In this document: in pieces, positions 1 through 64,000 of the stretch | How positions within the stretch are numbered: position 1 is the stretch's first letter | Layout of the letters: each line of letters begins with the position of its first letter | Source of the DNA: Candidatus Yanofskybacteria bacterium | GTDB taxonomy: Bacteria > Patescibacteriota > Minisyncoccia > 2-02-FULL-40-12 > IGHO2-01-FULL-4-A | Direction of reading: 5' to 3' | Assembly (NCBI GenBank): GCA_016181175.1 | Contig: JACOZV010000004.1 | Coordinates: 7,718 to 71,717 of the forward strand | DNA: 64,000 nucleotides | Program-made: the position numbers and the translations under genes | Notes under the pieces: generated by a model | What the model was told of the DNA's origin: nothing | The model's input: the letters and a program-made list of their open reading frames with translations, nothing else | The model's database searches: none

Positions 1-25
1 AATTAAAAAACTAGCTCTAGCAATC

Positions 26-63
26 CCCAACCAAAAACCCCGATAACGGGGTTTTTGGTTGGG
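26..63 (-). terminator. Perfect 17-bp stem / 4-nt loop hairpin downstream of the minus-strand tRNA-Trp
   Basis: cccaaccaaaaaccccg-ataa-cggggtttttggttggg read directly. It has T/A runs on both sides, so it could act bidirectionally. Confidence 0.5.
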
Positions 64-124
64 TCCTTCCTTCGCGGTCTAGAAGCGGGTTTTACCCGCC
101 GTAGCCCGCTTAGGTGGGCGAAGG

Positions 125-195
125 CGGGGGCGTCCCGACTCGAACGGGAATTGACGGTTTTGGAGACCGTAGTCCTGCCATTGAACGACGCCCCC
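125..195 (-). tRNA. tRNA-Trp (anticodon CCA)
   Basis: The reverse complement folds as a cloverleaf: acceptor GGGGGCG/CGCCCCC, anticodon loop CUCCAAA, T arm TCCCG-TTCGAGT-CGGGA. Confidence 0.85.
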
Positions 196-213
196 AAAAT
201 AGTGCTTAAGGCA

Positions 214-372
214 CTATTTTTTTGTTTCTTTGTGCATCACGTGCTTTCTGCAAAACTTGCAGAATTTCTTCATTTCGATTGTCCGCGTAACCAGTTTCTT
301 ATTTTTCGTAGAAAAATAATTGACTTGCTTGCAGATGCTGCACTTTAATTTTATTAGGTTATCTTGGGACAT
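214..372 (-). CDS. rpmG: 50S ribosomal protein L33
   Basis: The internal ATG of ORF 214..435 gives the 52-aa MSQDNLIKLKCSICKQVNYFSTKNKK...FCRKHVMHKETKK. It has typical L33 length and a CxxC...CxxH zinc-ribbon pattern. The upstream part of the ORF overlaps a tRNA. Confidence 0.9.
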   Translation of the reverse strand: MSQDNLIKLKCSICKQVNYFSTKNKKLVTRTIEMKKFCKFCRKHVMHKETKK

Positions 373-390
373 ATTGTTTATTATTAACTT

Positions 391-465
391 TGGAGCCAGC
401 GGTCGGAATCGGACCGACGCTCTTTCCCTTACCATGGGAGTGCTTTACCACTAAGCTACGCTGGC
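391..465 (-). tRNA. tRNA-Thr (anticodon GGT), CCA encoded
   Basis: Reverse complement GCCAGCGTAGCTTAGTGGTAAAGCACTCCCATGGTAAGGGAAAGAGCGTCGGTCCGATTCCGACCGCTGGCTCCA. Acceptor, D, anticodon and T stems all pair. Confidence 0.85.
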
Positions 466-469
466 ATAA

Positions 470-506
470 TACCATGGAGTTGCTCTTCCACTGAGCTACA
501 ACGGCC
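470..506 (-). pseudogene. Orphan tRNA-Thr(GGT)-like 5' half (acceptor strand through anticodon loop), no 3' half
   Basis: GGCCGTTGTAGCTCAGTGGAAGAGCAACTCCATGGTA matches 23/29 nt with the D-arm to anticodon-loop part of the adjacent tRNA-Thr. It stops at CCATGGTA, 4 nt before the intact gene. No complementary AACGGCC-bearing T arm or 3' strand follows. Confidence 0.5.
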
Positions 507-798
507 TCACACCTACTTAGCTTCAACAACACAATTCTTAATTCGCCTTTTAAGTTGCAGGTATGCGTTTCCTCTCAATTTTATACTATATTCTCTATGC
601 TTGGCATCTCCTTGCGAATAATAACTTTCATAGTATATCAGCCACCAAGGAATATTCAACTTTGTGGCTTTAACCAAACCAAAATTGTGTTGTTGGAATC
701 TTAACGTAAGATCGTGGGTATAGCCAAAGTATAATTGGCCATCTTTTTTACTTTTCAAAACATAAAAATAATACATAAAGCTAAGTAGGTGTGAGGCC
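503..798. repeat. Perfect 21-bp inverted repeat bracketing the GIY-YIG ORF
   Basis: ggcctcacacctacttagctt (503-523) is the exact reverse complement of aagctaagtaggtgtgaggcc (778-798). The heptamer aacggcc abuts both outer ends (500-506 and 799-805). Confidence 0.9.
513..776 (-). CDS. Small stand-alone GIY-YIG nuclease family protein (87 aa from the ATG)
   Basis: MYYFYVLKSKKDGQLYFGYTHDLTLRFQQHN... carries the GIY/YIG-type motifs and the length of the UPF0213-like family. The TTG-extended start at 800 lies inside the inverted repeat. Confidence 0.8.
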   Translation of the reverse strand: MYYFYVLKSKKDGQLYFGYTHDLTLRFQQHNFGLVKATKLNIPWWLIYYESYYSQGDAKHREYSIKLRGNAYLQLKRRIKNCVVEAK

Positions 799-839
799 AA
801 CGGCCTTTTTTATCAACATTTTTTAACTTTATTTTTATT

Positions 840-1054
840 CTGTGGGGGCGGTAGCGTTGAAAACCAACTGCTTGGTTTTCAACGGGAATTTTAGCTTTGC
901 CTTGTGCGAATAGCACGGCAAAGCGTTATAAAAATTCCCATGCACCGTATTCGCTAAAAGCGAACTTGATGCAAATCTGCTGCTTCGCAGCAAGTCCAGA
1001 AACATAATCGCCGTAGGTAGTTATGTTTCTGGACTCTATCTGTGGGGGCGGTAG
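840..1054. repeat. 15-bp direct repeat of the tRNA-Tyr 3' end, exactly 200 bp apart
   Basis: ctgtgggggcggtag occurs at 840-854 and at 1040-1054. The second copy is the discriminator, 3' acceptor strand and start of the T stem of the intact tRNA-Tyr. Confidence 0.85.
855..1039 (-). ncRNA. Candidate structured RNA (five consecutive hairpins) between tRNA-Tyr and its duplicated 3' end
   Basis: Hairpins read directly: 855-884 (13 bp), 884-939 (nested 9+8+4 bp), 950-964 (5 bp), 978-992 (6 bp), 994-1034 (14 bp). No ORF is present. The strand is assumed from the flanking tRNAs. Confidence 0.3.
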
Positions 1055-1126
1055 GATTTGCACCTACGTAGGCACAAGGCCAGCAGATTTACAGTCTGCC
1101 CTCGTTGACTGCTTGAGTACACCCCC
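1043..1126 (-). tRNA. tRNA-Tyr (anticodon GTA), long variable arm
   Basis: Reverse complement GGGGGTGTACTCAAGCAGTCAACGAGGGCAGACTGTAAATCTGC...GTAGGTGCAAATCCTACCGCCCCCA. Anticodon loop is CUGUAAA. Confidence 0.85.
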
Positions 1127-1142
1127 TATTTTGGCCAACCGA

Positions 1143-1217
1143 TGGAGCCGACCCCGAGATTCGAACTCGGAACCTACGCTTTACAAAAGCGTTGCTCTGC
1201 CGTTGAGCTAGATCGGC
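1143..1217 (-). tRNA. tRNA-Thr (anticodon TGT), CCA encoded
   Basis: Reverse complement GCCGATCTAGCTCAACGGCAGAGCAACGCTTTTGTAAAGCGTAGGTTCCGAGTTCGAATCTCGGGGTCGGCTCCA. Its 5' end overlaps the last codons of the upstream CDS by ~10 nt. Confidence 0.85.
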
Positions 1218-1843
1218 AACTTTTCCAATTTTTTTAAGAGTCGTGTGAGTTTGTTCCGAGTTGTTTCGTCCTCCGGATCAAGTTCTGCGGCTTTTTTAAA
1301 AGACTCAACTGCATCGTGCCACTCCTCCATTTTCATATATATATTGCCTAATTTTTTATAAAGCCCAGCGTCCTTTGGATTTGTTGCTATTTCAAGAATC
1401 AACTTATGTTCTTGCTCTTCTAAATCTACTCCCCTGCCACTGTCGCTACTAATCCTGACTTCTTGTTCGGCCTGGGCGGCCGCTTCGCTACTTATCACGC
1501 TCTCGTGATGCATCACTGATTTGCGAACCCTATTGATTAACCGATTGGTGACCGCGTCAAGTTTTAGCGAAAATAGTCTTAATTTCCTCAAAAATTTTTC
1601 AAATTCAGCAAGAAAATTAAGACGATATTGCCTTAAATCTACTTTCTGAATATAGGCAGTGGGCACCGGAAAAAATTCAGCCCAAAAACCAGACTGTTCC
1701 GGCACAACACTCTCAACCACTTCGGGGGTAAGTTTTTTAAGATAAACGAACTTTCGGCTTATAATCCAGCCGATAGAGACTATAGAGAAAATAAAAATAC
1801 CAAATGGAATGAAAAAAAACATGTTTAGAGTTGCAGTCGGCAA
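1208..1843 (-). CDS. Membrane-anchored protein with a C-terminal TPR-like repeat
   Basis: N-terminal hydrophobic helix (FFFIPFGIFIFSIVSIGWII). The C-terminus (AGLYKKLGNIYMKMEEWHDAVESFKKAAELDPED) looks like a TPR unit. Confidence 0.55.
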   Translation of the reverse strand: MPTATLNMFFFIPFGIFIFSIVSIGWIISRKFVYLKKLTPEVVESVVPEQSGFWAEFFPVPTAYIQKVDLRQYRLNFLAEFEKFLRKLRLFSLKLDAVTNRLINRVRKSVMHHESVISSEAAAQAEQEVRISSDSGRGVDLEEQEHKLILEIATNPKDAGLYKKLGNIYMKMEEWHDAVESFKKAAELDPEDETTRNKLTRLLKKLEKLPI

Positions 1844-2274
1844 AACTTACCTATCTTTATGTTCTCCCCGAGTTTAGCTATATATTGAGTTATCAATTCT
1901 TCAACGGTAACATCTTGATCGCGAATATATGGCTGGCTTAAAAGCTCGGGGCCGTCTTGCGGATCCATTGCCGCAACCTGCATCGCCACCTCGTGGGCCA
2001 GTTCACTGAACATGGGATTTCGCGCCACAAAATCCGTTTCGCACAAAAGTTCCAACAATACACCCACTTTTTTGTTGGAATGAATATAGGCCTCAACTAA
2101 TCCTTGTCCGGTAGTACGCAATGCCTTTTTTTCAGCCACCTTAACGCCATGTGCCTTTAATACCTCCAAAGCTCGCGCCTTATCCCCGCCGGATTCATCC
2201 AGAGCTTTTTTTATCTCGTTAAAAGACAGGCCTGTTGAATCACGAAGTTCTTTTAATAGTTCTACATGGGACAT
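1825..2274 (-). CDS. tsf: Elongation factor Ts, short form (149 aa)
   Basis: N-terminal UBA-like LLKELRDSTGLSFNEIKKALDESGGDKARALEVLK followed by ...GVLLELLCETDFVARN. It sits directly downstream of rpsB, the conserved rpsB-tsf order. Confidence 0.85.
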   Translation of the reverse strand: MSHVELLKELRDSTGLSFNEIKKALDESGGDKARALEVLKAHGVKVAEKKALRTTGQGLVEAYIHSNKKVGVLLELLCETDFVARNPMFSELAHEVAMQVAAMDPQDGPELLSQPYIRDQDVTVEELITQYIAKLGENIKIGKFCRLQL

Positions 2275-2289
2275 ACATAATTGGGTTAA

Positions 2290-2988
2290 TTAAGGATTAG
2301 TGACGCCCTTGCATATTGCTTCCAATATGAGTTCTACTGATTTCTTGGAATTGTCGTTGGCCCCGATAGGATAATCGATCAGTTTGGGGTCACTATCGGT
2401 ATTAACTATGCCAACGACTTTAACACCTGCTCTTTTGGCTTCATGAACTGGCAATTGGCTCTCCTTAAGCGAGGTAATAAAAATTATGTCGGGAATACGT
2501 GACAGTTTGCGGATACCGCCGAATTTCAACTTCAGGCCTGCGATTTCTTTTTCTTTTAACACCTTTTCTTTTTTAGTAAACTTGTCAAAACCGCCTTCGG
2601 CTTGTTTTTTTTCAAGTTCTTCCAAATATTTAATCCTACCGGTAATTGTTTTGAAATTTGTCAAAGTGCCCCCAAGCCAGCGGTTGATTACATACGGCAT
2701 ACCCAATGTCTCGGCTGTTGTTTTAATCGAGTCGGCAGATTGTTTGGTCAAACCAACAAATAAAATCATCTTGCTTTCTGCCATGGCTTTCTTTAAAAAA
2801 TCCACCGCCTTAACGAGCGAATCTGTTGTTTTGATCAAATCTAATATATAGATATTATCTTTCAGGGTATAGATGTACGGTTTCATGTTTGGGTGGAAAA
2901 TCGTCTTCTTGCGCCCAAAATGCATCCCCGCCCTTACCATATCCTCATAGGCCGGCAAAAAACTGATTGTATTGTTTACTTCAGGCAT
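2290..2988 (-). CDS. rpsB: 30S ribosomal protein S2
   Basis: MVRAGMHFGRKKTIFHPNMKPYIY...NRWLGGTLTNF... is typical S2. I prefer the ATG at 2988 (MPEVNN...) over the longer ORF start at 3045. Confidence 0.9.
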   Translation of the reverse strand: MPEVNNTISFLPAYEDMVRAGMHFGRKKTIFHPNMKPYIYTLKDNIYILDLIKTTDSLVKAVDFLKKAMAESKMILFVGLTKQSADSIKTTAETLGMPYVINRWLGGTLTNFKTITGRIKYLEELEKKQAEGGFDKFTKKEKVLKEKEIAGLKLKFGGIRKLSRIPDIIFITSLKESQLPVHEAKRAGVKVVGIVNTDSDPKLIDYPIGANDNSKKSVELILEAICKGVTNP

Positions 2989-3247
2989 GCTGAAAATAAT
3001 AACAAAAAAATTGGGGATATGCAACACAGCACTCGCCACCCACAAAAATTACAAACTTAATTAGCAATAGGATTTATCTACCGGCTCCGCGCGCGCGTTT
3101 TGCTGGCCGCTACGCGAACAGGCACAAAACCCACGCGCCTTCACCGGAAAACCCGTCGGACTAGCACTTTGTCTTAGAAATTTACGACCGATAAAAACTG
3201 CCGATTGGTATCGGCTTGGGGTTTGTAATCTTTGATGAAAAACAAAA

Positions 3248-3263
3248 GCCGAGGTGTCTCGGC
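3248..3263 (-). terminator. Rho-independent terminator after the 1231-aa gene
   Basis: On the minus strand, GCCGAGACACCUCGGC is followed by UUUUGUUUUU. Confidence 0.6.
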
Positions 3264-3288
3264 AAAAATTGACAGTTGCCCCTATGAC

Positions 3289-6200
3289 TTATTTATAAAA
3301 ATTCCAGAAATTTCCAAAAATATCTAACGCTTTGTCTTTTAACCCCCCCCCCCCCGTAACTTGTATTTCCAAACTGGAATCGCTGAAATTACCGGCCAGA
3401 TCAAAAACTCTGGCAGTTATTTTATGCTTTCCCGACTCAAAAAACGGGACAAGCAACTCCAAAGCAACAGGAAAAAATATTCCATCATCAATCTTAAAAT
3501 AAACAACCGGCTGAACAATTTCCTCGAAACCCACACTGAATTTAAATCTCACAGTCTCGCCGATTTTCACCGACAAAGAACTCGCCTTTATTACTGGCGG
3601 TGCCGGCGGCGTTGAATCAATCATAATTTTGAATTGGGAAACCGGCCCGAGACGGCCATCGGTGTCTTCTGCCTGGAGACGAAAATAGTATATGCTGTCT
3701 TCATCAATGGAGATGTTAAGAAAATTGTCCGAAGTTGAAACGGCTTTGCCCGGTATAAAGTCCGGGGTTTGATTCAACGCATAGTGATAAACGCCGCCTT
3801 CAAGCAACGGCCAAGCCAGCTGAATATCTTTTTTATGATACCAGCGATTGCTGTTGGGATGGCTTGGTGAAAATATGGGTATTATTTCATTAATGCTCGC
3901 GTTGGTTAATCCTTGTCGGGTAATACTGTAAAAAGCGTCACTTGCCGCCCTAAGCACATCGGTCCCCAAGCCGTCATTGGCAAGAACTTGCGTCCCTTCG
4001 GCGAATTTAAGCGAAGCCCCGCCCACAGTTAACGGCTGCACTACAAGCTCGGCTACCGTACCGGACGGTTCGGAAAATCCGGGATTAGGAACGCCGCAAA
4101 CAATTGTTACCGTTCCCGCCGCATTATCAATATCTTTTTCCAAAAAAAGTCCGGGATCGCACAAGGAATTGGCCGTCAAAATATCAACTATTTCAAACAC
4201 GCTCGGGTCATATTTTATTACCGCGCTCACGACATTGATAATTTCTCCACCGGTAAGCACCTTTATGGCAATGTTTTTTTCAACAAATTGGTTAATGATA
4301 TCCGCTTCAGGTTCAAATTTAATCGTAGAATTATAGATAGAATACGGCGCTCTTTCTAATTTTATAGAAATGCGGTCCAGTTTGTTGTAACTGATAAAAT
4401 ACATCACGGAAAATAAAGTCAGGGTTATAATTAAAATAGTTGGAATCCGATGCCTATGATGGAAAACACTCAGGAAAAAAGATAAATATATGAAAATCGC
4501 AAGAAAAGCAAGCGCCATAAAACCGGCCAAAACAATGCTATAGAAATTGTGGCTGGTCGGAAAAAGAATAATCGTTCCGCCGGGGCTTCCCTCAATTCCC
4601 GGAAATACGATATTGCTGACAATGTAATATTCCTCGCTTATTTTAAGTTCTTTGGCAAATTTAGGAACTTGTTTGGCAATTAGGTCGGAACCAACCGAGA
4701 AAAAGCTATTCAGTATAAAAATAGTATCCTTATCCTTTAAGCTTGTGCTGATTAAACCCTCCTCTGGAGTATAAAAAATAACATGCGAACCATTCTTCAA
4801 ATACTTGTCCTGAAACCGTACGGCATAAGAATTGTTAAATAAGTTTCCCAGAACAATAGCGCCGATAACTTTGTCATCTTCTAAAATAAGGGAGTTGCTT
4901 ATTGCGGCCAGGGGATTTTTGACCCCACGGACGATTTCAGTAACCGTTTCACCTTTAGCCACCCGCCTTCCTTGGATAGTGGTTTGAAAAACATTATCTC
5001 CGCGTTGATCCGGCAAATGTGAACGAACAAGCACAAATCCGTCCTTGTCAGTTACGGCAATAAAACTAAGTTCCCTTTCTTTTGCTTCAGCTTGCACGAT
5101 GGAGAGAAGCTCCAGCGTATCGCCTGCCTTCAGGGCATCGTTAAGAACTCCTGAAGAGACAATCTCCTCTCTTTGGTCAGAAATGTATTTGAGTTCCTCG
5201 GAAAAAACAGTCTTTAGTTGAATAATTTGTTTATCAGTTGAATAAGAATACCACAAGCCCAAGAGCCAGTTAGAAAATAGCATAATGATTACAAACACCA
5301 GAATGCTTAGCAATATTTCAATCATCTCTTTTTTGTGTATCCAGTCGGTTTTGCTTTTTTTATTTAATTTCTTTTTTTTACGATATTTTTTAATTAAATA
5401 ACTCTTAACTTCATGCCCAGTAGCTAGAATCTCCTTTTTTGTCGCGACAAAAATGAGCGCAATAATCAAAATAGAGGAAACCAAAAGCCATTCATTTTTA
5501 ATAAAGTTAATGAAGCCGCCGAATATCTTTGTCAAAAAGTCAAAAATTAGTTCGGTAAAAGACCCGGATTTTACCCTAAATGATACTCGGTTAGAATCAA
5601 TAGAAATGGCACTCCTGTCATCAACCGCCTGCGCCGTCACCTCGTGGCGACCTCCTCGTTCCGGCTTAAACTCAACCTGCCAATATCCATTGGCATCGGC
5701 GTGCGTTTCCAGTATGTATTCCGGGTTGACCCTGATGGCAACCCGAACTTTTTGGTTGGGCTTGGCTTTTCCATTTATAGTAATGGTTTCGCCTATTTTA
5801 ACTTGCGGCTTTTCTATTTGATTTAAAATCACCGGCTCTATTGATTGAATCTCCATTTGATAGTCAGATTCTGAATAATTCCCTGCTTTATCAAAAGCTC
5901 TTATGATAATCTTGCGCACCCCTGGCAATTGCAAAGGCATTTTATATAATCCGGCCAACCCCGGTTCTATTTTTAACCAGTCACTCTCACCGATTTTCAT
6001 TTCATATCTATCAATACCAGATGTACCGTCTGAAGTATCAAAAGCGAGTCTGGGTTGCGGGTTGGTTAAGTCCGCCACATCCAATCTGGTTATTTTAAAA
6101 TCTGCGGGTTTTTGGGTATCAACGTTAAACTTAAACGAAGTTACGGGACCTAATCCCGCTGGTGTTTTCGCACGGGCGTTAAAATAAAATTCGCCCTCTC

Positions 6201-6984
6201 CTACATCATCCAGAACTTTTTCTGAAATCGGAGGATCATAGCTTATTATCGGCGGGGAATTGTTTCTTCGGCTCAAAACCAAAATGACCTCGCCGGTATC
6301 TACCGGCAAATCCCATTTGAAAATTGGGTTATTATTTGAATACCACTTTAACTGGTCTGGATGGGTAGACGATGTAATAATCAACTGCTCCGCTGAAACA
6401 GGAGCGGGAGTTGTGACTATTTTGGGCGTTGCTTGAGACGATGCCTGCGGCGATACCGGTGTTACCTTTGGTAATACCGATATTGCCCTTAAAACATAAG
6501 CTCCGCCCGCTAACGATGATAAAACATTCGTACCCTGCCCATCATTGGCTAAAACCGCGCCGGATGAAAAAGAAACTTGAGTAGTTGCCACCGCCTTTGC
6601 CTTGAAGTTTATAGTAAGAATATTGCCTGATGTTCCCGTATATCCAGGATTAAAAACAATGCCGCCGAAATTTATCGTTCCCAGCGCATTGGAAAAATCG
6701 GGTTCTTGCACCCAGAGACTGAAAATAGAACCAGTCCTCGTAAGAGACGTAACCGCGAGTTCAGCAGGATTAAATTTTAGTATGCCTACAGCGGCGTTAA
6801 TTGAAACACCGGCGCTATTAATCCTGATAGAAACACTAAAGTTGCTCCCATTATTATAAGTTCCCGAACCTGGAGATATAAAAAGCGTCGCGGCTCGCGC
6901 TAAAGAAAAGGGAAACAGAAACAAAAGCAAAGAAATTGCTGGAATTGCCCACTGCTTTTTAAATTTTATTTTTAACCCCTCCAA
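3289..6984 (-). CDS. Giant multi-pass surface protein with two cohesin-like modules and a central extracytoplasmic sensor-like domain
   Basis: It has a signal/TM N-terminus and two cohesin-like segments (ILKFNPAELAVTSL...VLANDGQGTNVL and IKYDPSVFEIVDIL...VLANDGLGTDVL). Hydrophobic helices flank a ~200-aa domain (Cache/PDC-like is only a guess). Each cohesin is followed by Ig/FN3-like beta-rich stretches. Confidence 0.6.
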   Translation of the reverse strand: MEGLKIKFKKQWAIPAISLLLFLFPFSLARAATLFISPGSGTYNNGSNFSVSIRINSAGVSINAAVGILKFNPAELAVTSLTRTGSIFSLWVQEPDFSNALGTINFGGIVFNPGYTGTSGNILTINFKAKAVATTQVSFSSGAVLANDGQGTNVLSSLAGGAYVLRAISVLPKVTPVSPQASSQATPKIVTTPAPVSAEQLIITSSTHPDQLKWYSNNNPIFKWDLPVDTGEVILVLSRRNNSPPIISYDPPISEKVLDDVGEGEFYFNARAKTPAGLGPVTSFKFNVDTQKPADFKITRLDVADLTNPQPRLAFDTSDGTSGIDRYEMKIGESDWLKIEPGLAGLYKMPLQLPGVRKIIIRAFDKAGNYSESDYQMEIQSIEPVILNQIEKPQVKIGETITINGKAKPNQKVRVAIRVNPEYILETHADANGYWQVEFKPERGGRHEVTAQAVDDRSAISIDSNRVSFRVKSGSFTELIFDFLTKIFGGFINFIKNEWLLVSSILIIALIFVATKKEILATGHEVKSYLIKKYRKKKKLNKKSKTDWIHKKEMIEILLSILVFVIIMLFSNWLLGLWYSYSTDKQIIQLKTVFSEELKYISDQREEIVSSGVLNDALKAGDTLELLSIVQAEAKERELSFIAVTDKDGFVLVRSHLPDQRGDNVFQTTIQGRRVAKGETVTEIVRGVKNPLAAISNSLILEDDKVIGAIVLGNLFNNSYAVRFQDKYLKNGSHVIFYTPEEGLISTSLKDKDTIFILNSFFSVGSDLIAKQVPKFAKELKISEEYYIVSNIVFPGIEGSPGGTIILFPTSHNFYSIVLAGFMALAFLAIFIYLSFFLSVFHHRHRIPTILIITLTLFSVMYFISYNKLDRISIKLERAPYSIYNSTIKFEPEADIINQFVEKNIAIKVLTGGEIINVVSAVIKYDPSVFEIVDILTANSLCDPGLFLEKDIDNAAGTVTIVCGVPNPGFSEPSGTVAELVVQPLTVGGASLKFAEGTQVLANDGLGTDVLRAASDAFYSITRQGLTNASINEIIPIFSPSHPNSNRWYHKKDIQLAWPLLEGGVYHYALNQTPDFIPGKAVSTSDNFLNISIDEDSIYYFRLQAEDTDGRLGPVSQFKIMIDSTPPAPPVIKASSLSVKIGETVRFKFSVGFEEIVQPVVYFKIDDGIFFPVALELLVPFFESGKHKITARVFDLAGNFSDSSLEIQVTGGGGLKDKALDIFGNFWNFYK

Positions 6985-7003
6985 AGTTAAAATTGATAGC
7001 CTA

Positions 7004-7903
7004 CTATCTGAATCTTTTGTTATTTTTTATTAATTTTTTTGCTCTTCGTATTAACCGTGTTAAAAATGAAAAAAATAAAATAACCAAAAAAGTCGGCGTG
7101 CCAATTGCCAAATATGCAAATCCGTGGGGGACGAATTTCTCAATTCTTGCAAGCCCTACTTTATCCACGGCTTTTATCTCTATTATACTAAACGGATACA
7201 AATGCCGCAAAACATAAGGACTGTCTGCTTCACGCCACTGACCAAACAAACCAAGAGTTTTTTCCTTAACTTCATAGTGGCTAATGCCACTTCCCTTGTC
7301 TTGGGCTGAAAAAACGGCAACTCTGGCGCCATCAAATAAATTCTCGTTTTTGGTTATGAGTATCTCAAACTTTTCGGGCGCATAAAAATCCACAATTCGT
7401 GTTTTGATTATCTCTTGGTCGCCAGCTTCAAGAATATTAACAGCCGCTATCCCCGTGGTAACCGGCGCCTCCTGGCCTCCATCTTGGTGCAAATAAACCT
7501 TAAAATCTTCGAAAAATATCCGAGCTTCTCCTGTTTTCTTGGCCAAAAATGATAAATCAATAATTTTATCTTCCTTATCAGTGGTTGGTCCCTCTCCTCC
7601 GGGTATAATACCTGAAAATTTAATTGTATCTTTTCCGATTAAGGCTGGCCTATCAACCCATAAATTTATCAGCGAATTGGCATCAGAAAAATCTTTATAT
7701 TCAAGCAGGTTTGGGTCAAATTTGATTTTACTTTCTATGGCATTTATAAATTCTTCCGGATTTATCAGAACCTTAACTGAAAAAATCTGACCGGCCTCAA
7801 TTTCGCCCGGGATAGAAAAATATAATTTGGCCGCCGAGGCAAAATTAGAGAATAGTAAGTAGAAAGTAGAAAGTAGTAAAAAAATTAAATATTTTTTAAA
7901 CAT
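7004..7903 (-). CDS. Cohesin-domain protein with signal peptide and C-terminal membrane anchor
   Basis: The N-terminal signal is followed by KLYFSIPGEIEAGQIFSVKVLINPEEFINAIESKIKFDPNLLEY, a cohesin-like pattern. The C-terminus has the hydrophobic helix YLAIGTPTFLVILFFSFL and a basic tail. Confidence 0.6.
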   Translation of the reverse strand: MFKKYLIFLLLSTFYLLFSNFASAAKLYFSIPGEIEAGQIFSVKVLINPEEFINAIESKIKFDPNLLEYKDFSDANSLINLWVDRPALIGKDTIKFSGIIPGGEGPTTDKEDKIIDLSFLAKKTGEARIFFEDFKVYLHQDGGQEAPVTTGIAAVNILEAGDQEIIKTRIVDFYAPEKFEILITKNENLFDGARVAVFSAQDKGSGISHYEVKEKTLGLFGQWREADSPYVLRHLYPFSIIEIKAVDKVGLARIEKFVPHGFAYLAIGTPTFLVILFFSFLTRLIRRAKKLIKNNKRFR

Positions 7904-7930
7904 TTTTGTTCAGAAGTAATCTATCTGACT

Positions 7931-9730
7931 CTATCCGGACCAATGGAATGCTAATATGCTAAAGTCGGCTAAGTTCAAAAGTCCGTCACAGTTCAAGTCA
8001 ACATTAGAACCTTCGGGAACTGTTCTTTTCCACCAGTAAGCCATAATAGAAAAGTCTATTAGATTAATTTTTCCGTCACTATTAATATCGGCGTCGCGGG
8101 AACATTCTTTTTGCGGAACCGCAACGCCGATTCCAAAAGTCACCAGCTGGGAAAAAATGGATTCATCACCGGTTTTTAAAACTTCGGTTTTGGTTTTAAC
8201 AGTATGAATACCCTTCTCCAGACCGATAGTAGAAAAAACCTGTGAATAATCTCCGTTCAACAACGATTTGGTAATATAATCTTTTGGTTCTGATACGACG
8301 CTCACTCTGACTTGGGAATCGGGCACGGAAGACCCGCTAACGGTCAATTGCTCTCCTAGGTTAACGGAGGTTTTATTTAAACTGATTGTCGGCGGCAAAA
8401 CAATATTGGACACTTTTGCGATAGAACCGCTTGTCAAAATTTCCCGCTTAGTAAAGGTTACCGAACGCCGGCCGGTTTTGTCTTGCGCCCAAAATCCAAA
8501 GTTATAACCACCCGCTGATAACCCCGATAAAATAAAGCTGAATTTGCCGCTACTGTCAGCCGTAGTCGCACCGGCATTAGATCCGTCTTTCAAAAAATTA
8601 ATAACTGCCGACGGGTAAGCAAAACCCCCAAACTCCACAGCCGCTGTTGCAAGTATAGACCCGCCGCCGCCACCTCCGCCTCCGCCACTCGAAGCCGGTG
8701 TGGGCGTCGGTGTAGCCGCCGTGGTTCCAAAAATGGCAAATGAACTAAAATTAGCAGTAGAAAAAGTAATTGTTTTATTGGTTGTATTAATTGTCGCTCC
8801 GCTAACCAGTTGCCATGAGGAGTCGCTGGATCCCCAACGATAAGGCGCAAGGGAGCTTTCTGTAATACCGCTTACATCCGAACTGGAATAACTAAGAGTA
8901 ATGGTAGCCGGAATAGAAATGGCGCTTATCTGGTCTCCGGTACTTGGATGAAAAATGTTAAAGTCGTATGTTTTGCCGACAAAGTTTTTTTGGGAAGGCG
9001 CCGGTTTGCTGGAAGCAAAATAACTATTTGGAAAAGAATTTGCGACGAGTTGAACCGTCTGTGTGTAGAAGTTCTGAGGAAAATCAAGAACAGCGGTCGT
9101 ACCGCCGCTGTTGGTTAAAGTAAGAGCATTTCTGGTGGCCACATTAAAAGTAGAGGCATTGGCCGCTTCTGCTATGCTACTTGAGACGGGAGTAACACTT
9201 TTTTCATTAGAGGTAGCGACAACATTGCCCACCCCGTCTTTTGTTTCAATTTTAAAAGTATAATCGGAGTTATTAGTTAAACTTGATTTTTGATAGAAAA
9301 TAACATTCCCTACGTTTTGGCACGAATAAGTTCCGCCTGAAGTTAATTTTGTGCAAACATTATATCCACCAACAGAAAAACCCTGGGATGCCGAAGCCGG
9401 TGTCCAAGAAAGAAAAGCTTCGGCATTCCCCTTTAAAGCAGTATGCAATATTGGAGCTGTTACTTTCGGAAAATACAAAAACCCACTTCTCAAACCAAAG
9501 TTAGTAATTGAAGAACTGCCGATGGCTAAGTCGCCGACCGTTGCTCTCAAAATAAAACTTGACGAGCTTGACGAAGCTGTACCGCCGAAAATCGAATGTT
9601 GTGAGTCCAAAATCCTAAAATTATCGGAAGATAAACTCGCGCCAATAGAAATTTCGGCCGAGACAAAATCAGGGATTAGAAATACCAAAAACAATATTAT
9701 TAACACCAATAAACCCTTGTAATGGCTCAC
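7931..9730 (-). CDS. Secreted beta-rich protein with a C-terminal type-I dockerin
   Basis: It has a signal peptide, FN3/Ig-like Ser/Thr-rich repeats and a Gly9 linker. The C-terminal duplicated calcium-loop motifs DINSDGKINLIDFS and DLNCDGLLNLADFS are the dockerin signature. Confidence 0.7.
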   Translation of the reverse strand: MSHYKGLLVLIILFLVFLIPDFVSAEISIGASLSSDNFRILDSQHSIFGGTASSSSSSFILRATVGDLAIGSSSITNFGLRSGFLYFPKVTAPILHTALKGNAEAFLSWTPASASQGFSVGGYNVCTKLTSGGTYSCQNVGNVIFYQKSSLTNNSDYTFKIETKDGVGNVVATSNEKSVTPVSSSIAEAANASTFNVATRNALTLTNSGGTTAVLDFPQNFYTQTVQLVANSFPNSYFASSKPAPSQKNFVGKTYDFNIFHPSTGDQISAISIPATITLSYSSSDVSGITESSLAPYRWGSSDSSWQLVSGATINTTNKTITFSTANFSSFAIFGTTAATPTPTPASSGGGGGGGGGSILATAAVEFGGFAYPSAVINFLKDGSNAGATTADSSGKFSFILSGLSAGGYNFGFWAQDKTGRRSVTFTKREILTSGSIAKVSNIVLPPTISLNKTSVNLGEQLTVSGSSVPDSQVRVSVVSEPKDYITKSLLNGDYSQVFSTIGLEKGIHTVKTKTEVLKTGDESIFSQLVTFGIGVAVPQKECSRDADINSDGKINLIDFSIMAYWWKRTVPEGSNVDLNCDGLLNLADFSILAFHWSG

Positions 9731-9746
9731 TTGCTAATTTTAACAC

Positions 9747-9773
9747 AAAACCGCCGCAAAAGCGGCGGTTTTA
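9747..9773 (-). terminator. Rho-independent terminator
   Basis: aaaaccgccgc-aaaa-gcggcggtttt lies just downstream of the minus-strand CDS ending at 9791. Confidence 0.6.
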
Positions 9774-9790
9774 TCAACAAATTTAAAATT

Positions 9791-10237
9791 TTACTTATTT
9801 CCTATGCTTATAGGGGCTACTTCTACAATTTTATTGTTATCCGGGTCATAGAGGATGGCTTTTTTAGCATTGGCATACAGCAAAAGCTTGTCGCCCTTTT
9901 TTGCTTTCACGAAGAATTGCTGGTCTTTTAATTTTTCCGGATCTGAAACAGTGGCAACAGTCGGCGTTTCTCCTTCGGGCAATATGATAAGTTTGGAAAT
10001 TTGAGCAACCAACTTGGCTGTTTCTTCCCTGACGATCTTGTTTGGATCTTCTTTTAGCACGGCTGCTTCATTGTAAAAATAAAACGCTAAACCGCTTGTC
10101 GTAAGCGCAAGAAAAACCAAAATGGGAATCAAATGTTTTTTACGCTTGGGTGGTGTTTGAACGGCTAAATCTGTACCTAAGCCTTCGTTATTCATTTCTT
10201 CCTCTACTACAACTTCATTATTTATATGTTTACTCAT
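9791..10237 (-). CDS. Hypothetical membrane-anchored protein
   Basis: 148-aa ORF with one TM helix (LIPILVFLALTTSGLAFYFY). No recognisable motif. Confidence 0.5.
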   Translation of the reverse strand: MSKHINNEVVVEEEMNNEGLGTDLAVQTPPKRKKHLIPILVFLALTTSGLAFYFYNEAAVLKEDPNKIVREETAKLVAQISKLIILPEGETPTVATVSDPEKLKDQQFFVKAKKGDKLLLYANAKKAILYDPDNNKIVEVAPISIGNK

Positions 10238-10296
10238 ATCAATATACTACTTAACTAATTTTTAACTTTCAAGACGACTGTGGATAACTTCTGCTT

Positions 10297-12393
10297 TTAC
10301 TGATTCGTTTTAGGATTTAGATAGCCCTGAAGCTGGTTTAAATAGTTTGTGGTGTCATAGCGGTCCGGATCAAGATATAAAGATTTTTGAAACGAGTCTT
10401 CCGCTTTTTCAAACTGACCAGTCCTGAAATAAGCTAGACCAAGCCACATATAACTCTCTGGGGTTTTCTCGCCCATATCAATCGCGTTCTCCAGAAAAAT
10501 AATCGCCGAAATTAAACTCTGGGGATCATTCTTCCACACTTTAATAGAACCCATATACAACCAAACCCAGCTGTTTTTAGGATATTCGGCCACTACTTTT
10601 TTCAAGACAGAAGTGGACAAATTTTCACTGCCCATTAAATAAATAAACCGGCCGGCAATAATTCTATCTAACACATCATCGGACGTCAGCATGTGGTTAA
10701 TTCTCTCGTTGAGATTTCCAGGAGTACTAAATTTATTAATAACTTCACTGTTCTGAGGAATGTTTCTCAAAAGAATTACTGCATAAGAATCAATATAAAC
10801 TAATGACCATAATGGATCGCGCAAGCGCCTCAATAAAAAACTTCCCACAACCGGACTTCCGTCCCGCAAACTTATAAATATCGCGTTCAGGTTATATTTA
10901 TCCCGCGCTTCAATCCATTTTTCTTCACTTGATAGCGCCGGTATGAAAACATCATCAAAAAAAGAAACAGGATAAGAATCGGCTCCATTGTTGTCAACAA
11001 AAACACGCTCTTTAGGAAATAAGTGATAAATAATATAACCTCCGATATCATAATCATTAAAAATAGGACCTTTTAAGTTATTATTCTTGAAAAATTCTCC
11101 GGCATCATTTGAGTGGCGACCTAATCCAATGCCCCAGTCATTCTTATATCCCCGCGAAGCCGCATCCGCATTCAAATCATAAGCCTTATAAGGATAAACA
11201 GCAGAGATAATGACAACTAAACTATACCCTAACACGACTGCCAATTTTGGCCTTTTTTGCCTTAACCAATTTTTTATCGCAAGAAAAACACCATTAAAAT
11301 TAGACGAAACCGCGGGTAAAAATATAAACGCAAAAAGAGTAATTAATCTAATTTGGTTAAGTCCCGCGACGGCGCTAGCAAGTCCGGCCAATAAAAAGAA
11401 TATCGGTTTGTTTTTGTAGCGAAAACCAAAAATGGAACTAAAAAGAAAAATAAATACCATGGGCGCAAATGGCGAATTGAAAATATCCCACGAAAAAATA
11501 CTGGCTTTCAAATTAAAAAATGGCTGGTTTTCGCTTACCGAAAATGAGGCATAGTGAAATTTAATTTTAAGCGGAGCAAGCGCTCCTTCTAAGCCGTTGG
11601 GGTTGATAAATATTACAGCGAACAGTATAAACAGGACCGAAAGTAATTTTTTAACCACCGGATCATTTCGCAAATTTTTTAAATTTATTCTCCAATCCGC
11701 CAGCCGCCCGAATTGGCGGAGGCGGATTTTGGGCATATATAAAACAACTTTCTCAAACAAAAATCCGGCAACCAGAACGATGCCGAGAAAAAAGAAAAGA
11801 TGAAAATTAACCCACAAAAGCTGAAGCGGAATAAGCCAAAAAATCCTTTTTCTTTCCGGATGTTTTTCCAGGTCAAACAGCAAATAAAGAAACAGGGCGA
11901 GAAAAAGATAACTGAACATTTCCGGCCGTATTCTGTTGCGGCCCGCCAAGATCAAAATAGTCGGCAAAGAAAAAACCGCCACCAACCAAAAGTTAGCTTT
12001 TTTCATTGCTGCAATAAAAAGAATAGCGAAAGCGGAAAGAAGAATCGCGGTTTTTAAAATAGTCAATGCCCCAAAGCCGAAGATTTCGGACACGAGATAA
12101 AAAACAACGCTACTCATCCAGTGATGGTCGTATACAGGATGGTCCGGCACCGTAAAAGAATAGATGTTATTTCTAAATACATTTTGAGTTTCCCAAATCG
12201 TTTTGCCGTCCATAATATACAGACCGGTGTCGTTATCCATGTGCGGCAAACTTATCTTAATAAGCAAAAAAGAGGCATAAAAAGCCAGAATGATAATAAA
12301 AATCAGAATTTTCTTATAATCGGCGGGAATCAAATTCTTCATAAAACATTTTAGAGATAGCGCCAATGACATTGGAAAGTTTTTCAATGTCAT
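10297..12393 (-). CDS. Polytopic membrane protein with C-terminal TPR repeats (GT-C/ArnT-PMT-like glycosyltransferase fold suspected)
   Basis: More than 10 hydrophobic helices are followed by a soluble region ending in TPR-like WLGLAYFRTGQFEKAEDSFQKSLYLDPD. The true start may be an internal Met (12372 or 12342), because the ORF overlaps the upstream gene. Confidence 0.55.
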   Translation of the reverse strand: MTLKNFPMSLALSLKCFMKNLIPADYKKILIFIIILAFYASFLLIKISLPHMDNDTGLYIMDGKTIWETQNVFRNNIYSFTVPDHPVYDHHWMSSVVFYLVSEIFGFGALTILKTAILLSAFAILFIAAMKKANFWLVAVFSLPTILILAGRNRIRPEMFSYLFLALFLYLLFDLEKHPERKRIFWLIPLQLLWVNFHLFFFLGIVLVAGFLFEKVVLYMPKIRLRQFGRLADWRINLKNLRNDPVVKKLLSVLFILFAVIFINPNGLEGALAPLKIKFHYASFSVSENQPFFNLKASIFSWDIFNSPFAPMVFIFLFSSIFGFRYKNKPIFFLLAGLASAVAGLNQIRLITLFAFIFLPAVSSNFNGVFLAIKNWLRQKRPKLAVVLGYSLVVIISAVYPYKAYDLNADAASRGYKNDWGIGLGRHSNDAGEFFKNNNLKGPIFNDYDIGGYIIYHLFPKERVFVDNNGADSYPVSFFDDVFIPALSSEEKWIEARDKYNLNAIFISLRDGSPVVGSFLLRRLRDPLWSLVYIDSYAVILLRNIPQNSEVINKFSTPGNLNERINHMLTSDDVLDRIIAGRFIYLMGSENLSTSVLKKVVAEYPKNSWVWLYMGSIKVWKNDPQSLISAIIFLENAIDMGEKTPESYMWLGLAYFRTGQFEKAEDSFQKSLYLDPDRYDTTNYLNQLQGYLNPKTNQ

Positions 12394-13303
12394 GACCGCG
12401 CGTCATTACGCAAAGAAGGTACGGATTTTTAGGGTAATATACGATACCGCAATCATGGAGTTGTTTTATGCCACCCTCAAACCCGGTTCGCTCCCCGAAT
12501 TTATGCGCTACCGAAATTTCGGGGGGAACCCCAGCTACAATACCAATATTAAAATCTGTATTTGCCAGAAATTCTAATGTCTTTTCTGAAGTTTCTTTAT
12601 TCCTAAAAAATGATGCGTGGTAAAGCTGAATAAATATTGAGGAGTATGATTTTACGCTTATTACTTCGTCACGCTCTCCTCTTGGACTGACAATGCCCAA
12701 ATCTTGAATCGTTTCAGTAAAAACATCTGTATTTGGATAGGCCTGAATTAAATATTTAGTCAAAACAATGTATGCCTTATTGTCAGAATATTTAATCAGA
12801 CGCTTAAGCAAATCGTTTACAGAATAAGATTCATTTTCTTGAATTGATTCTTTTGGAGAAATTAATTGCTCAAAAATCACTTCTTTTGTCGTATGGTATG
12901 TTAATTTTTTTTCGAGCAACTCTGGTTTGTCCTCGGCAAAATTTAAATAGGTTATAAGCAGGGGCACCTTAAGTAAGCTGGCCGGGGCAAAAACGGCATG
13001 GTCATCAATACCCAGTGTCGGACCGCTCACAAGGTCTCTAAAATAAATGGACACATTAGTAATTTCTTTCTCTTTTATTTTAGAATCAATGAATTCTTCA
13101 ATCCTGCTCTTTAAGTCAGCATAAGCATGTTTTTTTATAACAAAAGAGTTATCGCAAGCCAGTTCTTTATTAATAAATTTAAACCTAGATTGATTACAAA
13201 AAAGATTAATATCAATAATATTAAATTTGTTTGCCAAAAATCCTCCTCCAAAAAGAATGAAAATAATAAGAAGGGTATTTGAAAACCTAAACCCAAAAAG
13301 CAT
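12314..13303 (-). CDS. Class A beta-lactamase-like serine hydrolase, membrane-anchored
   Basis: SxxK (ASLLK), SDN (YSDN) and KTG-like (HKFGERTG) motifs occur in the right order, and there is an N-terminal TM helix. Confidence 0.6.
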   Translation of the reverse strand: MLFGFRFSNTLLIIFILFGGGFLANKFNIIDINLFCNQSRFKFINKELACDNSFVIKKHAYADLKSRIEEFIDSKIKEKEITNVSIYFRDLVSGPTLGIDDHAVFAPASLLKVPLLITYLNFAEDKPELLEKKLTYHTTKEVIFEQLISPKESIQENESYSVNDLLKRLIKYSDNKAYIVLTKYLIQAYPNTDVFTETIQDLGIVSPRGERDEVISVKSYSSIFIQLYHASFFRNKETSEKTLEFLANTDFNIGIVAGVPPEISVAHKFGERTGFEGGIKQLHDCGIVYYPKNPYLLCVMTRGHDIEKLSNVIGAISKMFYEEFDSRRL

Positions 13304-13339
13304 CTTTTCAGTTTAAACTAAAATAAGAGTTTTTCAAAT

Positions 13340-16300
13340 TTAAGTGTCCGGTGAAGTTTCCGAAAGCGGAGATTCTTCTGACGGAGGCGGCTCTGGCGTT
13401 GCTTGCGGTAAGCTTGTTGAATCCGGTTCAGGAGTTGGCTCTTCCACTGGAGGTTGAACCTCTACTTGAGGTTCAACCTCGGCGGATGGCGTAGGTTCCG
13501 GAGGTGGCGATTCTTCTATTATTGGCTCCGCCGTGGACTCTTCGGATACGGATGGTTCTGATTCTGAAGTCGGTTCTATGCTCGACTCCGGAGTTGCCAA
13601 AGATTCGTAATCTTTTGAAGGAATTGGCGTCGGTTCTGGCTGTGAATTATTGAGGATACTCGGAATAACCGAACACTCACCCGGTATGTGAACCAGTTGT
13701 CCCCTTGTCATTCTTACGCAATACGGCTCCCCTGTTTCGGTATCATAAAACGTAATGCCGTTTGGCCGGTCTCGACTCCCTATGGTTAGCGAGTCGGCTT
13801 TAAGCGCCCCTGAGAAAAACGCATTACCTAAACTGTCAAAGGTAATTACCGGCGGACCAGTGCCTCGCCCCAAGCTTGAAGGACCAAATGAAGTAGAGAA
13901 TGAATCTGAAGCAACATTGAAAATACTAAATACGCCGCCATTGGCCAATTTAAACCCGACATCATCATCCACCGGCTCAATGATGTTCACGACCAGCGTA
14001 TCAGTTAAGACCCGCGGTGAAATAATTTCCAATCCGGCTATTATTCTATCAGTATATATTTCCGACAAAGATGTGCTGGCTGTTATTTCCTGCTTGTGAC
14101 TTAACATCTGGGCCAGTACCAGGCGCCCGATATCAATATCTTCTGGTATCTCATCCATATTGACCCCATATTTGCCAAGAACCGACTTTGTCCTGGCTCC
14201 GGTAGAATATGTTGTGGAAATGAACATTAAGATTTTACCTTGGTCTTCAGGAAAACCATCAGATTGGCTAGCAACACTGACGTCAAAATCTTCCAATGCC
14301 GAACCAATTATTAATCCCGCTTTATCAGTCCTTACTGCGACACCCGGAACATCGGATGCGGTAAGCAAATCGCCTTTTTTAATTTCACCATTTGCAGTTG
14401 AAACCTTAACAAGCGCCGTTCCCGACAAAGCTACGGGTTGGGTATCCGACGGCCTTTGGTCGTTCAGGTCTTTATTCATTATTTGAAATGGATCAGTAGA
14501 GATAACCCCAACTACACGGTCTTCAGGGGTTGCTTTTTTAAGAACTGCTGTTTTCTGGAGACCTTGTTTTGAGTCATATGAGGTGTCATTGGGGCCTACA
14601 GCCACCACATCACCGGGCTCTACACCATCTTCAACCACGAAATATTCTGCCAAGTCGGAACCATTGGTACCCGAAAGAGCCCAGACGATAACTGCACCGG
14701 CTGCTCCGGCGGCACCTTTTCCAAGGTTTGCAGAACCACCGCCTCCAGCGCCACCTGGAGCTGCTCCGATTGTTCCATTGCCATTATGAGCTGAGCCAGC
14801 CCCCGAACCCCCGCCGCCACCCGCACCACCCATCGGACTTCCTCCACCATCGCCGCCACCGGCGCCGGCAACTGCGGCAAAACCTGAACCGCCATTGCTT
14901 CCGCTTAGATTTAAGGTACCGCCAATTGCACTCCCCCCCACACCACCAACACCATTGGCAAGTCCTAATCCCCCGCCATTACCTTGAATATTAGCCCCAC
15001 CATTAAGTGCGCCTGTAAATCTGCTTAAATTTCCAACAACTCCGACGGTGCCACCGGTACCAACAACGATAGACACATTTCCGTTGACAGCCGTTATTCC
15101 CGCACTATACCCACCACCACCACCACCACCACCACCGTTTATCGCCGCAGCATTATTTCCACCAGCACCGCCGCCCCATACTTCCACATAAACCTGATTA
15201 ACATACGCCTGTTTAACCCAATTGCCATTAGCAGTGAAGGCGTTTATAGCTTCAATACCAAATCCCGCATCACCGCTACCAGCAGAGGTATCATCATCAC
15301 CACACGAAAATTTTCCTGTTGTTATATCCCAACCCAATGTTTGGGTATCACCATCGCAATCAACTAACCCCGAACCTCTGACTCCCCCGTTAAAGGAAGC
15401 TGAACCGACTGAAGTAAGGGCGGCCAGAGCGTGAAGTCCTTTGGATATGTCGAAAATGTAAAGGCTTGAGTCAAAGTTGAATCCAGGGTCAGGTCATCGC
15501 CGGTCAAGGTGAGATCGGTGCCGGCGGTAAGATTGGTGTGATTTGATATGTCTATGCCTTGGGAAGCTATGGTTAGGGTTGGAAAGGCGGTGAAAGTTAA
15601 GGCTCCGCCCAGACCGGCTAATACAGTGGCGCCGGCTGAATCATCCCACATGAAGAATCTGTCGGCGTTGGGGTCGGTAAGAGTGGCTCCAGTGCCGCCG
15701 TCGGCTAAAGAAACATCTGTGCCGCCGACTGTGTAGACGTTGGATCCGCCTATTGTAAGGGCGGAAACGCTGGCGGTTTTTATCTCAAGAGTATTACTGA
15801 ATTGATTGGAAGCGTTACTGAATGTCCAGCTTCCGGTGATAGTTTCATTGGCGGCACGACTTGCAGGACCGGTAGTCCAGTCTAATGTGATGGTGCCGTT
15901 GGAAGCGGTATTGCTGAAATTGAACATGTTAGCATCGAATTGTAAGGAAGCGATGGCGAAATATGTGCCGGCGGTTACGGCGATGTCTAAGCCGTCGGAA
16001 ACGTTGCCGCCTGAACCGCCGCCGGTATTCGGCGGAAGGCCAGGTATATGTAACGCCATTGAATGTGGTGGCGCCGGATATTGAGGCCGTACCGCCAACT
16101 TCAAAAGCGGTATTGGTAAGAGCACCCGCATTAATACCCAGTTTTGAAAGTGTTGATGTTAACTCTAAACTTCCGGAAATTGAAGCGCTACTTCCAAAAC
16201 TCACAAATCCGTCAAATGAAACTGAACCGTCCACCTCAAGACCACCGGAGATTAGAAGATCGTTAGCGGAATAAATTGCATCGGAATGAGTCGTTGTCGC

Positions 16301-16834
16301 TGTCCCGAATCTTGAGTATGAAGCCGTAGTTAGTCCGCCGAACTGACCAACACCAGTCGCGTTCAAAAATCTCCCCCCGTGAACCGTCTCGGCGTTAACC
16401 GCAAATCCGGAAGCAACGATCCTTTGCCTGGGTGACAATGTTTCAAAGTCAACATTGTCATCAGACACCTGAACTTCCAAATAATAGGTCTGAGAATCAA
16501 AATCCAAATTTAACGCGCTATAACTGGCAGACGTATCACCAAGTAAAGTATTAAAAACACCTTGAGTAACTTTTATCGTTATCGCAGTTCCACCGGATGA
16601 CCACAACTCATTATCACCCGTTGCCGTAGAATGGATTTCGAACTTGAAATAAAAGTTAGTTCCGTTTCCGCCAAGAAGATTTCCAGAAGCATCAGCCAGC
16701 CGTCCTTGAAAACTTAAAATTTGAGGAACAGCAGCCGAAGAATGCCACGCAAAAAAAGTAAACGAAAAAACCGCAGTAATCAAAAACAGCGTGAAAAATC
16801 TTTTTAAAATTAAAATTTTCCCTCCTTGTTTCAC
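13340..16834 (-). pseudogene. Large glycine-rich, tail-fibre/neck-appendage-like surface protein split into three frames (16834-15929, 16131-15364, 15337-13340)
   Basis: The first ORF has a signal peptide and ends in an out-of-frame Arg-rich tail after ...GVTYTWPSAE. The sense continues in the next frame (PPNTGGGSGGNVSDG...). The third frame is open well upstream of its listed start. The last part contains GSDLAEYFVVEDGVEPGD...RVVGVIS, which resembles a Peptidase_G2/intramolecular-chaperone autoprocessing domain. Confidence 0.55.
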
Positions 16835-17004
16835 TTATTAGAGAATAAATATATATTCCAATGAATTATATTTTCTCTAGTAATAATTTTAACATTAAAA
16901 CAAGCTTCCTGCTCGACTTTTATCCACAAGTTATTTTATGACATGAACGAAGACATTTTATAAGAATCCGGTTGCTTTATAAAATAAATTGTGATAATCT
17001 AATA

Positions 17005-17256
17005 ATGATGAAACCAGACATTCACCCACAATATTTTGACGCCACAGTCCACTGCGCCTGCGGAAATAAATGGAAAACCGGCTCAACAATGCCGGAGATT
17101 AGCGTGGAAATTTGCAGTCAATGCCATCCTTTCTATACGGGCAAAGAAAAAATGCTTGATACGCGAGGACGAGTTGATAGGTTCAAAAAAAGAATGGGAA
17201 AATCGGATGTTGCAATCAAAAGCAAAACCGTTAAAAAACCTCGCATCAAAAAATAG
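17005..17256 (+). CDS. rpmE: 50S ribosomal protein L31
   Basis: [22 protein letters not shown]...[13 protein letters not shown] is a canonical L31. Start chosen at the MMKPD Met. Confidence 0.9.
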
Positions 17257-17277
17257 CTTGCCACCTGGCTCTCCTCA

Positions 17278-18168
17278 ATGCCAACAGCTGAAGAACTCAA
17301 AAAAGAACTTGATCAAATTCAAAAACAACTCGCTGATCCCGAGTTTGTTTTAGATTACAAGCGAGTAGCTGAAGCATCTAAGAGATATGCCGAGATTGAA
17401 CGATTGCTTTCCGGCGGCCAGTCAACTAACTCCGGGCAGGGCCGACAAGAAACTATTATTGAAATACGCGCCGGTACCGGTGGCGAGGAAGCGGCCTTGT
17501 TTTCTTCCAGACTTTTTGAAATGTACAAAAAATATGCCGAAACACAGGGTTGGCAAACAAGCGTCCTGGATTACAGTCAAACAACGCTTGGCGGTTATAA
17601 AAACATGGTCTTTGAACTGTCAGGAAAGGAGGTTTATAATAAAATGCGGTATGAGTCAGGCGTTCATAGAGTTCAACGAATTCCCGAAACCGAAAAAAGC
17701 GGACGCGTTCACACTTCAACAGCCACAGTGGCCGTACTCCCCAAAGCAAAGGAAACAGACTTGGAAATTAAACCTGAAGACCTTGAAATATCATTTTACC
17801 GCGCCGGCGGACCGGGAGGGCAAAATGTAAATAAAGTTTCAACCGCAGTAAGATTACTTCACAAACCATCCGGTTTAGTCGTCAGCTCGCAAAAGGAACG
17901 CTCCCAAGCGCGCAACAAGGAAAGCGCGCTGGAAGTCCTGCGATCCAAATTGTTGGATATCAAAAAACGCGAAGAAGTCGGAGCCGTTACCGAGGAACGC
18001 CGCAAACAGATTGGCTCTGCTGAACGCGCCGAAAAAATACGCACTTATAATTTCCCCCAAGACCGCATTACAGATCATCGCATCAAGAAAAGCTGGGGAA
18101 ACATAAGCAAAATACTGGACGGCAATCTTGATGTAATAGTTAATGCGTTGCTGAATATTAAAAATTAA
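17278..18168 (+). CDS. prfA: Peptide chain release factor 1, N-terminally short (296 aa)
   Basis: GGQ motif ([13 protein letters not shown]) and an RF1-type PxT tripeptide context ([15 protein letters not shown]). Confidence 0.85.
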
Positions 18169-18294
18169 AAATAAAAGACTGGTTAATTTTATAATTTTTA
18201 ATTTTATAATTTTGTAAATAATTTCTAATGTTTAAAAATTAAAAACATTAAGATTTATTTAAAAATTAAAAATTGGAAATTAAAAATTACAAAA

Positions 18295-18852
18295 ATGCAA
18301 TTAGACCATCGTGCTTTATTTTTAAAATCTGGCACAAGCGGGTTAAATGCGCCGGGCGGTAAATCATCTGGGCCGGTTTTTGAGTTTGGCCCCGGTTGGG
18401 GAAGCAAAATAAAAAAGTGGTTTAAAAAATATATTCTCGGCGGTCACTGCACGCTCTGTCGGGCAACGCGTTATGTTCTTCTTTTTGGTCTGGTACTTCT
18501 GGTATTTGGCGGACCACAATTGAAGTCGCTGCTGGACAGCAAAAAACAGCAAGCCCTAATAAGTGAAACGAGAATAACCGAAACGGCTCAATCCGGCGAC
18601 AGTAAAATCAAAATGGCCCGCCGCGCCCTTACGGGTTATCTTAACAAATTCACCGACACGACCGTTACAAACGGCCAGAGAGTTTTCATTGAAACAGTAT
18701 TGAGCCAAACAATAACTGACGAATTGAAACCTGGCGCTCAAATAGATTTTGATTTTAAAAGCGTTGAGACCCTTATAGAGCAGTCACGCTTACTCACTCC
18801 TTCCCAGCTCCAAAAATGGGAGGACTACGCCAAAAAGGTGAAGTTTTATTAA
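18295..18852 (+). CDS. Hypothetical membrane-anchored protein
   Basis: 185-aa ORF with one TM helix (YVLLFGLVLLVFGG) and no recognised motif. Confidence 0.45.
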   Translation: MQLDHRALFLKSGTSGLNAPGGKSSGPVFEFGPGWGSKIKKWFKKYILGGHCTLCRATRYVLLFGLVLLVFGGPQLKSLLDSKKQQALISETRITETAQSGDSKIKMARRALTGYLNKFTDTTVTNGQRVFIETVLSQTITDELKPGAQIDFDFKSVETLIEQSRLLTPSQLQKWEDYAKKVKFY

Positions 18853-18853
18853 A

Positions 18854-18881
18854 TCAAAACCCGCCTTATGGCGGGTTTTGA
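18854..18881. terminator. Bidirectional terminator between convergent genes
   Basis: tcaaaacccgcc-ttat-ggcgggttttga, a 12-bp stem. Confidence 0.65.
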
Positions 18882-19568
18882 TTACTCTTTTTTCTCTGAC
18901 GACACCGGTGCTTCTTCCGCAACTTCCTCTTCGGGTTTTTCTTTCTTAATAACCTCAACCTCCTCCGGCGCGGTCGTAACCGGTGTCTCAAGTTGAGCCT
19001 TGAGTTCTTCTTCGGAAATCGGTTCCTGTACCAAAGCCACTATAACTTCGGGTTCAACCTTCACCTCAAGTTTTTTTGAGATTGATAAATCTTTTACCAA
19101 AATTTGGCTTTTAAATTCCGCGAGTACAGAGATATCTACATCGATCTGGTGGGGCAAATCTTGCGGAAAACCCTCAACTTCTATTTCAGACAGGTTTTTC
19201 ACTAAAATTCCGCCCAAGCCCTTAACCGCTGGGGATTCACCTATAAAATTAAGCTGAATTTTTGCATGTATTTTTTCATCCAAACGCACTTTATAAAAAT
19301 CTGCGTGCAAAAAAATATCATTTAACGGGTCACGAACAACATCGTGAATAATAGTAGGATGATCCTGTCCATCAACATTGAGATAAATTACAGTGGATTC
19401 ACCGGCTTCAGTATAAACCCGCTCAAATTCATTAACTGGCACCTGAATTGATAGTGGCTTAAAACCGTGACCATAAACTACGGCCGGCACAAAACCGCGT
19501 CGTCTAAGCGACTTCACCTGCCTGCCAATAATACTTCTCGGTTCCGCTTGTAGTATAACTCTTTCCAT
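18882..19568 (-). CDS. rplY: 50S ribosomal protein L25/general stress protein Ctc
   Basis: AEPRSIIGRQVKSLRRRGFVPAVVYGHG... is the typical L25/Ctc N-domain, followed by an acidic C-terminal tail. Confidence 0.85.
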   Translation of the reverse strand: MERVILQAEPRSIIGRQVKSLRRRGFVPAVVYGHGFKPLSIQVPVNEFERVYTEAGESTVIYLNVDGQDHPTIIHDVVRDPLNDIFLHADFYKVRLDEKIHAKIQLNFIGESPAVKGLGGILVKNLSEIEVEGFPQDLPHQIDVDISVLAEFKSQILVKDLSISKKLEVKVEPEVIVALVQEPISEEELKAQLETPVTTAPEEVEVIKKEKPEEEVAEEAPVSSEKKE

Positions 19569-19779
19569 TTGTGACGGGACTTACACGCTTAACTTAAGAA
19601 GCCCGAAATCTTATGGGCTTTGCTTGAGTTAAGCCCTACGGGTTTGTCCAATTTCTTCGTTAAAACCTCCGCTTCTCGCTCACCATAGTTCTGCTATGAC
19701 TCGCTTCGATGCTCGGTTTTGCCTTGAACTTCGCCAACCGCGTAAGCCCAGAATTATTAACTTAACACGGAAAAAATAA

Positions 19780-21086
<1,307 letters not shown>

Positions 21087-21088
21087 GT

Positions 21089-21274
21089 CTAGTTACCCTT
21101 CTTTCCCCAGACATACAGATATAAAATATCCAATACACCCAAAGTGTTAACTAATAACAGCACAACAAACCATCGCTTGTTGCGGTTTTGTGCCGCTCGC
21201 CAAAGGGCCCAACCTTTCCACGGCAAACTCCATATTGCCGCCACAACCATAATAACTAAAAATAATTTACTCAT
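21089..21274 (-). CDS. Small two-helix membrane protein (DUF5652-like)
   Basis: 61 aa with WALWRAAQNRNKRWFVVLLLVNTLGVLDILYL. The family assignment is from memory and tentative. Confidence 0.45.
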   Translation of the reverse strand: MSKLFLVIMVVAAIWSLPWKGWALWRAAQNRNKRWFVVLLLVNTLGVLDILYLYVWGKKGN

Positions 21275-21505
21275 ATGAAAAGTATACCACGTTTGTTAAA
21301 AATTAAACATTAAATGTGCAACCGGGTCAACTGTTGGCAAGCCAGTAATGGCATGCTTAAATGCACACAACATGAATCCCGAACGAGACAGCCTTCGCCA
21401 ACAACAAGGAAGGGTTACAATGGCTATTTAATCGGGAATAATAAAGTTATTTTTAATAGGCACGGAAATGATTTACACAACAAATCATTTCCTGTCTCGT
21501 ACGGG

Positions 21506-21946
21506 ATGAAACTCCTCGGCCGCGCCTACAAGCAAAAAAATGGCTGGACCTGCGGCCCAGCGGTAACCAAAATAATCCTGAATTATTCAGGCAAAACTTG
21601 CCTGGACACCAACTTGGCTAAAGAACTTAAAACCACACCGTCGGGAACTTCAAATAGTCAATTAGTTAAATTTCTAAAAAAGAAAGGTGTAAAATTTAGA
21701 GTAAGAGAGGGAGCGAGCCTAGACGCCCTGAAAAGGTTCTCAAAAAAAAGTTTGGTTCTAGTTACTTATTGGATTCCCAACCACAAAGAACATCATTACT
21801 CAATCGTAAAAAAAGTTTCCTCAAAAAGAATTTATTTCCACGACACCTGGTTCGGCGCCAACCACAGTTATACTATTGGACACTTCCGCAAAAATTGGTG
21901 GGATGATGAAGCTAAAAGCAGCTGGCTATTGGCTGTTAAAAAATAG
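21506..21946 (+). CDS. Papain-like (peptidase C39-like) cysteine peptidase domain protein
   Basis: QKNGWTCGPA (Cys nucleophile context) and a downstream ...HHYSIV (His). I prefer the ATG at 21506. The longer ORF from 21314 has an implausible N-terminus. Confidence 0.5.
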   Translation: MKLLGRAYKQKNGWTCGPAVTKIILNYSGKTCLDTNLAKELKTTPSGTSNSQLVKFLKKKGVKFRVREGASLDALKRFSKKSLVLVTYWIPNHKEHHYSIVKKVSSKRIYFHDTWFGANHSYTIGHFRKNWWDDEAKSSWLLAVKK

Positions 21947-21965
21947 CCCAGACAAATCGTCTGGG

Positions 21966-22583
21966 CTATTTTTTATATTGGACAACTTTGCCGGCCTTAA
22001 TCTCTGTTGGGTCGGCACTGCGGAATGAGGCAATGGTTTTTTTGTCGGCAATTTTTTGGTGAAGACAGTCGCATAACGCCTCGGCAATATGCCAAGGGTC
22101 TTTTTCAGCGGTTATCCAGTCGCTACCGAATTTTCTCAAATCAAGCGGCCTGGAATATTCCCTCAAATTCTTCCGGCCGACATTATCAAAGTATTCGTGG
22201 AAATAGGACATCGCTAACTCACGAATGCTTTTATAAACCGGCTCACGATAACGCAAAACAGCGTGGTTGGTCTTGCTGATCGCGCCCCAGTAACCACCGC
22301 GCTTGAAAAGCGTAACTACATGATCAAAATCCCTGTCAGCCGCACTCAAATCTAAAAGCAACGGCCTCTCGCCATGAAACCAAAGCACCGCTGACGCAAA
22401 CATAGCCCCCTCAATACAGTGCGCCTTATTTTTACGGAGCATAACCCGGGGCGACATGCAGGTATCTTTTTTGTGATCAAAATTTATAGGAATCGCTTCC
22501 AGAAAATCTTGTATTTTTTGGGGCGTATTTAATTTCCTGAAAATTTTTAGTTCTTCTGGATTTAGGAAAGAAAAGTTATCCAT
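21966..22583 (-). CDS. Hypothetical protein with a transglutaminase-like Cys-His-Asp core
   Basis: KAHCIEGAMFA (Cys) ... DHVVTLF (His). The fold assignment is tentative. Confidence 0.4.
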   Translation of the reverse strand: MDNFSFLNPEELKIFRKLNTPQKIQDFLEAIPINFDHKKDTCMSPRVMLRKNKAHCIEGAMFASAVLWFHGERPLLLDLSAADRDFDHVVTLFKRGGYWGAISKTNHAVLRYREPVYKSIRELAMSYFHEYFDNVGRKNLREYSRPLDLRKFGSDWITAEKDPWHIAEALCDCLHQKIADKKTIASFRSADPTEIKAGKVVQYKK

Positions 22584-22701
22584 AAAATAACAAATTGTGC
22601 TAATTTCATATTAAATATAGCACAAACAAAATAGGATTGACCAACAATAAAAAATAATTTATTCTTTCGTGATAGATAACGCACATTTAAAAGGAGTTTA
22701 G

Positions 22702-23817
22702 ATGATAAAACAAGAAATCGAACGGCGTTTTTTGGTTAAAAAAATTAACCTGCCGCTAATGCTTTCCTGCGAAGACGGCTGTAAAAAAATACAGCAGGGA
22801 TACCTTGAACTGCCCGAACAGACAAAATCATTTAGGGTAAGATTGGCCAGTGAAGGAAAGTCAATTTTGGCAACAGCGACAATCAAAACCGGCTCGGGGT
22901 TGGTGCGCGAGGAAGGCCAGTTTAAAATAGATCGCCTTTTTGCGGAACACCTGCTAATGGCATGCCATCATCATCTTACAAAAACTAGGCATAAGGTTAA
23001 CGGCTGGGAAGTTGATTTTTATGATGAACCTTTGAAAGGAATTATTATCGCGGAAAAAGAATTGGCATCCGCAGACGAAAAAGTAGAACTGCCGCCATGG
23101 ATTATGGAAGCTACCGAGGTAACCGACAAGTTATCAAATTTACATCTTGCCAGACTAGCAAGTGAGTTGCGTGGCATTAACGGCCAAATTGCCTTGAATC
23201 ACACGAGAGAACTGCAAAAAGATATTTGCCGAATGGCCATAATTGGTCCCCCTTGTTCTGGTAAAAGTAGCATCTTGGAAATATTTAAAAAAAAGAGACC
23301 TGAAATATATTTTATTCCAGAAACGGCTTCAATGGTAATCCATCAACTTGGCATAAAACCAAGTGGCGATAGGGTCGCTAACCGCAGATTTCAGCTGACG
23401 GTATATCAAACTCAAAAAAATTTTGAAACGCTATCAATTCAATTCGCCAAATTAGAAAACAAAAAAGCAATTGCAGTAGATCGTGGCACACTGGATAACG
23501 CGGCGTATCTCAATGGCGGCTTGAAAGAATTTTTGAGTTTTTTCAAAACAAGCGTGGAACAAGAATATGCCCGATACGACGCCGTCATATATCTAGGTCC
23601 GCCACCAAAGCATATATTTGAAAAGGACCGCTTAAAAAATCCTGCCCGCTACGAAAAAAATTACGAAGAAATAGCACAAAGACACCGCGAGCTGTTCCGA
23701 TTGTGGAGCAAACACCCTGCATTTTTTTACATAGGATCCAAACTAAACTGGGAAGAAAAAGTTGATGAAGTTCGCTCGATAATAAAAAATATTTTAAGTA
23801 AAGGGGGGAGACAATGA
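22702..23817 (+). CDS. CYTH (triphosphate tunnel metalloenzyme) domain fused to a P-loop NTPase (AAA_28/NadR-kinase-like)
   Basis: N-terminal EIERRFLV (the ExExK CYTH signature) and the Walker A motif IIGPPCSGKSS at about aa 180. Confidence 0.6.
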   Translation: MIKQEIERRFLVKKINLPLMLSCEDGCKKIQQGYLELPEQTKSFRVRLASEGKSILATATIKTGSGLVREEGQFKIDRLFAEHLLMACHHHLTKTRHKVNGWEVDFYDEPLKGIIIAEKELASADEKVELPPWIMEATEVTDKLSNLHLARLASELRGINGQIALNHTRELQKDICRMAIIGPPCSGKSSILEIFKKKRPEIYFIPETASMVIHQLGIKPSGDRVANRRFQLTVYQTQKNFETLSIQFAKLENKKAIAVDRGTLDNAAYLNGGLKEFLSFFKTSVEQEYARYDAVIYLGPPPKHIFEKDRLKNPARYEKNYEEIAQRHRELFRLWSKHPAFFYIGSKLNWEEKVDEVRSIIKNILSKGGRQ

Positions 23818-24551
23818 AGTCCGGCATTCCAAACCATATTGCTATCATACCGGACGGCAACCGGCGCTGGGCAAAATCTAAAGGACGGCCATCAGTAATG
23901 GGTCACCTGGAAGGTAAAAAACGATTTCACGAAATCAGCAAAATTGCGTTTAATCTCGGCATCCCCTATTTCACGTTTTGGGCAATGTCCGAAGACAACT
24001 ATAGAAAAAGGTGTGCCACTGAAATAGATTATTTGGTTTCTTTGCTAAAGAAAGGTCTAAACGGCCGCTTAACAAAAGACCTGTTTGAAAAACAAATCAG
24101 GTTCAAGGTTTTTGGCAAATGGAAAGAACTTACCGCCACCAGAGTTTTGGCTGATTTAATCAAGAACCTTGAGATGCGGACTGCAAATTTTGACAAACAC
24201 CACCTTACTCTCCTGTTGGGATACGACGGGAAACAAGAATTAGTCGAAGCTTTTCAAATCCAAGCGAAAATGAGAAATTGGCAACCACAAAACGCATGGC
24301 AACCTGGAGAATTAGATTTTCAAAAAATTAAGGCAACACTTTGGACGAGAGAACTGCCACCGGTAGATCTTGTTATCAGGACCGGCGAAACAAAAGAACA
24401 TTGGTTTCACAACAGTTCGGGTTTTATGATGTTGCACACCACCGATTCGGAAATTTATATATCACCCACCCTCTGGCCAGATTTTTCTGAAGAAGAGTTT
24501 AAAAAAATAATTGAAGAGTACGGCCAGCGAGAAAGAAAATTAGGAAAATAA
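23814..24551 (+). CDS. uppS: Undecaprenyl diphosphate synthase (isoprenyl transferase)
   Basis: HIAIIPDGNRRWA...FWAMSEDN...DLVIRTGGE-like motifs. There is a 4-nt overlap with the upstream gene. Confidence 0.85.
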   Translation: MKSGIPNHIAIIPDGNRRWAKSKGRPSVMGHLEGKKRFHEISKIAFNLGIPYFTFWAMSEDNYRKRCATEIDYLVSLLKKGLNGRLTKDLFEKQIRFKVFGKWKELTATRVLADLIKNLEMRTANFDKHHLTLLLGYDGKQELVEAFQIQAKMRNWQPQNAWQPGELDFQKIKATLWTRELPPVDLVIRTGETKEHWFHNSSGFMMLHTTDSEIYISPTLWPDFSEEEFKKIIEEYGQRERKLGK

Positions 24552-24573
24552 AAGCGCGAGAAACGCGCTTTTT
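24551..24573. terminator. Terminator between convergent uppS and DoxX genes
   Basis: aaagcgcg-agaaa-cgcgcttt followed by a T run. Confidence 0.55.
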
Positions 24574-24588
24574 GTTTAGGCATAATAG

Positions 24589-25065
24589 TTAGCCAAGCCA
24601 GAAACGTAATTTTGGAAATTTGGAACAAATTGGCAACCTTGAACACCAATTTTCCAGACCCCAAACACGACCCGCCCGGATTGTAGCAAGAAATAGCAAC
24701 ACCGAAATATAAATTATATGCTCATCTACTATGAACGAATGGGCATTGGGGTACGGGAATTGCAAAATCGGAAAATAATATAGGAGCATAAGCACTGCCC
24801 CCAGAACCGAACTCAACCTAACAAAGATTCCAAAAATAAGAGCTAGGCCCAACAGCGTAAGACCCCACTCGTTCACAAGATTAGTAAACGGTAAAATATC
24901 GGGTCGTAAAAACCAATTATAAAACCCAGTAAAAGTTTTGGCATTGCCAAGATAGCCAGCCGCCGACCATGTCGGGTCAACAACCTTTATGATCCCGGCG
25001 TAAAACATAAGCCAACCCATTGAAATGCGAAGCAAAAATAAACAAATTTTTTGAAATTTATTCAT
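24589..25065 (-). CDS. DoxX family membrane protein
   Basis: Four hydrophobic helices and an LLRISMGWLMFYAGIIKV N-terminus typical of DoxX. Confidence 0.6.
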   Translation of the reverse strand: MNKFQKICLFLLRISMGWLMFYAGIIKVVDPTWSAAGYLGNAKTFTGFYNWFLRPDILPFTNLVNEWGLTLLGLALIFGIFVRLSSVLGAVLMLLYYFPILQFPYPNAHSFIVDEHIIYISVLLFLATIRAGRVWGLENWCSRLPICSKFPKLRFWLG

Positions 25066-25834
25066 AAAACAATAAAAGAAAAAATATTAAGGCCGCTATA
25101 ACACGATAAATGCCGAACCCGATAAATGAATGGCGCTGTATCAAATTAAGCAGGAATTTTACACCTAGTAAAGCGGCGAAAAAGGAAATAACAAACCCTG
25201 CCGCCAACAAATGGAATTGGCTGGCTGAAAATCCGCCGGCATTCTTAAAAAGGTCGTAGCCAGTTGCGGCGGCCATGGTCGGAACAGCCAAAACAAAAGA
25301 AAATTCAACTATAGCTACGCGTTTTATCCCGGCAAACATCCCCCCTATTATAGTTGCCGCCGCCCGCGATACGCCGGGTATAACCGCCAACGATTGCGCG
25401 CAACCCACCATGAATGCTTGGGTATAAGTAATGTCTTTCATACTAGCGGCTGAAGTTTCTTTTTCTTTAAACAACAGTTCAAAAATTATTAAAATAATAC
25501 CACCCGCAAACAAGGAAATAATAATTACGAACAAACTTTCAAATAAAACTCCTTTGATTGTTTTATACAGCAAAAAACCTACCACGGCCGTCGGCAAAAA
25601 GGCCACTAATGTTTTTTTGCCTATTCCCGGGTTTATTACCAACCGCCACGCGTAAAGAAATACAACGGCCAATATCGCCCCCAGCTGAATAGCAATTGTG
25701 AAACTTTTCATAAACTCCGATCCGCCCAATTGAAACAACCGGGACGCTAAAATAAGATGGGCCGTTGATGAGATCGGCAAAAACTCCGTAAATCCCTCCA
25801 GAATCCCTAAAATAAAAAGCTGTATTATATCCAT
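25058..25834 (-). CDS. uppP: Undecaprenyl-diphosphatase (BacA/UppP)
   Basis: ILGILEGFTEFLPISSTAHL and PGVSRAAATI motifs. Start taken at MDIIQLF. Confidence 0.85.
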   Translation of the reverse strand: MDIIQLFILGILEGFTEFLPISSTAHLILASRLFQLGGSEFMKSFTIAIQLGAILAVVFLYAWRLVINPGIGKKTLVAFLPTAVVGFLLYKTIKGVLFESLFVIIISLFAGGIILIIFELLFKEKETSAASMKDITYTQAFMVGCAQSLAVIPGVSRAAATIIGGMFAGIKRVAIVEFSFVLAVPTMAAATGYDLFKNAGGFSASQFHLLAAGFVISFFAALLGVKFLLNLIQRHSFIGFGIYRVIAALIFFLLLFYE

Positions 25835-25850
25835 ATCATTGAGACTGTTT

Positions 25851-26168
25851 TTAACTCCACAAATAATGCCAAATGAAAAATAAAAACACAACCGAGAATC
25901 CGGCCAACGCGGTAATAATTAAAAATATCAGTCCCCCACGAATGGTATTGGGGTTTGCGCCCTTGGGCAATAAATAAAATATAGCCAATCCCCCGAAATA
26001 AACTATTAACGACAGCGCACTTTTGGTCAGCCAGTGGTGGCCTGTAAAACCGGCAAGCCAAGTCTTAAACGAAGGCGACAACTCACCCCAAATTGTAACT
26101 GCGGTGATAACAACAATAGAAAGAGCGGCGGCTATTGAAGATGAATAAGTTAGTTTAACCTTGTTCAT
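25851..26168 (-). CDS. Hypothetical membrane protein
   Basis: Three predicted helices. I prefer the start MNKVKL at 26168, because the longer start lies inside a 16-bp hairpin (26174-26229). Confidence 0.45.
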   Translation of the reverse strand: MNKVKLTYSSSIAAALSIVVITAVTIWGELSPSFKTWLAGFTGHHWLTKSALSLIVYFGGLAIFYLLPKGANPNTIRGGLIFLIITALAGFSVVFLFFIWHYLWS

Positions 26169-26229
26169 AATATAACGACTTGCGATGTCCAAATATTAAA
26201 ACCCAATATGAGGACATCGCAAGTCGTGT

Positions 26230-26742
26230 CTAGCCCCAGCGAACGGCGGCGGATATAATAAATCCCATCGCGCCGATGGCTAATCCCAGAAAAGCAATAA
26301 ATCCGGCTAATAACATAGCCGTTTTGCGTAGCTTGAATTTTTCAAATTCTTCTTTATCTACAAACGCCAAAATCATTGCCGTTATTGCTAGTGGCAAAAT
26401 AAACAAAAAAATATGCTCTTTGGCTTCCATCGCGATAGCATGTGCCCAAGGCGCCGTTCCCTTTAGAATTACCGGCTTCACCATCTTGCCGTAATTAACA
26501 ACATAGTAATAACCGCCGAGTAGCCAGGTTAAAGCAAAACCGATTACGCCGATTATGGAAGCCCATTTAATTCTGGCATGATTTTGCGACTTGCCGGCTT
26601 GTCCAGCTCCAGTTTGGGACTGTCCAAACTGGAGCTGGACCAACTCCCCTAAGTACCACAAAAAAGCGTCTATGCCGGCAATTGCAAAAGCAAGGTGTAA
26701 TCCCACCAATACAGGTTTATATGTTAAAAATGAAAGTATCAT
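26230..26742 (-). CDS. Hypothetical polytopic membrane protein
   Basis: 170-aa ORF with 5 hydrophobic segments and no recognised motif. Confidence 0.45.
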   Translation of the reverse strand: MILSFLTYKPVLVGLHLAFAIAGIDAFLWYLGELVQLQFGQSQTGAGQAGKSQNHARIKWASIIGVIGFALTWLLGGYYYVVNYGKMVKPVILKGTAPWAHAIAMEAKEHIFLFILPLAITAMILAFVDKEEFEKFKLRKTAMLLAGFIAFLGLAIGAMGFIISAAVRWG

Positions 26743-26779
26743 TTTTTTATTATATCACATTAAACCAAGTTTATAGACG

Positions 26780-28609
26780 TTATGCGGCGCTATTTAAATA
26801 ATCAACTTCCATACGAGCACCGGAAATAATCGGCAGATAAGCCGCCAGTTGGCGTTTAAGGTATTCGATTTTTTTAGCTTTATCGTCCAGTAGATCAGCG
26901 GCATGGCGCATTTGCCCATAAAGCGATTCGACTTCTTCATTAAAATTTTGACCGCTGATTTCTAAAAATGATTCCTCCTTTTCTGTTTTGGCCTGTTCGG
27001 CAAGCACCTCCAGATCGGCCGCTCCTCCATCGGGAGTAGAGATCAGGATTGTATTGCCAAGAATATCCTTCTCCCATGAAGTGCCGCAGGCTTCGGTGCT
27101 AATACGTTCTCCCCTTCTCTCCCCTTCTTCAATTCTTACACGCGGCGTATTGAGCGCGACATCAGCTCCCTGCGCCAGAGCTTTTGCCAATACCTCGTTA
27201 TAATTTTTAACAAAGTGCACGCGTTTTTTAAGAATCGGATTGGCATCAATAACTTTAAAAATTCTTTTCAATTCCTCCTGCATCGGCTTGTCGGCCGAAT
27301 GCGCTTCTCCAGCCATTACCAGATAGGCATCTCGTTCTTCAAGAATACCAGCAAGTTCATCAGGACGTTCAAAAACCATACCTGGCCGTTTGTATTCCGC
27401 AATTCTTCGCTTCCAATCATATATTTTTGCCTCTTGCGGCACCACGACGGGCTCACCATATTGGTTTTTGTGTTTTTTTAAAACATCTCTCGCGATGGTG
27501 CGATCGCGTTCTTTTATTTCTTCCAATTTTTGAGCATCCATGGATTGTATTTTTTCCTTAAAATCGTCCAATACAAGATCAAATTCGTCAATAATGCCAT
27601 GCTCTCGATAATATGCAAGAAGTTCCCGATCTCCCCAGCGATCAAGCGCAATTCCATTAGTAATACCCTCAAATTCCACATTATTGCCGTGGATATCTTT
27701 GTATGTCTTGCCGGCTTCGCGTGCGTGAATCAAACTGACTCCATTCTTTTTGCCGGCAAGTTCTATCGCAAGAGTACTTAACTTGACCCTACCATCTCTA
27801 AATAATCCGCGAAGCCACTTTTTAACAGTGTCGCTTTGTATATTTGGCATTACAAAACGATCAAACTGATCAAGCGTAAATTCAGCTTCAGCGGCCTGTA
27901 CTAAAGTATGGTTAGTATAAATTGTGCCATCTTTTACGGCTCGCAATGCCTGCTCAAAATCGCCAACTACACGAACCTTCTCATCAAGGCACGCAAGAGC
28001 TGAAAAAACCGTAGCCGACTCATTGAGTTGCCGCACCGTTGGCTCCATTCCCATTTTCCTCATCGCCTGCCAACCGCCAAAACCCAATGATATTTCTTGA
28101 TAAAGACGGTGATCGCTATTGTTTTCACCCTGATAAAGCGCACCGAAGTTTTTCTCCGTGATTGTGAGTAATGTAACGCAACCCTCTTGTTTTTGGTATA
28201 CGCCCAATTCCGTAAAATCAGGTCTTCCACCCGCGACCTCTCTTACCGTAACTGACCAACCCGTAGGCTTAAATCCGCGTTTTTCCGGTTTTACGTTCGT
28301 TAGCTTGATTCTCTGTTCAAATTTCTTAAATCCCTGCGCTCTTTCTTTGGTATAAAAGGGGGTAATAAAAACAGCCGGAACTTGCTCTTTCTTTTTTACC
28401 TCAAGTGTGTCCGCCGCTAGAATTCCCAAACCTCCGCCGCCCCTTATACCGCTTCCGTAAAGTTCCATTGTAAAATAAGCCCATGGCGTTTCGGGGGTTA
28501 ACTTTTCTTTCAACTCCGGCCTGCCAATCCGTTCAAAAAACGACAGTCTTTTTTCACTTTCAATTTTCGTTTCCGGCTTTATCTCTGATTTTGGTTGTTC
28601 CAAAGACAT
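26780..28609 (-). CDS. glgP: Alpha-glucan phosphorylase (GT35 family)
   Basis: The GGGLGILAADTL motif and the overall length and pattern of the short alpha-glucan phosphorylase family. Confidence 0.75.
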   Translation of the reverse strand: MSLEQPKSEIKPETKIESEKRLSFFERIGRPELKEKLTPETPWAYFTMELYGSGIRGGGGLGILAADTLEVKKKEQVPAVFITPFYTKERAQGFKKFEQRIKLTNVKPEKRGFKPTGWSVTVREVAGGRPDFTELGVYQKQEGCVTLLTITEKNFGALYQGENNSDHRLYQEISLGFGGWQAMRKMGMEPTVRQLNESATVFSALACLDEKVRVVGDFEQALRAVKDGTIYTNHTLVQAAEAEFTLDQFDRFVMPNIQSDTVKKWLRGLFRDGRVKLSTLAIELAGKKNGVSLIHAREAGKTYKDIHGNNVEFEGITNGIALDRWGDRELLAYYREHGIIDEFDLVLDDFKEKIQSMDAQKLEEIKERDRTIARDVLKKHKNQYGEPVVVPQEAKIYDWKRRIAEYKRPGMVFERPDELAGILEERDAYLVMAGEAHSADKPMQEELKRIFKVIDANPILKKRVHFVKNYNEVLAKALAQGADVALNTPRVRIEEGERRGERISTEACGTSWEKDILGNTILISTPDGGAADLEVLAEQAKTEKEESFLEISGQNFNEEVESLYGQMRHAADLLDDKAKKIEYLKRQLAAYLPIISGARMEVDYLNSAA

Positions 28610-28781
28610 ACTCCAATTCTATCACTCATTCTTCTTTATTTTCAAACCCCGTTAGAAGTAACTACTGCGTAGCTTTACACATAAGTTAAAACTGTTTTCA
28701 GCAAACTTTTTAAGTTATTTGATAGTTATTGAATACAAACCCGCTAGGGCTACTTCTAATGGGGTCAAACCCAAATTAAAA

Positions 28782-28799
28782 ACCCACCAATTGGTGGGT
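28782..28799 (-). terminator. Terminator after nrdJ
   Basis: The perfect palindrome acccaccaattggtgggt is followed on the minus strand by UUUUAAUUU. Confidence 0.6.
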
Positions 28800-28822
28800 A
28801 AAAAATAAAAAATTAAATAATC

Positions 28823-31504
28823 CTAATCACATGAACCGGTTGAAGTGGCACAATTCGAACATGTGTAACACGAGCCAGCTCTTTTCATGATAGTACCGCA
28901 TCCACAAACCGGAGCATCGGTATCGACACCACTGATACCGCTTTTTTCTGATACGCTAACAGGTGTTTTATCATGTGGCGGTCCAAAAATTTCTTCCTGG
29001 TCTTCCTTTGAAAGAAACTTCTTGCCAAGCCATTTAAAAATGTAATCAACAATTGAACTTGCGAAACGTATTTCCTGATTTTCGGTTATACCCGCCGGCT
29101 CAAATCTCATGTCTTTAAACTTCTTAACCAGAACTTTTAGCGGCACGCCCGACTGCAGAGCTACCGAAATAAGGGTTGCAATGGTATCAACCAATCCAGA
29201 CACCGTGCTCCCTTCCTTTGCCATGACAATAAATGTTTCACCAGGAGATCCATCGGGATAAAGACCAACGGTCAAATATCCTTCATGGCCGCCGAGAGAA
29301 AACTTATGGGTTATCGCATCTCTTGTGTCAGGCAACTTTCTTCTCGTGTAATTGCCGATTGTCTGGACGAGATTACCGTCAGCAGTTTGTGGATTTACTG
29401 TCTTTTTTGTTTTTTCTTCGTCTGAAACATTCAACGGCTGAACGCTCTTACAACCATCGCGGTAAACGGCCACTGCTTTCAGGCCAAGTTTCCACGACTG
29501 TATAAATACATCGCGAATATTCTCCACCGTGGCACCACTGGGCAGATTGACGGTTTTAGAAATCGCACCGGAAATAAAGGGCTGAACGGCACCCATCATT
29601 TTGATATGACCCGCATAACCGATACTTCTAACACCGTTTTGTGCTTTGAACGAACAGTCAAAAACGGGCAGGTGTTCATCCTTTAGATACGGCGCGCCTT
29701 CTATGGTTTCCTTTTCCAAAATGTAATTTTTGATGTCAGAAACTTGCTGTTCATTGTAACCGAGTTTTTTAAGAGCCGCCGGCACTTGGTTATTTATCAA
29801 CTTAAGTGTTCCACCACCCACGAGTTTCTTATACTTAACCAAAGCCAATTCCGGTTCAACTCCGGTCGTATCACAATCCATCAGGAATGCAATAGTACCG
29901 GTCGGAGCCAATACTGTAGCTTGAGAATTCCGATAGCCAAATTTTTGCCCTAGCCCAAAAGCTTCTTTCCAAACACATTCAGATTCGCGCATAAGATGCG
30001 TCCGCTCACCAAATTGGTTTTGAAGTTTTATGGCAAATATGCCGTGCTTTTCTATAACTTTCAACATGTCTTCACGATTTAACTCATATCCGGCAAACGG
30101 GCCAGTTACTTCCGCAATTCTTGCAGACATGCAGTATGCCTCTCCGGTCATAATAGAGGTAATAGCGGCTGCCACGTCACGGCCAAAATCAGAATCGTAG
30201 GGCAAGCCCATATTCATTAAAAGACTACCGAGGTTAGCATAGCCCAATCCAAGTTCACGGAAAGCAAGAGCATTGGCGGTTATTTTTGGTGTTGGATAAG
30301 AAGAGTTGCCGACAATGATTTCTTGGGCAAGAATCATGGTATCCACGGCTTTTTTAAATGAAACAATGTCAAAACTGCCGTCATTATTCAGAAATTTAAC
30401 CAAGTTAAGCGAAGCTAAGTTACAAGCGCTATCATCCAAATGCATATACTCACTGCATGGGTTTGAAGCGTTAATTCTGCCGGTTTTCGGACAAGTATGC
30501 CAATCGTTAATTATGGTATCAAATTGCATACCCGGATCAGCAGAACGCCAGGCGGCATCCGCAATCCACCTCATGACCTCTCTTGCTTTTACCACCCTGA
30601 GTGTTTCTCCGGTGGTAACCGCTTTGAGTTCCCAATCTTCATCGGCATCAACCCGTCGCATAAATTCATTGCTTACACGCACGGAGTTATTAGCATTTTG
30701 ATAAGGTATCATGGTATATGGACTAAAAAGATCACCGTCAATTGAATTTTGAAAACCGCTGGCCTCTAAAGCCCTCACTTCATCTTCTGCTATTGTTTTA
30801 CAACAAATAAACTGCTTGATATCGGGATGGTCAACATTTAAAACTACCATTTTGGCGGCGCGTCTAGTTGTGCCGCCAGAACGTATCATGTTGGCAAATC
30901 CGTCAGCACCTTTCATAAATGAAACCGGACCAGAAGATCTGCCACCTCTAGATAATGGCTCCAGAGAAGACCTTAGTGGTGAAAGATTTACTCCACTTCC
31001 AGAACCACCCTTAAAAATCCAGCCCTCCTGCCTGCACCATTCAAAAATTGATTCCATACTGTCGTCTATGGATAGAATAAAACAGGCACTACACTGCGGT
31101 TTGTCATAAACTCCAACATTGAACCAGACTGGGCTGTTAAACGCCGCCCACTGATTTATCATCAAGAATTTTAGGTCCTGCCTGAAATTTTCAGCATCTT
31201 GTTCGGTTGCGAAATAGCTGTCCAATATGCCCCAAGCAGTGATTCTATCTACAACGCGATTAACCATCTGCCTGGCACTATTTTCTCTTTCTGATGATTC
31301 TAGTTTACCGCGAAAATATTTTGAAGCCACGATATTGGTCGCGGTCTGGCTCCAAAAATCTGGAACTTCAACACCGTCCTGTCTAAAAAAGATCTTGCCT
31401 TTTTCATTAGTAATTTCTGCCGTTCTTTTTTCCCATTTTATAGAATCATATGGATCGCCTTCACCAAATAAACGAGGCCACGAAAGGCCCTTATTTTTTT
31501 CCAT
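28823..31504 (-). CDS. nrdJ: Adenosylcobalamin-dependent (class II) ribonucleotide reductase
   Basis: 893 aa with NPCSE...(active-site Cys loop), TGVEPE and a C-terminal Cys-rich tail CGCG...CYTCSNC typical of class II RNR. Confidence 0.85.
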   Translation of the reverse strand: MEKNKGLSWPRLFGEGDPYDSIKWEKRTAEITNEKGKIFFRQDGVEVPDFWSQTATNIVASKYFRGKLESSERENSARQMVNRVVDRITAWGILDSYFATEQDAENFRQDLKFLMINQWAAFNSPVWFNVGVYDKPQCSACFILSIDDSMESIFEWCRQEGWIFKGGSGSGVNLSPLRSSLEPLSRGGRSSGPVSFMKGADGFANMIRSGGTTRRAAKMVVLNVDHPDIKQFICCKTIAEDEVRALEASGFQNSIDGDLFSPYTMIPYQNANNSVRVSNEFMRRVDADEDWELKAVTTGETLRVVKAREVMRWIADAAWRSADPGMQFDTIINDWHTCPKTGRINASNPCSEYMHLDDSACNLASLNLVKFLNNDGSFDIVSFKKAVDTMILAQEIIVGNSSYPTPKITANALAFRELGLGYANLGSLLMNMGLPYDSDFGRDVAAAITSIMTGEAYCMSARIAEVTGPFAGYELNREDMLKVIEKHGIFAIKLQNQFGERTHLMRESECVWKEAFGLGQKFGYRNSQATVLAPTGTIAFLMDCDTTGVEPELALVKYKKLVGGGTLKLINNQVPAALKKLGYNEQQVSDIKNYILEKETIEGAPYLKDEHLPVFDCSFKAQNGVRSIGYAGHIKMMGAVQPFISGAISKTVNLPSGATVENIRDVFIQSWKLGLKAVAVYRDGCKSVQPLNVSDEEKTKKTVNPQTADGNLVQTIGNYTRRKLPDTRDAITHKFSLGGHEGYLTVGLYPDGSPGETFIVMAKEGSTVSGLVDTIATLISVALQSGVPLKVLVKKFKDMRFEPAGITENQEIRFASSIVDYIFKWLGKKFLSKEDQEEIFGPPHDKTPVSVSEKSGISGVDTDAPVCGCGTIMKRAGSCYTCSNCATSTGSCD

Positions 31505-31542
31505 TTCTACTCCTTTTGTTAACGAACAAAAATGTAGTTGGA

Positions 31543-31571
31543 ATTATAGCAGTCTAAAAAATATGCGTCAA
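31543..31571 (-). promoter_or_regulatory. Sigma70-type promoter for nrdJ
   Basis: Minus strand reads TTGACG, a 17-nt spacer, then TATAAT, about 40 nt upstream of the ATG. Confidence 0.45.
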
Positions 31572-31652
31572 ATTAATCCGACTAACACGATACGATTGAT
31601 TTTTTTTCTATGAAGCCTATGCTTTAAATAACTTGGTCTTTTAAAATATTTA

Positions 31653-32789
31653 GTGGAGATAGTCATGGCAAATAAAATGCGCGTGGGAACTCTTTTAAAC
31701 ACCTTCAAGCTAATACCCAAAATTTTGCAAGATACGCTTTTTTCCGACCCGCACCTTCATCATCCGCTACTGCGGCGGCGAATGGGCAATATCTTGCTCA
31801 AATTGGGCGGGCGATGTTTAAGCGGCATTTACCACGGTCCGCAAATGCCCCCGGAAAAATTGCTTTCAATGTTTAACCTTGAAAACCAAATTGAAGAATT
31901 GAGGAATGCCGGCGCGGAACATTTTGAACTTGATGACGACATAGTTTTCCTAAGACCCGAGATTACACAGTGGTGGCAAAATAAAATACCCTATTTGAGC
32001 CAGCTCAAAGATGAAGGCATAACCTTCAGCGAACACTTATCGCAATTCGGCGGATTGCAAGTTGATTCATTTATACCGGAAATCAGACAAGCTTCAGTCC
32101 AGGCGATAGGTAGAATGGTAAAACTTTTTGAACCGTTACAACCGCTTAATTATGTCCTGCATCTTGGCGGAGACAGATTTTTCCGCTACTTGAATACCCA
32201 TGCCATTGATCCTGTTTTAAGGCAAGAACTTGATAAAATATTCCCCCATTCACCTCTTAAAAAATATGCTCTGCGCAAATTTATACAGGGCTTAGTTTGG
32301 TGGACACAGCATCACGTCAATGACACTATCGTAGTTCCCTCTGTTTTGGAAACAATGAAAGAATTAAAAAAAATAATCCCCGCTCAAAACATTTGTTTGG
32401 AAAACCTGGAACACAGCGACTTTGATATGATGGCCGATATTGTTACCAAACAAATAGATGCCAGGATTTGTTTTGACGTAGGACATGACGTAATCAGGAA
32501 CGGCTTTGAACATCCCAAGCGATTTATTTTGAAATACGGACACAAGATCGCCCAATTGCACCTGCACGATATCCGCGTCATTGCCAGCACCATTTACCCG
32601 TCGGGGTATAAAGAGCCGGTTTATCAAGACCACAAGCCGCTTGGTGATGGGTCTCTTAACCTTAAAAATAATATCTTGATACCGCTAAAAGAAGTCGGGT
32701 TTTCTGGCCCGATTGTCATAGAAGATTATTACCACGACCCACTACCATCAGTAAAAATTCTAAGAAAAGCAATTGATGAAATAAGCTAG
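31653..32789 (+). CDS. Xylose isomerase-like TIM-barrel (AP endonuclease 2 / sugar phosphate isomerase-epimerase superfamily) protein
   Basis: VLHLGG...CLENLEH...CFDVGHD...LHLHD is the pattern of metal-binding His/Glu/Asp typical of this fold. Confidence 0.5.
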   Translation: MEIVMANKMRVGTLLNTFKLIPKILQDTLFSDPHLHHPLLRRRMGNILLKLGGRCLSGIYHGPQMPPEKLLSMFNLENQIEELRNAGAEHFELDDDIVFLRPEITQWWQNKIPYLSQLKDEGITFSEHLSQFGGLQVDSFIPEIRQASVQAIGRMVKLFEPLQPLNYVLHLGGDRFFRYLNTHAIDPVLRQELDKIFPHSPLKKYALRKFIQGLVWWTQHHVNDTIVVPSVLETMKELKKIIPAQNICLENLEHSDFDMMADIVTKQIDARICFDVGHDVIRNGFEHPKRFILKYGHKIAQLHLHDIRVIASTIYPSGYKEPVYQDHKPLGDGSLNLKNNILIPLKEVGFSGPIVIEDYYHDPLPSVKILRKAIDEIS

Positions 32790-32796
32790 TTGAATG

Positions 32797-32848
32797 CCGC
32801 CATAACAGGCGGTTTTTTTATTAAAAAAAACCGCCTGTTATGGGGCGG
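32797..32848. terminator. Back-to-back terminators forming one large palindrome between convergent genes
   Basis: ccgcc-ataaca-ggcgg followed by T7, then A8 followed by ccgcc-tgttatgg-ggcgg. Confidence 0.65.
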
Positions 32849-32851
32849 AGG

Positions 32852-34345
32852 TTAAAACCCATGAAGGAATGCTCTCAATGCTAAGTTGGTCAAACCGTTA
32901 TACGGAAGCCACCACGGTTCCTTTGTCTTAAAAAACGGCAAATGGAAAAACGGGTGGTCGTGCCAAACAATAGTCTTGGGTTTTCCGAATCGCTGAATAC
33001 CGGTTCGGCCGTGCCGCGGCAAACCGCCGTATTGGGACGTACTCCCCTTCCGACCGCATTGCGGCGCGTCAGTTATAAACCAGTTTATCATCGCGTCATT
33101 GCCGACAACATTGCCAGCCTGAATATATCCGGCTATTTCATAAAATAATTTCTTGTTTTTGGTAAAAACGGAAGCATTCAAACCCAAATGAGAATCATTG
33201 GCCAAAGAGATGGCTTCTCCGATGTCATCAAATTCCATGAATGGCATTACGGGACCAAAGGTCTCTTCTTTCATCACAGACATCGAATGATCCGTGGGAT
33301 ATAAAATTGCCGGAGTCAGCCAGTTGCCACCATCGCGCAACCGATCTGGCAATTCTTTCCTCCAACAAACATGGGCTCCGGCTTTTTTGACGTCCTCAAT
33401 TTGTTTTTCCACAACATCAAATTGAGCTCTTGTAATCATGGGACCATAATCTCTGCCGGGTTTAAGATCATAGTGCACAATCTGAATGACATAAGACAAA
33501 ATGGCGTGTAAAACTTCTTTGTGAACGTAAATCCTTTCAAACGATTTGCAATATTGACCTGAATTTGCAATTGCACCGTACACCAGTGCTTGGGCAGTAC
33601 GCCGTAAATCCGCATCGGGCAGGACGATTGCCGGCGCCTTGCCGCCCATTTCTAAATTGGGTATGAAGCCGCGAGACTGGCAAATTTCAGCAACTTTTTT
33701 GCCGGTTTTACATGAACCGGTAAAACTAATGTGATCCGCAACTTGGCAAAGTTTCGCTCCAATATCGCCGTAACCCAATAGCACTTGCATCAAGCCCGCA
33801 GGAAAACCGACATTTTTCATAATTTCTTCCAGCTTTAAGGCCGTCAAGGGCGTATATTCAGACGGCTTCCAGATAACCGCGCTGCCAAGAAATAATGCCG
33901 GAAAAATATCTGCCGCCGGAATAGCCAAAGGCAAATTCCATGGAGTAATTACCCCCACAAGCTGATGCGGTTCAAAGAAGACCTTCGCATTTTTATTTGA
34001 TAAAAATACGTGATTAGAAACATGCTCGCAGGCATAAGCTTCACCCCTCCGCTCAAGCTCATGAATTTCGGCAACAGCGGATATCACGTCAACCATCGCA
34101 TCCGGCCAAGTTTTTCCCGTTTCTGATTGATTCGGCTCGACTAATTCATGATATTTTTTTTGAATATGGCGTTTCAGTTTCTTGAAAAGTTTCAATCGAT
34201 CGGAAAAGGAAACTTTTTGCCATTTTATTTGAGCCTTTCTGCCTTCACGCACAAAAAAATCCAATATAGTTTCATCATGACAAACAATTTCTCTAAATAC
34301 CTTGCCAGTGGCAGGATTAGTTACAACAATAGATTCATGGGTCAT
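32852..34345 (-). CDS. NAD(P)-dependent aldehyde dehydrogenase
   Basis: FTGSCKTGKKV, LEMGGKAP, catalytic Cys context GQYCKSFERIYV, and EETFGPVMP. Confidence 0.8.
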   Translation of the reverse strand: MTHESIVVTNPATGKVFREIVCHDETILDFFVREGRKAQIKWQKVSFSDRLKLFKKLKRHIQKKYHELVEPNQSETGKTWPDAMVDVISAVAEIHELERRGEAYACEHVSNHVFLSNKNAKVFFEPHQLVGVITPWNLPLAIPAADIFPALFLGSAVIWKPSEYTPLTALKLEEIMKNVGFPAGLMQVLLGYGDIGAKLCQVADHISFTGSCKTGKKVAEICQSRGFIPNLEMGGKAPAIVLPDADLRRTAQALVYGAIANSGQYCKSFERIYVHKEVLHAILSYVIQIVHYDLKPGRDYGPMITRAQFDVVEKQIEDVKKAGAHVCWRKELPDRLRDGGNWLTPAILYPTDHSMSVMKEETFGPVMPFMEFDDIGEAISLANDSHLGLNASVFTKNKKLFYEIAGYIQAGNVVGNDAMINWFITDAPQCGRKGSTSQYGGLPRHGRTGIQRFGKPKTIVWHDHPFFHLPFFKTKEPWWLPYNGLTNLALRAFLHGF

Positions 34346-34525
34346 TTTGTCTCTTTTTTATTAAAGATCAAATTCTAACCGCAGTCTATTTTAAACATAT
34401 ATAAAAAACAAGGGGGAAGTTACAATTTGACCCCGCCCTTGAAAAGGACGGGCGGGGTTTACAAAATATCAATAATAGTAAAGAATGATGACAACTTGAT
34501 AGCACATTAAAAAGGTAGGTAAAGT

Positions 34526-35593
34526 ATGTCAGAAACAAAAAAACCAACTGCTTTGGTAACCGGCGCCTACGGATTTGTGGGGCCGCATATGATAAAACTG
34601 CTGATAGATAATGGCTTTGGGGTCATAGCCACAGACCATCCAAATGCTAAACCCAAACCATTGCCTTATAATGTGGAATATCAACCGTGCGATCTGGCAA
34701 ATTTTTCAGATGTGGCCTCGTTGATTGCTAAACATAGACCAAACGTTGAATTCCTCGTTGCTTCTATTTTTAGATACGATGTTCCGCGAGAAAAAATTCT
34801 AAAGACCAATCACGCTATCATGAGAAATTGCTTAGAAGCAACGCGAAAATACAATCCTGATGTTCAACATATTGTGGCTTGGATTTCAGCATCCGTTTAT
34901 GGAGAAAGTTTCCGCAAGTCAAAGAACGTAAACGAAGGACATATAATCATTGATCAGCCTCTTTCAGAAAACTCACCAATGCGTCCTCGAAACGCCTACG
35001 AAGAATCAAAGGCATTACAACACATGATTTGCCAAGAATATGAAGATCTTCCTATAACCGAAATTTTTCCGATGGCAATTTACGGACCGGGTGGTAACTA
35101 TGGAGCAATGGTGATCATTGACATGATGGCCAAAAACCAGCTCCCGGGTTTTCCGTGCGGTGGCAAAAATAGAATTAGTTTGGTACATGTCTCGGATGTA
35201 TGCAGGGCGGCGCTTTTCCTTGCTAAACGCCAAGATACAATTGGAAAATGCTTTAATCTTGGCGACCGCTCCAGCTATACCATTAAAGATTTGATGCTGT
35301 GGCTAAAAAAGGAGTTTGAACGGGTAGGAATCAGGGTCGATCTTTTCCCGGTTAGCTATCCGATGTGGCTGATGAAGTTTTTCGCATGGCAATCAGAAAG
35401 AATCGCACGAAAATATAATCACCCGCCATTAGTTCAACGCGATTTCTTGGGCTACTTTGAACGTGGTTATAACTTTTTGGTTAGTTCTGAGTCTATTCGT
35501 AACCTTGGATTTAGATTTCAATATAATGACCCGCTACTTGATGGTGGCCTGCGTGAAACAATTGAATGGATGAGGGAGGAGGGACTGATATGA
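34526..35593 (+). CDS. NAD-dependent epimerase/dehydratase (extended SDR)
   Basis: Rossmann motif VTGAYGFVGPHM and the YxxxK-type YEESK. Confidence 0.75.
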   Translation: MSETKKPTALVTGAYGFVGPHMIKLLIDNGFGVIATDHPNAKPKPLPYNVEYQPCDLANFSDVASLIAKHRPNVEFLVASIFRYDVPREKILKTNHAIMRNCLEATRKYNPDVQHIVAWISASVYGESFRKSKNVNEGHIIIDQPLSENSPMRPRNAYEESKALQHMICQEYEDLPITEIFPMAIYGPGGNYGAMVIIDMMAKNQLPGFPCGGKNRISLVHVSDVCRAALFLAKRQDTIGKCFNLGDRSSYTIKDLMLWLKKEFERVGIRVDLFPVSYPMWLMKFFAWQSERIARKYNHPPLVQRDFLGYFERGYNFLVSSESIRNLGFRFQYNDPLLDGGLRETIEWMREEGLI

Positions 35594-36312
35594 TTATTAT
35601 GTTATTGATGGTTCTTGCCAGTATCGGCATTGTTCTTACGGCTGAACGGCACGCAACAACACGCGGTGTAATACGAGGGCTCGCTCAAGCGTATACTCCC
35701 GGCACTTGCCATAGCTTCCTACTTGATATACCAATTCTTCTGCCGCTTGTCGGCTTACTGGTCGAAGTCCTGGCAAGACGCATAAATAGTCTAAGGGCTC
35801 TGGCAATTTTCCCAACCATAACTTCACTCATATTCTTGTTTGCTGGATTTTTTTTGCAAAATAACTTTTTAATGATTTTAGCCTTCATTCTCTATTGCCC
35901 ATTTGTTCCTGGATTATTGTTTGGAGGAAAAACTTGGCTATGGTGGACAATGCGCCAAACACCGCTATATTATACGGCGCTTGTGATTTTCTTGACGATT
36001 TCCGGTTCTCTTTATGTTGATTACATTAATTTTTCATTTCTGACGCCACTACTCGGCCATGCCGAAGCATGGAGTGGAAATCACTTTATGTGGAATTCCG
36101 GGATTGAGGTTGTGGGGTTCAACCCACTTATTGACACGACTGTGCCGACTTACAAAAACTTCCTGGGTTCCTGGAACCTTCTTGCTCTTGTTTTATTTCT
36201 CACCTATCCCTTTGTCATGATAGGTGCCGGCACCAGAATTCATGGATTAATTTTCGGCTATAGTGAAAAACAGACCGGCATTTCCGCTTTATTTTTAGAA
36301 CGCAAAACCTAA
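35590..36312 (+). CDS. Hypothetical polytopic membrane protein
   Basis: Start MIIMLLMVL overlaps the SDR stop (ATGA). It has 7-8 hydrophobic helices. Confidence 0.5.
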   Translation: MIIMLLMVLASIGIVLTAERHATTRGVIRGLAQAYTPGTCHSFLLDIPILLPLVGLLVEVLARRINSLRALAIFPTITSLIFLFAGFFLQNNFLMILAFILYCPFVPGLLFGGKTWLWWTMRQTPLYYTALVIFLTISGSLYVDYINFSFLTPLLGHAEAWSGNHFMWNSGIEVVGFNPLIDTTVPTYKNFLGSWNLLALVLFLTYPFVMIGAGTRIHGLIFGYSEKQTGISALFLERKT

Positions 36313-36337
36313 TCGGGATAAAAACCCGATTTTTTTA
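36312..36337 (+). terminator. Rho-independent terminator
   Basis: atcggg-ataaaaa-cccgat followed by T7. Confidence 0.6.
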
Positions 36338-36417
36338 TTAGCCTTTACAAGTTTCGCAATTCGGCGTATTTTTTAGATGAATTATTTGGGTTCTTTTAAA
36401 ATAAGCGGGAGAAAACC

Positions 36418-38400
36418 ATGAAAGATATTCAAAGAATAGCTGTTTTTGGCGCTGGAACTATGGGTTTGGGTATTGCCCAAAACGCCCTGCAAAGCGGCTT
36501 TGATGTTTACCTTTATGATGTTTTTTCGTCAATGGCAAAAAATAAAAATAATAGCGGACCGTTTGAAATTGCGTATCAGGAAACGATTCAAGATTTTAAA
36601 AGAAGACTCTGGCTTGCGCTTTTTTTGGCTAAAGGATCAGATAGCCGGCTCTTATACTATTCCAAGGAAGCCGTAAACTCGGCTTTGAGCCGTATCCAAT
36701 TTTTTGATTCAAGCAATTTAGACTCACTAACTTTGGCCGATTTTATCATAGAAGCAATTTTCGAAGATTCAGAAACCAAAATGAAACTCTACGAAGCGGT
36801 GACCGAAAAAATCGACGACAGTATTCCAATAGCTTCAAACACTTCAACCATAAAAATTGAGACTCTGGCTCAAGCCGTAAAAAATCCACAGAGATTTCTG
36901 GGGATGCACTTTTTTAACCCAGTACCAAAAATGCATTTGGTTGAATTGGTTTTTTCCAAATACACCAACAAGGTAACAGCGGATTCGGCAATTTTCTTGG
37001 CTTCCGCCTTGGGTAAAACCCACGTTATCGCCCCAGATATTCCGGGTTTTATCGTAAATCGGGTTGCACTGCCCATGCTAATGACCACCTTTGAAGTTTT
37101 GTCTGAAAGCACAACTCCCCAAGACATAGACGGAGCTTTTACAAGCGGGGAATGGTTCAAAGATCAAAAGTCATTAAGGATTATGAAGGCTATGGCTAAT
37201 TCTGTTTCAGAGCTCGCAAAAGAAACCGGCTGTAGCATGGATGCCATTGACAAGGCTTTACGATTGGGCTTAAACTGGCCCGTCAAAGCTTCGGAATTGG
37301 ATCGGCTCCTGTCGCTATCGACCGATAAACTTGAAGAACAAAAAGAAGAACTCAAATTCAGGATGGGGCCGGTAATGTTCAGCGATTTAGTTGGCAATGA
37401 TGTCAGCTTAGACGCATTAAAGTCATTCCAAAAACAAGAACCGGAAAAACACTGGTCTATTCCGCCGCTACTTGCAAAAATGGTAGCGGAAAAAAAACTG
37501 GGAATGAAAACCGGAAACGGTTTTTACGAATACAGATCAGGGGTCAGGCTTGATAACCTGGGTGATGGCTACTGGCAAATTACCTTCGGCGATGGCCGAA
37601 GCAACCTTTTGTCGTCATCAATCGTAAAACAACTCCGTGAAGCATTTGAATCGTTAAGAAGCCAAAAAGACATTCGAGCCGTTTTTATTGGAGCCAACGG
37701 ACCGGTAAACGGTGCGAACATCAAAGAGTTTCCCTTGTGTCTGCAAAGTGTTGAGCAAGCACAAAAAGCAGTAAACGAATTCAACGATTTGCTTAAAACC
37801 ATTGAGGATTTTCCGGCTCTAGTTGTCGCGATCATTCGCCAGCGTGCTTTGGGCGGCGGCTACGAATTGGCTCTGGCTTGCGACCGGATTGTCGCCACAA
37901 AAGACAGCCAAATCGGTTTGCCAGAAGTAACCTTGGGTATTATGCCTGGTGCAGGAGGCACGCAAAGGTTGCCTCGCCGCGCCGGAAGGGTTCGTGCTAT
38001 TAACCTAATACTTTCCGGCAGACTCGAAAAAGCCGAACCTCCATTTGTCGATTTCGTTTTATCAACAATAGAACCGCGATTTTTAAAATTACTGTTTGCG
38101 CAACCTTACAAGCCAATCAAACAATCAAAGAACGGACCGCTTAACGAAATGTTTAGCGACAAACTGGCGGCTCTCAAAGAAATACTAAAAATATGGCTGG
38201 GTTGGAAAGTAAAAGGCATGACACCACCTAAATCTTTTGCGTCGGCGTGTCAAACAATAATTCGTGGCAGTAGAAAAACTCTTGAAGAAGGACTGCTATG
38301 TGAAAAAAACGCAATTTTAGAATCTTTCCAAAGCCGTGATGCCGAAGAAGGGATCAGAGCTTTTCTTGAAAAACGTAAACCTAAATTTACCGGACAATAA
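36418..38400 (+). CDS. Fused 3-hydroxyacyl-CoA dehydrogenase (N-terminal) / enoyl-CoA hydratase (C-terminal)
   Basis: N-terminal Rossmann IAVFGAGTMGLGIAQ and ...HFFNPVPKMHLVE. The C-terminal crotonase fold has ALGGGYELALACD...GLPEVTLGIMPGAGGTQRL. Confidence 0.8.
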   Translation: MKDIQRIAVFGAGTMGLGIAQNALQSGFDVYLYDVFSSMAKNKNNSGPFEIAYQETIQDFKRRLWLALFLAKGSDSRLLYYSKEAVNSALSRIQFFDSSNLDSLTLADFIIEAIFEDSETKMKLYEAVTEKIDDSIPIASNTSTIKIETLAQAVKNPQRFLGMHFFNPVPKMHLVELVFSKYTNKVTADSAIFLASALGKTHVIAPDIPGFIVNRVALPMLMTTFEVLSESTTPQDIDGAFTSGEWFKDQKSLRIMKAMANSVSELAKETGCSMDAIDKALRLGLNWPVKASELDRLLSLSTDKLEEQKEELKFRMGPVMFSDLVGNDVSLDALKSFQKQEPEKHWSIPPLLAKMVAEKKLGMKTGNGFYEYRSGVRLDNLGDGYWQITFGDGRSNLLSSSIVKQLREAFESLRSQKDIRAVFIGANGPVNGANIKEFPLCLQSVEQAQKAVNEFNDLLKTIEDFPALVVAIIRQRALGGGYELALACDRIVATKDSQIGLPEVTLGIMPGAGGTQRLPRRAGRVRAINLILSGRLEKAEPPFVDFVLSTIEPRFLKLLFAQPYKPIKQSKNGPLNEMFSDKLAALKEILKIWLGWKVKGMTPPKSFASACQTIIRGSRKTLEEGLLCEKNAILESFQSRDAEEGIRAFLEKRKPKFTGQ

Positions 38401-38418
38401 AACCTGCAAAAGCAGGTT
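38401..38418. terminator. Terminator between convergent genes
   Basis: aacctgc-aaaa-gcaggtt followed by a T run. Confidence 0.55.
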
Positions 38419-38441
38419 TTTAATTTAGCTATTTTTCCAGA

Positions 38442-38960
38442 TTATTCTGACAATCCTGGTCTGTTTTGTTCTATAAAATCCGTTACTTTTGTAGAATTCT
38501 CGTTGCTTAAAATTTGCATGAGCAATTCATCTTCTATAAAAATCGGTGAATTAAAATGTAATGCCATGGCAACCGCATCGCTGGGCCTACTATCTATAAT
38601 TTTCTCTTCCTCGCCTTGTTGACAGTAAATCTCGGCAAAATATGTTGCATCCTCGTCAATTCTGGTAATAACGACTTTGTTTATCTTTATACCCCAATCA
38701 ACAAGAGTATTTTTAAAAAGATCGTGCGTTAGCGGTCTTAAAGTAGCAGCACCCTCAAGTAACAAAGAAATGGCTACATACACAGACTCGTCTATCCAGA
38801 TCGGAAATGTGGAATTTGTTAGTTTGTCCCGAGGCAAAAGAATATAGTGAATTTCTAGGGGCTGATCTTCCTCCTCTTGGCCATCCTTAACCTGGCTGTT
38901 TTTTATGTAACCCTTTATGATTACGGGAGAACTTAAATCAACTATTAACTCTCTCAGCAT
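38442..38960 (-). CDS. Bifunctional nuclease family protein (BFN/DUF151)
   Basis: RPLTHDLFKN and DSRPSDAVAMAL motifs. Confidence 0.7.
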   Translation of the reverse strand: MLRELIVDLSSPVIIKGYIKNSQVKDGQEEEDQPLEIHYILLPRDKLTNSTFPIWIDESVYVAISLLLEGAATLRPLTHDLFKNTLVDWGIKINKVVITRIDEDATYFAEIYCQQGEEEKIIDSRPSDAVAMALHFNSPIFIEDELLMQILSNENSTKVTDFIEQNRPGLSE

Positions 38961-39044
38961 TTTGCTTCCTTATTTTAATGAACGAGTAATTAGTTGATGT
39001 AAGAGTATCACTGGTGTTTCTTGCTGTCCAACATTGGTTAGTGT

Positions 39045-39266
39045 TTAAAAACTTATTTCAAAAATTTTGTTTCTTTTTTTTGCGCCACTGATTAGCCTGA
39101 TTTTAGCCGATGACATTTTAAAATACGAAATTAGAGCGGGCACAACCGCTTTGTTGGCTAAACCTCGTTCGGCTTTTTCCTTTACCCTAACTTCCAAGCT
39201 ATCCTCTGACTTTTTTATGATTCCTGTTTTCTTTGAGCCGACGAAAACCTTTACTTTAATCAACAA
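39045..39266 (-). CDS. DUF167 (YggU-like) protein
   Basis: KVKV...LEVRVKEKAERGLANKAV...ISGAKKRNKIFEI matches the DUF167 pattern. Confidence 0.65.
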   Translation of the reverse strand: MLIKVKVFVGSKKTGIIKKSEDSLEVRVKEKAERGLANKAVVPALISYFKMSSAKIRLISGAKKRNKIFEISF

Positions 39267-39270
39267 TTTA

Positions 39271-39405
39271 TTATTTGCCTTTTATCTTTTTCCAAAGCCA
39301 AAAACCAAGAAGCACTAAGTCAATAAGAATAACAGCTGAAAAAAGTGATGCAAACAAACCAAAACCGCCTCCCCAGCCCATCATGTTTCCCCAATAACCC
39401 ATCAT
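39271..39405 (-). CDS. Possible 44-aa Gly/Trp-rich membrane peptide (below the ORF-track cutoff)
   Basis: Hand translation gives MMGYWGNMMGWGGGFGLFASLFSAVILIDLVLLGFWLWKKIKGK. It is tightly spaced between two minus-strand genes. Confidence 0.35.
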   Translation of the reverse strand: MMGYWGNMMGWGGGFGLFASLFSAVILIDLVLLGFWLWKKIKGK

Positions 39406-39435
39406 GTAGATGCACCCCCTTTCGTTTTAGCCATT

Positions 39436-40398
39436 TTAATTCTCAAACAATATCGGTATTTCTATGGCATCATCATATTCAGGAAGACCCGAAGGATTGT
39501 CTTTTCTTAAAATAAGTGCTCCCCTTCTGCTGAAGTCACCGATATATTCCGGCTTTTTAAATTCAATCACTCCTTCAAACGGAACAAAGTCCTCGGTCAT
39601 CCAATCTTTTTTCGCCATTGCATACCCTTCGGAGATAATTCTTCCGTCCCAATCCGTCAGCACAATTGGAAAACTTGCTTCAAAAAACCAAATACCCCTA
39701 GCCTGGCCCTTCACGGTCAAGGGACTTGAAACAGTATCATTAGCTTTGACATTTTCAACCTTGATTAAGTCTTCCTTGGGACAAAGCGCAAACTCGCAAT
39801 TTGGTCCAGTCCTACCAACATACGATCCATCTGAACAAAGTTTAGCATCCTGCGTACAGAAAACAGTGTCGGGTGTTTTATTGGCTTGCCAAATGGAAAA
39901 ATTAAGATAGGCCGCAAAACTCACCCAGAGAATATATGGCACTAGCAAATATGCCGCGGAATGGAAAATTTTGTAAAACACAACGATTGTCCAGACAATC
40001 GCAAACCAGAGCGCTACGATATCAACAAATGCCCAACCGAGATTATTTATGGTGAGCCATGTCGAACCATGCAATCCGAAAAAAATAATTGACCAGATAG
40101 CATTCAAGAATAACTGGATAAAAAACACCGCGATGGCCATTTTCCACATCCACAACATTCTAACATTCTGCAGAATGTTAGAATGTTGTTTCCAAACAAG
40201 GAAAAGCGCGATACCCATTAGTGCGTAAAGTGTTGTCCACGCCGGCCCAAATACCCATGCCGGTGGGTTAAGTGCCGGCTTTGTGAGTGTCTCATACCAG
40301 GTTGGAATTGCCGAGATCGTAAACACGGAACCAAGAATACCAGCAAGTTCGGATACGCCGACTGCAATGAATAACTTAGTAAGATTATTTAAACGCAT
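39436..40398 (-). CDS. TspO/MBR tryptophan-rich sensory protein fused to a C-terminal Gmad2-like Ig domain
   Basis: LNPPAWVFGPAWTTLYALMG... is typical of TspO. The C-terminal SPLTVKGQARGIWFFEASFPIVLTDWDGRII...FVPFEGVIEF is Gmad2-like. Start taken at MRLNNL. Confidence 0.65.
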   Translation of the reverse strand: MRLNNLTKLFIAVGVSELAGILGSVFTISAIPTWYETLTKPALNPPAWVFGPAWTTLYALMGIALFLVWKQHSNILQNVRMLWMWKMAIAVFFIQLFLNAIWSIIFFGLHGSTWLTINNLGWAFVDIVALWFAIVWTIVVFYKIFHSAAYLLVPYILWVSFAAYLNFSIWQANKTPDTVFCTQDAKLCSDGSYVGRTGPNCEFALCPKEDLIKVENVKANDTVSSPLTVKGQARGIWFFEASFPIVLTDWDGRIISEGYAMAKKDWMTEDFVPFEGVIEFKKPEYIGDFSRRGALILRKDNPSGLPEYDDAIEIPILFEN

Positions 40399-40440
40399 AA
40401 TTAAATTATATCTTAAATCATTTATACGAACAAAAAAACA

Positions 40441-40463
40441 AAACGACACGAAAGTGTCGTTTT
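40441..40463 (-). terminator. Strong rho-independent terminator
   Basis: On the minus strand, AAACGACAC-UUUC-GUGUCGUUU is followed by UGUUUUUUU. Confidence 0.6.
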
Positions 40464-40598
40464 GTCCTGTCTGGCTCCGAACTGTTGACTGCGTTCGAAC
40501 ATGGATTAGGGCAAACTATCGGACGTATTATGTGCCTAAATTAGAGAAGCCGAAATAAAAAATGACCGTTCTCGGCCAGCGAGCCCATCGTGGACAAC

Positions 40599-40799
40599 CT
40601 ACTTGTTGATGTCTCTGTGTATCTCTTCTTGAACCTCAGATAGACGGGCTTTGTAAAGCGGAGCAATTTCTCCGAGTTCTTGGCAATATCCTGGCTCCTG
40701 GAGTTCCATGAGCATATTGCTCACAGCTACTCGAATTGCCATCGATTGAGCCTCATTTAACTTGGTACTACCAATCATGATTGTCGCTTCTTTTGACAT
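40599..40799 (-). CDS. Hypothetical 66-aa protein
   Basis: ORF with a GGGAGG Shine-Dalgarno sequence 6 nt upstream and a canonical promoter. No recognised motif. Confidence 0.5.
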   Translation of the reverse strand: MSKEATIMIGSTKLNEAQSMAIRVAVSNMLMELQEPGYCQELGEIAPLYKARLSEVQEEIHRDINK

Positions 40800-40820
40800 G
40801 CGTTACCTCCCATTAAAAAA

Positions 40821-40849
40821 ATATACCACTTTTGTGGTATATTGTCAAA
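40821..40849 (-). promoter_or_regulatory. Consensus-like sigma70 promoter with an embedded 9-bp-arm palindrome
   Basis: Minus strand reads TTGACA, a 17-nt spacer, then TATATT. The spacer and -10 contain ATATACCAC-AAAA-GTGGTATAT (40822-40843). Confidence 0.55.
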
Positions 40850-41039
40850 CAATGCTCGCTTGGGTGGATAGTTTCAGGAACTATAATTGGCGCAAGGCTC
40901 TACCGTGTCCGGATGTAACAATTAAGCATTCAAAATACTTGTTGTCTTTGATTTGACTTGTACTGAGCTTGTCGAAGTAATCCTCTCCCGACATTTCGGG
41001 TAAGGTTCAGAAAAGTGAAAAGTAAACCGTCAACCATAA

Positions 41040-41423
41040 TTAGTTTTGCATTTTTGGTTTTCTGAAAAGCGATTTGTTATAGATGACAGCAGTAATAATT
41101 AATCCAACGCCCGTTCCCCAAATCTGCCATATTCCCCAAGTACTGGCAAATACATAGCGACCGACATAAAGAAGAATTGCCCCAATCACAAGCAGTATAA
41201 ATGGTTTTTGATTTTTATGCGCTCGGTAGTCCAAAATAAAGCCAACTGCACCAAGAGTAATGAAACCAAAAGCAATCCATCGCCAAACTGGTATTAAGGC
41301 ACCTAATCCTAAATAAGTTAAAAGCGAAGCCGAACCAATCCAGCAGAGCGGACAGACACCTATTGCTCCAGCACCTAGAATAGGGGCTAGTCTCGTCACT
41401 ATCTTTTTAAAAAATTCCCTCAC
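41040..41423 (-). CDS. Four-helix membrane protein with a CPLC motif in helix 1
   Basis: GAIGVCPLCWIGSASLL is a membrane-embedded CxxC, consistent with thiol or metal handling. The family is not recognised. Confidence 0.45.
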   Translation of the reverse strand: MREFFKKIVTRLAPILGAGAIGVCPLCWIGSASLLTYLGLGALIPVWRWIAFGFITLGAVGFILDYRAHKNQKPFILLVIGAILLYVGRYVFASTWGIWQIWGTGVGLIITAVIYNKSLFRKPKMQN

Positions 41424-41427
41424 GAAC

Positions 41428-41604
41428 TTATTTTATATCATTATTCTTATTTTCCTCTGCTTGAGCGGTAATCTCTAAATTACAACTATGATGCTCCTTA
41501 CACCATGCTTCGCATTTTTCAGCTTGTTCTTTTTCAACGTAGTGAAAACCGCATTCTTCACATTGATATAATTGCTTGACTTCTTGTATCGAAACTTTAA
41601 CCAT
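41428..41604 (-). CDS. 58-aa zinc-ribbon protein (below the ORF-track cutoff)
   Basis: Hand translation gives MVKVSIQEVKQLYQCEECGFHYVEKEQAEKCEAWCKEHHSCNLEI... It sits 3 nt downstream of the trxB-like gene. Confidence 0.45.
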   Translation of the reverse strand: MVKVSIQEVKQLYQCEECGFHYVEKEQAEKCEAWCKEHHSCNLEITAQAEENKNNDIK

Positions 41605-41606
41605 AT

Positions 41607-42584
41607 TTATAATGCCTCCGCTGCGGGGCTTTGTTTCTGGCGCTGAAGCAGATAGTTGTAGGCTGCCAAAGCTGCCTTAACCGCATCGCCAGCAGAGATG
41701 TTATTTTGCTTATAGGGGTCATTCGTTATATCACCGGCTGCAAATATACCGGGATGGGAAGTAGAAGCATGGCGCGGGTTAATGACTACTTGCCCCCATT
41801 GATCAAGTTCTACCAAACCCTTTACTATTTCCGAGTTTGGTACCGAACCTATTTCTACAAAGACACCATCCAGAGACATTGTCCCCTCTTCTTTTGTTTG
41901 TTTGTCCCTGTATTTTAGACCAGAGACAAATTTATCACCTGTTATTTCAAGAGTCTCGGCGTTTAATATCAAACCCTTGAATTTATTGCTTTTTTTAATC
42001 TCTTCTAGCGTGGTGGCATCGCCCTTGATTTTGTCAGAGTTATTGAAGAGGTAAACCTCGGAGGCATAGGGTATCAAGTCCTGAACCGCTTCCAGTCCGG
42101 CATTGCCACCGCCAACTACCGCTACTTTTTTACCTGGGAAAAGTGGAGCATCGCAGGTTGAGCAATAAGCGACGCCCTTGCTGCTAAACTGTTCTTCTCC
42201 TGGTATTCCTAGCTTTCGACGCCTTGCACCGGCAGCGAGAATCAACGCCTTGCCTTGATATTTATTTGATTGATCGGTCTCAACTTCAAAATCGCAAGTC
42301 CTTCCCGGATCGGTGCATGCTATCGCGCTTACTTTAACTACTTTCTCTGGAGATTTTATTTCAACCATTTCTGGGTATGAGCGTATATGGGTTTCCAGTT
42401 TTTGAGCCAAGTCGAATCCTGAAATATGGGGGTCGCCAATCCAGTTTTGAATATCATCGGAAACGATTGATTGCCCGCCGAATGAATCGGCAATAAAAAG
42501 GGTTTTTAGTTTTTTCCTGGCCGCATAAACCCCGGCCGCTACTCCAGCCGGCCCGCCGCCGATAATAATTAGGTCGTAAGCCAT
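41607..42584 (-). CDS. trxB: Thioredoxin-disulfide reductase-like flavoprotein
   Basis: FAD motif IIIGGGPAGVAAGVYAAR, redox CxxC (CSTC), NAD(P)H motif VVGGGNAGLEA, and a C-terminal GIFAAGD. Confidence 0.7.
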   Translation of the reverse strand: MAYDLIIIGGGPAGVAAGVYAARKKLKTLFIADSFGGQSIVSDDIQNWIGDPHISGFDLAQKLETHIRSYPEMVEIKSPEKVVKVSAIACTDPGRTCDFEVETDQSNKYQGKALILAAGARRRKLGIPGEEQFSSKGVAYCSTCDAPLFPGKKVAVVGGGNAGLEAVQDLIPYASEVYLFNNSDKIKGDATTLEEIKKSNKFKGLILNAETLEITGDKFVSGLKYRDKQTKEEGTMSLDGVFVEIGSVPNSEIVKGLVELDQWGQVVINPRHASTSHPGIFAAGDITNDPYKQNNISAGDAVKAALAAYNYLLQRQKQSPAAEAL

Positions 42585-42638
42585 AGTATGTGTGACAATG
42601 AATCTCCACGCAACAAATTACGCGAAGATTCATCATTT

Positions 42639-42881
42639 TTAGGCAGTCTTAACCTTCTCCCATAGTTCAAGATCTTGGAAAAATCTATCGTCTTCGTATT
42701 TTTTGTTTGCCATGCAAGAAAAACAGCTAGTAAACATCGCGCCTTTTTCAAAATATTGTTTCCTTCCGCAAGGCACGCATATATATTCTCCCGCTTCTTT
42801 TACCAAACTACCGACCGCGAATACCGTCTCGGCAGACTCCTGTTTTTCTCCGGTTTTATTAAAGGTTTTATTAGTAAACAT
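42639..42881 (-). CDS. Small Cys-rich (zinc-ribbon-like) protein
   Basis: CVPCGRK...CFSC are two CxxC pairs. Confidence 0.4.
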   Translation of the reverse strand: MFTNKTFNKTGEKQESAETVFAVGSLVKEAGEYICVPCGRKQYFEKGAMFTSCFSCMANKKYEDDRFFQDLELWEKVKTA

Positions 42882-42909
42882 GGTTTTTTATTATTTTAAG
42901 ACGCTCAAC

Positions 42910-43617
42910 CTACAGACCGCCGTTTGTTAATATTTGATCTATTAAACCGGCGAAAACTTGATATGGCTGGGCGCCAACAAGTTGACGGCCATTGAGAAAA
43001 AAGTTGGGCGTGCCGCGAGCGCCGAATCGAGCCGCATCTTGACTGTCTTTGGCTATTTCTTGCTGATATTTGCCTGATTCATAACAAGAACTGAATTGTT
43101 CCGTGTCAAGCCCCAGATCAGAAGCAAATTTTATAAGATTATTTTTTTTAAAAACTCCAACATTGTAACCGCGGCGTTCGGAATAAAGCCGATCGTGATA
43201 ATCCCAATACTTCTCTTGTTCTCCGGCGCATTCTGCCGCCTCAGCGGCATTTTGGGACTCGCGACCGTTGATAACAAGGTCACGAAACACAATCTTTAGT
43301 TTTCCCGTTTTAACATATTTATCAATTAGAATTGATTCGGTCTCGTTAAAAAACTTGGTGCAAAAAGTACATTGATAATCGGCGAACTCTACCAATGTTA
43401 TAGGGGCATCGGGATTGCCAAGCACGGCGTCATTATCTTCAAGAGATGTTGGGCCCGGAACGATTTGCGCGGCCTGCTGCGGGCGTGGCGCGCTGTTGCC
43501 CAGATGATTTCCCGTGGGTTGATTGGTGGCCTTTCCGCCAACTAAAATCAGTATCACTGACAGACCGATAGCGCCTGCTATCATGCTTATCGAAGTTATT
43601 AAAGATTTATTTTTCAT
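42910..43617 (-). CDS. DsbA-family thiol:disulfide oxidoreductase, membrane-anchored
   Basis: FADYQCTFC active site with an N-terminal TM helix. Confidence 0.75.
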   Translation of the reverse strand: MKNKSLITSISMIAGAIGLSVILILVGGKATNQPTGNHLGNSAPRPQQAAQIVPGPTSLEDNDAVLGNPDAPITLVEFADYQCTFCTKFFNETESILIDKYVKTGKLKIVFRDLVINGRESQNAAEAAECAGEQEKYWDYHDRLYSERRGYNVGVFKKNNLIKFASDLGLDTEQFSSCYESGKYQQEIAKDSQDAARFGARGTPNFFLNGRQLVGAQPYQVFAGLIDQILTNGGL

Positions 43618-43620
43618 AAT

Positions 43621-44388
43621 TTATAAAAATCTATTTATATATTCTTCATAAAACTGGTATTGCAGCAACCAACCGCGGAATTGGTTAAAAACCGGCGTGA
43701 ACTGGTTACTGATAAGGAGAGCGCCGAGCGCGATAAGAAAAATACCAGCGACAACATTGATGACCTTGAGCATTCGGCCCCACTTGGCAAAAACCGTAAA
43801 CGCTTTGCCGATAAGAAGCGCAGTAATCAAAAAAGGTATGGCTAGCCCTAAAGAAAACATCATCAAAAGAAATGTGCCCTGCGCCACCGTACCGGATCCG
43901 GATGCCAGGAAAAGAATAGAACCCAAGAGCGGCCCGACACAGGGCGACCAACCGAGAGCGAAAAGCACGCCGATACCGAATGAGTTTGTCTTATTAGATG
44001 AAGTAAAAAGCTTGGGCAATCGAATCTGTTTCTCTGCGCTCAACCATGGCAGTTTTAATAATCCCGACAAAAATAGTCCGAACAGTATTATCAAGATACC
44101 GCCGATTCTTTGAAGCCATAACCGGATAACAAAAATTTTACCCAGGAATGAGAAAGCCACGCCGAATAATATAAATACCAGTGAAAATCCAAGCACATAG
44201 AAAACAGCGTTGCTGAATATTTTCCAACGTAACCGTTTTAGCTTCTCGGGATCGTTCAGCTCTTCCGGCCCGACGCCGGCAATCACACCCAAAAACGCCG
44301 GCACAAGCGGTAGAGTGCAGGGCGCGAAAAAAGTAAATACGCCGGCAACAAATGAAGAAAGTATTAATGCGATACCAAATTCTATCAT
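43621..44388 (-). CDS. ccdA: Cytochrome c biogenesis protein CcdA / DsbD-type transmembrane electron transporter
   Basis: Six helices with the two conserved membrane Cys contexts (FFAPCTLPLVP and GWSPCVGPLLG). Confidence 0.75.
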   Translation of the reverse strand: MIEFGIALILSSFVAGVFTFFAPCTLPLVPAFLGVIAGVGPEELNDPEKLKRLRWKIFSNAVFYVLGFSLVFILFGVAFSFLGKIFVIRLWLQRIGGILIILFGLFLSGLLKLPWLSAEKQIRLPKLFTSSNKTNSFGIGVLFALGWSPCVGPLLGSILFLASGSGTVAQGTFLLMMFSLGLAIPFLITALLIGKAFTVFAKWGRMLKVINVVAGIFLIALGALLISNQFTPVFNQFRGWLLQYQFYEEYINRFL

Positions 44389-44420
44389 CGTTTATTTGAT
44401 TATTTTATTTATTTTTTGGA

Positions 44421-44894
44421 TTAACTCTGCCTGTGGGGCATCGCAAAGCCTCCGTAACGTCCATAGATAGAGTCGGATTTATCGTTAAGAAAAACAAGGG
44501 CATCGGCTAGACTAAGCTGGTCCGTGAATTTTTGGCCGGTTTTCTGATCTTCGCCTCGGTTAATCGCCAAAGTAACATACTGGCCACCGGATTGTTTTTG
44601 AACACGGGCCATAAGCGGAAGCTCTTCAACGCAAAACGGACACCATGACGCCCAGAAATTTACGAACACCGGTTTCTGTCCGCGAAAATCAGACAACCTT
44701 ACGGTCTTGCCGTTATAATCTGTTAATTCAAAATCGGGCGCGAGATTGCCGATCTTTGTCCCCGTTGTTAGCTCGCCTTGCGGTTCTTCCGTGGTTGAGG
44801 GCGTTGAAACTGATGTTTCTTTTTTGCCATCGCGCAAAACTAATGCCAAAACCGCCGCAATAATTATGACTATAATTGGAATAATTTTTTTCAT
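44421..44894 (-). CDS. TlpA/ResA-family thioredoxin-fold oxidoreductase, membrane-anchored
   Basis: The WASWCPFC motif. Start taken at MKKIIPIIV. Confidence 0.75.
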   Translation of the reverse strand: MKKIIPIIVIIIAAVLALVLRDGKKETSVSTPSTTEEPQGELTTGTKIGNLAPDFELTDYNGKTVRLSDFRGQKPVFVNFWASWCPFCVEELPLMARVQKQSGGQYVTLAINRGEDQKTGQKFTDQLSLADALVFLNDKSDSIYGRYGGFAMPHRQS

Positions 44895-44941
44895 ATTTCG
44901 TGCATTATTTGCAACCGCAAGCGGGGGCACCGTCTTCCTTA

Positions 44942-45178
44942 TTATTTTATCCCAAGTAATTGCGAAAGCCGCGGCTTATCAAAGCCGACAACAATCGTGC
45001 CGTCAATATCAATAACCGGCACTGACATTGCTCCTGATTTTTCCATTGCTTCCTCCGCTGCGGCGTGATCTGACGCCACATCTTTTTCCTCGTAGACGAC
45101 ATTATGCTCTTTGAAAAAAGCTTTGGTCATCTTGCAATATGCGCAGGTGGGTGTTGTATATATTGTTACTTTAACCAT
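44942..45178 (-). CDS. Glutaredoxin/NrdH-like small redoxin
   Basis: 78 aa with a TTPTCAYCK active site. Confidence 0.7.
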   Translation of the reverse strand: MVKVTIYTTPTCAYCKMTKAFFKEHNVVYEEKDVASDHAAAEEAMEKSGAMSVPVIDIDGTIVVGFDKPRLSQLLGIK

Positions 45179-45194
45179 AGTTTTGTTATTTTAA

Positions 45195-45581
45195 TTACTG
45201 AATTAACCTATAGTATCCGCCGCCAGTAAAGAATATCGCCAGGTTAGATGCCAACAATATAAAATCAAACTCCCAACCGGTTTTATCCATCGCGGAAAAC
45301 CTCGTTTTCCATTTTGTCATCTTGAAATATATTGCCCCGACCATGACAATAGACAGCAAGATGGATGCTAACTGTATATAAATTCCTAAGAGCAGACCTA
45401 TACCAGAAAGGGCTTCAATCATACCAAGCATGAATACCTCACCTCCGGACATGCCCATCATCTGACCCATCATGCCGGCTTTCATCAGTTTTGGCAGGCC
45501 ATGGTAAAGAAAGATGATTGCTACCGCCAATCTCAATATCAGTAAACCGAGATTGGCATTCAAAAAAACTGATGGATCCAT
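45195..45581 (-). CDS. DoxX family membrane protein
   Basis: LLILRLAVAIIFLYHGLPKL and four helices. Confidence 0.6.
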   Translation of the reverse strand: MDPSVFLNANLGLLILRLAVAIIFLYHGLPKLMKAGMMGQMMGMSGGEVFMLGMIEALSGIGLLLGIYIQLASILLSIVMVGAIYFKMTKWKTRFSAMDKTGWEFDFILLASNLAIFFTGGGYYRLIQ

Positions 45582-45685
45582 TCTGTTTAGATAAACTAAG
45601 CTGATGTTTCTCTGTTTTGATTTTCAACTCAGAAAAAGCATCATTCTTAATTATTAATGGGTTGAACTCAGCTCGATGGGCCAAA

Positions 45686-46656
45686 TTATTTATATAATTC
45701 CGTCTCCGGATGAACTGCTAACCAACTGAACCAGAATCCTCCAATATATGGAAGCGGTTTTTTGTTTGCGCCGATAAACATTCTCACTTCTCCTTCCGTT
45801 TTTTTCTGGATTAGAATCTGCTTTCCGCTGAACGTATCTTTTGTCTCTCCGGCTTTCAGAGCTTCCGAATGATATGCTTTGTACTTTCCATCAATCTGAA
45901 TTCCCAAAACAAATTCTTTGGGGTGCAGACGGGTATCGCTAAAGGATGCACCGAAGGAAACATCGTTGGAGGTGTAATAATCGCCATAAGGATCGTAGCC
46001 GTAACTTCTGATGGTTCCCGTGTCTTTAGAAAGAACGGTTGTGCCGGGATGCAGTTTTTTCCAGTCGCTGTATCTGACTACATCGGATGGGATAACTTTC
46101 AATTTCGTTCCTGTAAACTCACCGACAATCGCTTCGCCGAGCACCTGTGACCATAGAGATTCCTTTTGGGGGTCACCGGTTCGGTTATACATAACAAGGT
46201 TGGACTTCCAGAGCTTCCCGGAAGTGCCAAATTCCACTGTCGTACCGTCTAATTTTCTTTCAAAAACAATACCAGTCAGACAAAGGGGGCAATACGTGAC
46301 CAATACTGGTTGATTGCCAACGGTGTCATTCACAATCTCATGCCAAACTAGTATTTGATAAGGATAAAATCGGAATCCGCTTCTTTAGTGGATAGAAATT
46401 TCGGGTCATCAATTGAGGGTATGCCGTCTTTAGGCGGACCGCCGGATAGAATTTCATTTAATGGTACGGAATGTTTTACCCCGTCGGTTATTAAAATTTT
46501 TCTGTCTGATATTGGCATGTTGAAATCAGAATTGGCCGGCGCTGTTTCTAAAACTTTGGTCTCTCCTTTGGGCAGTTTAAACTGGCGCGATTGGTTATAA
46601 AAATAAAACCCGCCAACTCCAAGCAATAACACAATAATTATAACCCATTTTATCAT
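45686..46656 (-). pseudogene. DUF3179 protein split into two ORFs (46656-46348 and 46333-45686)
   Basis: The N-terminal fragment has GGPPKDGIPSIDDPKF, and the second fragment has TYCPLCLTG. The second frame is open upstream as ...YPYQILVWHEIVND, but the first frame hits TAG at ...DFILIKY*. The segment normally lying between these motifs appears shortened. Confidence 0.6.
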
Positions 46657-47003
46657 TTAACTGTTTTTATAAGTTTAATTAGCTGGTTAGTTAGTTTGTT
46701 ATCTCTATTAAGGCAATAGCATATCTCCTGACCATAACGGCACCTAGAAACAACACCCAAAAGCTCTAACTTTTTCAACTGGTGAGAGATGGCGGATAAA
46801 GATGAGTTCGTCATTTCAGATATCCTGCCTACGCAAGGCTCTTTCTCTGCTATTAAAACCTTAAAAATACTGATCCTGGTAGGGTCGGACAAGAGGCTAA
46901 AAACTTCCGCTGGTTCTAATTGTTTGTATTGGTCATTCATGGATTCGATTAACTCACCATGGGTTGATTCTATAAGCTTATCACAACTTGAAGAATTGAG
47001 CAA
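46653..47003 (-). CDS. ArsR/SmtB-family HTH transcriptional regulator
   Basis: LSDPTRISIFKVL...CVGRISEMTNSSLSAISHQLKKLELLGVV. The real start may be the Met at 46940. Confidence 0.7.
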   Translation of the reverse strand: MLNSSSCDKLIESTHGELIESMNDQYKQLEPAEVFSLLSDPTRISIFKVLIAEKEPCVGRISEMTNSSLSAISHQLKKLELLGVVSRCRYGQEICYCLNRDNKLTNQLIKLIKTVK

Positions 47004-47276
47004 CTATTCAAGTATACTACCTGAAAAATATGCCGTCAACTGTGGACAACTTGAACATCAAAAAACTGCCCCTGGGCAGCTTAAATTAAAATCATCGTTT
47101 ATCTATCGCCGAGCGTTTCTTTCATTTTGGTGTTACTTCCGTTCCGCCTCTGGTACCGACCCCGGCAAAATGCTTTTTTTCAAAATCATTGAGTTCGTCT
47201 TTATGATTTTTAGCCAACATAGCGTAATTCATCAAATTACGGGCCATCACATCAACCATTGCTTTGGTGGCTTTGC

Positions 47277-47780
47277 TCATTCTCCTTTTTTCAGCATCTT
47301 GGTCCATGCTTCCGCCACACTCTCGGGCGGTATGACAAATCCGAGCCACTGCAAAAAATTGCATAAATTGCCAACAATATGTTGGACCCCGTCTTCGTGA
47401 CCGGTAATAATCAAACCGGCAATTTTATGATAGAAATCAGATTTTCCGGTCATAATATATGACTCGTCAAAATGAGTCATCCTTTCCATAACCCGTTGAA
47501 TCAAACTTGATTGCCCGCCCCACCAAATAGGGGTAGCGAAAATAACAATATCAGCTTTCCGCAAGGCATCGGCAATCTTGGGCCAGTCGTCGTCATCAGA
47601 CATCTTTTCCCCCAGGCCAACCGGGATATTCATATTGGCTAAACGAAATTTCTCCATTTCTGTTCCATATTCATTAAAATGCTTCAAAAGATTATCAACA
47701 AGCTCGTCTGTATTAGATGGCCCATCGCCAACCTTAAGAGTTCCCAATAAAACCACTATTTTTATTTTTTCTTCAAACAT
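47277..47780 (-). CDS. Flavodoxin-like NAD(P)H-dependent FMN reductase family protein
   Basis: KIVVLLGT...DIVIFATPIWWGGQSS...IITGHEDG is a flavodoxin-fold pattern. A C-terminal remainder may lie in another frame (ORF 47122..47364). Confidence 0.6.
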   Translation of the reverse strand: MFEEKIKIVVLLGTLKVGDGPSNTDELVDNLLKHFNEYGTEMEKFRLANMNIPVGLGEKMSDDDDWPKIADALRKADIVIFATPIWWGGQSSLIQRVMERMTHFDESYIMTGKSDFYHKIAGLIITGHEDGVQHIVGNLCNFLQWLGFVIPPESVAEAWTKMLKKGE

Positions 47781-47783
47781 AAT

Positions 47784-48023
47784 TTATTCAATATTTGTCT
47801 TTATTCCACAAATCTTGCAGAACTTATGCCAAAAATTAGGATGATCGACAATCAGCTCTTCCAATATAGCAAACGGAATGACAATAACAATAGCGCCCAA
47901 CATAATACGGGGGGTTATTATTTGATCAGTTAAGAAGTATAAAGACAACAAGTTGTCGGCTAGGTTGGATATTAAACCGAAAATTACAAACTCCAAAATT
48001 CTGAATATGGTTTTAGGTTTCAT
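47784..48023 (-). CDS. Hypothetical small membrane protein
   Basis: Two or three helices. Start MKPKTIF avoids overlap with the upstream gene. Confidence 0.4.
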   Translation of the reverse strand: MKPKTIFRILEFVIFGLISNLADNLLSLYFLTDQIITPRIMLGAIVIVIPFAILEELIVDHPNFWHKFCKICGIKTNIE

Positions 48024-48030
48024 GTATTCA

Positions 48031-48411
48031 TTATATCCGCCATTTAAAAATAAGGTAAGAGAGTAGGCCAAGTTGTAAAGTTGGAGTTAGCCCCGTATCT
48101 AATAAGGGTATGATCGGCATTAATGAAGTATATGCCCATCGACCGCTACTGATAGCAAAACGTTCTAGTACAACCGCAACAACAACACCGAATATTAACG
48201 CATACCATTTTCTTTCTCTAAAATATGAAATTCTTATAAATAATACAGCTAAAAGTGTTATAAAAAAAGCATCAAAAAGCGTAGCTCGCAATAAAATGAG
48301 TTGAGTTATCTCTCCTGCCTTATAATGGATATACAGATACGAATACAGATTTTCCCAAACTAAATTCAACAAGAAACTAATTATAAAAATTAGAGATAAT
48401 TTCTTAAACAT
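48031..48411 (-). CDS. Hypothetical four-helix membrane protein
   Basis: Start MFKKLSLIF. No recognised motif. Confidence 0.45.
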   Translation of the reverse strand: MFKKLSLIFIISFLLNLVWENLYSYLYIHYKAGEITQLILLRATLFDAFFITLLAVLFIRISYFRERKWYALIFGVVVAVVLERFAISSGRWAYTSLMPIIPLLDTGLTPTLQLGLLSYLIFKWRI

Positions 48412-48904
48412 TAGGGCTTTTGATCGAGTTGAGGACGGAGGCAGGTCGCAACACACCAGAAACTACTTGATAGGTGGGTAAACGCCTTTATGGCCTATGA
48501 CTGAAAGAAGGCTTTTGCTGATCCAGAAGTGGCTATTAAACAGATATGTCAGCTACTGGCCACAATATAGTGAATTAAAAAACTACTTCCCTGGCCTATC
48601 AAAATCTGGCCCTCGGGGTTCTTTGTCTACAAAAGGTTAGAACTGGATAAAAACCGCTTAAACAAAGCACAAAAGGAAGCTCTCGCTTCCCTTCATTCAC
48701 ACTGGCTCGCTTGGCTAACCGCTTTCCGAACAACGGACTGGTCTAAAATCTTCCCATATCCATTGGTTTCTTTGAGGCAGATGCGCTACTTACTCACTTT
48801 AGTGGACTAACTTTTGCCCTCTTTTTTGCCTTTTTGAATAATTTTCGAACCGGACGACTCCAGCCCAAAAAATCGGGTACTTTACTGCTTACAATACTTT
48901 GCAT

Positions 48905-49075
48905 TTAGGATCCTTGTTTGCGCGCCGGTTCTTCCTTGATTCGACGAAGTGTTTCGTCGAAGAGAATGGCGAAGGCGTCATCAAGATTACGCTGACCTTC
49001 TTCAGTTAAAGGAAGCTGGTGATAGCGCAGCTCAACAAGTAACGGTTTCTGTTTTCTTTTTTTCTTGGTGGTCAT
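48905..49075 (-). CDS. 56-aa basic/acidic ORF ending the defence operon (below the ORF-track cutoff)
   Basis: Hand translation gives MTTKKKRKQKPLLVELRYHQLPLTEEGQRNLDDAFAILFDETLRRIKEEPARKQGS. Its start is 5 nt after the upstream stop. Confidence 0.35.
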   Translation of the reverse strand: MTTKKKRKQKPLLVELRYHQLPLTEEGQRNLDDAFAILFDETLRRIKEEPARKQGS

Positions 49076-49080
49076 GACAA

Positions 49081-50559
49081 TTACATTACCAACTTCCTAT
49101 ATGCCCCATCTAAAAAAGTGTCTATTGCTCTGATCTGATTATCTCTCCTTAAATCGAGGAGTGTTTTTATATCATCGTCGTCAAGCGCGATGATAAAACC
49201 TCGATCGTCGGACGCTGTATCTTTGCATCGTTGAATGAAGCGCGTCTTGTTGGTAAAACTCCTGCATATTAACAATCCGAATCTGCCACGATTAGTAGAA
49301 AACCTACCGGACAACTGGTCGAGTTCGGGGTTAGCCGGATCAGATGAGTAATTCTTACACTCAACAAAAATATAGCTTGATGGTACTCGCTTGTTCTGCG
49401 GTAATTCCCAAAAGAACCCTTTTTTTGCAGCGTTTTCGAAAACGATATCAACTTTCTTTCTCCTTTCATGTAGCGGCTGCTCCTTTTTCGGATTTATAAG
49501 AAACGGATAAAAAATGGCAGTGAGCGCCCCTTGAATATGGTTATGGAAATTGTCTGCGTCAGCATCACCAGTATCTATACGATCCAGTTCTGCTTTTAGA
49601 GCATCGAAGTCAAAAGCTGGGCGTGCACCTATAGCATCAATGTCTTCGTTACTAATTTCTTCGAGATTGTACTGTTTACTGTCGCGATATCGTCGCAAAA
49701 CTTCCGGATGATCTTTCGAAAAAGTGTAAAGAAATTGCTTCGAATGAGGGTGAAGTTCTTTGAGTGCCTTTTTTGTAGGCGGTCTACGCGTTCCATCTTT
49801 AAGCACCCTCACAAGGGCAGAGTTCGCGCTTAAATGCTCTTCCTGTAAAAAGTTTAGTACGAAATGCTGATAGTATTCCTGATGGCTAAACTCCAAACTA
49901 AAACGCGCAACTGCTTTAGGGACAAGTAAAACATTTCTATCATTACACACCGGAAGATTAACATACTCATTAGTCCATTCATTACGAACCGTATTCCAAA
50001 CAGTGCCGCTTGGTACGTTGTGCATTGTAATACCCCAAAATATACATTCGTTTTGGGTGTACTCGATTAACTTTCCGCGAATAATGTTAGTGGTCATGTC
50101 AGATATCTTGTCATGGCTGATGCCTTCGATAAGAAGTTCGCACTCTTCAAGATCTTTAAGAAACCCAGTTCTTACAGCCGAGCTTTCAGCCAACGCATCA
50201 TATAAATCGTTCGCCTGATCTCCTCCTACACCCCTACCTCTCGGGGATCCTCCAACAGACAAACCAAAACGAGTTTGATTCGGCTCTCGCAATCCTGAAA
50301 GCATGTATTTTGCGTCATCCTTTCTATCGGCTCTGATCAAGTCGATAACTCTTTGAAAAAAATTAACGATCTGATTGTGGCAATCGATTGACCACCTATC
50401 ATTCCGCTTTGAAAGAGCATAAGGATCAATAAACAAAGGAATATCCCCATTATTTATGGGAACATCGACAAAATCGAGTTCGTACTGGCTTTTACCAAGT
50501 CGGAAGTTCTCCGAAAAGGTTTCGTATCTTCTTGGTTGTTGTGTTCTTTGTCTTGGCAT
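49081..50559 (-). CDS. 492-aa protein: unknown N-terminal ~330 aa plus a C-terminal PD-(D/E)xK (Mrr/Shedu-like) nuclease core
   Basis: The C-terminal ...KVDIVFEN...SYIFVECKNYSSDPANPELDQLSGRF...GLLICRS fits the D...(D/E)xK restriction-endonuclease-fold motif order. I do not recognise the N-terminal region. Confidence 0.55.
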   Translation of the reverse strand: MPRQRTQQPRRYETFSENFRLGKSQYELDFVDVPINNGDIPLFIDPYALSKRNDRWSIDCHNQIVNFFQRVIDLIRADRKDDAKYMLSGLREPNQTRFGLSVGGSPRGRGVGGDQANDLYDALAESSAVRTGFLKDLEECELLIEGISHDKISDMTTNIIRGKLIEYTQNECIFWGITMHNVPSGTVWNTVRNEWTNEYVNLPVCNDRNVLLVPKAVARFSLEFSHQEYYQHFVLNFLQEEHLSANSALVRVLKDGTRRPPTKKALKELHPHSKQFLYTFSKDHPEVLRRYRDSKQYNLEEISNEDIDAIGARPAFDFDALKAELDRIDTGDADADNFHNHIQGALTAIFYPFLINPKKEQPLHERRKKVDIVFENAAKKGFFWELPQNKRVPSSYIFVECKNYSSDPANPELDQLSGRFSTNRGRFGLLICRSFTNKTRFIQRCKDTASDDRGFIIALDDDDIKTLLDLRRDNQIRAIDTFLDGAYRKLVM

Positions 50560-50567
50560 GGTTCATG

Positions 50568-52250
50568 CTATTTGATCAATTTCTTATTCCAGCCCTTTGA
50601 TTTGATGAACTTGAGCGTGCCTTCGATTTCGGCTTTCCTAAACTTGTTTGGTTTCCATGCTTGAATCTTGTCATTGATCGTTGTGAGATCGTCGCTTTTT
50701 GCATCCTGCACAACCTTGCAGACGGTTGCCAAGCACTCAATTTGAGCGCTGGTGGAGTTTTTAATTGCCGGCATAAGATCATTAAGGACGGACTCCATGT
50801 TGCTCAAGATTTTTGAGTTGTATTTGAAGAGTTTACCGGAGTTAGCGCCTAAACCATAGACGCCGTTTTTTTGCTGAAAGAAGCCATTGCGAGGACTTGC
50901 GCCGGCGGTGATGGCTTTCTTAATCTGTAGATCGTAGGGGCCGAAGTTCTGCGAGGTAAAGCTGAAGCCGAGCGGTACCCTGTAAACTTCCTGCGCGAGA
51001 TATAAGAGCTTCGCCACAACCATTTCACCACGTTCAAAACGTTGCAACACCGCTCCGATGGCTTGCCACACCGGAAAGACACTTGCTTTGACAGGAACAG
51101 CAGCCACGCCCTCTTTTACCAACTCACCAGCAAGCGCTTTTGACAAGGCGGAATCAAAAAGTTCCTTCAGCTTCTCTTTTTGAACGAGAAGTCCTTTTTT
51201 ATACTCTTTAATAGCACTAAACCTCTCGGCAATGGCATGCTGGTCTGTCGTTGGTGGTACCATGATTTTTATTTTTTTAAGTGCGGTAGAGTTTACTGCG
51301 GCTTGATTTACCCACGGCGTGCATAGATAACGAAATCTATCGGTTGAATATAAGTATTGAAGATATATAGAGAAGTAGCGCGGATCTAATACTTTTTCGT
51401 TTGTGCGAATCCGAGTGATGTGATTTGAAAAGACATACTTGTAATCCTTGTCTATGTAAACGCTTTTTCCAACTAAACTAATACTGTTTGTATTATTAAA
51501 TAGGACATCACCACTCTTCAGGAAATAAGTTTCCGCATGTGGGTAATCCTGTGGAATATACTTGATGCTATCAAAGTTCAAACTACCGTCATCGCCGATA
51601 TTATTAGGTCTGATTTGTCCAATACCCTTCCCAACCGGACGGAAGGCAAAACCATTCGTAACATCGACTACTAACGCACCGATCTTTTCTTCCTTCCAGC
51701 TTTTTGACGATGATCCAAAAATCTTATTCAAAAGCGACTGAAAAAGCTGATCTGTTTTTTCAATAAGCGCATCATTGAGTTTTTGGGCTTCGCGGATAGA
51801 ATCAACACGTTCTGCAATTGCTTGTTGGGTATTTAAAGACGGCATTGGTACTCGTAAATTTTCAAGGAAGGTTCTATTCAAATGTGGTACTGCCGCTCCT
51901 TGCGCTGCTGATCTAATTTTTTGCTGATTAAATTGCAAAAGGTAAGCAAGGTATCGACTTTCCAGTGTTTCGTTATGAACCACTTTAGCAATCGTGGAAC
52001 CAACAAATCCTCTTAAACCGATACCAACGGTGCCGGCATAAGCACCATCCCAAACCAATAAAACATCGTCATTGTCGCATCGAACTCCGTTATTTTCTGA
52101 AGTGTAAAGCGTATATTGACCACTTCTTAAATTTTCAATGCCAATATAAGGCAAGGTGTCCTTTGCGGCTTCTGCTGCGGAAATCATCATTTTACCTTTC
52201 GCAAAAGAAATAAGTTCGCCTAATTTTTTTGTTTGATAATTACTTTGCAT
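50568..52250 (-). CDS. hsdS: Type I restriction-modification specificity subunit HsdS with a ~180-aa C-terminal Panacea/DUF4065 (SocA-like) extension
   Basis: Two target-recognition-domain halves are separated by conserved helices (..AIAERVDSIREAQKLNDALIEKTDQLFQSLLNKIF.. and ..AIAERFSAIKEYKKGLLVQKEKLKELFDSALSKAL). They are followed by ...VVAKLLYLAQEVYRVPLGFSFTSQNFGPYD..., which resembles the KLxKLLYxAQ...GPV core of DUF4065. Confidence 0.7.
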   Translation of the reverse strand: MQSNYQTKKLGELISFAKGKMMISAAEAAKDTLPYIGIENLRSGQYTLYTSENNGVRCDNDDVLLVWDGAYAGTVGIGLRGFVGSTIAKVVHNETLESRYLAYLLQFNQQKIRSAAQGAAVPHLNRTFLENLRVPMPSLNTQQAIAERVDSIREAQKLNDALIEKTDQLFQSLLNKIFGSSSKSWKEEKIGALVVDVTNGFAFRPVGKGIGQIRPNNIGDDGSLNFDSIKYIPQDYPHAETYFLKSGDVLFNNTNSISLVGKSVYIDKDYKYVFSNHITRIRTNEKVLDPRYFSIYLQYLYSTDRFRYLCTPWVNQAAVNSTALKKIKIMVPPTTDQHAIAERFSAIKEYKKGLLVQKEKLKELFDSALSKALAGELVKEGVAAVPVKASVFPVWQAIGAVLQRFERGEMVVAKLLYLAQEVYRVPLGFSFTSQNFGPYDLQIKKAITAGASPRNGFFQQKNGVYGLGANSGKLFKYNSKILSNMESVLNDLMPAIKNSTSAQIECLATVCKVVQDAKSDDLTTINDKIQAWKPNKFRKAEIEGTLKFIKSKGWNKKLIK

Positions 52251-52869
52251 AAGAATGCGCAGAGTATTGAATTCTACCTACGCGGTTTAATAAGCGCGTA
52301 TCCCGAACTTTTAAGTTTTCACCATCTTTATCGAATGGCCTTATTTCTGCTTTCCAAATAGATCTACAAAAAACAGTGTTCTGATCATTCATATATGTAA
52401 TTTCTAAACATACTGGTATCGCAAATTCAGCCATTTCATACCATTCTCTAAAATTTTTTATGAGTTGAAGTTTGATTCTAAATGACTCATCCTCTGTGGT
52501 CTGATAGAGGGGCACCTTATGATATCTTTCTTCTGCGATGGGCATACCGGTCGCTTTGGGTTGGGAGATATTAAAAGCCGATCCGCGACCAGAATTGAAA
52601 CAGTCAAACTCTATGGAAAAAACTATTTCAAAATGATTCGCATCAGCACGGATTATGCTTCCGGCATCCATCACACCATATCCATGCTCTACTTCACTAT
52701 GTCTAACCCCAACCCATATTCTTAATGGACGCAAAATTAAGCTGGGTACTGTACTTAATGCAGAATTCCAATCTGCTTTTCTGATAGCTTTTATCGAAAT
52801 CCACAGTGAAACAACTGCGGTTATCCCGACTAAAATATCTGCCGTTTTAGAAATTATTTCAAAATTCAT
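52240..52869 (-). CDS. 209-aa single-pass membrane protein inserted between hsdM and hsdS
   Basis: N-terminal TM helix (ADILVGITAVVSLWISIKAI) and a beta-rich soluble domain. It starts 6 nt after the hsdM stop and overlaps the hsdS start by 11 nt. No recognised family. Confidence 0.55.
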   Translation of the reverse strand: MNFEIISKTADILVGITAVVSLWISIKAIRKADWNSALSTVPSLILRPLRIWVGVRHSEVEHGYGVMDAGSIIRADANHFEIVFSIEFDCFNSGRGSAFNISQPKATGMPIAEERYHKVPLYQTTEDESFRIKLQLIKNFREWYEMAEFAIPVCLEITYMNDQNTVFCRSIWKAEIRPFDKDGENLKVRDTRLLNRVGRIQYSAHSYAK

Positions 52870-52875
52870 AATCTT

Positions 52876-54405
52876 TTATCCCAGTTTATCTGTCATCTCT
52901 TCTTGTAATTTTGTTAGATCTTTATTGATTTTCTCAATTTCTTTCAAAATAATTTTTGGCTCGCGGTGTTTTATCTCTTCTCCGATAGCATATGGGTTAT
53001 AAGTGTTTGCAGAAAGTATGTAATCATTTTCGATGATTTCTTTAACTGGCGTAAACCATGCAAGCTGTTTTTCAACTGCGCGGTTTTTATGCCAGAGTTC
53101 CAACAGCTTCGGAATATCATTTCTATATTGGCTGCCGAATTTTTTGGATGCTGAAAGCGATGAACCATCACCTTGCATATCAAAGAACCATACCTTTGCA
53201 GATTCATCGAGTTTCGGCACCGCCTTTTTTTTGAACACCAAGAAGGACGTTTTTACGCCGGCATACGGCTGAAACACGCCTGCCGGCATGGAAACAACCG
53301 CCTGTAAGTCCGTATTTTCAAGTAGAAAACGGCGGATCTCTTTATCATCGCGGTTGGTACCAAAAAATGAACCTTCGGGAAGGATTATGCCGGCTCTGCC
53401 ATTGGGCTTGAGCGAGTTTATAACATGACCCAAAAATAGAACCTGTGTTTTGGTTGATTTGACCGGCAAGGTTGGTTTTATACGTTCCCGATCAACCTTT
53501 CCAGAGAATGGTGGATTTGTAAGGACAATATCGAATGTGCGCAGATCATCCTCATCTTCAGATCCAGCAACCGTGTCTTTGCGCTTAATGTTCGCACTCT
53601 CTATGCCATGTAATATCAAATTCATAAGTGCTAACCGCACCATCTCCGGATCAACATCAGAACCCAAAAAGGTTTTTTTGGTTAGAAATTCCCACTGTTT
53701 TTTATCGAGCTTATCTCCAAACCCCCTCTTGTGTCCATTTTCCTCTTCAATGCTTTTGGGATCGCTATTTCTTAATCGGATCCAATCATAGCCGGAGATG
53801 AGGAAGCCACCAGAACCACACGCAGGATCATAAACAGTTTCGCCAATTTTTGGATTCACCATTTCAACTATGACGCGAACGATATGACGCGGAGTGAGAA
53901 ATTGTCCAAGTTCGCCGGCTGATTCAATACTTGCAAGCAGCTCTTCATAAAGATCGCCCTTAACATCTGTGTCTAATCCTGTTAAATTGATCGTGTCAAT
54001 AATTTCAATCGTGTTTTTTAATGTAACAGAATGGGGAATTTCGAGCTTCGCATCATAAAAAATTTGCCGTATGTTAGAGTGTCCATTTTGCAATCGCTCC
54101 ACAAAGGGAAATACCTCATCACGAACAATTTTATACAATTCATCGCCAGCTTTTTCTTTCCAGCGCGACCATCGGAATTTTTCGTTTTTGCCCTCGAAAA
54201 TTGATTTATGTTTACGCCCAGTAAGTTCTTCGCCTCTCTCCATAGAAATATCCTGTTCCTCAAGCATTTTCAAAAAAAACAAAAAGCTAATCTGCTGGAT
54301 CCTTCTCACAGGGTCTCGTAAACCTGCACCCCAAAGATAATCGTTCAGGCGATCTAATTTTTGGCGAAACTCTATTCTTAATTGTTGTATTTTTTGTTCG
54401 GGCAT
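52876..54405 (-). CDS. hsdM: Type I restriction-modification N6-adenine DNA methyltransferase subunit
   Basis: HsdM N-terminal domain, AdoMet motif VYDPACGSGGFL and catalytic LTNPPF. Confidence 0.9.
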   Translation of the reverse strand: MPEQKIQQLRIEFRQKLDRLNDYLWGAGLRDPVRRIQQISFLFFLKMLEEQDISMERGEELTGRKHKSIFEGKNEKFRWSRWKEKAGDELYKIVRDEVFPFVERLQNGHSNIRQIFYDAKLEIPHSVTLKNTIEIIDTINLTGLDTDVKGDLYEELLASIESAGELGQFLTPRHIVRVIVEMVNPKIGETVYDPACGSGGFLISGYDWIRLRNSDPKSIEEENGHKRGFGDKLDKKQWEFLTKKTFLGSDVDPEMVRLALMNLILHGIESANIKRKDTVAGSEDEDDLRTFDIVLTNPPFSGKVDRERIKPTLPVKSTKTQVLFLGHVINSLKPNGRAGIILPEGSFFGTNRDDKEIRRFLLENTDLQAVVSMPAGVFQPYAGVKTSFLVFKKKAVPKLDESAKVWFFDMQGDGSSLSASKKFGSQYRNDIPKLLELWHKNRAVEKQLAWFTPVKEIIENDYILSANTYNPYAIGEEIKHREPKIILKEIEKINKDLTKLQEEMTDKLG

Positions 54406-54407
54406 AG

Positions 54408-56663
54408 TTATCGTGTACAGATCCTTTGGTTAAGCTCCGAGAGAGCGGATTGTAAAACACCTTCCTCAAACACTCGCAACGCATAATTAAGACCACCGAT
54501 TTGCCGGAAGATCGGCTCGTTGAATATGGAAATATCAACCGGCTCTTTGCGAACGATACATTGCGACTTTACCAAACGCAGGATTTTTATTTGATCGGAT
54601 GCAAAGTTTTTCTCGATTAGCCATGATTCAAAAAGCTGATTTACACGCTGCTCATGTAGTTGCTCTTCTGTAGGGAACTCCTTTGTTTTGAGTGCTGCTT
54701 GTATGAAGTCATTGAGCGTGCCTACCGGATAGCGATATGCTTCTCGCAAGTTTGCTTCGTTAAAATAGAACTCCGGAGAATTAAGTTTTTCGGAAAGGAA
54801 GGCGGTTTCGTCATTTGAAAGATCTTCGCCTTGTTTAACTTTTGAAATAAGCGGCTCGGTTTTAGCCATCTCTTGAACTTGCTGCTCCCATGCCACCTGA
54901 TAATCATCGGCATCAATTCTTTCGCCTTCTGCTCCAACTTCGATATGCGCACGCTGCATAACCACGTCCATGTTTTCGGGTGCTGTTTCCGGCACTTGAA
55001 CAAAAAGTCGCTTCACCACTTCTTCCTCTTCCTGCGTTAAATCTTCAGCTTCGGTTCCCCACGGAATACCAGCTTTAATTTTTGCATAGGCAGAATACGG
55101 ATCAAATCCTTCGTCATTGAAGTAACGAGTAACGCCAGCAAAGTCATAAATACGAAAAGATGTTTTGCTGATTTTTTGATATAATCGGCTGCCACGTCCT
55201 CGCATCTGTTGGTAAAGGATCGGGGAACGTGTAGGACGCGCCATGATCAAGTTTTCTACCATTGGGACATCGATGCCGGTATCCATCATACCCACCGAAA
55301 CCGCTACCATCGGCATTTCTTGGTGCTTAAAACGTCTTATGGCTCCACGAGGATCTTCGGTATCGGAAGTAATAACTTCAGCGTATCTTCCCTTATATTC
55401 CGGATATGTCTGATTGAGATAATACGCCAATTGCGCAGCGTGTTTTTTCGTAACAGCATAAAGAATGGTTTTGCGATGGTGTTTTGGTTCATGCTTTTCT
55501 TCTTCCTCTCTGAATGTTTTTGCCAATTGCTCGTTTCTTGCCGGCACATTGATTTTTCTCTCCAAATCTTCGGCGTTGTAATCTTCACCCTCAAATTGCA
55601 CACCTTCTAAAGACACTTTGGTGTCGATCTGTAAGATCTCATAACCAGCAAGAAATCCCTCTTTGATGCCTCGTCGAATACTGTATAGAAATGTCGGTTT
55701 ACCCTTTTTTTCACGCTCATCCCAACAACCAAAGAGCTTATAGGTGTTACGATCAATAAACACACTCGGCGTTGCTGTAAGACCTATCCGGATTGCGTCA
55801 AAATGCGATAGGACAGCGTTGTAGATGCCGAAGATGGATCTATGTGCTTCGTCCGAGATAACCACATCAAAATAACCACTTGTAAAATTCGATAGTTGCG
55901 AATAAAGAGTGGGAAGTGTCGAGATGATTATTGAGGATTCGTCTTTTTGCTTGCCTCCGTAAAGAAGCTTTGTAGGATAATCTTTCAAAATTTCATCAAA
56001 AACTTCCTTTGTTTGTATGCCTAAATCAATGCGATCAACAAGAAATAAAACACGCCGGATGAGATTCGCTTCAAACAGCCGTTTGAGATAAAGAGCTATG
56101 GTATCTGTCTTGCCAGTGCCGGTTGCCATAGCGATGAGCATTTTGCGCAAACCGCCCTCAATGGTTTTGTCCATGATCTGCATGGCCTCCTTTTGATATG
56201 GGCGTGGTGTGCGTAATTCGCCACCTTTAAAATAATTGTCGGGTACAGGAATGGCGGTTATCGGCTTTTGATCTATTCGTAGGGTTTGGATTTTTTCTAA
56301 ATCGCGTTGAGAAAAGAAGGTAATTACCTTTTGCTCTGGACGATATTTGTAATCCCAAAAATAAATATCCTCTCCATTGGAAAGGAAAATGAAATCGATA
56401 CCCAGCTCTTCTGCGTAGGTCAATGCCTGCTGTTTTGCCAATACTGGTTCAGTTGAAAACCGCTTTGCTTCGATAAGCCCGATGGCTCTGCCGCGTCTAT
56501 CCCTCAAGAAATAATCGGCACGTCCATCCTTCACCGGATCTTCGGTTGAAACTTGATTTTTATCCTCAATATCCCAGCCAGCTTCGCGGAGTTTGCGATC
56601 GATGACAATGCGAGCGTCCGTTTCTCTTGAGTTGTTATTGTTATTTGTCATATTCATTTTCAT
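54408..56663 (-). CDS. hsdR: Type I restriction enzyme R subunit (nuclease plus SF2 helicase)
   Basis: N-terminal PD-(D/E)xK (ADYFL...IGLIEAKR), Walker A MATGTGKT, DEAH (ISDEAHRS) and later helicase motifs. 2-nt gap to hsdM. Confidence 0.85.
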   Translation of the reverse strand: MKMNMTNNNNNSRETDARIVIDRKLREAGWDIEDKNQVSTEDPVKDGRADYFLRDRRGRAIGLIEAKRFSTEPVLAKQQALTYAEELGIDFIFLSNGEDIYFWDYKYRPEQKVITFFSQRDLEKIQTLRIDQKPITAIPVPDNYFKGGELRTPRPYQKEAMQIMDKTIEGGLRKMLIAMATGTGKTDTIALYLKRLFEANLIRRVLFLVDRIDLGIQTKEVFDEILKDYPTKLLYGGKQKDESSIIISTLPTLYSQLSNFTSGYFDVVISDEAHRSIFGIYNAVLSHFDAIRIGLTATPSVFIDRNTYKLFGCWDEREKKGKPTFLYSIRRGIKEGFLAGYEILQIDTKVSLEGVQFEGEDYNAEDLERKINVPARNEQLAKTFREEEEKHEPKHHRKTILYAVTKKHAAQLAYYLNQTYPEYKGRYAEVITSDTEDPRGAIRRFKHQEMPMVAVSVGMMDTGIDVPMVENLIMARPTRSPILYQQMRGRGSRLYQKISKTSFRIYDFAGVTRYFNDEGFDPYSAYAKIKAGIPWGTEAEDLTQEEEEVVKRLFVQVPETAPENMDVVMQRAHIEVGAEGERIDADDYQVAWEQQVQEMAKTEPLISKVKQGEDLSNDETAFLSEKLNSPEFYFNEANLREAYRYPVGTLNDFIQAALKTKEFPTEEQLHEQRVNQLFESWLIEKNFASDQIKILRLVKSQCIVRKEPVDISIFNEPIFRQIGGLNYALRVFEEGVLQSALSELNQRICTR

Positions 56664-56676
56664 TCTTGAGCTTGAT

Positions 56677-58476
56677 CTATAAATTCTCGTAATACCCCCT
56701 GATCTTTTTCGCCATGAGTTTGCGGCGTTCCTTCAAAAACCTTTCGTAATCCCCAAGCTCCATATTCTGAAAGCCATCCGGTATGCAATTCTGTTTTAGG
56801 TTCTCGGCGAGATCTTTTTTATCGGTTATGCCGCCATACTTGAGCTTGCCTCCTTCGGTTTGTTTCATTACTTCAGCCATGTACTCTTTGGGAGATTTTT
56901 TGCCGACTTTGATATTTATTTCAGATTGAGCATAAGTAAAGTTGCCAATCTGGTTGTAATCGCCCCTACTTAAGCCGCCTGCTTTCTTCAGGTATTCCTT
57001 TGGAAAGAGATGATGGATGTCGCCGCGATGACTGATCATATTACCAACGGTAATGTCGGTTGAAAGAAAGCCCCTGTCGTTATTTTTAACCTGTGCCGCA
57101 AAAAAAAGATTGAGAAATGGATTGCTGATGCTCGCCTTATCGAGTTCCTGAATAAGCTGCGCGTTCCAAAAAGCATCGGAGAGTTGCGCTTCTTCGATTG
57201 ATTTCAAAATCTCGCCAGCATCGCCATTGGAAATCTGCTTAATATCCGAATCAAATTGGCTTTCCGGTGATCCGGAATAACGTCCGGTGAGGATAGACAT
57301 CACAAACCAGCGTTGGACATACTTTTCGATCAAGCTTGGATCGACACTCTTATCGCGCAGCTTGAGATATAAAATATAGGCAAAGTTAAGAGCGTTTTGC
57401 GAATTGATAAGGTCGTTGCTTATAAAGCCGCAGGATTTGATGATCATTACAAACCGCTTGAAGTTTGTTTCATTTACAAAATCCAGTACCGCATCACGGA
57501 GTTTTTGGAAAGACGCATCCATTATGTCTTGCTCAAAACTGCGTGTTTCAAAGTTACGCCCCGAAAGCAGTCCGACAAGATCCGCCATCTTGCCTCGTTC
57601 AAATTGTTTGGTGAAACTCACACGCAACACATCGGAATAATCCGGATCGTAGAGGTCGTCATTTTCATCTTTAAGCCATGCAAGTTTTGAAAGGTAAACA
57701 GTTTTGTTAAACTCTGCATCATTTTCAGTTATGTGTTTGTAAAACTGCGGCTCGCGCGCAAGATGGCAAAAATAGTCGACACACTTTCTTAAATTAACGC
57801 CGAAATTATCCTCCTTGTCATAAGAAGCTATCTTCGACATGGCAAAGTCAGCTTGGCTTAATACAACACCTTTGGAATTGATACGGATAAAAATCTCGGT
57901 AACCGTTTCAATATCTAAACCGGCATCAAGTTCAATAAAACCAACCTGCTTGCTTTTGATCTGTAATAACTTCTCAATGTTCTTTTCAATGAGTTCACGA
58001 TTTACGTCAAGATTTTTGTCGCAATAGTCAGTTACATCTTTGAATAAGCCGCCGTCCTTACTCATAAGTTTTGAGATGTCAGCTATCCACGCCTTGTCCT
58101 TTTTTATTGCCGGTGTGAGTGTGGCAAATTCTTCTATGATGGGGTGAAATGCAATATAGATCCGTTCCTCCTTATAATCTTTATTGATAATGTTTTGACC
58201 GAGAATTGCCGCACGGAGAGCGGTAATGCGTTGCTGTCCGTCAATCAAGACCTTTTTGCCGTTGGAAATGGAGCCATCTTTAAGACGAACATCGGGGTTT
58301 TTCCATGCAATGATATAGCCGATCGGATAGCCACGATAAAGCGAATCCATCAGATCGCGCACCTTTGTCGAATCCCAAACAAACGGACGCTGGATTTCCG
58401 GTATAGCGATTTCCTTTTCCTGAACCCAATTCAGGATATTGCTCACAAAGTATTGATTGACTGTGTATTTTTGCAT
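56677..58476 (-). CDS. GmrSD/BrxU-like type IV restriction enzyme (DUF262 plus DUF1524)
   Basis: IPEIQRPFVW and LIDGQQRITAL (DUF262/ParB-like NTPase). The C-terminal His-Me finger context is GDIHHLFPKEYL (DUF1524). Start taken at MQKYTVNQ. Confidence 0.8.
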   Translation of the reverse strand: MQKYTVNQYFVSNILNWVQEKEIAIPEIQRPFVWDSTKVRDLMDSLYRGYPIGYIIAWKNPDVRLKDGSISNGKKVLIDGQQRITALRAAILGQNIINKDYKEERIYIAFHPIIEEFATLTPAIKKDKAWIADISKLMSKDGGLFKDVTDYCDKNLDVNRELIEKNIEKLLQIKSKQVGFIELDAGLDIETVTEIFIRINSKGVVLSQADFAMSKIASYDKEDNFGVNLRKCVDYFCHLAREPQFYKHITENDAEFNKTVYLSKLAWLKDENDDLYDPDYSDVLRVSFTKQFERGKMADLVGLLSGRNFETRSFEQDIMDASFQKLRDAVLDFVNETNFKRFVMIIKSCGFISNDLINSQNALNFAYILYLKLRDKSVDPSLIEKYVQRWFVMSILTGRYSGSPESQFDSDIKQISNGDAGEILKSIEEAQLSDAFWNAQLIQELDKASISNPFLNLFFAAQVKNNDRGFLSTDITVGNMISHRGDIHHLFPKEYLKKAGGLSRGDYNQIGNFTYAQSEINIKVGKKSPKEYMAEVMKQTEGGKLKYGGITDKKDLAENLKQNCIPDGFQNMELGDYERFLKERRKLMAKKIRGYYENL

Positions 58477-58477
58477 A

Positions 58478-58666
58478 TTACTTTTTTGGTTTCTTGATAT
58501 TCGATCGAGAACGAATAAACGCCTCGAGATCGCTCTCGCTGATCCGCCAATAGCCGACTTTGGTCGCCTTGAGCCGCCCACTCGAAATATAGCGATACAA
58601 GGATCGCTCGCTAACTCGCAAATACTTTGCCGCTTCACGTAATGTAAGAAATTTCTTTTTGGTCAT
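58478..58666 (-). CDS. Excisionase-family (MerR-like) helix-turn-helix DNA-binding protein
   Basis: FLTLREAAKYLRVSERSLYRYISSGRLKATKVGYWRISESDLEAFI is the classic HTH_17/Xis pattern. Its stop abuts the GmrSD-like start. Confidence 0.75.
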   Translation of the reverse strand: MTKKKFLTLREAAKYLRVSERSLYRYISSGRLKATKVGYWRISESDLEAFIRSRSNIKKPKK

Positions 58667-58681
58667 AGGTCAATTGATTTC

Positions 58682-58717
58682 ATTCTATCGCAAAAAAGCC
58701 ACATGGTCAAATGTGGC
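58682..58717 (-). promoter_or_regulatory. Sigma70-type promoter of the defence operon with an overlapping palindromic operator
   Basis: Minus strand reads TTGACC (58710-58705), a 17-nt spacer, then TAGAAT (58687-58682). The palindrome GCCACAT-N6-ATGTGGC (58698-58717) covers the -35. Confidence 0.5.
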
Positions 58718-58747
58718 AAAGTCGGTTATCTTCCTAAAAGGCAGGTG

Positions 58748-59098
58748 TTAGCAGGGGTAACCATTTGGACAAATATCTTCCTGTCGTTCGGTCGTCGGAT
58801 CAATAGGGGTGTTTAAGTCCGGCACGGTATGGTTGCGTGCCATCAACCACCAAACGAGAAGTATCCAAAATCCCCAAAATAAAACTACTGGAACAACTTT
58901 TGAGATGTTTTTCTTTACTCTGATTTTCAACGGAGGGTGAAGTACATGTTTAAGCTCATGGCTTGCTAAATCGCCGTACTCGATTTTCTCCACACACTTT
59001 GGACACGCAACAAATTCTTTCTGCTGCTCGGAAAAGCGCTTGTTTACTCTTGCCCAGAACCCCTCGTCAATAAATGGATTTCTATTTTTTCCGCTCAT
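58748..59098 (-). CDS. Hypothetical protein with a C2H2-like zinc knuckle and a C-terminal TM helix
   Basis: CPKCVEKIEYGDLASHELKH followed by VVPVVLFWGFWILLVWWLM. Start taken at MSGKN. Confidence 0.4.
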   Translation of the reverse strand: MSGKNRNPFIDEGFWARVNKRFSEQQKEFVACPKCVEKIEYGDLASHELKHVLHPPLKIRVKKNISKVVPVVLFWGFWILLVWWLMARNHTVPDLNTPIDPTTERQEDICPNGYPC

Positions 59099-59371
59099 AG
59101 TTTTGTGAGCGGCGAGTTTTGAAACACAAAACCCACCACTGGGAGGGCTTGCGCCCCTATGGAAGTTTCCCTCCATAACGTTAGGCACGCCCCAAATGAT
59201 GGGTTTTCTATGCCTAACGATTTGCGACCATGCCGCCAGCCGAAGCCGATGGTTTAGATCATTTGATATCCAATTGTGTTTTTAAGTATATCAGAAAAAC
59301 ATGAGATCCTGCAACGGATGAAAAATACTGCTGGTCAAATGTGGCAAGGTCTGCTAAAATGAGTTTTAAGA

Positions 59372-59869
59372 ATGACGATGAATATGAAAATGAATAGTAA
59401 AAAAACCGAACCATTTCGCGTTGTTATAAATACAAGTACCGACCCCAATGTGCCATTGATTGAGCTTGTACGTGGTAACCGGAAAGCCAAACTTCCACCT
59501 ATTGCGATCAAAAACGTACGTCTTGATACCGATCGCTATTTGCTTGTCGTAAATGACGGCGAGCGCGTTGTTGCCTTTAAGTCAAAAAGGCACAAGAAGG
59601 GACTGGATAAAGAAACGAAGCTATTTAAAGTGCTGGTATTGCTTTTTGATTTTCGCCTCGAAAAAAAGGGTGAAAAAATACTCCACAGCAAAAACCTTAA
59701 CCCCGACTACACTTCTCTAAAAAATATCGCCGGAAATAGCGGAAGCCCAACACAAGAAGCAGCATATAGAAACATAAAGCGGTTAAATGGCTACTTTGAG
59801 GAAAATGGCTTGTCTATATGGATTGAAAAACACGGCAATGATTGCCGCCTCGTAGTTAAGAAGAGTTAA
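59372..59869 (+). CDS. Hypothetical DNA-binding protein (C-terminal OmpR/PhoB-type winged-helix-like)
   Basis: LFKVLVLLFDF...GEKILHSKNL...AAYRNIKRLNGYFEENGLSIWIEKHGNDCRLVV resembles a trans_reg_C pattern. The call is tentative. Confidence 0.4.
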   Translation: MTMNMKMNSKKTEPFRVVINTSTDPNVPLIELVRGNRKAKLPPIAIKNVRLDTDRYLLVVNDGERVVAFKSKRHKKGLDKETKLFKVLVLLFDFRLEKKGEKILHSKNLNPDYTSLKNIAGNSGSPTQEAAYRNIKRLNGYFEENGLSIWIEKHGNDCRLVVKKS

Positions 59870-59946
59870 TACGCGGACATTATTTTTACAGAAGCGCTCG
59901 ATACTTTAAGGATAAAAGCGCTCAAAAAGTAGAAAAAATCCCTCAA

Positions 59947-59975
59947 GGGACATTTTGAAAATGTCCCCGATTTTT
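59947..59975 (+). terminator. Rho-independent terminator (perfect 10-bp-arm palindrome)
   Basis: gggacatttt-g-aaaatgtccc followed by cgattttt. Confidence 0.55.
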
Positions 59976-60052
59976 CTCAATAGTGAATGATATGGTCAAA
60001 GCAAGATACGCTTTGGCTTTTTTGTTTTCCCAAGCCAGCGCGGTCGGATGAT

Positions 60053-60298
60053 ATGAAGATACTAAATGAAAAAAACTTTTATCAAACTTCTGACTTTTGC
60101 CTCGCAACGGTTATTTCACTTTCTTTTCCGATAGAAGCAGTAGATCGGCAGAACACGCGAAAAGTTCAATTTATATTTCGTCGCAATAACGTCCTCGATA
60201 AGCTGATCGAGGATTTTTGGCGTGGTGAGATCCGAATTGATCCACAGCTTTTCTATAACCAATTACGAGTGATGAAAGCTCGGATTTACAACGACTAA
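60053..60298 (+). CDS. DUF5659-like protein
   Basis: MKILNEKNFYQTSDFCLATVISLSFPIEAVDRQNTRKVQFIFRRNN... The family is recalled from memory, and it is common in small mobile elements. Confidence 0.45.
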   Translation: MKILNEKNFYQTSDFCLATVISLSFPIEAVDRQNTRKVQFIFRRNNVLDKLIEDFWRGEIRIDPQLFYNQLRVMKARIYND

Positions 60299-60299
60299 C

Positions 60300-60554
60300 A
60301 TGCTTAAACCATCGGCAATTGAAGAATTAAGGTCGATATTGCTCGAAGAGTTTGGGCGTGATGTTGATATTAAAACAGCCAGAACGATCGGCGAGGATTT
60401 AGTCGGCTTCTACGACACTCTCGCAAAGATCGCGCATAAGGATAAAACGATAAGCAAAAATCTTTCCCCTTGCTCGGGTTCCATAGTGGACTATCCACTT
60501 GCAATGAGTAGTTCATTGAAAAAGAGGGTGGAACCCGAACAAAGAGAAAGATAA
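60300..60554 (+). CDS. Hypothetical 84-aa protein
   Basis: ORF 1 nt after the upstream stop. No motif recognised. Confidence 0.4.
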   Translation: MLKPSAIEELRSILLEEFGRDVDIKTARTIGEDLVGFYDTLAKIAHKDKTISKNLSPCSGSIVDYPLAMSSSLKKRVEPEQRER

Positions 60555-60565
60555 AAAAAGAAATT

Positions 60566-62125
60566 ATGAAAAACATTTTTAGTGGTAACCACAAAAAAGG
60601 AAAGGTGTCCGACAAACTGAAGGGCGCGGAATTGGTTTTAGATGTGATCGAAAAAAGCGACTTATGGCTCTTTCACGATCAATTAAACGAGGCATACGCC
60701 GTTATAGCTGGTGATGGAGCATCAATAATGAAAATCGACTCGCAAAAGTTCCACAACTGGCTTTTTAATCATATCTATGACGAAACCGGAAAGATCAGCA
60801 ACACAGCCGCGTGCGAGGCAGCCATAAAGGTTCTGAAACATCAAGCAGAAACTGGGAATCTATTTGAGCTTGGAGTTAGGGTAAAACTGCGTGAGGGCGG
60901 TATTTGGTACGATCTCGGCGGTCAAAACTTTGTGAGTATCGCAGAAGATGGATGGTTGGTAACTGATCCTCCGCAACCAATCCTCTTTAAGAGGTTCGGG
61001 CATCAAAAAGAGCAGGTGCGACCGGAACGCGAGGGTAGCATGAATGAGTTTATGGAGCTTATTAACCTACAAGACAAAAAAGAATCTTTGCTCCTCATGG
61101 TTTACTTGGTTGCATCGTTTATTCCTAACTTTCCTCATCCTGTATTGATTGTGCATGGTTCGCAGGGGGCTGCTAAAAGTACCGCATGTAAATTGATTAA
61201 AGAATTAGTGGATCCATCTGCATTAGAAACTTCGACTATAAACGACGATAAAGACATAAAAGAATTGGTACAAGCCGCATCGCATCATTGGCTGTTAGTT
61301 CTCGATAATATCTCCTATATCTCCGAGAAAATCTCGGACACGATCTCACGAATATGTACCGGAGGCGGATTATCTAAAAGAATACATTATAGCAATGACG
61401 ACGACTTCATTTACAACTTTATGCACATAGTCGCCATTAACGGAATCCATCAGATCGTAAGCAAGCCCGATCTCCTCGATCGATCAATCTTGTTGGCGCT
61501 TGAACGCATCCCTGAAGATAAAAGGATAACGGAGGAGCAACTTTGGGGTCGTTTCAATGCAATGAAAGGAAGAGTTCTCGGCGCGGTTTTCGATGCCGTA
61601 TCCGGAGCATTGCGTGAATATCCGAATGTGCAGTTAGCAACATTGCCACGAATGGCGGACTTTGCACGCTGGGGATGCGCTATTGCGAGGACGCTCGGCT
61701 ACACCGACGAGGACTTTATGAATGTATACAAAACGAATATCGGAAGGCAGAACCAAGAGGCGCTTTCAGCAAGCGCCACAGCAGCAGTCATCATCAAGCT
61801 CATGGAAGATAATGATGTTTTCGAAGATACACCATCTGCTCTTTTGCGACTAATGGATCCGATAGCCGACGATCTCAAGGTAAAAGAAGCGAAGGATTAT
61901 CCACGACAGGCAAACTGGCTTTGGAGGCGCATTGAAGCGGTTATACCGAACCTTGCTGACGCCGGCATAAAGGTCGAGCAAACGAAAGATACTGAACGGA
62001 AGATAAAAATATCAAAGATATTGCGCGGTGATGACAGCACTGAAATTATGCCGTCTTCCGAAAAACCAGCAGAAGAACCTGCAAAAGACAGCATCGACAG
62101 CATAGACGGCACTTTCCCCCTGTAG
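60566..62125 (+). CDS. P-loop NTPase, SF3-helicase/VirE-like replication protein of mobile elements
   Basis: Walker A HGSQGAAKST and Walker B-like HHWLLVLDNIS. Its size and position are typical of plasmid or integrative-element replication helicases. Confidence 0.5.
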   Translation: MKNIFSGNHKKGKVSDKLKGAELVLDVIEKSDLWLFHDQLNEAYAVIAGDGASIMKIDSQKFHNWLFNHIYDETGKISNTAACEAAIKVLKHQAETGNLFELGVRVKLREGGIWYDLGGQNFVSIAEDGWLVTDPPQPILFKRFGHQKEQVRPEREGSMNEFMELINLQDKKESLLLMVYLVASFIPNFPHPVLIVHGSQGAAKSTACKLIKELVDPSALETSTINDDKDIKELVQAASHHWLLVLDNISYISEKISDTISRICTGGGLSKRIHYSNDDDFIYNFMHIVAINGIHQIVSKPDLLDRSILLALERIPEDKRITEEQLWGRFNAMKGRVLGAVFDAVSGALREYPNVQLATLPRMADFARWGCAIARTLGYTDEDFMNVYKTNIGRQNQEALSASATAAVIIKLMEDNDVFEDTPSALLRLMDPIADDLKVKEAKDYPRQANWLWRRIEAVIPNLADAGIKVEQTKDTERKIKISKILRGDDSTEIMPSSEKPAEEPAKDSIDSIDGTFPL

Positions 62126-62190
62126 GTTTTGGGGTTGTAGGGGTAAATAAAGAAATAGGAATTGCTGTCTGTGTTGTCGGTAAAAAAACT

Positions 62191-62418
62191 ATGAAGAATC
62201 GAACCGAACAATTTAGAGCATGGCGAAGGCGCAATCCGGCGGCATGGAACGCTATTGTAAAGCGCTGCAAGCGCAAGGGGCGCGCGCTCAAGCTACAGTG
62301 GGTTATAAACGAGTATTCGCGCTGGCAGAAGTGGTGTGCAGCGCATCCAGCACAACACCGTAAAATAGCACGCGATTCTTACCACAGAAGAAAAACAAAT
62401 AAGATCAGGGATGCTTGA
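62191..62418 (+). CDS. Hypothetical 75-aa basic protein
   Basis: Arg/Lys/Trp-rich ORF with no motif recognised. Confidence 0.35.
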   Translation: MKNRTEQFRAWRRRNPAAWNAIVKRCKRKGRALKLQWVINEYSRWQKWCAAHPAQHRKIARDSYHRRKTNKIRDA

Positions 62419-62690
62419 GTTGTATTCATTGTCAGATTTTTATCTGGCAGCAAGCTGGGTTGTATTCGTTGTCAAAGTGTACATGGATATAACTACAGTA
62501 GTAATGTGCGCATAAAAGATGGGGTTGAACAGGAGTGCGTGTCGTATTGTCAAGCTTCGAAGCAAGTATTGCACGCAAAGAAAAGATGGCTTGATTGAAA
62601 ACGTGTATTTGTTTGTCAAGCCCCGAAGAGAAAAACAAGGAAAAAAGTAAACATTGTATCGACAATGTATTGATAGTATAATGGCAATGT
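62417..62690 (+). repeat. Iteron-like array: 4-5 direct copies of ~GTTGTATTCGTTGTCAA
   Basis: gagttgtattcattgtcag (62417), gggttgtattcgttgtcaa (62457), gtgtcgtattgtcaag (62539), gtgtatttgtttgtcaag (62603) and a palindromic variant attgtatcgacaatgtattga (62653). Confidence 0.6.
62654..62682 (+). promoter_or_regulatory. Candidate promoter of the recombinase gene
   Basis: TTGTAT, a 17-nt spacer, then TATAAT. It overlaps the last iteron-like copy. Confidence 0.4.
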
Positions 62691-62691
62691 A

Positions 62692-62808
62692 CCCCCAGTT
62701 GCACTACAATCCGTGATTTTTTATTGGCTTCTGCCCTTAAGGGGGGCGGTGCCGGAAGCCAATCCTCACGGAAAAAGCGACTGGGGTACCACCGCTCCCT
62801 TTAAGTTT
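62692..62808 (+). promoter_or_regulatory. Highly structured 5' leader of the serine recombinase gene (nested stems plus a long-range pairing onto the start-codon region)
   Basis: P1 is 62693-62699 with 62780-62786, P2 is 62711-62716 with 62766-62771, and P3 is 62723-62731 with 62755-62763. Also, 62742-62751 (gggggcggtg) is complementary to 62790-62799 (caccgctccc), 10 nt before the ATG. Confidence 0.4.
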
Positions 62809-64000
62809 ATGAAAAACGAACAAAATACAACTAAAAATAAGGCGATTTCCTTTTGCCGCGTAAGCTCGAAGGAGCAAGCCGATGAGGGTTATTCGCTTGA
62901 ATCGCAGGAAAAGCTACTTGAGGCATACGCTACAGACGATAAACGAGATTTTAAGATCATCAAGATCTATAAGATCACGGAATCAGCGAGCGGAAAGCAG
63001 GTACGAAAGACATTTCAGGAAGCACTGAAATACGCCACTGATCAAAAAATAAAGATCATTCTGTGTGAAAAGATTGATCGATTAACACGCAACCTTAAAG
63101 ACGCCAGCACAATTGACGATTGGGTAAAGGATAAAGACACTACCGGTCGGCAGGTTCACTTTGTAAAGGAAAACTTTATTCTTAACGCTGATACAAAGGC
63201 ACACGATAACCTTGTGTGGGATATGAAGGTGGCTATTGCGCGTTTCTATTCAAACAATCTATCCGAAGAAGTGAAGAAGGGGCAAAAGGAAAAGATCGCG
63301 CAAGGATGGCTTCCTACGAAGCCGCCGCTTGGGTATCGCACGATCGGCGACAAAGGGCATAAAACGCACGAAATTGACGAGAAGATCGCCCCATATATCC
63401 GTAAGATGTTTGAGCTTTACGCTACCGGTAATTACTCAACGCTTTCTTTGGTAAGGGTTATGTACAAGGAAGGTTTGCGCAACCGCGAGGGTAAAAGGGT
63501 TGGAAAGAGTAGATTGCATCAATTGCTTTCGGATCCATTTTATTACGGCAAGATGCGATGGAAAGGCGAGGTTGTTAAAGCAGAACACGAACCCCTTATT
63601 CCGAAAGAATTGTTTGACGACGTTCAAAAAATACTTGTCCGGAAGATCAAATATCCCATGTATAGGAAACACCTCCCTATATTTAAGGCGATGCTGCGCT
63701 GCGGAGAGTGCAAAGGCACTGTTACGTGGGAAATACAAAAAAATCATTGGTACGCTCACTGTAGCCATTACCGAAACTGCAAGCAAAAAAAGTATGTCCG
63801 GCAGGAAGCTGTCGAAGAACAGCTTTTCCCATACTTTGATCGAGTTGCCCCGATAAACACGCGCTTGCTGCAGTGGCTTGAGAAGCAGCTTAAAGAAAGC
63901 CACACCGAAGAGATCAAATACAACACCTCAAAGCGAGAGGAGTTAAACCGGATCATCGCAACCGCCGATAGACGGATCGAGGCGGCGTATAAAGAGAAGC
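62809..64000 (+). CDS. Large serine recombinase (partial, continues past the window)
   Basis: Hand translation gives MKNEQNTTKNKAISFCRVSSKEQADEGYSLESQ... (catalytic Ser in RVSS), ...DRLTRN, a recombinase domain (GWLPTKPPLGYR) and a zinc-ribbon CGECKG...HC...C. There is no stop before 64000, which is why it is absent from the ORF track. Confidence 0.85.
   Translation, partial: MKNEQNTTKNKAISFCRVSSKEQADEGYSLESQEKLLEAYATDDKRDFKIIKIYKITESASGKQVRKTFQEALKYATDQKIKIILCEKIDRLTRNLKDASTIDDWVKDKDTTGRQVHFVKENFILNADTKAHDNLVWDMKVAIARFYSNNLSEEVKKGQKEKIAQGWLPTKPPLGYRTIGDKGHKTHEIDEKIAPYIRKMFELYATGNYSTLSLVRVMYKEGLRNREGKRVGKSRLHQLLSDPFYYGKMRWKGEVVKAEHEPLIPKELFDDVQKILVRKIKYPMYRKHLPIFKAMLRCGECKGTVTWEIQKNHWYAHCSHYRNCKQKKYVRQEAVEEQLFPYFDRVAPINTRLLQWLEKQLKESHTEEIKYNTSKREELNRIIATADRRIEAAYKEK

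What the first reader, a model, noticed from the sequence alone, without database searches (positions are those of the whole stretch)
499..805. GIY-YIG mini-ORF framed by perfect 21-bp terminal inverted repeats and a duplicated heptamer
The 87-aa GIY-YIG gene is enclosed exactly by ggcctcacacctacttagctt and its reverse complement. These repeats contain its stop codon and abut its start codon. The heptamer aacggcc occurs directly outside both ends (500-506, 799-805), like a target-site duplication. Removing the cassette would leave GGCCGTT-GGCCGTT at the 5' end of a tRNA-like sequence. This looks like a miniature TIR-bounded mobile cassette carrying a homing-type nuclease. Alternatively the 21-bp helix circularises the mRNA ends and controls expression. 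I do not know of either arrangement being an established class for these small GIY-YIG genes.
Basis: seen in the sequence. Interest (0 to 1): 0.6.

Follow-up and report, generated by a model that had tools for sequence, protein, structure and literature searches.

The report
Palindrome-bounded mobile GIY-YIG nuclease cassette
A 296-bp unit, a tiny nuclease gene wrapped in two perfectly complementary 21-bp ends, is an inserted mobile cassette sitting on the 5' end of a threonine tRNA gene; it belongs to a large, apparently undescribed family of such cassettes that colonise tRNA, rRNA and other RNA genes of ultra-small (Patescibacteria/CPR) bacteria.

Summary
The inverted repeat is real: 503-523 pairs perfectly with 778-798 (0 expected by chance). 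It encloses an 87-aa GIY-YIG ORF, with the stop codon inside one arm and the start 1 nt from the other. The flanking repeat is also real but was mis-described. It is 9 nt (CAACGGCCT, 499-507 and 798-806) and overlaps the arms.

This is not a one-off:
- 61 of 78 homologous genes from other genomes have the same architecture, with a median unit of 298 bp.
- The termini are conserved (CCCnCAC...). The inner arms vary but stay about 97% Watson-Crick paired.
- 29 of 61 carry flush 4-5 bp target-site duplications, against 3% in controls.
- 63 of 65 metagenome contigs with the identical tRNA-Thr 5' half lack the cassette. One carries an ORF-less 71-nt hairpin with the same ends at the same site.
- Family members also sit inside 16S rRNA, 23S rRNA and RNase P RNA genes, and at tmRNA and tRNA 5' ends.

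Arm mismatches show no G-U excess (13 G·T, 12 A·C), so pairing seems maintained at the DNA level. The protein is a minimal Slx1/UPF0213-like nuclease, not an I-TevI-type homing enzyme.

Closest precedent is the Ssn nuclease with its flanking hairpin repeats (2025). Verdict: a real mobile cassette and a new variant of a known kind. The transposition chemistry is unproven.

The parts
778..798 (-). Upstream arm of the cassette (5' of the ORF on the minus strand). It reads GGCCUCACACCUACUUAGCUU on that strand and ends 1 nt before the ATG.
   Evidence: (I1). The terminus CCTCACACC matches the family-wide conserved terminus CCCnCAC(AC).
503..523 (-). Downstream arm of the cassette, a perfect complement of 778-798. 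It encodes the last three residues (E-A-K) and the TAG stop. Its outer GCC is also nt 1-3 of the tRNA-Thr 5' half.
   Evidence: The same overlap of arm end and tRNA 5' end is seen in L023, L029, L050, L063, L070 and L074.
513..776 (-). 87-aa single-domain GIY-YIG nuclease gene (stop codon included).
   Evidence: Pfam PF01541 E=2.7e-11. 107 homologues of 84-87 aa. Invariant Y16, R26, H30, E62. AlphaFold pLDDT 94. Nearest structures are UPF0213 and Slx1. dN/dS is about 0.10 against L081.
798..806 (.). Upstream copy of the 9-nt direct repeat CAACGGCCT (plus strand). On the minus strand it reads AGGCCGUUG, a copy of tRNA-Thr nt 1-7 with two leader bases.
   Evidence: It is identical in L081 and L166 although dS is 0.66-0.74 and the sequence further upstream is unrelated. 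GCCGTTG is also present in the ORF-less L137.
499..507 (.). Downstream copy of the 9-nt direct repeat. It forms the junction between the cassette and the tRNA-Thr 5' half.
470..505 (-). Leftover 5' exon (nt 1-36, up to the anticodon loop) of a tRNA-Thr(GGU). This is the original target gene of the cassette and is now a pseudogene fragment.
   Evidence: 75% identical to the 5' halves of both tRNA-Thr genes (D1). In L081 and L166 the same sequence continues through a group I intron into a matching 3' exon ending CAACGGCTCCA. An identical 35-mer occurs in 65 metagenome contigs.
391..465 (-). Intact, intron-less tRNA-Thr(GGU) with a different acceptor stem. It stands where the relatives have the intron and 3' exon.
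   Evidence: ARAGORN. Rfam tRNA 63.1 bits.
524..536 (-). 13-nt segment (codons N-C-V-V) contiguous with the downstream arm. It pairs perfectly with 683-695 and lengthens the stem in this sub-clade.
   Evidence: I6. Present in both DNA and RNA minimum-energy folds. L001 keeps a 14-nt equivalent with three compensatory changes; only 7 of 63 family members have a helix of 8 nt or more here.
683..695 (-). Partner of 524-536 (codons Q-Q-H-N, which include a catalytic-motif His).
   Evidence: (I6).

Best explanation
Window 503-798 is one copy of a family of roughly 300-bp IS-like mobile cassettes found mainly in Patescibacteria. Each cassette is a minimal GIY-YIG nuclease gene enclosed by two arms that are reverse complements of each other.

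History of this copy. It inserted into the first few nucleotides of a tRNA-Thr(GGU) gene and duplicated a short stretch of the target. The outer bases of its downstream arm (GCC) now supply the tRNA's own 5' end, so the tRNA gene survived the insertion.

Proposed working:
1. When the DNA is single-stranded, the two arms fold back on each other into a stem.
2. The encoded Slx1/UPF0213-like nuclease has no DNA-binding domain. It recognises the conserved base of that stem (CCCnCAC.../...GTGnGGG) and cuts at the stem-flank junction, much as the Ssn GIY-YIG nucleases bind hairpin repeats next to their genes and cut single-stranded DNA beside them.
3. Host repair or ligation completes excision or insertion, leaving 4-5 bp duplications.
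4. In transcripts the same stem folds the insert into a self-contained hairpin. This is why copies are tolerated inside or at the ends of tRNA, tmRNA, RNase P RNA and rRNA genes.

Shown here: the architecture, its family-wide conservation, the duplications, the empty sites, the ORF-less derivatives, purifying selection on ORF and arms, and the bias towards structural RNA genes.

Inferred: that the encoded nuclease is the agent, that the substrate is single-stranded DNA, and the RNA-level tolerance mechanism.
For: Architecture across the family:
- 61 of 78 loci have the ORF enclosed by 12-30 bp arms. Of the arm pairs, 1143 of 1182 are Watson-Crick.
- The median unit is 298 bp.
- The termini are conserved (CCC at 85-88%, a CAC anchor present in 60 of 61 arms, AC at about 70%). 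The inner arm carries about 0-0.6 bits of information yet stays paired.

Insertion footprints:
- Flush direct repeats of 4 nt or more occur in 29 of 61 loci. Cross-locus controls give 3.7% and within-locus shifted controls 3.0% (p=2e-25 and 5e-28).
- The modal length is 4 bp, of the form TNNA.

Empty and filled states of this very site:
- 65 contigs carry the identical 35-nt tRNA-Thr 5' half. 63 have no cassette. L166 has the ORF cassette. L137 has a 71-nt ORF-less hairpin with the same outer arm and the same GCCGTTG repeat.
- L118 and L137 align as an empty/filled pair.

Other evidence of movement:
- Further ORF-less minis with the same termini and 4-bp duplications occur in L009, L034 (two), L011, L032 (two), L045 and L095.
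- The tRNA-linked subfamily sits in front of at least seven different tRNA species.
- Tandem arrays occur in L069, L084 and L032.

Selection:
- dN/dS is 0.067/0.66 between the window and L081. Both arms and the upstream repeat are identical, while sequence further upstream is unrelated.

DNA level rather than RNA level:
- Arm mismatches are 13 G·T, 12 A·C and 14 other.

Protein:
- Confident GIY-YIG fold with the catalytic Tyr, Arg, His and Glu kept.
- Nearest structures are UPF0213 and the structure-specific nuclease Slx1.

Precedent:
- SsnA is a 94-aa GIY-YIG protein that binds hairpin repeats flanking its own gene and cuts single-stranded DNA only (PMC11893778).
- A bona fide Ssn locus was checked here (L169).

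RNA-gene niche:
- Copies lie inside 23S rRNA (L028, L059), 16S rRNA (L057) and RNase P RNA (L025).
- Copies lie at the 5' ends of RNase P RNA (L044), tmRNA (L062) and about 16 tRNAs. Nearly all are co-oriented with the RNA gene.
Against: - No activity was or could be tested.
- GIY-YIG enzymes are hydrolytic nucleases and are not known to catalyse strand transfer, so insertion would need host functions.
- No near-identical copies at different sites were found. Elements are 50-80% identical in nucleotide sequence, and two copies in one MAG are 77% identical. Identical proteins always had the same neighbours. Movement is therefore rare or ancient, and purifying selection on the ORF could equally reflect a host-beneficial (domesticated) role.
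- The window holds only this one copy and no solo arms.
- Apparent repeat length varies from 3 to 13 nt and often extends into the element terminus. This fits microhomology or site-specific joining as well as a fixed staggered cut.
- The mismatch test rests on only 39 mismatches.
- The strong co-orientation with RNA genes could also point to an RNA-level constraint.
Confidence: 0.55

Rival explanations
1. The palindromic hairpin element is the primary repeat or mobile unit. It is moved or generated by some other enzyme, either a host function or an unidentified transposase. The GIY-YIG gene is cargo, a secondary invader of the hairpin loop, or a domesticated host nuclease that polices such hairpins, as proposed for REP/RAYT and for Ssn/NTS.
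For: - ORF-less hairpins with the same termini and duplications exist, including one at this very site.
- Some GIY-YIG genes lack arms of their own but lie next to or between such minis (L009, L034, L039, L047, L052, L095). This resembles the NTS-ssnA-NTS layout (PMC11893778).
- The elements are old and the ORF is under purifying selection.
- GIY-YIG chemistry alone cannot join DNA.
Against: - In 61 of 78 loci the arms overlap or abut the start and stop codons of the ORF, forming a single compact co-evolving unit.
- The L137 loop shows no ORF remnant, and no other transposase was seen in any locus.
- Minis are rare in sequence not selected for the gene. There was one in about 420 kb of tRNA-Thr contigs and none in the 64-kb window. 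There is therefore no REP-like expansion for a host to police.
Confidence: 0.22
2. The arms matter only in RNA. They pair the two ends of the transcript segment into a processing stem, cut by RNase III as in rRNA intervening sequences, or into a translational-control stem. There is no DNA-level role.
For: - About 30% of family members lie inside or at the ends of structural RNA genes, and nearly all are co-oriented.
- In L057 the insert sits at the tip of a 16S helix.
- Non-intron, GIY-YIG-encoding insertions in CPR rRNA genes are reported (PMC11270868).
- The stem sequesters the region just upstream of the ATG, and the RNA minimum-energy fold contains it.
- A sub-clade has a second coding-region helix with compensatory changes.
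Against: - An RNA stem does not explain the flush target duplications, the empty sites, or the sequence-conserved termini on a variable stem.
- There is no G-U tolerance: 13 G·T against 12 A·C, each about 1% of pairs. RNA helices normally accumulate G-U pairs.
- ORF-less copies keep the arms.
Confidence: 0.1
3. The gene is a classical free-standing GIY-YIG homing endonuclease gene (Seg or I-TevI type). It spreads by cutting cassette-less alleles, followed by recombinational repair. The inverted repeat and the flanking repeat are incidental.
For: - It lies between highly conserved genes in a tRNA cluster.
- Relatives of the adjacent tRNA carry a group I intron.
- From my own knowledge, phage T4 SegB is a GIY-YIG homing enzyme that lies in a tRNA gene cluster.
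Against: - The protein is 87 aa with no DNA-binding module. Foldseek gives I-TevI a probability of only 0.3, against 1.0 for Slx1 and UPF0213.
- The ORF is outside the intron.
- Homing needs neither terminal inverted repeats nor target duplications, and it does not produce ORF-less hairpin derivatives with the same ends.
Confidence: 0.08

Closest known systems
Ssn nucleases with their flanking Ssn-related hairpin motifs (NTS/SRM); CDD cd10448; Chenal et al. 2025, PMC11893778
   Same: Both are single-domain GIY-YIG proteins of about 90 aa with no DNA-binding domain, and in both the gene is flanked on both sides by sequences able to form a hairpin. The authors themselves noted the IS-like look of the locus. 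The protein acts on folded single-stranded DNA next to the hairpin, which is the mechanism I borrow.
   Different: - Ssn genes are flanked by several self-contained hairpins in direct orientation carrying the motif CGTCAT-stem-ATCYRG (checked in L169). These hairpins are repeated hundreds of times per genome.
- Here a single palindrome is split by the ORF, so the ORF lies in the loop. The termini are CCCnCAC, and there are only two arms in 64 kb.
- Target duplications, empty sites and insertion into RNA genes are seen here; none of these was reported for Ssn.
- Sequence similarity is modest: 33% over 64 aa, 33.5 bits. That is lower than to UPF0213/YazA (46 bits).
UPF0213 / YhbQ / YazA standalone 'prokaryotic Slx1-like' GIY-YIG proteins (PDB 1ZG2, 1YWL)
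   Same: These are the best sequence and fold matches. They share the minimal catalytic domain, described as the ancestral standalone form in PMC1564403.
   Different: As far as I know, those genes have not been described as enclosed by inverted repeats or as insertions; I did not test this here. Their function is unknown.
IS200/IS605 elements with their palindrome-associated derivatives, and REP/RAYT systems
   Same: These are small elements that depend on DNA hairpins in single-stranded DNA. They have ORF-less palindromic derivatives, and a small nuclease gene is flanked by the palindromes it recognises.
   Different: - Their enzyme is a Y1 HUH transposase that makes covalent intermediates and can rejoin DNA. 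Here it is a hydrolytic GIY-YIG nuclease.
- IS200/IS605 elements have subterminal hairpins, no terminal inverted repeats and no target duplication.
- REPs are highly abundant, whereas these minis are not.
Intervening sequences (IVS) of bacterial 23S rRNA, and the non-intron GIY-YIG-encoding insertions in CPR rRNA genes (PMC11270868)
   Same: In both, an insert bounded by a long stem sits in an rRNA helix, and some carry a small ORF. Family members L028, L057 and L059 are exactly such rRNA insertions.
   Different: - The window copy is at a tRNA 5' end, not in rRNA.
- In the text I searched, the CPR paper does not mention inverted repeats, duplications, ORF-less derivatives or tRNA, tmRNA or RNase P targets.
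- Classical IVS ORFs belong to a different family (S23p; from my own knowledge).
Free-standing and intron-encoded GIY-YIG homing endonucleases (I-TevI, T4 Seg proteins)
   Same: They share the GIY-YIG catalytic domain, are selfish genes and sit next to conserved genes. A group I intron is present in the neighbouring tRNA of relatives.
   Different: Homing enzymes have a long DNA-binding C-terminal region, recognise duplex DNA, and have no terminal repeats or duplications. The fold match to I-TevI is weak.

Membership tests
Ssn / SRM system (cd10448) | Single-domain GIY-YIG protein of about 90-100 aa | tested here: met
   87 aa. Pfam GIY-YIG covers residues 1-71. A single compact domain at pLDDT 94.
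Ssn / SRM system (cd10448) | Protein falls in the cd10448 clade | tested here: inconclusive
   No CDD tool was available. The protein is 33% identical (33.5 bits) to P0125, an SRM-flanked member verified here. It scores better against B. subtilis YazA (46 bits) and against the UPF0213 structures (E=8e-12). It probably belongs to a neighbouring family.
Ssn / SRM system (cd10448) | Gene flanked by self-folding NTS/SRM hairpins (CGTCAT-stem-ATCYRG) | tested here: not met
   The arms at 503-523 and 778-798 pair with each other, not with themselves. No NTS-like motif is present. Compare L169.
Ssn / SRM system (cd10448) | Many copies of the motif across the genome | tested here: not met
   Only the two arms are found in 64 kb, even allowing 3 mismatches or searching short core patterns. 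The whole genome was not available.
Ssn / SRM system (cd10448) | Site-specific cleavage of single-stranded DNA next to the hairpin, with no activity on duplex DNA or RNA | not testable with these tools
   This needs biochemistry.
Insertion sequence / TIR transposon (generic) | Terminal inverted repeats at both ends | tested here: met
   21 of 21 bp paired in the window. Present in 61 of 78 family loci.
Insertion sequence / TIR transposon (generic) | Target-site duplication flanking the ends | tested here: met
   Window: a 9-nt repeat overlapping the arms, with a flush 5-nt CGTTG. Family: 29 of 61 loci against 3% in controls.
Insertion sequence / TIR transposon (generic) | Empty sites in related genomes | tested here: met
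   63 of 65 contigs with the identical tRNA-Thr 5' half lack the cassette. L118 and L137 form an empty/filled pair.
Insertion sequence / TIR transposon (generic) | Encodes a transposase of a recognised class (DDE, HUH, serine or tyrosine recombinase) | tested here: not met
   The only ORF is a GIY-YIG nuclease. ISfinder has no GIY-YIG family, to my knowledge.
Insertion sequence / TIR transposon (generic) | Several near-identical copies per genome (recent transposition) | tested here: not met
   There is one copy in the window. Two copies in one MAG are only 77% identical, and no pair at different sites reaches 85%.
GIY-YIG homing endonuclease (I-TevI / Seg type) | Catalytic domain joined to a sequence-specific DNA-binding region | tested here: not met
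   The protein is 87 aa in total, all of it catalytic domain. Foldseek probability for I-TevI is 0.3.
GIY-YIG homing endonuclease (I-TevI / Seg type) | Cleaves the cassette-less duplex allele | not testable with these tools
   This needs biochemistry on the GCCGTTGTAGCTCAG target.
rRNA intervening sequence (IVS)-like insert | Stem-bounded insert within a structural RNA gene | tested here: met
   Family level: inside 23S rRNA (L028, L059), 16S rRNA (L057) and RNase P RNA (L025). The window copy abuts and overlaps a tRNA 5' end rather than lying inside an RNA.
rRNA intervening sequence (IVS)-like insert | Excised from the transcript by RNase III | not testable with these tools
   This needs transcript-end mapping.

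The most novel reading that the evidence does not exclude
These cassettes are autonomous DNA transposons whose only protein is an 84-87-aa GIY-YIG nuclease. That would make them the first prokaryotic transposon family built on this fold and, at about 300 bp, the smallest autonomous mobile elements known. On this reading they move through a folded single-stranded intermediate. They specialise in structural RNA genes because their G-rich terminus regenerates the 5' end of the tRNA, tmRNA or RNase P RNA and because their stem is harmless within RNA helices.
Probability: 0.3. Interest if true: 0.85.

Novelty: new variant of a known kind. Interest (0 to 1): 0.68.

Why it matters
If the encoded nuclease really mobilises its own palindrome, this is a new enzymatic route to transposition and a new lower size limit for a self-contained mobile element.

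It would also explain part of the unusual load of non-intron insertions in the rRNA, tRNA and RNase P RNA genes of CPR bacteria.

It extends the hairpin-plus-minimal-GIY-YIG theme, so far known only from Ssn in Proteobacteria, to a second protein family. For this family there is direct comparative evidence of insertion: duplications, empty sites and ORF-less derivatives. That turns the 'is it an IS?' question raised for Ssn into something testable.

Practically, each cassette offers a natural pairing of a tiny nuclease with its DNA stem, of the sort now being explored as single-stranded-DNA tools.

Tried and rejected
Searches that found nothing useful:
- Exact-protein look-ups for the window's GIY-YIG protein and for its L33 protein found nothing on record.
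- NCBIfam gave no family.
- Rfam gave nothing for the cassette itself.
- The promoter and terminator scan found nothing convincing for the ORF. It is probably read through from the tRNA cluster.
- The viral-contig scan found only two partial hits at contig ends, so phage carriage is not indicated.
- Plasmids gave only YazA-type hits.
- Literature searches for a GIY-YIG element with terminal inverted repeats and target duplications in bacteria found none.

Tests that came out negative:
- P0041 and P0086 were examined for the same protein in different genomic contexts, which would indicate recent transposition. Each had a single context.
- I tested whether insertion sites are generally -35 promoter boxes. 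This holds for only three ORF-less minis and is not general.
- I tested whether the second helix (524-536 with 683-695) is family-wide. It is confined to a sub-clade.

Ideas considered and dropped:
- An integron attC-like cassette. GTTGGCC does not fit the core site GTTRRRY, and no integrase is present.
- A split or permuted tRNA. No matching 3' half exists on the minus strand, and L081 shows the real 3' exon lying beyond a group I intron.
- That the L082 cassette-CGTTG-cassette junction proves a circular intermediate. A tandem duplication cannot be distinguished from it.
Full report
**1. The observation**

The window holds a perfect 21-bp inverted repeat, 503-523 with 778-798, with 254 nt between the arms. 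Allowing up to three mismatches, the 21-mer occurs nowhere else in the 64 kb, and 0 matches are expected from shuffles.

Between the arms, on the minus strand, lies an 87-aa ORF (776-513) that matches Pfam GIY-YIG at E=2.7e-11. Its TAG stop (515-513) is inside one arm. Its ATG (776-774) is one base from the other arm.

The flanking repeat is real but was described loosely.
- It is 9 nt, CAACGGCCT, at 499-507 and 798-806, and it overlaps both arms.
- Excising 503-798 would leave GGCCGTTGTTGTAGC, not GGCCGTT-GGCCGTT.

**2. Local context**

On the minus strand the order is as follows:
- tRNA-Thr(UGU), 1217-1143
- tRNA-Tyr, 1126-1042
- a 184-nt structured spacer
- the cassette
- a 36-nt tRNA 5' half, 505-470
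- four bases
- a complete tRNA-Thr(GGU), 465-391
- rpmG
- tRNA-Trp

The nearest relative of the protein is P0001 (90% identical), found on four short groundwater contigs. In L081 the cassette has the same arms and the same upstream GGCCGTTG. There the adjoining tRNA-Thr(GGU) is whole but interrupted in the anticodon loop by an intron of about 300 nt. This intron resembles a group I intron (Rfam RF00028, 22.6 bits, E=0.009, with the conserved core present). It is followed by a matching 3' exon, rpmG and tRNA-Trp.

The window's 36-nt piece is therefore a leftover 5' exon. In this lineage the intron and 3' exon have been replaced by a different, intron-less tRNA-Thr(GGU).

**3. The architecture is a family trait**

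The protein has 107 close homologues of 84-87 aa, essentially all from Patescibacteria-type MAGs. A pattern scan of species-representative genomes found at least 569 loci, of which 80 were fetched.
- 61 of the 78 usable loci have the ORF enclosed by 12-30 bp complementary arms that abut or overlap the start and stop codons.
- The median unit is 298 bp, range 275-338.
- The outer end is sequence-conserved: CCC at 85-88%, then one variable base, then CAC (the alignment anchor, present in 60 of 61 arms), then AC at about 70%.
- From the next base inward there is almost no sequence conservation, yet pairing persists.
- Overall 1143 of 1182 arm positions are Watson-Crick pairs.
- Arm classes are CCCCCACAC (33 loci), CC(C)CTCAC (13, including the window), CCCCCACCA (6) and other (9).

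**4. Evidence that the units are insertions**

(a) Flush direct repeats of 4 nt or more border the arms in 29 of 61 loci. Cross-locus controls give 3.7% (p=2e-25) and within-locus shifted controls 3.0% (p=5e-28). The mode is 4 bp of the form TNNA, such as TTTA, TCAA, TGAA, TAAA and TTGA.

(b) Empty sites. 65 metagenome contigs contain the identical 35-nt tRNA-Thr 5' half.
- 63 have unrelated sequence running straight up to the tRNA. In several, tRNA-Tyr is followed by a spacer of about 20 nt and then tRNA-Thr.
- One, L166, has the ORF cassette (87% amino-acid identity).
- One, L137, has a 71-nt ORF-less hairpin with the same outer arm (GGCCTCACACCTA) and the same GCCGTTG repeat at the same position.
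- L118 and L137 align as an empty/filled pair.

(c) ORF-less minis with the family termini and 4-bp duplications occur elsewhere:
- L009 (TAGA)
- L034, two copies (TGGA and TTGA)
- L011 (TAAA)
- L032, two copies in tandem before a tRNA
- L045
- L095

(d) The CTCAC subfamily lies directly 5' of at least seven different tRNA species: Val (three anticodons), Ala (two anticodons), Lys and Thr. In each case the flush duplication is about 5 nt (tRNA positions 5-9 or so) and the element's outer GGGC/GGCC supplies tRNA nt 1-4. This produces an apparent 9-13-nt repeat and leaves the tRNA gene intact.

(e) Tandem arrays exist in L069, L084 and L032. L082 shows a right-end-CGTTG-left-end junction that could be either a tandem copy or a circle.

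**5. DNA or RNA?**

Single transitions in a helix give either G·U or A·C on the sense strand. An RNA helix under selection tolerates the first and not the second.

Across 61 helices I counted 13 G·T, 12 A·C and 14 other mismatches. This looks like unselected noise on an otherwise almost perfect repeat. ORF-less copies also keep the arms.

Complementarity therefore seems to be maintained at the DNA level. Either the arms pair in single-stranded DNA on either strand, or one arm is copied from the other.

Conserved sequence at the stem base combined with a freely covarying stem is the pattern expected for a protein that reads a short motif in a folded substrate.

Both single-stranded DNA and RNA minimum-energy folds of the window copy contain the 21-bp stem.

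**6. Selection**

Between the window and L081, dN=0.067 and dS=0.66. Against L166, dS=0.74. Despite this near-saturated synonymous divergence, both arms and the upstream GGCCGTTG are identical, while sequence further upstream is unrelated.

The ORF, the arms and even the upstream repeat copy are thus under constraint. On the other hand, no two elements at different sites are closely similar. Identities are 50-80%, and two copies in one MAG are 77% identical. Identical proteins always had the same neighbours. Movement is therefore infrequent or old.

**7. The protein**

- AlphaFold gives a confident GIY-YIG fold (pLDDT 94).
- Invariant or nearly invariant residues include Y5, Y16, R26, H30 and E62.
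- By sequence the nearest solved structures are the UPF0213 proteins BH0048 and EF2693, followed by SLX1.
- By fold the nearest are 1ZG2 and Slx1, with TM-scores of 0.65-0.70 on the query. I-TevI reaches a probability of only 0.3.
- There is no room for a DNA-binding domain.

The protein is a standalone Slx1-like nuclease, the group regarded as the ancestral minimal form (PMC1564403). It is not a homing-type enzyme.

**8. Niche**

Rfam scans of all 80 loci, together with ARAGORN, place cassettes as follows:
- inside 23S rRNA genes (L028, L059)
- inside a 16S rRNA gene, at the tip of a helix (L057)
- inside an RNase P RNA gene (L025)
- at the 5' end of RNase P RNA (L044)
- at the 5' end of tmRNA (L062), where the element's GGGGG is the tmRNA's GGGG
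- directly 5' of about 16 tRNAs on the same strand
- abutting the 3' end of three opposite-strand tRNAs (L020, L071, L073)

That is roughly 30% of loci, against a few percent expected from genome coverage (my estimate). Nearly all are co-oriented with the RNA gene.

This matches a published remark that the GIY-YIG ORFs found in CPR rRNA insertions lie in sequences that are not introns (PMC11270868). A stem-bounded insert would fold on itself in the transcript, as rRNA intervening sequences do. That is a plausible reason why such insertions are tolerated.

**9. Mechanism, with degrees of belief**

- That 503-798 is an insertion belonging to a family of mobile or formerly mobile cassettes: about 0.9.
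- That the encoded nuclease acts on its own folded arms, by analogy with SsnA: about 0.5. SsnA binds the hairpin repeats flanking its gene and cuts single-stranded DNA only (PMC11893778).
- That it suffices, with host repair, for transposition: about 0.3.

Points against:
- GIY-YIG nucleases hydrolyse DNA and do not join it.
- Repeat lengths vary and often extend into the element end. This would also suit microhomology-guided or site-specific joining.

The main rival is that the hairpin is the primary element and the nuclease is cargo or a domesticated controller. It is not excluded.

An RNA-only role and classical homing are both unlikely, for the reasons given above.

**10. Comparison with known systems**

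The closest precedent is the Ssn/SRM system.
- I verified one genuine member. P0125 in L169 is flanked by four direct CGTCATACCTGCGCAGGCAGGTATCCAG hairpins.
- The window protein is only 33% identical to it and scores better against YazA/UPF0213.
- The repeat layout differs: here one palindrome is split by the ORF, whereas Ssn genes are flanked by several self-folding hairpins. The NTS motif is absent and there is no genomic expansion of the repeat.
- I therefore do not file the cassette as an Ssn member. It works like one at most.

It also resembles IS200/IS605 and REP/RAYT in its reliance on hairpins, and rRNA intervening sequences in its RNA-gene niche. It differs from each in its enzyme class or in its end structure.

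I found no description of inverted repeats, target duplications or ORF-less derivatives for these CPR GIY-YIG genes in the library searched. The library is incomplete, so this is absence of evidence only.

**11. Limits**

- All comparative loci are MAG or metagenome contigs.
- Mobility is inferred from footprints, not observed.
- The DNA-versus-RNA test rests on 39 mismatches.
- CDD-based family assignment was not possible.
- The whole genome of the window organism was not available for a copy census.

Noticed in passing
window 839-1054 (minus strand): A 16-nt direct repeat, TCTGTGGGGGCGGTAG (839-854 and 1039-1054), brackets a 184-nt spacer. The second copy is the last 12 nt of tRNA-Tyr plus 4 nt. 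The spacer folds into five hairpins (minimum free energy -89 kcal/mol, z=-10 against shuffles) and has no Rfam match. Relatives L131, L134 and L142 have only a spacer of about 20 nt here. L124 and L145 carry a homologous part of it running straight into tRNA-Thr. It looks like a second, different small insertion at the tRNA-Tyr 3' end.
   Followed up: partly
window 391-505; L081 744-1035; L104-L168: About 38 of the 65 contigs with this tRNA-Thr(GGU) 5' half have an insert in the anticodon loop resembling a group I intron. The tRNA-Tyr in L137 also has one. The window instead keeps only the 5' exon, followed by TTAT and a complete intron-less tRNA-Thr(GGU) with a different acceptor stem. This is a tRNA gene replacement that left a half-gene behind.
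   Followed up: partly
window 524-536 and 683-695: A perfect 13-bp helix joins the codons for N-C-V-V, which are contiguous with the downstream arm, to the codons for Q-Q-H-N (I6). It is identical in L081 and L166 despite dS of about 0.7. L001 keeps it with three compensatory, amino-acid-changing substitutions. Only 7 of 63 family members have a helix of 8 nt or more in this position.
   Followed up: partly
L028, L057, L059, L025, L044, L062, L045: Homologous cassettes lie inside 23S rRNA, 16S rRNA and RNase P RNA genes, and at the 5' ends of RNase P RNA and tmRNA. In L045 an RNase P RNA gene is bracketed by ORF-less minis.
   Followed up: partly
L082 697-766; L084 1-40: In L082 the right arm is followed by CGTTG and then the left arm of an identical cassette. 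This could be a tandem copy or the junction of an excised circle. L084 shows a diverged cassette directly upstream of the normal one, which is a true tandem array.
   Followed up: no
L009 1759-1861; L034 815-917 and 1758-1860: Three ORF-less minis sit exactly on a -35 box. Their 4-bp duplications (TAGA, TGGA, TTGA) begin the hexamers TAGACA, TGGACA and TTGACA, and each is followed at the correct spacing by a good -10 box (TATAAT, TAGAAT, TACAAT). This does not hold for the family in general.
   Followed up: partly
L081 about 870-1000; L166 663-794 (locus coordinates, opposite orientation): The group I intron of the neighbouring tRNA-Thr contains a long extra hairpin whose ends (TCCCGCACCC/GGGTGAGGGA) resemble the cassette termini. 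It may be a mini element inserted in an intron helix.
   Followed up: no
window 59144-59260 (minus strand): A LOOT RNA (Rfam RF03000) scores 71.1 bits, above the gathering threshold.
   Followed up: no
window 793-807 (plus strand): The upstream repeat copy and the arm end form a small GGCC-AAC-GGCC hairpin followed by a T-run on the plus strand. This is a terminator-like site antisense to the ORF. The equivalent small hairpin, formed by a tRNA 5' copy pairing with the arm end, recurs in the tRNA-linked subfamily (for example GGGGC-GGTTA-GCCCC in L023 and L029).
   Followed up: no

Follow-up and report, generated by a model that had tools for sequence, protein, structure and literature searches.

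Directly downstream of an intact tRNA-Tyr gene in a bacterium of the Patescibacteria that resembles Candidatus Yanofskybacteria, and on the same strand, lies a unit of five consecutive hairpins that ends in an exact copy of the tRNA 3′ terminus. Judged from comparison of its sequence with those of its relatives and of E. coli, the unit appears to be a new variant of the RtT/tyrT kind, unrelated to it in sequence, and not an ordinary att footprint. The account that we favor, with some reservation, is that of a lineage-conserved, non-coding repeat linked to tRNA-Tyr and built on the RtT/tyrT design, with the repeat-mediated dynamics and the co-transcription described below. To our knowledge, RtT has been an orphan in E. 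coli since 1991, and we know of no mode of action for it. The occurrence of its architecture, mostly next to tRNA-Tyr genes, in a very distant lineage with reduced genomes, in at least three types that are unrelated in sequence, suggests a general mechanism or function and not an enterobacterial accident. Moreover, the covarying hairpins, the copies that track the tRNA, and the recurring module would provide handles on how such an RNA is made and processed, how tRNA ends are copied, and how the module moves.

The tRNA-Tyr Locus and Its Host

Coordinates refer throughout to the window, that is, the whole 64,000-nt stretch of DNA that was analyzed. Its host is the Yanofskybacteria-like bacterium named above, with an EF-Ts that is 88 and 83% identical to those of two Yanofskybacteria MAGs and a TPR protein that is 100% identical to a Yanofskybacteria protein at NCBI. 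Exact-protein look-ups with the TPR, GIY-YIG, and L33 proteins of the window returned one short contig or no match. The minus strand carries, in order, rpsB, tsf, the TPR protein gene, tRNA-Thr(TGT), tRNA-Tyr, the unit, a GIY-YIG ORF, a 5′-half fragment of tRNA-Thr(GGT), the intact tRNA-Thr(GGT), rpmG, and tRNA-Trp, with the following positions around the unit:

1143-1217, minus strand: tRNA-Thr(TGT), upstream of tRNA-Tyr
1043-1126, minus strand: intact tRNA-Tyr (GTA), called by ARAGORN and by the Rfam tRNA model (50.9 bits)
513-800, minus strand: GIY-YIG ORF, 40 nt downstream of the unit
391-465, minus strand: intact tRNA-Thr(GGT)

The tRNA-Tyr gene is bounded at 1043-1126 by Rfam and at 1042-1126 by ARAGORN, with the discriminator A at 1043; it encodes no CCA, and its T-loop, UGCAAAU, is unusual. 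For comparison, 80 syntenic loci were fetched via EF-Ts (labeled L with a number; the window is WIN), and copies were sought in these relatives with the last 12-14 nt of each tRNA. Dozens of relatives keep the Thr-Tyr-Thr-L33-Trp order, with tRNAs set apart by as little as 3 nt or as much as several hundred.

Selfish elements crowd this cluster. The GIY-YIG cassette of the window has perfect inverted ends of 20-21 nt, a GIY-YIG ORF is also found in L010, HNH ORFs occur in L002, L098, and L102, and a PD-(D/E)XK-like ORF occurs in the cluster of L004 and L094. In L004, tRNA-Tyr carries a group I intron (54.6 bits with the Rfam Intron_gpI model), and tRNA-Thr(GGT) has an intervening sequence that is read as an intron. 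The introns of relatives lie at 35/36 (Tyr) and 36/37 (Thr-GGT), which fits the sites described for group I introns in the tRNAs of Patescibacteria, namely 35/36 and 36/37 (PMC13011429).

A Direct Repeat of the tRNA-Tyr 3′ End and Five Hairpins

The unit, which spans 1041 to 839 on the minus strand, is bounded by an exact 16-nt repeat, TCTGTGGGGGCGGTAG, at 839-854 and 1039-1054, 200 nt apart from start to start; the window holds 2 matches to it, as compared with 0.02 expected from shuffles. On the minus strand the repeat reads CTACCGCCCCCA followed by CAGA, the last 12 nt of tRNA-Tyr and 4 nt of its trailer. An earlier sequence-only reading had pointed to this duplication, and its exactness and 200-bp spacing hold; it had counted 3 trailer nt, but the tRNA ends given by Rfam and ARAGORN place the discriminator A at 1043; the trailer part is 4 nt and the repeat 16 nt in all. 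The distal copy lacks CCA because the tRNA-Tyr gene encodes none.

Between the copies, 184 nt (855-1038) form five consecutive hairpins. The number of hairpins is as that reading had it; the spacer, given there as 185 nt with stems of up to 14 bp, is 1 nt shorter, and its longest stem has 15 bp. On the tRNA-sense strand the 184 nt fold with an MFE of −89 kcal/mol, against −48 ± 4 kcal/mol for shuffles (z = −9.3), and the antisense strand folds with z = −9.9. The parts of the unit are, in the direction of the tRNA:

1039-1054, minus strand: proximal repeat copy, made up of the T-stem 3′ strand (from CTAC), the acceptor 3′ strand, the discriminator A at 1043, and the trailer CAGA at 1042-1039
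993-1035, minus strand: hairpin 1, a 15-bp stem (993-1007 with 1021-1035) with a 13-nt loop
978-992, minus strand: hairpin 2 (helix 1), UGCUGC-GAA-GCAGCA, then an invariant single-stranded GAUU
941-973, minus strand: hairpin 3 (helices 2 and 3), with covariation in all 5 inner pairs
856-939, minus strand: two-hairpin module, hairpin 4 (884-939) and hairpin 5 (856-883), 83.7 bits with covariance model R3
839-854, minus strand: distal repeat copy, CUACCGCCCCCA followed by CAGA, with the discriminator-equivalent A at 843, directly abutting hairpin 5
839-993, minus strand: type A unit core, hairpins 2-5 and the distal copy, 153 bits with covariance model R1 (E = 7e-44)

Hairpin 1 begins 7 nt past the discriminator base of tRNA-Tyr. 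A strong hairpin stands at this place in every related unit; its sequence is not conserved, and WIN and L004 show compensatory differences there. In hairpin 3, the 3′ strand, GGUGCA, appears to copy the T-arm 5′ half of tRNA-Tyr, and the 5′ strand, (GAUU)UGCAUC, is complementary to the T-loop. The unit had been said to contain no ORF, which is not literally so: an ATG ORF of 56 codons runs from 1005 to 835 on the tRNA-sense strand. This ORF is broken by stop codons in every related unit, and the unit is therefore non-coding, as the claim implied.

BLAST of the whole 64-kb window with the unit found no dispersed copies, and models R1 and R3 found no further copy of unit or module within it. A scan for a known RNA family, which the sequence-only reading had suggested, gave no Rfam family that matches the unit: at gathering thresholds and at E ≤ 10, the region yields only tRNAs and chance matches to miRNA-like hairpins.

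Several candidate identities were set aside. No tmRNA was found by ARAGORN or Rfam, and the Intron_gpI model, for which the L004 intron served as positive control (54.6 bits), is silent in the window. The idea that the distal copy is a tRNA 5′ end in inverted orientation was rejected, given its G67-type CGCCCCC, its discriminator, and its trailer, in place of the complement of GGGGGTG. The unit also departs from a MITE or other IS-derived element, with no terminal inverted repeats and with a would-be target duplication whose length is not fixed (copies of 13-24 nt between loci). Additionally, a 13-nt complementarity of 970-982 to the anticodon arm of tRNA-Tyr was judged ancestral or coincidental, as the anticodon stems of L094 and L010 show no matching changes.

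Conservation of Type A Units and the Probable Folded Strand

Covariance model R1, which comprises hairpins 2-5 and the distal copy, scores 130-160 bits on four known type A units and finds units after tRNA-Tyr in five other relatives (L004, L018, L094, L105, and L010). L010 has two such units in tandem (53.6 and 31.7 bits) after a very different tRNA-Tyr. A single metagenome scan with the type A pattern gave 12 matches, of which only L094 was real.

In an alignment of six type A units, 96.6% of cells are paired and 21 of 42 pairs have changed on both sides. These counts come from a model-fitted alignment; they are reached by 0 of 500 shuffles, and sliding the structures by 1-3 columns leaves 34-48% of cells paired and 2-3 pairs of this kind. 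On an independent MAFFT alignment of four type A units, RNAalifold reports 13 of 42 pairs as compensatory. Covariation of the hairpins across relatives, which had been proposed as a check on the unit, is thus borne out.

On the tRNA-sense strand, G-U pairs outnumber A-C pairs by 8:1 in type A and 10:1 in type B, and the consensus fold is 4-9 kcal/mol better than on the other strand, the range for type A being 5-9 kcal/mol. This bias and this energy suggest that folding takes place on the tRNA-sense strand, which points to an RNA made with the tRNAs, or possibly to single-stranded DNA of the same strand. A hairpin element acting as single-stranded DNA, or quasi-palindrome correction, also predicts compensatory changes and tolerance of G-T, so that selection at the RNA level is not proven by these data. 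The unit is probably co-transcribed with the tRNAs.

The distal copy is exact in WIN (16 nt) and in the first L010 unit, where 13 nt match the tRNA of L010 itself, and it has decayed in about three or four of the six other type A units (L004, L018, L094, and the second L010 unit). Within the window unit it finds no complementary partner strand: the best duplex, at −8.4 kcal/mol, is weaker than those of all 200 shuffles, a test that is non-discriminating for the GC-rich type B units because their shuffles pair equally well. The sequence-only reading had envisaged a co-transcribed non-coding RNA released by tRNA-processing enzymes that recognize its acceptor-like end. The first part of this idea has gained indirect support, as compensatory changes, G-U pairs, and consensus energy all suggest a structured sense-strand RNA; release at the acceptor-like end finds no support for the window unit, whose distal copy lacks a partner strand, and this copy is degenerate in several type A relatives.

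A Putative T-Arm Copy and the Two-Hairpin Module

The segment that precedes the module varies with the type of T-loop. It is TAGGTGCA in L004, GGTGCA in WIN, and GGGTTCGA in L010, whose T-loop, TTCGAAT, is canonical. With the T-arm 5′ half before the module, and the 3′ half and acceptor after it, hairpins 4 and 5 would occupy the position of the T-loop. On the reading that fits best, the unit is an incomplete copy of the 3′ part of tRNA-Tyr whose T-loop would have been split by the two-hairpin module (856-939). The putative T-arm 5′-half copy before the module of WIN, GGUGCA, has 6 nt only, and hairpin 3 resembles the T-arm over just 6-8 nt.

Model R3, built on the 84-nt module, finds it in inverted orientation in four other loci (L103, L099, L002, and L109). 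There it replaces the D-loop of truncated tRNA-Thr 5′ halves, those of tRNA-Thr(GGT) in L103, L099, and L109 and those of tRNA-Thr(TGT) in L002 and L109, and every such half sits just upstream of an intact tRNA with the same anticodon. On the strand on which it is inverted, the module is preceded by (G)TAG(C). The two copies in L109 are 97% identical to each other, whereas position-matched copies from other genomes show 78-81% identity; hence the module was recently copied or homogenized within the L109 genome. The module was seen only in tRNA loops.

Unit Types Among Relatives

A downstream copy of the gene's own 3′ end is present at 10 of 40 tRNA-Tyr genes, 26-340 nt away (43-340 nt from start to start), and an upstream copy at none of the 40. 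Among Thr and Trp genes called by ARAGORN, a downstream copy occurs at 2 of 104. The 3′ ends of tRNA-Tyr vary by lineage (CCGCCCCC, CCGGCCC, CCCGCCGC, and GCTCTGCC), and the distal copy usually matches the tRNA-Tyr of its own lineage; this holds for five different acceptor sequences. At least three types can be told apart by the stretch between tRNA and copy, with no BLAST similarity from one type to another:

Type A: WIN, L004, L018, L094, and L105, with a tandem pair in L010
Type B: L003, L005, L011, L013, L016, L018, L032, and L109
Type C: L039 and L053

In type B units, an inverted copy of the T-loop and T-stem pairs with the distal copy to form a closing helix, UAGGAUU with AAUCCUA, which RNAalifold predicted unprompted. 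One compensatory C-G is found in this helix in L013, whose tRNA has CCUGCC, and 12 of 30 type B pairs are compensatory overall. Inverted copies of at least 10 nt lie downstream of 7 of the 40 tRNA-Tyr genes and upstream of none.

Units also occur in arrays, type A followed by B in L018 and A followed by A in L010. In a tree of EF-Ts and S2, types A and B are each present in both subclades, and the flank beyond the copy is homologous between WIN (type A), where it begins with GAATAAAAATAAAG, and L003 (type B). In several relatives only 3-31 nt separate tRNA-Tyr from the next tRNA. By identity of the TPR protein, the closest relatives are L098 (89%) and the species represented by L099-L104 (77%). 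The unit is missing in L098, L100, L103, and L104, and is therefore dispensable, while the six samples of the one species (L099-L104) show several locus configurations. The expectation that copy number would vary between relatives is confirmed, with units absent or present and one or two to a locus. On the simplest reading, there may have been an ancestral array from which units were lost, and to which they were perhaps added, via the direct repeats.

Some units lie elsewhere in the cluster. A B-like core follows tRNA-Thr(GGT) in L004 and tRNA-Trp in L023, and a C core follows tRNA-Thr(TGT) in L053; in these relocated cores the inverted segment, the distal copy, or both match the new neighboring tRNA. 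As their ends match the local tRNA, some agent must re-create tRNA-matched ends at new sites. Vertical descent does not account for all unit positions.

Possible Mechanism and Alternative Explanations

According to the account that we favor, a unit would be laid out as a strong hairpin after the tRNA, two further hairpins of which the last carries the T-arm 5′ half, the 84-nt module, and then the rest of the tRNA. The comparison among loci suggests that the 3′ end of the tRNA forms a pair of short direct repeats with the copy downstream of it, and slippage or recombination between the two would add and delete units and keep the copy tRNA-like. Such events could yield the A+B and A+A arrays, the units of type A or type B only, and the empty sites that are observed, and the module between the copied T-arm halves might itself move or be copied. 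Lying within the Thr-Tyr-Thr-L33-Trp operon with no terminator ahead of it, the unit would be transcribed with the tRNAs. A cut by RNase Z at the tRNA-Tyr 3′ end would then free its 5′ end, and selection on the tRNA-sense strand would keep its five hairpins. The resulting RNA could either serve a function in the cell or be a tolerated selfish passenger, as with RtT. Several points stand against this account: the unit is missing from the closest relatives, its distal copy has decayed in L004, L018, and L094, the copies, at about 13-20 nt, are short for homogenization driven by recombination, and the B and C units after Thr-GGT, Trp, and Thr-TGT need a mechanism of relocation that lies outside it.

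The same conserved structure on the sense strand would be expected of a stable regulatory RNA of about 200 nt that RNase Z or RNase P cuts at a 3′ end mimicking the acceptor/T-arm minihelix. The type B closing helix, predicted independently and with its compensatory change in L013, fits such an RNA, as does an inverted segment that matches the neighboring tRNA also after Thr or Trp, and in E. coli the RNA RttR runs from 8 nt past tyrV to the CCA of the copy. We nevertheless hold this explanation to be unlikely, because the distal copy of WIN has no partner strand (−8.4 kcal/mol, weaker than all 200 shuffles), because that copy has decayed in about three or four of the six other type A units, and because the closest relatives live without the unit. 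Alternatively, the unit could be a non-autonomous mobile DNA element that targets tRNAs, its 16-nt repeat being a duplicated target and the unit or the module being mobilized in trans, perhaps by an enzyme that works on single-stranded hairpins or by a homing-type nuclease of the cluster. Movement would explain the module's presence in the D-loops of two tRNA-Thr gene remnants as well as in the T-loop of the tRNA-Tyr copy, the 97% identity of the L109 copies (78-81% at the same position elsewhere), the B and C cores after Tyr, Thr-GGT, Trp, and Thr-TGT with ends that match the local tRNA, and the differences in presence among close relatives and even among samples of a single species. The GIY-YIG, HNH, and PD-(D/E)XK-like ORFs and the group I introns that crowd the cluster are also in keeping with it. 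We rate this explanation as quite improbable: there is no second copy of unit or module in the 64-kb window, no terminal inverted repeat, and no transposase known to go with it, the copies differ in length (13-24 nt) where a target duplication would be of constant size, and the fact that each subclade has both A and B at this one site fits vertical descent with loss.

An integrase-mediated origin had been the other proposal of the sequence-only reading, with the unit as the footprint of a phage, an island, or a deletion derivative and the 16-nt copies as attL and attR. Attachment sites in tRNA genes classically run from the T-loop/T-stem to just past the discriminator, and the direct repeats here indeed start in the T-loop/T-stem and end just beyond the discriminator; variation in presence between relatives would also be in line with such an origin. 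There is, however, no integrase or conserved ORF between or beside the copies, the neighbors being the GIY-YIG ORF, tRNAs, and L33, and as 184 nt are too few to encode an integrase, one would have to be supplied in trans. BLAST of phages and plasmids with the unit gave no match, and scans of viral contigs with the unit pattern and the tRNA-Tyr tail gave either nothing or chance matches in unrelated tRNAs and coding sequence. Furthermore, the hairpins of the interior are conserved across deep divergence, and what reads as a copy of the second T-arm half precedes the module, which an att duplication would not produce. The att-site proposal has accordingly been weakened to the point where we consider it very improbable.

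Comparison With E. coli RtT and Other Known Systems

At the tyrT-tyrV locus of E. coli, known for its 178-bp repeats and used as positive control, the Rfam RtT model (RF00391; gathering threshold 45 bits) matches four units at 133-137 bits. The same model gave no match at E ≤ 10 in positions 440-1240 of the window or in six relatives. Homology between type B units and RtT was considered and is undetectable in both directions, with the Rfam RtT model against the relatives and with model R2 against E. coli, where it had no match. The resemblance lies in design. Aligned to tyrV, an RtT unit reads CTTCGA(CC)AAGGTTCG, a 59-nt insert, and AATCCTTCCCCCACCACCA, which makes it an incomplete copy of tRNA-Tyr with an interrupted T-loop. 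In the consensus, a closing helix, GGGGAAGGAU with AUCCUUCCCC, forms between the T-stem and acceptor 3′ segment, copied in inverted orientation, and the tRNA terminus, copied directly at the distal end. According to its annotation, the sRNA RttR begins 8 nt past tyrV and ends at the CCA of the copy of the tRNA end. Processing of RttR, by which it would be cut out via its tRNA-like 3′ end, has been proposed for E. coli (annotation of RttR and secondary citations in PMC3318445; PMC2965389; bioRxiv 10.1101/2024.07.17.603846).

The analogy to E. coli tyrT that had been drawn from the sequence holds up at this level: the E. coli unit copies the tRNA-Tyr 3′ part incompletely, with a split in the T-loop and the tRNA 3′ terminus at its end, and the units described here read as copies of the same kind. 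Like RtT, the WIN unit lies directly downstream of tRNA-Tyr in the same orientation, ends in a copy of its 3′ terminus (16 nt, exact), belongs to a class of 150-200 nt that is rich in hairpins and in effect non-coding, and may form tandem units. The split of the T-loop by an insertion is clear in E. coli; in WIN only 6 nt of a putative T-arm copy precede the module, and support comes from the segments of L004 and L010 that vary with their T-loops. A closing helix of inverted and distal copy is shared with RtT only by the type B units of relatives and is lacking in the type A unit of WIN. Other differences are that the copy has no CCA in WIN and its relatives, whose tRNA genes also have none, that the window has a single unit as opposed to three or four in E. 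coli, and that the host belongs to the Patescibacteria group and is not an enterobacterium.

Other systems share single traits with the unit. As with attL and attR, an exact duplicate from T-stem to 3′ end lies downstream of an intact tRNA, and presence varies between relatives; unlike them, the 184-nt interior of WIN has no recombinase, is kept as RNA-like hairpins, and carries what reads as the other T-arm half. REP and BIME elements are likewise small hairpin units in the 3′ flanks of genes, and one study noted a similarity of RtT to members of the BIME group (PMC2965389). The module resembles them in recurring at several sites and in a strand-asymmetric pairing compatible with action on single strands, but it is low in copy number, is found nowhere else in the 64-kb window, and was seen only in tRNA loops, and we know of no Y1 transposase associated with it. 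Free-standing cassettes of homing endonucleases are found in tRNA clusters, e.g., SegB of phage T4 (PMC2330249). Such cassettes and group I introns share their neighborhood with the units, and tRNA fragments lie next to intact tRNA genes in both cases; the WIN unit is different, being non-coding and no group I intron. Nuclease cutting could conceivably be the origin of the duplication, as double-strand breaks in tRNA genes, followed by imperfect repair from a related allele, would leave partial duplicates of this kind. The comparison also marks the Thr-Tyr-Thr-Trp cluster as a hot spot, where single-copy tRNA genes are repeatedly broken and rebuilt by introns, nuclease cassettes, and hairpin modules.

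Finally, the units described here and E. coli RtT may be products of one process in which non-coding hairpin modules invade the D- and T-loops of tRNAs together with partial duplication of the tRNA, an idea that we put forward tentatively and regard as doubtful. If true, the duplication would leave the host an intact tRNA, and the disrupted copy would persist as a structured, co-transcribed RNA whose ends track the neighboring tRNA. Such a process would amount to a tRNA-directed mobile or duplicative system without a protein of its own, operating in Patescibacteria and Proteobacteria alike.

Insertions and gene remnants around tRNA-Thr(GGT)

On the minus strand of the window, the hairpin unit that follows tRNA-Tyr is succeeded by a GIY-YIG cassette and by tRNA-Thr(GGT) sequence:

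503-805, minus strand: GIY-YIG cassette, holding a 95-aa GIY-YIG ORF (513-800)
466-509, minus strand: tRNA-Thr(GGT) 5′ half, adjoining tRNA-Thr(GGT) at 391-465

Perfect inverted repeats of 20-21 nt (503-523 and 778-798) form the termini of the cassette, CGTTG is duplicated on both sides of it, and the insertion point lies 3′ of nt 7 of the old tRNA-Thr(GGT) gene (GCCGTTG / cassette / CGTTGTAGCTCAG...). The cassette looks like a minimal GIY-YIG gene inserted transposon-style. The 5′ half shares 97% identity with the tRNA-Thr(GGT) that is functional in other Yanofskybacteria; it terminates within the anticodon loop (…CUCCAUGGUAU) and is followed by TAT and then by a different intact tRNA-Thr(GGT) (75% identical); the junction CCATGGTAT-TAT-GCC is common to the window and the syntenic loci L103 and L099 of relatives.

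Truncated tRNA-Thr 5′ halves in which the D-loop's place is taken by an inverted copy of the two-hairpin module (hairpins 4-5) of the window's type A unit are found in relatives:

L109, 4147-4280 and 5058-5191
L002, 2830-2960
L103, 1248-1385

Each has an intact tRNA with the same anticodon a short way downstream, and in L002 an HNH ORF lies between remnant and intact gene.

Some relatives carry, in the gap between tRNA-Tyr and tRNA-Thr(GGT), a small conserved ORF of about 55 codons (motif ...KKEA..RL.QVEFFK...) in place of the hairpin unit:

L098, 5290-5480
L023, 5480-5650, minus strand
L109, 4850-5040

At L109 4298-4847, the tRNA-Thr(TGT)-tRNA-Tyr pair is duplicated in tandem, with a unit of the sequence-unrelated type B and an exact 16-nt copy of the tRNA-Tyr end between the two pairs; this duplication may be an assembly artefact.

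Elsewhere in the window, 59144-59260 on the minus strand matches the LOOT RNA motif (RF03000) over its full length (71.1 bits; gathering threshold 46.4).

tRNA-Tyr and its doubtful pairing with the unit

U55 (pseudouridine 55) is near-universal in tRNA. The clade's tRNA-Tyr has a G at this position, within the T-loop UGCAAAU (window 1043-1126; L002, L003, L005, L012, L013, L016, L018, L023, L032, and L094), and tRNA-Tyr of more distant relatives has the usual UUCGAAU. Within the unit, 12 of the 13 nt of CAGCAGAUUUGCA (970-982) complement the anticodon arm of tRNA-Tyr on its 3′ side (1081-1093). Base pairing between the two is doubtful, because the motif is invariant across type A units, including that of L094, where the anticodon stem differs.

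Interrupted tRNA genes and the group I intron site

Two tRNA genes of L004 are interrupted in their anticodon loops, and ARAGORN called neither:

L004, 6961-7246: tRNA-Tyr
L004, 7478-7728: tRNA-Thr(GGT)

The tRNA-Tyr interruption scores 54.6 bits against the Rfam group I intron model; that in tRNA-Thr(GGT), read by eye only, is a putative intron. In L004 the gap from tRNA-Thr(TGT) to tRNA-Tyr holds a PD-(D/E)XK-like ORF (6196-6952), and L094 likewise has such an ORF. The break in the window's tRNA-Thr(GGT) 5′ half lies 1 nt from the 36/37 site of group I introns.

What the first reader, a model, noticed from the sequence alone, without database searches (positions are those of the whole stretch)
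3289..9730. Self-contained cohesin-dockerin gene trio without any glycoside hydrolase
Three cohesin-like modules (two in the 1231-aa protein, one in the 299-aa membrane-anchored protein) sit next to a 599-aa secreted protein that ends in a canonical duplicated dockerin. No carbohydrate-active enzyme is nearby. In an organism with a probable episymbiotic lifestyle, this could be a cell-surface assembly or attachment scaffold rather than a cellulosome.
Basis: partly seen in the sequence, partly recalled or inferred. Interest (0 to 1): 0.5.

Follow-up and report, generated by a model that had tools for sequence, protein, structure and literature searches.

The report
Conserved non-cellulosomal cohesin-dockerin surface operon
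Three adjacent genes of an ultra-small (Candidatus Yanofskybacteria) bacterium encode one secreted, non-enzymatic protein with a dockerin plug and two membrane-anchored proteins with cohesin sockets, and the same three-gene operon recurs in at least 259 related species, so it is probably a cell-surface assembly and not a cellulose-degrading machine.

Summary
Window 3289-9730 (minus strand) carries three tightly spaced genes.

- **A, 599 aa:** signal peptide, FN3, a beta-sandwich, a poly-Gly hinge, two Ig-like domains and a C-terminal duplicated dockerin.
- **B, 299 aa:** signal peptide, cohesin, Ig-like domain and a C-terminal membrane helix.
- **1231-aa protein:** two cohesin modules.

An AlphaFold model of B (pLDDT 93.7) matches almost only solved cohesins. 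The dockerin profile matches only solved dockerins. No glycoside hydrolase lies within about 35 kb.

The trio is not a one-off. Relatives of B occur in at least 259 species genomes, nearly all labelled Patescibacteria. In 56 of 61 assessable loci the order is dockerin gene, B-type cohesin gene, then a roughly 580-aa cohesin gene.

The 1231-aa protein is a lineage-specific fusion. One part is that third gene. The other is a separate family (about 680 aa, 310 representatives) with the layout TM, dCache, 2 TM, cohesin, Ig.

The best reading is a non-catalytic, membrane-anchored cohesin-dockerin surface assembly that displays a variable-headed stalk. Binding and any role in attachment are inferred, not shown.

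This is a new variant of the known non-cellulosomal cohesin-dockerin kind. Interest is moderate.

The parts
7931..9730 (-). Gene A: secreted protein of 599 aa ending in a dockerin. NCBI aa and Logan 591 aa, so the start is uncertain by 8-14 codons.
   Evidence: ORF. It is 100% identical to HYT61_03385. The only hydrophobic segment is N-terminal, residues 7-25.
9467..9655 (-). A residues 26-88: Ser-rich repeated motif (SSxxFxL, three times). It is conserved in the roughly 450-aa forms but AlphaFold does not model it.
   Evidence: pLDDT is below 50 for residues 20-86. The motif appears in the consensus of alignment A2 and in the N-termini of L005, L013 and L053.
9191..9463 (-). A residues 90-180: FN3-like domain.
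   Evidence: Seven-strand beta-sandwich in the model. Homologues carry PF00041.
8726..9166 (-). A residues 189-335: an extra beta-sandwich domain present in this lineage.
   Evidence: Model. It is absent from the 350-450-aa homologues.
8657..8698 (-). A residues 345-358: poly-Gly hinge (GGGGGGGGG).
   Evidence: G351-G356 are at least 90% conserved in A2. pLDDT is low here. The hinge is present in all the homologues printed.
8129..8644 (-). A residues 363-534: two Ig-like domains (Big_6-like). Together with the dockerin they form the conserved core of the family.
   Evidence: Model. Big_6 scores 18-22 bits, below its cut-off. BLASTP conservation covers residues 355-599 in all loci.
7934..8098 (-). 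A residues 545-599: dockerin with two Ca-loop plus helix repeats.
   Evidence: PF00404 scores 29.6 bits on the fragment. The nine best PDB sequence hits are all dockerins and all 13 profile hits are dockerins. The two repeats are near-invariant in 78 loci.
7004..7903 (-). Gene B: small membrane-anchored cohesin protein of 299 aa.
   Evidence: ORF. Identical to HYT61_03380. Model pLDDT 93.7.
7430..7831 (-). B residues 25-158: cohesin module, nine strands.
   Evidence: PF00963 scores 24.3 bits. The top 39 Foldseek hits are cohesins.
7133..7363 (-). B residues 181-257: Ig-like (OmpL47-type) domain with the motif QDKGSGI.HYEV.
   Evidence: Strands in the model. NF047446 scores 15.4 bits, below its cut-off. 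D202, K203, Y210 and E214 are invariant.
7049..7126 (-). B residues 260-285: C-terminal membrane helix, followed by the basic tail RLIRRAKKLIKNNKRFR.
   Evidence: Hydropathy. Modelled helix 260-298. The same feature is found in homologues.
3289..6984 (-). The 1231-aa protein: a fusion of gene C (large cohesin anchor, residues 1 to about 520) with a D-family protein (dCache-cohesin, residues about 548-1231).
   Evidence: The N-terminal 480 aa match the roughly 580-aa third gene of the other loci. Residues 548-1231 match standalone 676-711-aa proteins end to end. The same fusion is seen in P0125, 1211 aa and 80% identical.
6490..6891 (-). C part, residues 32-165: cohesin module 1.
   Evidence: PF00963 scores 28.7 bits. 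It shares motifs with the B family.
5605..6045 (-). C part, residues 314-460: OmpL47-type beta-barrel domain (314-372) and Big_13 Ig-like domain (402-460).
   Evidence: NF047446 scores 42.6 bits against a cut-off of 40. Big_13 scores 34.7 bits against a cut-off of 27.
5260..5496 (-). Membrane helix 1 (residues 497-515), Lys-rich cytoplasmic loop, and membrane helix 2 (about 553-575).
   Evidence: Hydropathy and sequence.
4570..5217 (-). Residues 590-805: extracytoplasmic dCache-like domain.
   Evidence: dCache_3 scores 18.9 bits here, below its cut-off of 25.7. Standalone homologues score 29.7-34.3 bits.
4390..4539 (-). Membrane helices 3 and 4 (residues 816-840 and 847-865), separated by the short loop HHRHR.
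   Evidence: Hydropathy and sequence.
3907..4332 (-). Residues 885-1026: cohesin module 2 (D type).
   Evidence: PF00963 scores 20.6 bits, below its cut-off. hhalign against the B family gives probability 96%, E 4e-9. The D-family homologue P0148 scores 26.0 bits.
3340..3867 (-). Residues about 1040-1215: Ig/PKD-like domains after cohesin 2.
   Evidence: This region is a BLASTP duplicate of the domains that follow cohesin in gene C homologues. Homologues give PKD and Big_13 hits.
3248..3263 (-). Terminator-like hairpin plus T-run, 26 nt after the stop codon of the 1231-aa gene.
   Evidence: Consensus scan. The number of such sites in the region is no higher than in shuffled sequence, so this is weak evidence.
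9750..9766 (-). Terminator-like hairpin between the upstream 148-aa gene and gene A.
   Evidence: Consensus scan. Weak evidence, for the same reason.

Best explanation
The locus encodes a non-cellulosomal cohesin-dockerin assembly on the cell surface.

Shown:
- Protein A has only an N-terminal signal-like segment, so it is exported.
- From the tip inwards, A has a lineage-variable head, an all-glycine hinge, two Ig-like domains and a C-terminal type-I-like dockerin.
- Protein B and the 1231-aa protein sit in the cytoplasmic membrane. Their cohesin modules are placed outside on Ig-like stalks.
- The three genes form a conserved operon in many Patescibacteria.

Inferred:
- The Ca2+-loaded dockerin of A plugs into one of the cohesins and tethers A non-covalently to the membrane.
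- Anchors of different height are on offer: B has one Ig-like domain, while gene C has several and, in other genomes, a conserved cytoplasmic helical tail.
- The two dockerin repeats are nearly symmetrical, so A could bind in either orientation, or to either anchor.
- The variable head on a flexible hinge suggests a recognition or adhesion function. The target could be a host cell, the cell's own envelope or an external polymer. A catalytic function is unlikely.
- In this genome the third gene has fused with a dCache-cohesin membrane protein. All cohesins and a ligand-binding-type domain are therefore predicted to face outward from one polypeptide, and ligand binding might modulate the assembly. 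This last point is speculative.
For: - **Domain identity.** The cohesin fold and profile matches are.
- **Topology.** A has only a signal-like segment. B and the C homologues have a signal plus a membrane helix. The 1231-aa protein has a signal plus four helices, with Lys-rich and HHRHR loops where the positive-inside rule predicts cytoplasm.
- **Non-enzymatic cargo.** The model of A is a chain of beta-sandwiches. Its 50 best PDB matches include no enzyme and are almost all tandem FN3/Ig arrays such as contactin, fibronectin, titin and the adhesin SiiE, plus an S-layer protein and a phage tail-tip protein.
- **Linkage.** Relatives of B occur in 259 species genomes. The dockerin gene is immediately upstream in 65 of 68 assessable loci; the other three have an extra cohesin paralogue in between. 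The large cohesin gene is immediately downstream in 67 of 70. The strict trio occurs in 56 of 61.
- **A second, diverged pair.** Locus L004 has another adjacent dockerin-cohesin gene pair in which both partners have diverged.
- **Conserved surfaces.** The dockerin repeats are near-invariant: D-L-N-x-D-G-R/K-V-N-L-V-D-F-S-I-A-A-Y-W. Of the 13 positions of the B cohesin that are at least 90% conserved, 12 lie on model strands 3, 5, 6 and 8. In solved complexes those strands form the dockerin-binding sheet (established knowledge: Carvalho et al. 2003). The same motifs recur in the C and D cohesins.
- **Precedent.** Non-cellulosomal archaeal cohesin-dockerin pairs do bind each other, and such pairs have been proposed to attach proteins to cell surfaces in syntrophic ANME archaea (PMC9012536).
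Against: - No binding data exist and no complex model could be made.
- Two of the modules score close to or below Pfam thresholds when taken alone. B scores 24.3 bits against a cut-off of 24.1, and cohesin 2 scores 20.6 bits.
- B of this window has a degenerate copy (HQDGGQE) of the NDGxGT motif that is near-invariant in its family, so it may bind weakly or not at all.
- Only 64 kb of the genome is visible. Dockerin-bearing enzymes could be encoded elsewhere.
- Conserved synteny shows functional linkage but not physical contact.
- The adhesion role rests only on architecture.
Confidence: 0.65

Rival explanations
1. It is a minimal cellulosome or other enzyme-display scaffold. The cohesins would mainly dock hydrolases (glycosidases, peptidoglycan hydrolases, proteases) that carry the same dockerin and are encoded elsewhere in the genome. 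Protein A would be only one of many clients.
For: - There are three or four cohesins for one visible dockerin, and only 64 kb of the genome is visible.
- L004 has a second dockerin protein of 800 aa with a faint MG2 hit.
- Weak dockerin-only hits of A include proteins with other domains, P0122-P0124.
- CPR cohesin and dockerin proteins have been read as a cellulosome before (bioRxiv 10.1101/2021.08.21.457207).
Against: - No glycoside hydrolase or other secreted enzyme was found by Pfam in the ORFs tested out to position 42584.
- The client whose gene is conserved next to the cohesin genes is always non-catalytic.
- There is no CBM, no SLH domain and no multi-cohesin scaffoldin.
- The search with the dockerin profile returned only short fragments, so it neither supports nor excludes other clients.
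Confidence: 0.15
2. The three proteins are co-expressed envelope components, for example parts of a surface layer or wall-spanning structure, that do not interact through a cohesin-dockerin contact. The cohesin-like modules would be plain structural beta-sandwiches, and the dockerin-like module would be a Ca2+-binding stabiliser or would bind something else.
For: - Sequence identity to characterised cohesins is only 10-18%.
- Several Pfam scores are borderline.
- A class A beta-lactamase-like protein, a 10-helix TPR membrane protein and a small membrane protein recur nearby. This points to an envelope context.
Against: - Both partner modules are conserved together in nearly every locus.
- Conservation is concentrated on the canonical binding sheet of the cohesin and along both repeats of the dockerin, Ca loops and following helices alike.
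- The pair in L004 diverged on both sides.
Confidence: 0.15
3. It is a signalling device. The dockerin of A would bridge the B and C anchors, or the dCache-linked cohesin. Ligand binding or host contact would then be transmitted through the conserved cytoplasmic tail of gene C.
For: - Gene C homologues carry a conserved cytoplasmic helical tail of about 85 aa.
- The D family joins a dCache domain to a cohesin.
- The dockerin repeats are symmetrical.
- One D gene lies next to a 7TM histidine kinase.
Against: - No output domain is recognisable.
- The tail is missing in this window's fusion protein.
- The gene context of the D family is not conserved.
- To my knowledge, simultaneous binding of two cohesins by one dockerin is not an established mode.
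Confidence: 0.05

Closest known systems
Non-cellulosomal cohesin-dockerin proteins of Archaeoglobus fulgidus (cohesin structure 2xdh; Bayer et al. 1999, Haimovitz et al. 2008, Peer et al. 2009, as cited in PMC9012536)
   Same: - A few cohesins and one dockerin are present in an organism that does not degrade cellulose, with no glycoside hydrolase attached.
- 2xdh is among the best structural matches of protein B (target TM 0.78).
- Binding between the archaeal modules has been verified (PMC9012536).
   Different: - Here the cohesins sit on membrane-helix-anchored proteins.
- The genes form a fixed three-gene operon conserved across hundreds of Patescibacteria.
- The dockerin carrier is an Ig/FN3 stalk with a poly-Gly hinge.
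- That the A. fulgidus modules lie on adjacent genes is my recollection and was not checked here.
Cellulosome anchoring scaffoldins of Clostridia (for example C. thermocellum OlpC/SdbA; type I and II cohesin-dockerin complexes such as 4dh2 and 2b59)
   Same: A cell-bound protein presents a cohesin that captures a dockerin-bearing partner. The cohesin fold is type-I-like (4dh2 target TM 0.72). The dockerin is a duplicated Ca-binding module.
   Different: - There is no SLH or sortase anchor, no CBM and no enzyme client.
- There is no scaffoldin with tandem cohesins that assembles many subunits.
- The stoichiometry appears inverted, with several cohesins for one dockerin.
Clostridium perfringens toxin/glycosidase complexes (cohesin plus FN3 of GH84C, 2w1n; cohesins 2jh2 and 2vo8; dockerin 2jnk/2ozn) and the Ruminococcus bromii amylosome (Amy12 dockerin, 9qfa)
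   Same: Cohesin-dockerin pairs are used outside cellulose degradation. 2w1n is the best Foldseek hit of protein B, E 3.7e-11. 2jnk and 9qfa are hit by the dockerin profile.
   Different: In those systems the modules join secreted enzymes to each other or to the cell. Here no enzyme is involved in the conserved operon.
Dockerin and cohesin proteins noted in other uncultivated or symbiotic lineages: ANME archaea (PMC9012536), Omnitrophota giant proteins (PMC10066038), Ca. Shapirobacterales (bioRxiv 10.1101/2021.08.21.457207) and the essential envelope protein SEML1_0315 of the saccharibacterium Southlakia epibionticum (PMC10633639)
   Same: Non-cellulosomal cohesin and dockerin modules on surface proteins of host- or partner-dependent microbes. 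The proposed roles are adhesion or surface attachment. SEML1_0315 is likewise made of Ig/FN3-type domains.
   Different: - None of these reports describes a conserved dockerin-cohesin-cohesin operon.
- SEML1_0315 is not flanked by cohesin genes, and the word 'cohesin' is absent from that paper's annotation tables.
- Homology of SEML1_0315 to protein A was not tested.

Membership tests
Cohesin (Pfam PF00963) | Profile score at or above the curated cut-off of 24.1 bits. | tested here: met
   - The whole 1231-aa protein scores 38.7 bits, and its module 1 alone scores 28.7 bits.
- B scores 24.3 bits.
- Module 2 alone scores 20.6 bits, below the cut-off. It is still homologous to the B family (hhalign 96%, E 4e-9), and its family member P0148 scores 26.0 bits.
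Cohesin (Pfam PF00963) | Nine-stranded beta-sandwich (jelly-roll) fold. | tested here: met
   The model of B has pLDDT 93.7 and nine strands between residues 25 and 158. Its top 39 Foldseek PDB hits are cohesins, with target TM up to 0.79 and rmsd 2.2. The two modules of the 1231-aa protein were not modelled.
Cohesin (Pfam PF00963) | Binds a cognate dockerin. | not testable with these tools
   Only indirect support is available: conserved operon linkage and conservation on strands 3, 5, 6 and 8.
Dockerin type I (Pfam PF00404) | Profile score at or above the curated cut-off of 22.9 bits. | tested here: met
   The full-length protein scores 22.6 bits, just below the cut-off. The C-terminal 244 aa score 29.6 bits. 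Most homologues carry PF00404. The family profile hits only PDB dockerins, best 7.9e-11.
Dockerin type I (Pfam PF00404) | Two tandem segments, each an EF-hand-like Ca2+ loop (D1, N3, D5, D12) followed by a helix. | tested here: met
   The loops are DINSDGKINLID and DLNCDGLLNLAD. Helices are modelled at 557-565 and 587-598. The pattern is near-invariant in 78 loci. The exception is the first Asp of loop 2, present in only 35 of 78.
Dockerin type I (Pfam PF00404) | Ca2+-dependent binding to a cohesin. | not testable with these tools
   No experiment and no complex prediction was available.
Cellulosome | Dockerin-bearing glycoside hydrolases or other plant-cell-wall enzymes. | tested here: not met
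   The only dockerin in the 64 kb window is on a non-catalytic Ig/FN3 protein. Pfam finds no glycoside hydrolase in the ORFs tested out to position 42584. The rest of the genome was not visible.
Cellulosome | Scaffoldin with tandem cohesins and a carbohydrate-binding module, anchored by SLH domains or sortase. | tested here: not met
   No CBM, SLH domain or LPXTG motif was found. The cohesins are single modules on proteins anchored by membrane helices. The two in the 1231-aa protein are separated by four helices and a dCache-like domain.
dCache sensor domains (Pfam PF14827, dCache_3) | Profile score at or above 25.7 bits, in an extracytoplasmic position between membrane helices. | tested here: inconclusive
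   The window protein scores 18.9 bits, below the cut-off. Standalone homologues of the same region score 34.3, 34.0 and 29.7 bits. The region is flanked by hydrophobic helices.

The most novel reading that the evidence does not exclude
The dockerin-cohesin-cohesin operon is a core, lineage-defining surface organelle of many Patescibacteria. It would be a modular, non-covalent tether that presents rapidly diversifying recognition heads (a Cys-rich module, or a Ser-rich motif plus FN3) for attachment to host cells. dCache-linked cohesins would let small-molecule cues control which anchors are occupied. If so, it would give a concrete and experimentally tractable molecular handle on how uncultivated CPR bacteria recognise and hold on to their hosts.
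Probability: 0.15. Interest if true: 0.75.

Novelty: new variant of a known kind. Interest (0 to 1): 0.5.

Why it matters
Most CPR/Patescibacteria are thought to live attached to other cells, yet the molecules that mediate contact are largely unknown outside a few cultivated Saccharibacteria.

This locus offers three things:
- A compact three-gene module kept in hundreds of very small genomes.
- Partners that are easy to express and test, since cohesin and dockerin binding assays are routine.
- A head region that varies between lineages, which makes it a plausible candidate for surface recognition.

It also bears on annotation. Counting cohesin and dockerin hits as 'cellulosome' or CAZyme capacity in metagenome surveys of CPR genomes is probably wrong for this family.

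Finally, the dCache-cohesin family (310 cluster representatives) combines a sensor-type domain with a protein-docking module. I did not find it described in the literature I could search.

Tried and rejected
- **Other clients of the cohesins.** Searching the large protein collection with the dockerin profile returned only short fragments of 102 aa or less, so it says nothing about client diversity.
- **Complex prediction.** I considered folding a linker-fused cohesin-dockerin chimera. I did not try it, because the structure tool returns no contacts or PAE and accepts only window or database sequences. The two structure jobs went to B and A instead.
- **Gene context of the standalone dCache-cohesin family.** The context is not conserved and not next to the trio. 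A histidine kinase neighbour was seen only once.
- **Family HMM of the dCache-cohesin proteins against the 85 loci.** Apart from the window's own organism (L001), only one Cache-bearing ORF appeared (L034, 1-1080). The many short matches are to membrane helices.
- **SEML1_0315 of Southlakia.** This essential dockerin-domain protein is flanked by a tRNA gene and a hydrolase gene, not by cohesins. It is a precedent, not a demonstrated homologue.
- **Literature searches.** Searches combined cohesin and dockerin with CPR, Patescibacteria, Parcubacteria, DPANN and episymbiont. None turned up a description of this operon. Peer et al. 2009 (PMC3035643) is not held.
- **Promoter and terminator scan.** Hairpins flank the trio, but the number of such sites is no higher than in shuffled sequence. 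This is only weak support for a separate transcript.
- **GC content of oddly labelled contigs.** For contigs labelled 'Gammaproteobacteria', 'Nitrospira' or 'Methylomirabilis', GC content does not settle whether they are mis-binned CPR contigs.

Full report
**Observation**

Window 3289-9730 holds three co-directional minus-strand ORFs separated by 27 and 19 nt: 7931-9730 (599 aa, 'A'), 7004-7903 (299 aa, 'B') and 3289-6984 (1231 aa). B is identical to NCBI protein HYT61_03380 of a Candidatus Yanofskybacteria metagenome-assembled genome. A is identical to HYT61_03385. The organism is therefore a Candidate Phyla Radiation (Patescibacteria) bacterium. The flanks are housekeeping genes: rpsB, a short tsf and tRNAs downstream, and RF2, L25 and tgt upstream.

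**Domain checks: cohesins**

- Pfam Cohesin has a cut-off of 24.1 bits. The 1231-aa protein scores 38.7 bits in two stretches, and B scores 24.3 bits.
- Scored separately, cohesin 1 of the large protein reaches 28.7 bits and cohesin 2 reaches 20.6 bits.
- Cohesin 2 aligns to the B family profile with hhalign probability 96%, E 4e-9.
- An AlphaFold2 model of B, built on 59 homologues, has mean pLDDT 93.7. It shows a signal helix, nine strands (residues 25-158), a second beta domain (181-257) and a C-terminal helix (260-298).
- The 39 best Foldseek PDB matches of this model are all cohesins.
  - The top hit is the C. perfringens cohesin-FN3 pair 2w1n, E 3.7e-11.
  - The best single-domain superpositions are CaCohA2 6kgc_A (target TM 0.79, rmsd 2.2) and the non-cellulosomal A. 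fulgidus cohesin 2xdh (TM 0.78).
  - Type II cohesins fit less well, with TM about 0.5.

**Domain checks: dockerin**

- Full-length A scores 22.6 bits against a cut-off of 22.9. The C-terminal 244 aa alone score 29.6 bits.
- The module has two canonical loops, DINSDGKINLID and DLNCDGLLNLAD, each followed by a modelled helix.
- By sequence, its nine best PDB matches are all dockerins, best 1.7e-5.
- A profile of 29 family dockerins hits 13 PDB entries, all dockerins or dockerin-bearing enzymes, best 7.9e-11.
- This is the only dockerin motif in any frame of the 64 kb window.

**Anatomy of A**

The model (pLDDT 83) has these parts:
- a signal segment;
- an unmodelled Ser-rich repeat region (residues 20-86);
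- FN3 (90-180);
- a further beta-sandwich (189-335);
- a Gly9 hinge (345-358);
- two Ig-like domains (363-444 and 461-534);
- the dockerin.

Foldseek returns no enzyme among its 50 best matches. Nearly all are tandem FN3/Ig arrays (contactins, fibronectin, titin, the adhesin SiiE), together with an S-layer protein and a phage tail-tip protein.

Across homologues the conserved core is the hinge, Ig, Ig and dockerin. The head varies. Forms of about 350 aa have a Cys-rich module. Forms of about 450 aa have the Ser-rich motif plus FN3. The window protein has one more domain.

**Anatomy of the 1231-aa protein**

Hydropathy gives a signal segment and four internal helices. The N-terminal half contains cohesin 1, an OmpL47-type barrel (NF047446, 42.6 bits against a cut-off of 40) and a Big_13 domain (34.7 bits against 27). 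Helix 1 follows at residues 497-515.

The order after that is:
- a Lys-rich loop;
- helix 2;
- a dCache-like domain (590-805; 18.9 bits here);
- helices 3 and 4, around the loop HHRHR;
- cohesin 2 (885-1026);
- two more Ig-like domains.

With basic loops placed inside the cell, both cohesins and the Cache-like domain face outward. This topology is inferred from the positive-inside rule.

**The trio is a conserved operon**

- Profile-guided scanning of 185,579 species genomes found 259 that encode a relative of B. The 80 best are mostly labelled as Patescibacteria lineages: Yanofsky-, Wolfe-, Jorgensen-, Brenner-, Lipton-, Nomura-, Magasanik-, Komeili-, Falkow-, Uhr- and Doudnabacteria.
- Some loci carry other labels that may be binning or naming errors. 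GC content does not settle this.
- I ran BLASTP of the window proteins against all ORFs of the 85 loci and counted gene order.
  - A dockerin-ended gene lies immediately upstream of the B homologue in 65 of 68 assessable loci. The other three have an extra cohesin paralogue in between.
  - A homologue of the first 480 residues of the large protein lies immediately downstream in 67 of 70.
  - The strict trio is present in 56 of 61.
- The architecture is uniform. Dockerin proteins have only a signal segment. B homologues have a signal plus a C-terminal helix. Third-gene homologues (about 580 aa) have a signal, a helix near residue 480-500, and a conserved helical cytoplasmic tail of about 85 aa.
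- L004 carries a second adjacent dockerin-cohesin gene pair in which both modules have diverged.
- A class A beta-lactamase-like gene, a 10-helix TPR membrane protein and the 148-aa membrane protein recur near the trio in a minority of loci.

**The large protein is a fusion**

Residues 520-900 have no counterpart in the other loci. An exhaustive HMMER search of that region found 310 cluster representatives. Nearly all are 650-710 aa, and the region sits at their N-terminus.

These proteins have the layout TM, dCache_3 (29.7-34.3 bits, above the cut-off), 2 TM, cohesin, PKD/Ig. They match window residues 548-1231 end to end at 28-53% identity. Their genes are not next to the trio, and their context is not conserved.

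Only P0125 (1211 aa, 80% identical) shares the fusion. The fusion is therefore real but young. It replaced the conserved cytoplasmic tail of the third gene.

**Conserved surfaces**

- In 78 dockerins both repeats are near-invariant. Repeat 1 reads D-L-N-x-D-G-R/K-V-N-L-V-D-F-S-I-A-A-Y-W. Repeat 2 ends D-F-S-I-M-A-Y/F-Y-W-T-G. The two repeats are highly symmetrical.
- In the B family, 12 of the 13 cohesin-domain positions that are at least 90% conserved lie on model strands 3, 5, 6 and 8. They are N54, W82, P86, F96-G103 and G125. In solved complexes that sheet contacts the dockerin (established knowledge: Carvalho et al. 2003). My strand numbering is by order in the model.
- The same motifs, plus L-A/L-N-D-G-x-G-T, are shared by the B-, C- and D-type cohesins. 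B of this window has a degenerate copy, HQDGGQE.

**Interpretation**

- *Shown:* the domain identities, the extracytoplasmic placement, the non-catalytic cargo and the conserved operon.
- *Inferred:* the dockerin of A docks onto one or more of the membrane-anchored cohesins. This would give a non-covalent surface assembly whose variable head, held on a glycine hinge, serves recognition or adhesion.
- *Rivals:*
  - an enzyme-display scaffold whose clients are encoded elsewhere;
  - co-expressed envelope proteins that make no cohesin-dockerin contact;
  - a trans-membrane signalling device.

None of the rivals is excluded. The first is weakened by the consistently non-enzymatic, operon-encoded client. 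The second is weakened by the pattern of conservation.

**Comparison with what is known**

Non-cellulosomal cohesin and dockerin modules are known in all three domains of life (Peer et al. 2009, cited in PMC10066038 and PMC9012536). Archaeal pairs have been shown to bind. In ANME archaea they were proposed to attach proteins to the cell surface (PMC9012536).

In CPR, cohesin and dockerin proteins have been mentioned in passing:
- as a cellulosome in Shapirobacterales;
- as an essential dockerin-domain envelope protein in Southlakia (PMC10633639). That protein is not flanked by cohesin genes.

I found no description of the conserved dockerin-cohesin-cohesin operon or of the dCache-cohesin family. 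The library searched is incomplete, so this is absence of evidence only.

**Verdict**

I classify the locus as a new variant of a known kind: a non-cellulosomal cohesin-dockerin system that is membrane-helix anchored, operon-encoded and widespread in Patescibacteria. Interest is 0.5.

Noticed in passing
window 13340-16834 (minus strand): Three ORFs (301, 255 and 665 aa) look like one large Gly-rich fibre protein broken by frame changes. Two of them overlap. The 301-aa ORF ends in an Arg-rich, out-of-frame-looking tail. Its N-terminus weakly matches the Bdellovibrio 'mosaic adhesive trimer' fibre N-domain (NF053851, 38 bits against a cut-off of 60). The block has a higher GC content, 0.50. The 665-aa ORF resembles part of a 2162-aa protein next to the trio in L005.
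   Followed up: partly
window 9791-13303 (minus strand): A 148-aa single-pass membrane protein, a 698-aa protein with about 10 membrane helices plus C-terminal TPR repeats, and a class A beta-lactamase-like protein lie upstream of the trio. Homologues of each recur within a few kb of the trio in a minority of other loci, for example L019, L053 and L058.
   Followed up: partly
window 59144-59260 (minus strand): A full-length match to the Rfam LOOT RNA motif (RF03000, 71.1 bits against a gathering score of 46.4).
   Followed up: no
proteins P0029, P0033, P0043, P0048, P0061; loci L023 6792-8060 and L047 7596-8870: Some B homologues are called as proteins of about 420-450 aa. Their N-terminus is a complete 23S-rRNA-IVS/bAvd-like four-helix-bundle domain or a PDDEXK_3 nuclease domain. 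Most likely small mobile or selfish ORFs inserted between the dockerin and cohesin genes have been merged with B in gene calling.
   Followed up: partly
L004 17583-20879: A second adjacent dockerin-cohesin gene pair in the same genome. It consists of an 800-aa dockerin protein with a faint MG2 hit and a B-like cohesin protein. Both the dockerin helix residues and the cohesin motifs have diverged.
   Followed up: partly
C-termini of gene-3 homologues, e.g. L004 10880-12616, L021 8888-10630, L037 8848-10578: A conserved cytoplasmic helical tail of about 85 aa (motif ...MLEKTKTKRELTEEEE...) follows the membrane helix. It is absent from the window's fused 1231-aa protein.
   Followed up: no
window 8657-8698 and homologues: A run of 8-16 consecutive glycines is nearly invariant in the dockerin proteins, just before the Ig-Ig-dockerin core. 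Many dockerins also carry one or two conserved cysteines in or just before the first Ca loop.
   Followed up: no
window 39436-40449 (minus strand) and 28823-31504 (minus strand): A TspO/MBR membrane protein is fused to a Gmad2 Ig-like domain. Separately, there is a class II ribonucleotide reductase with a TSCPD domain.
   Followed up: no
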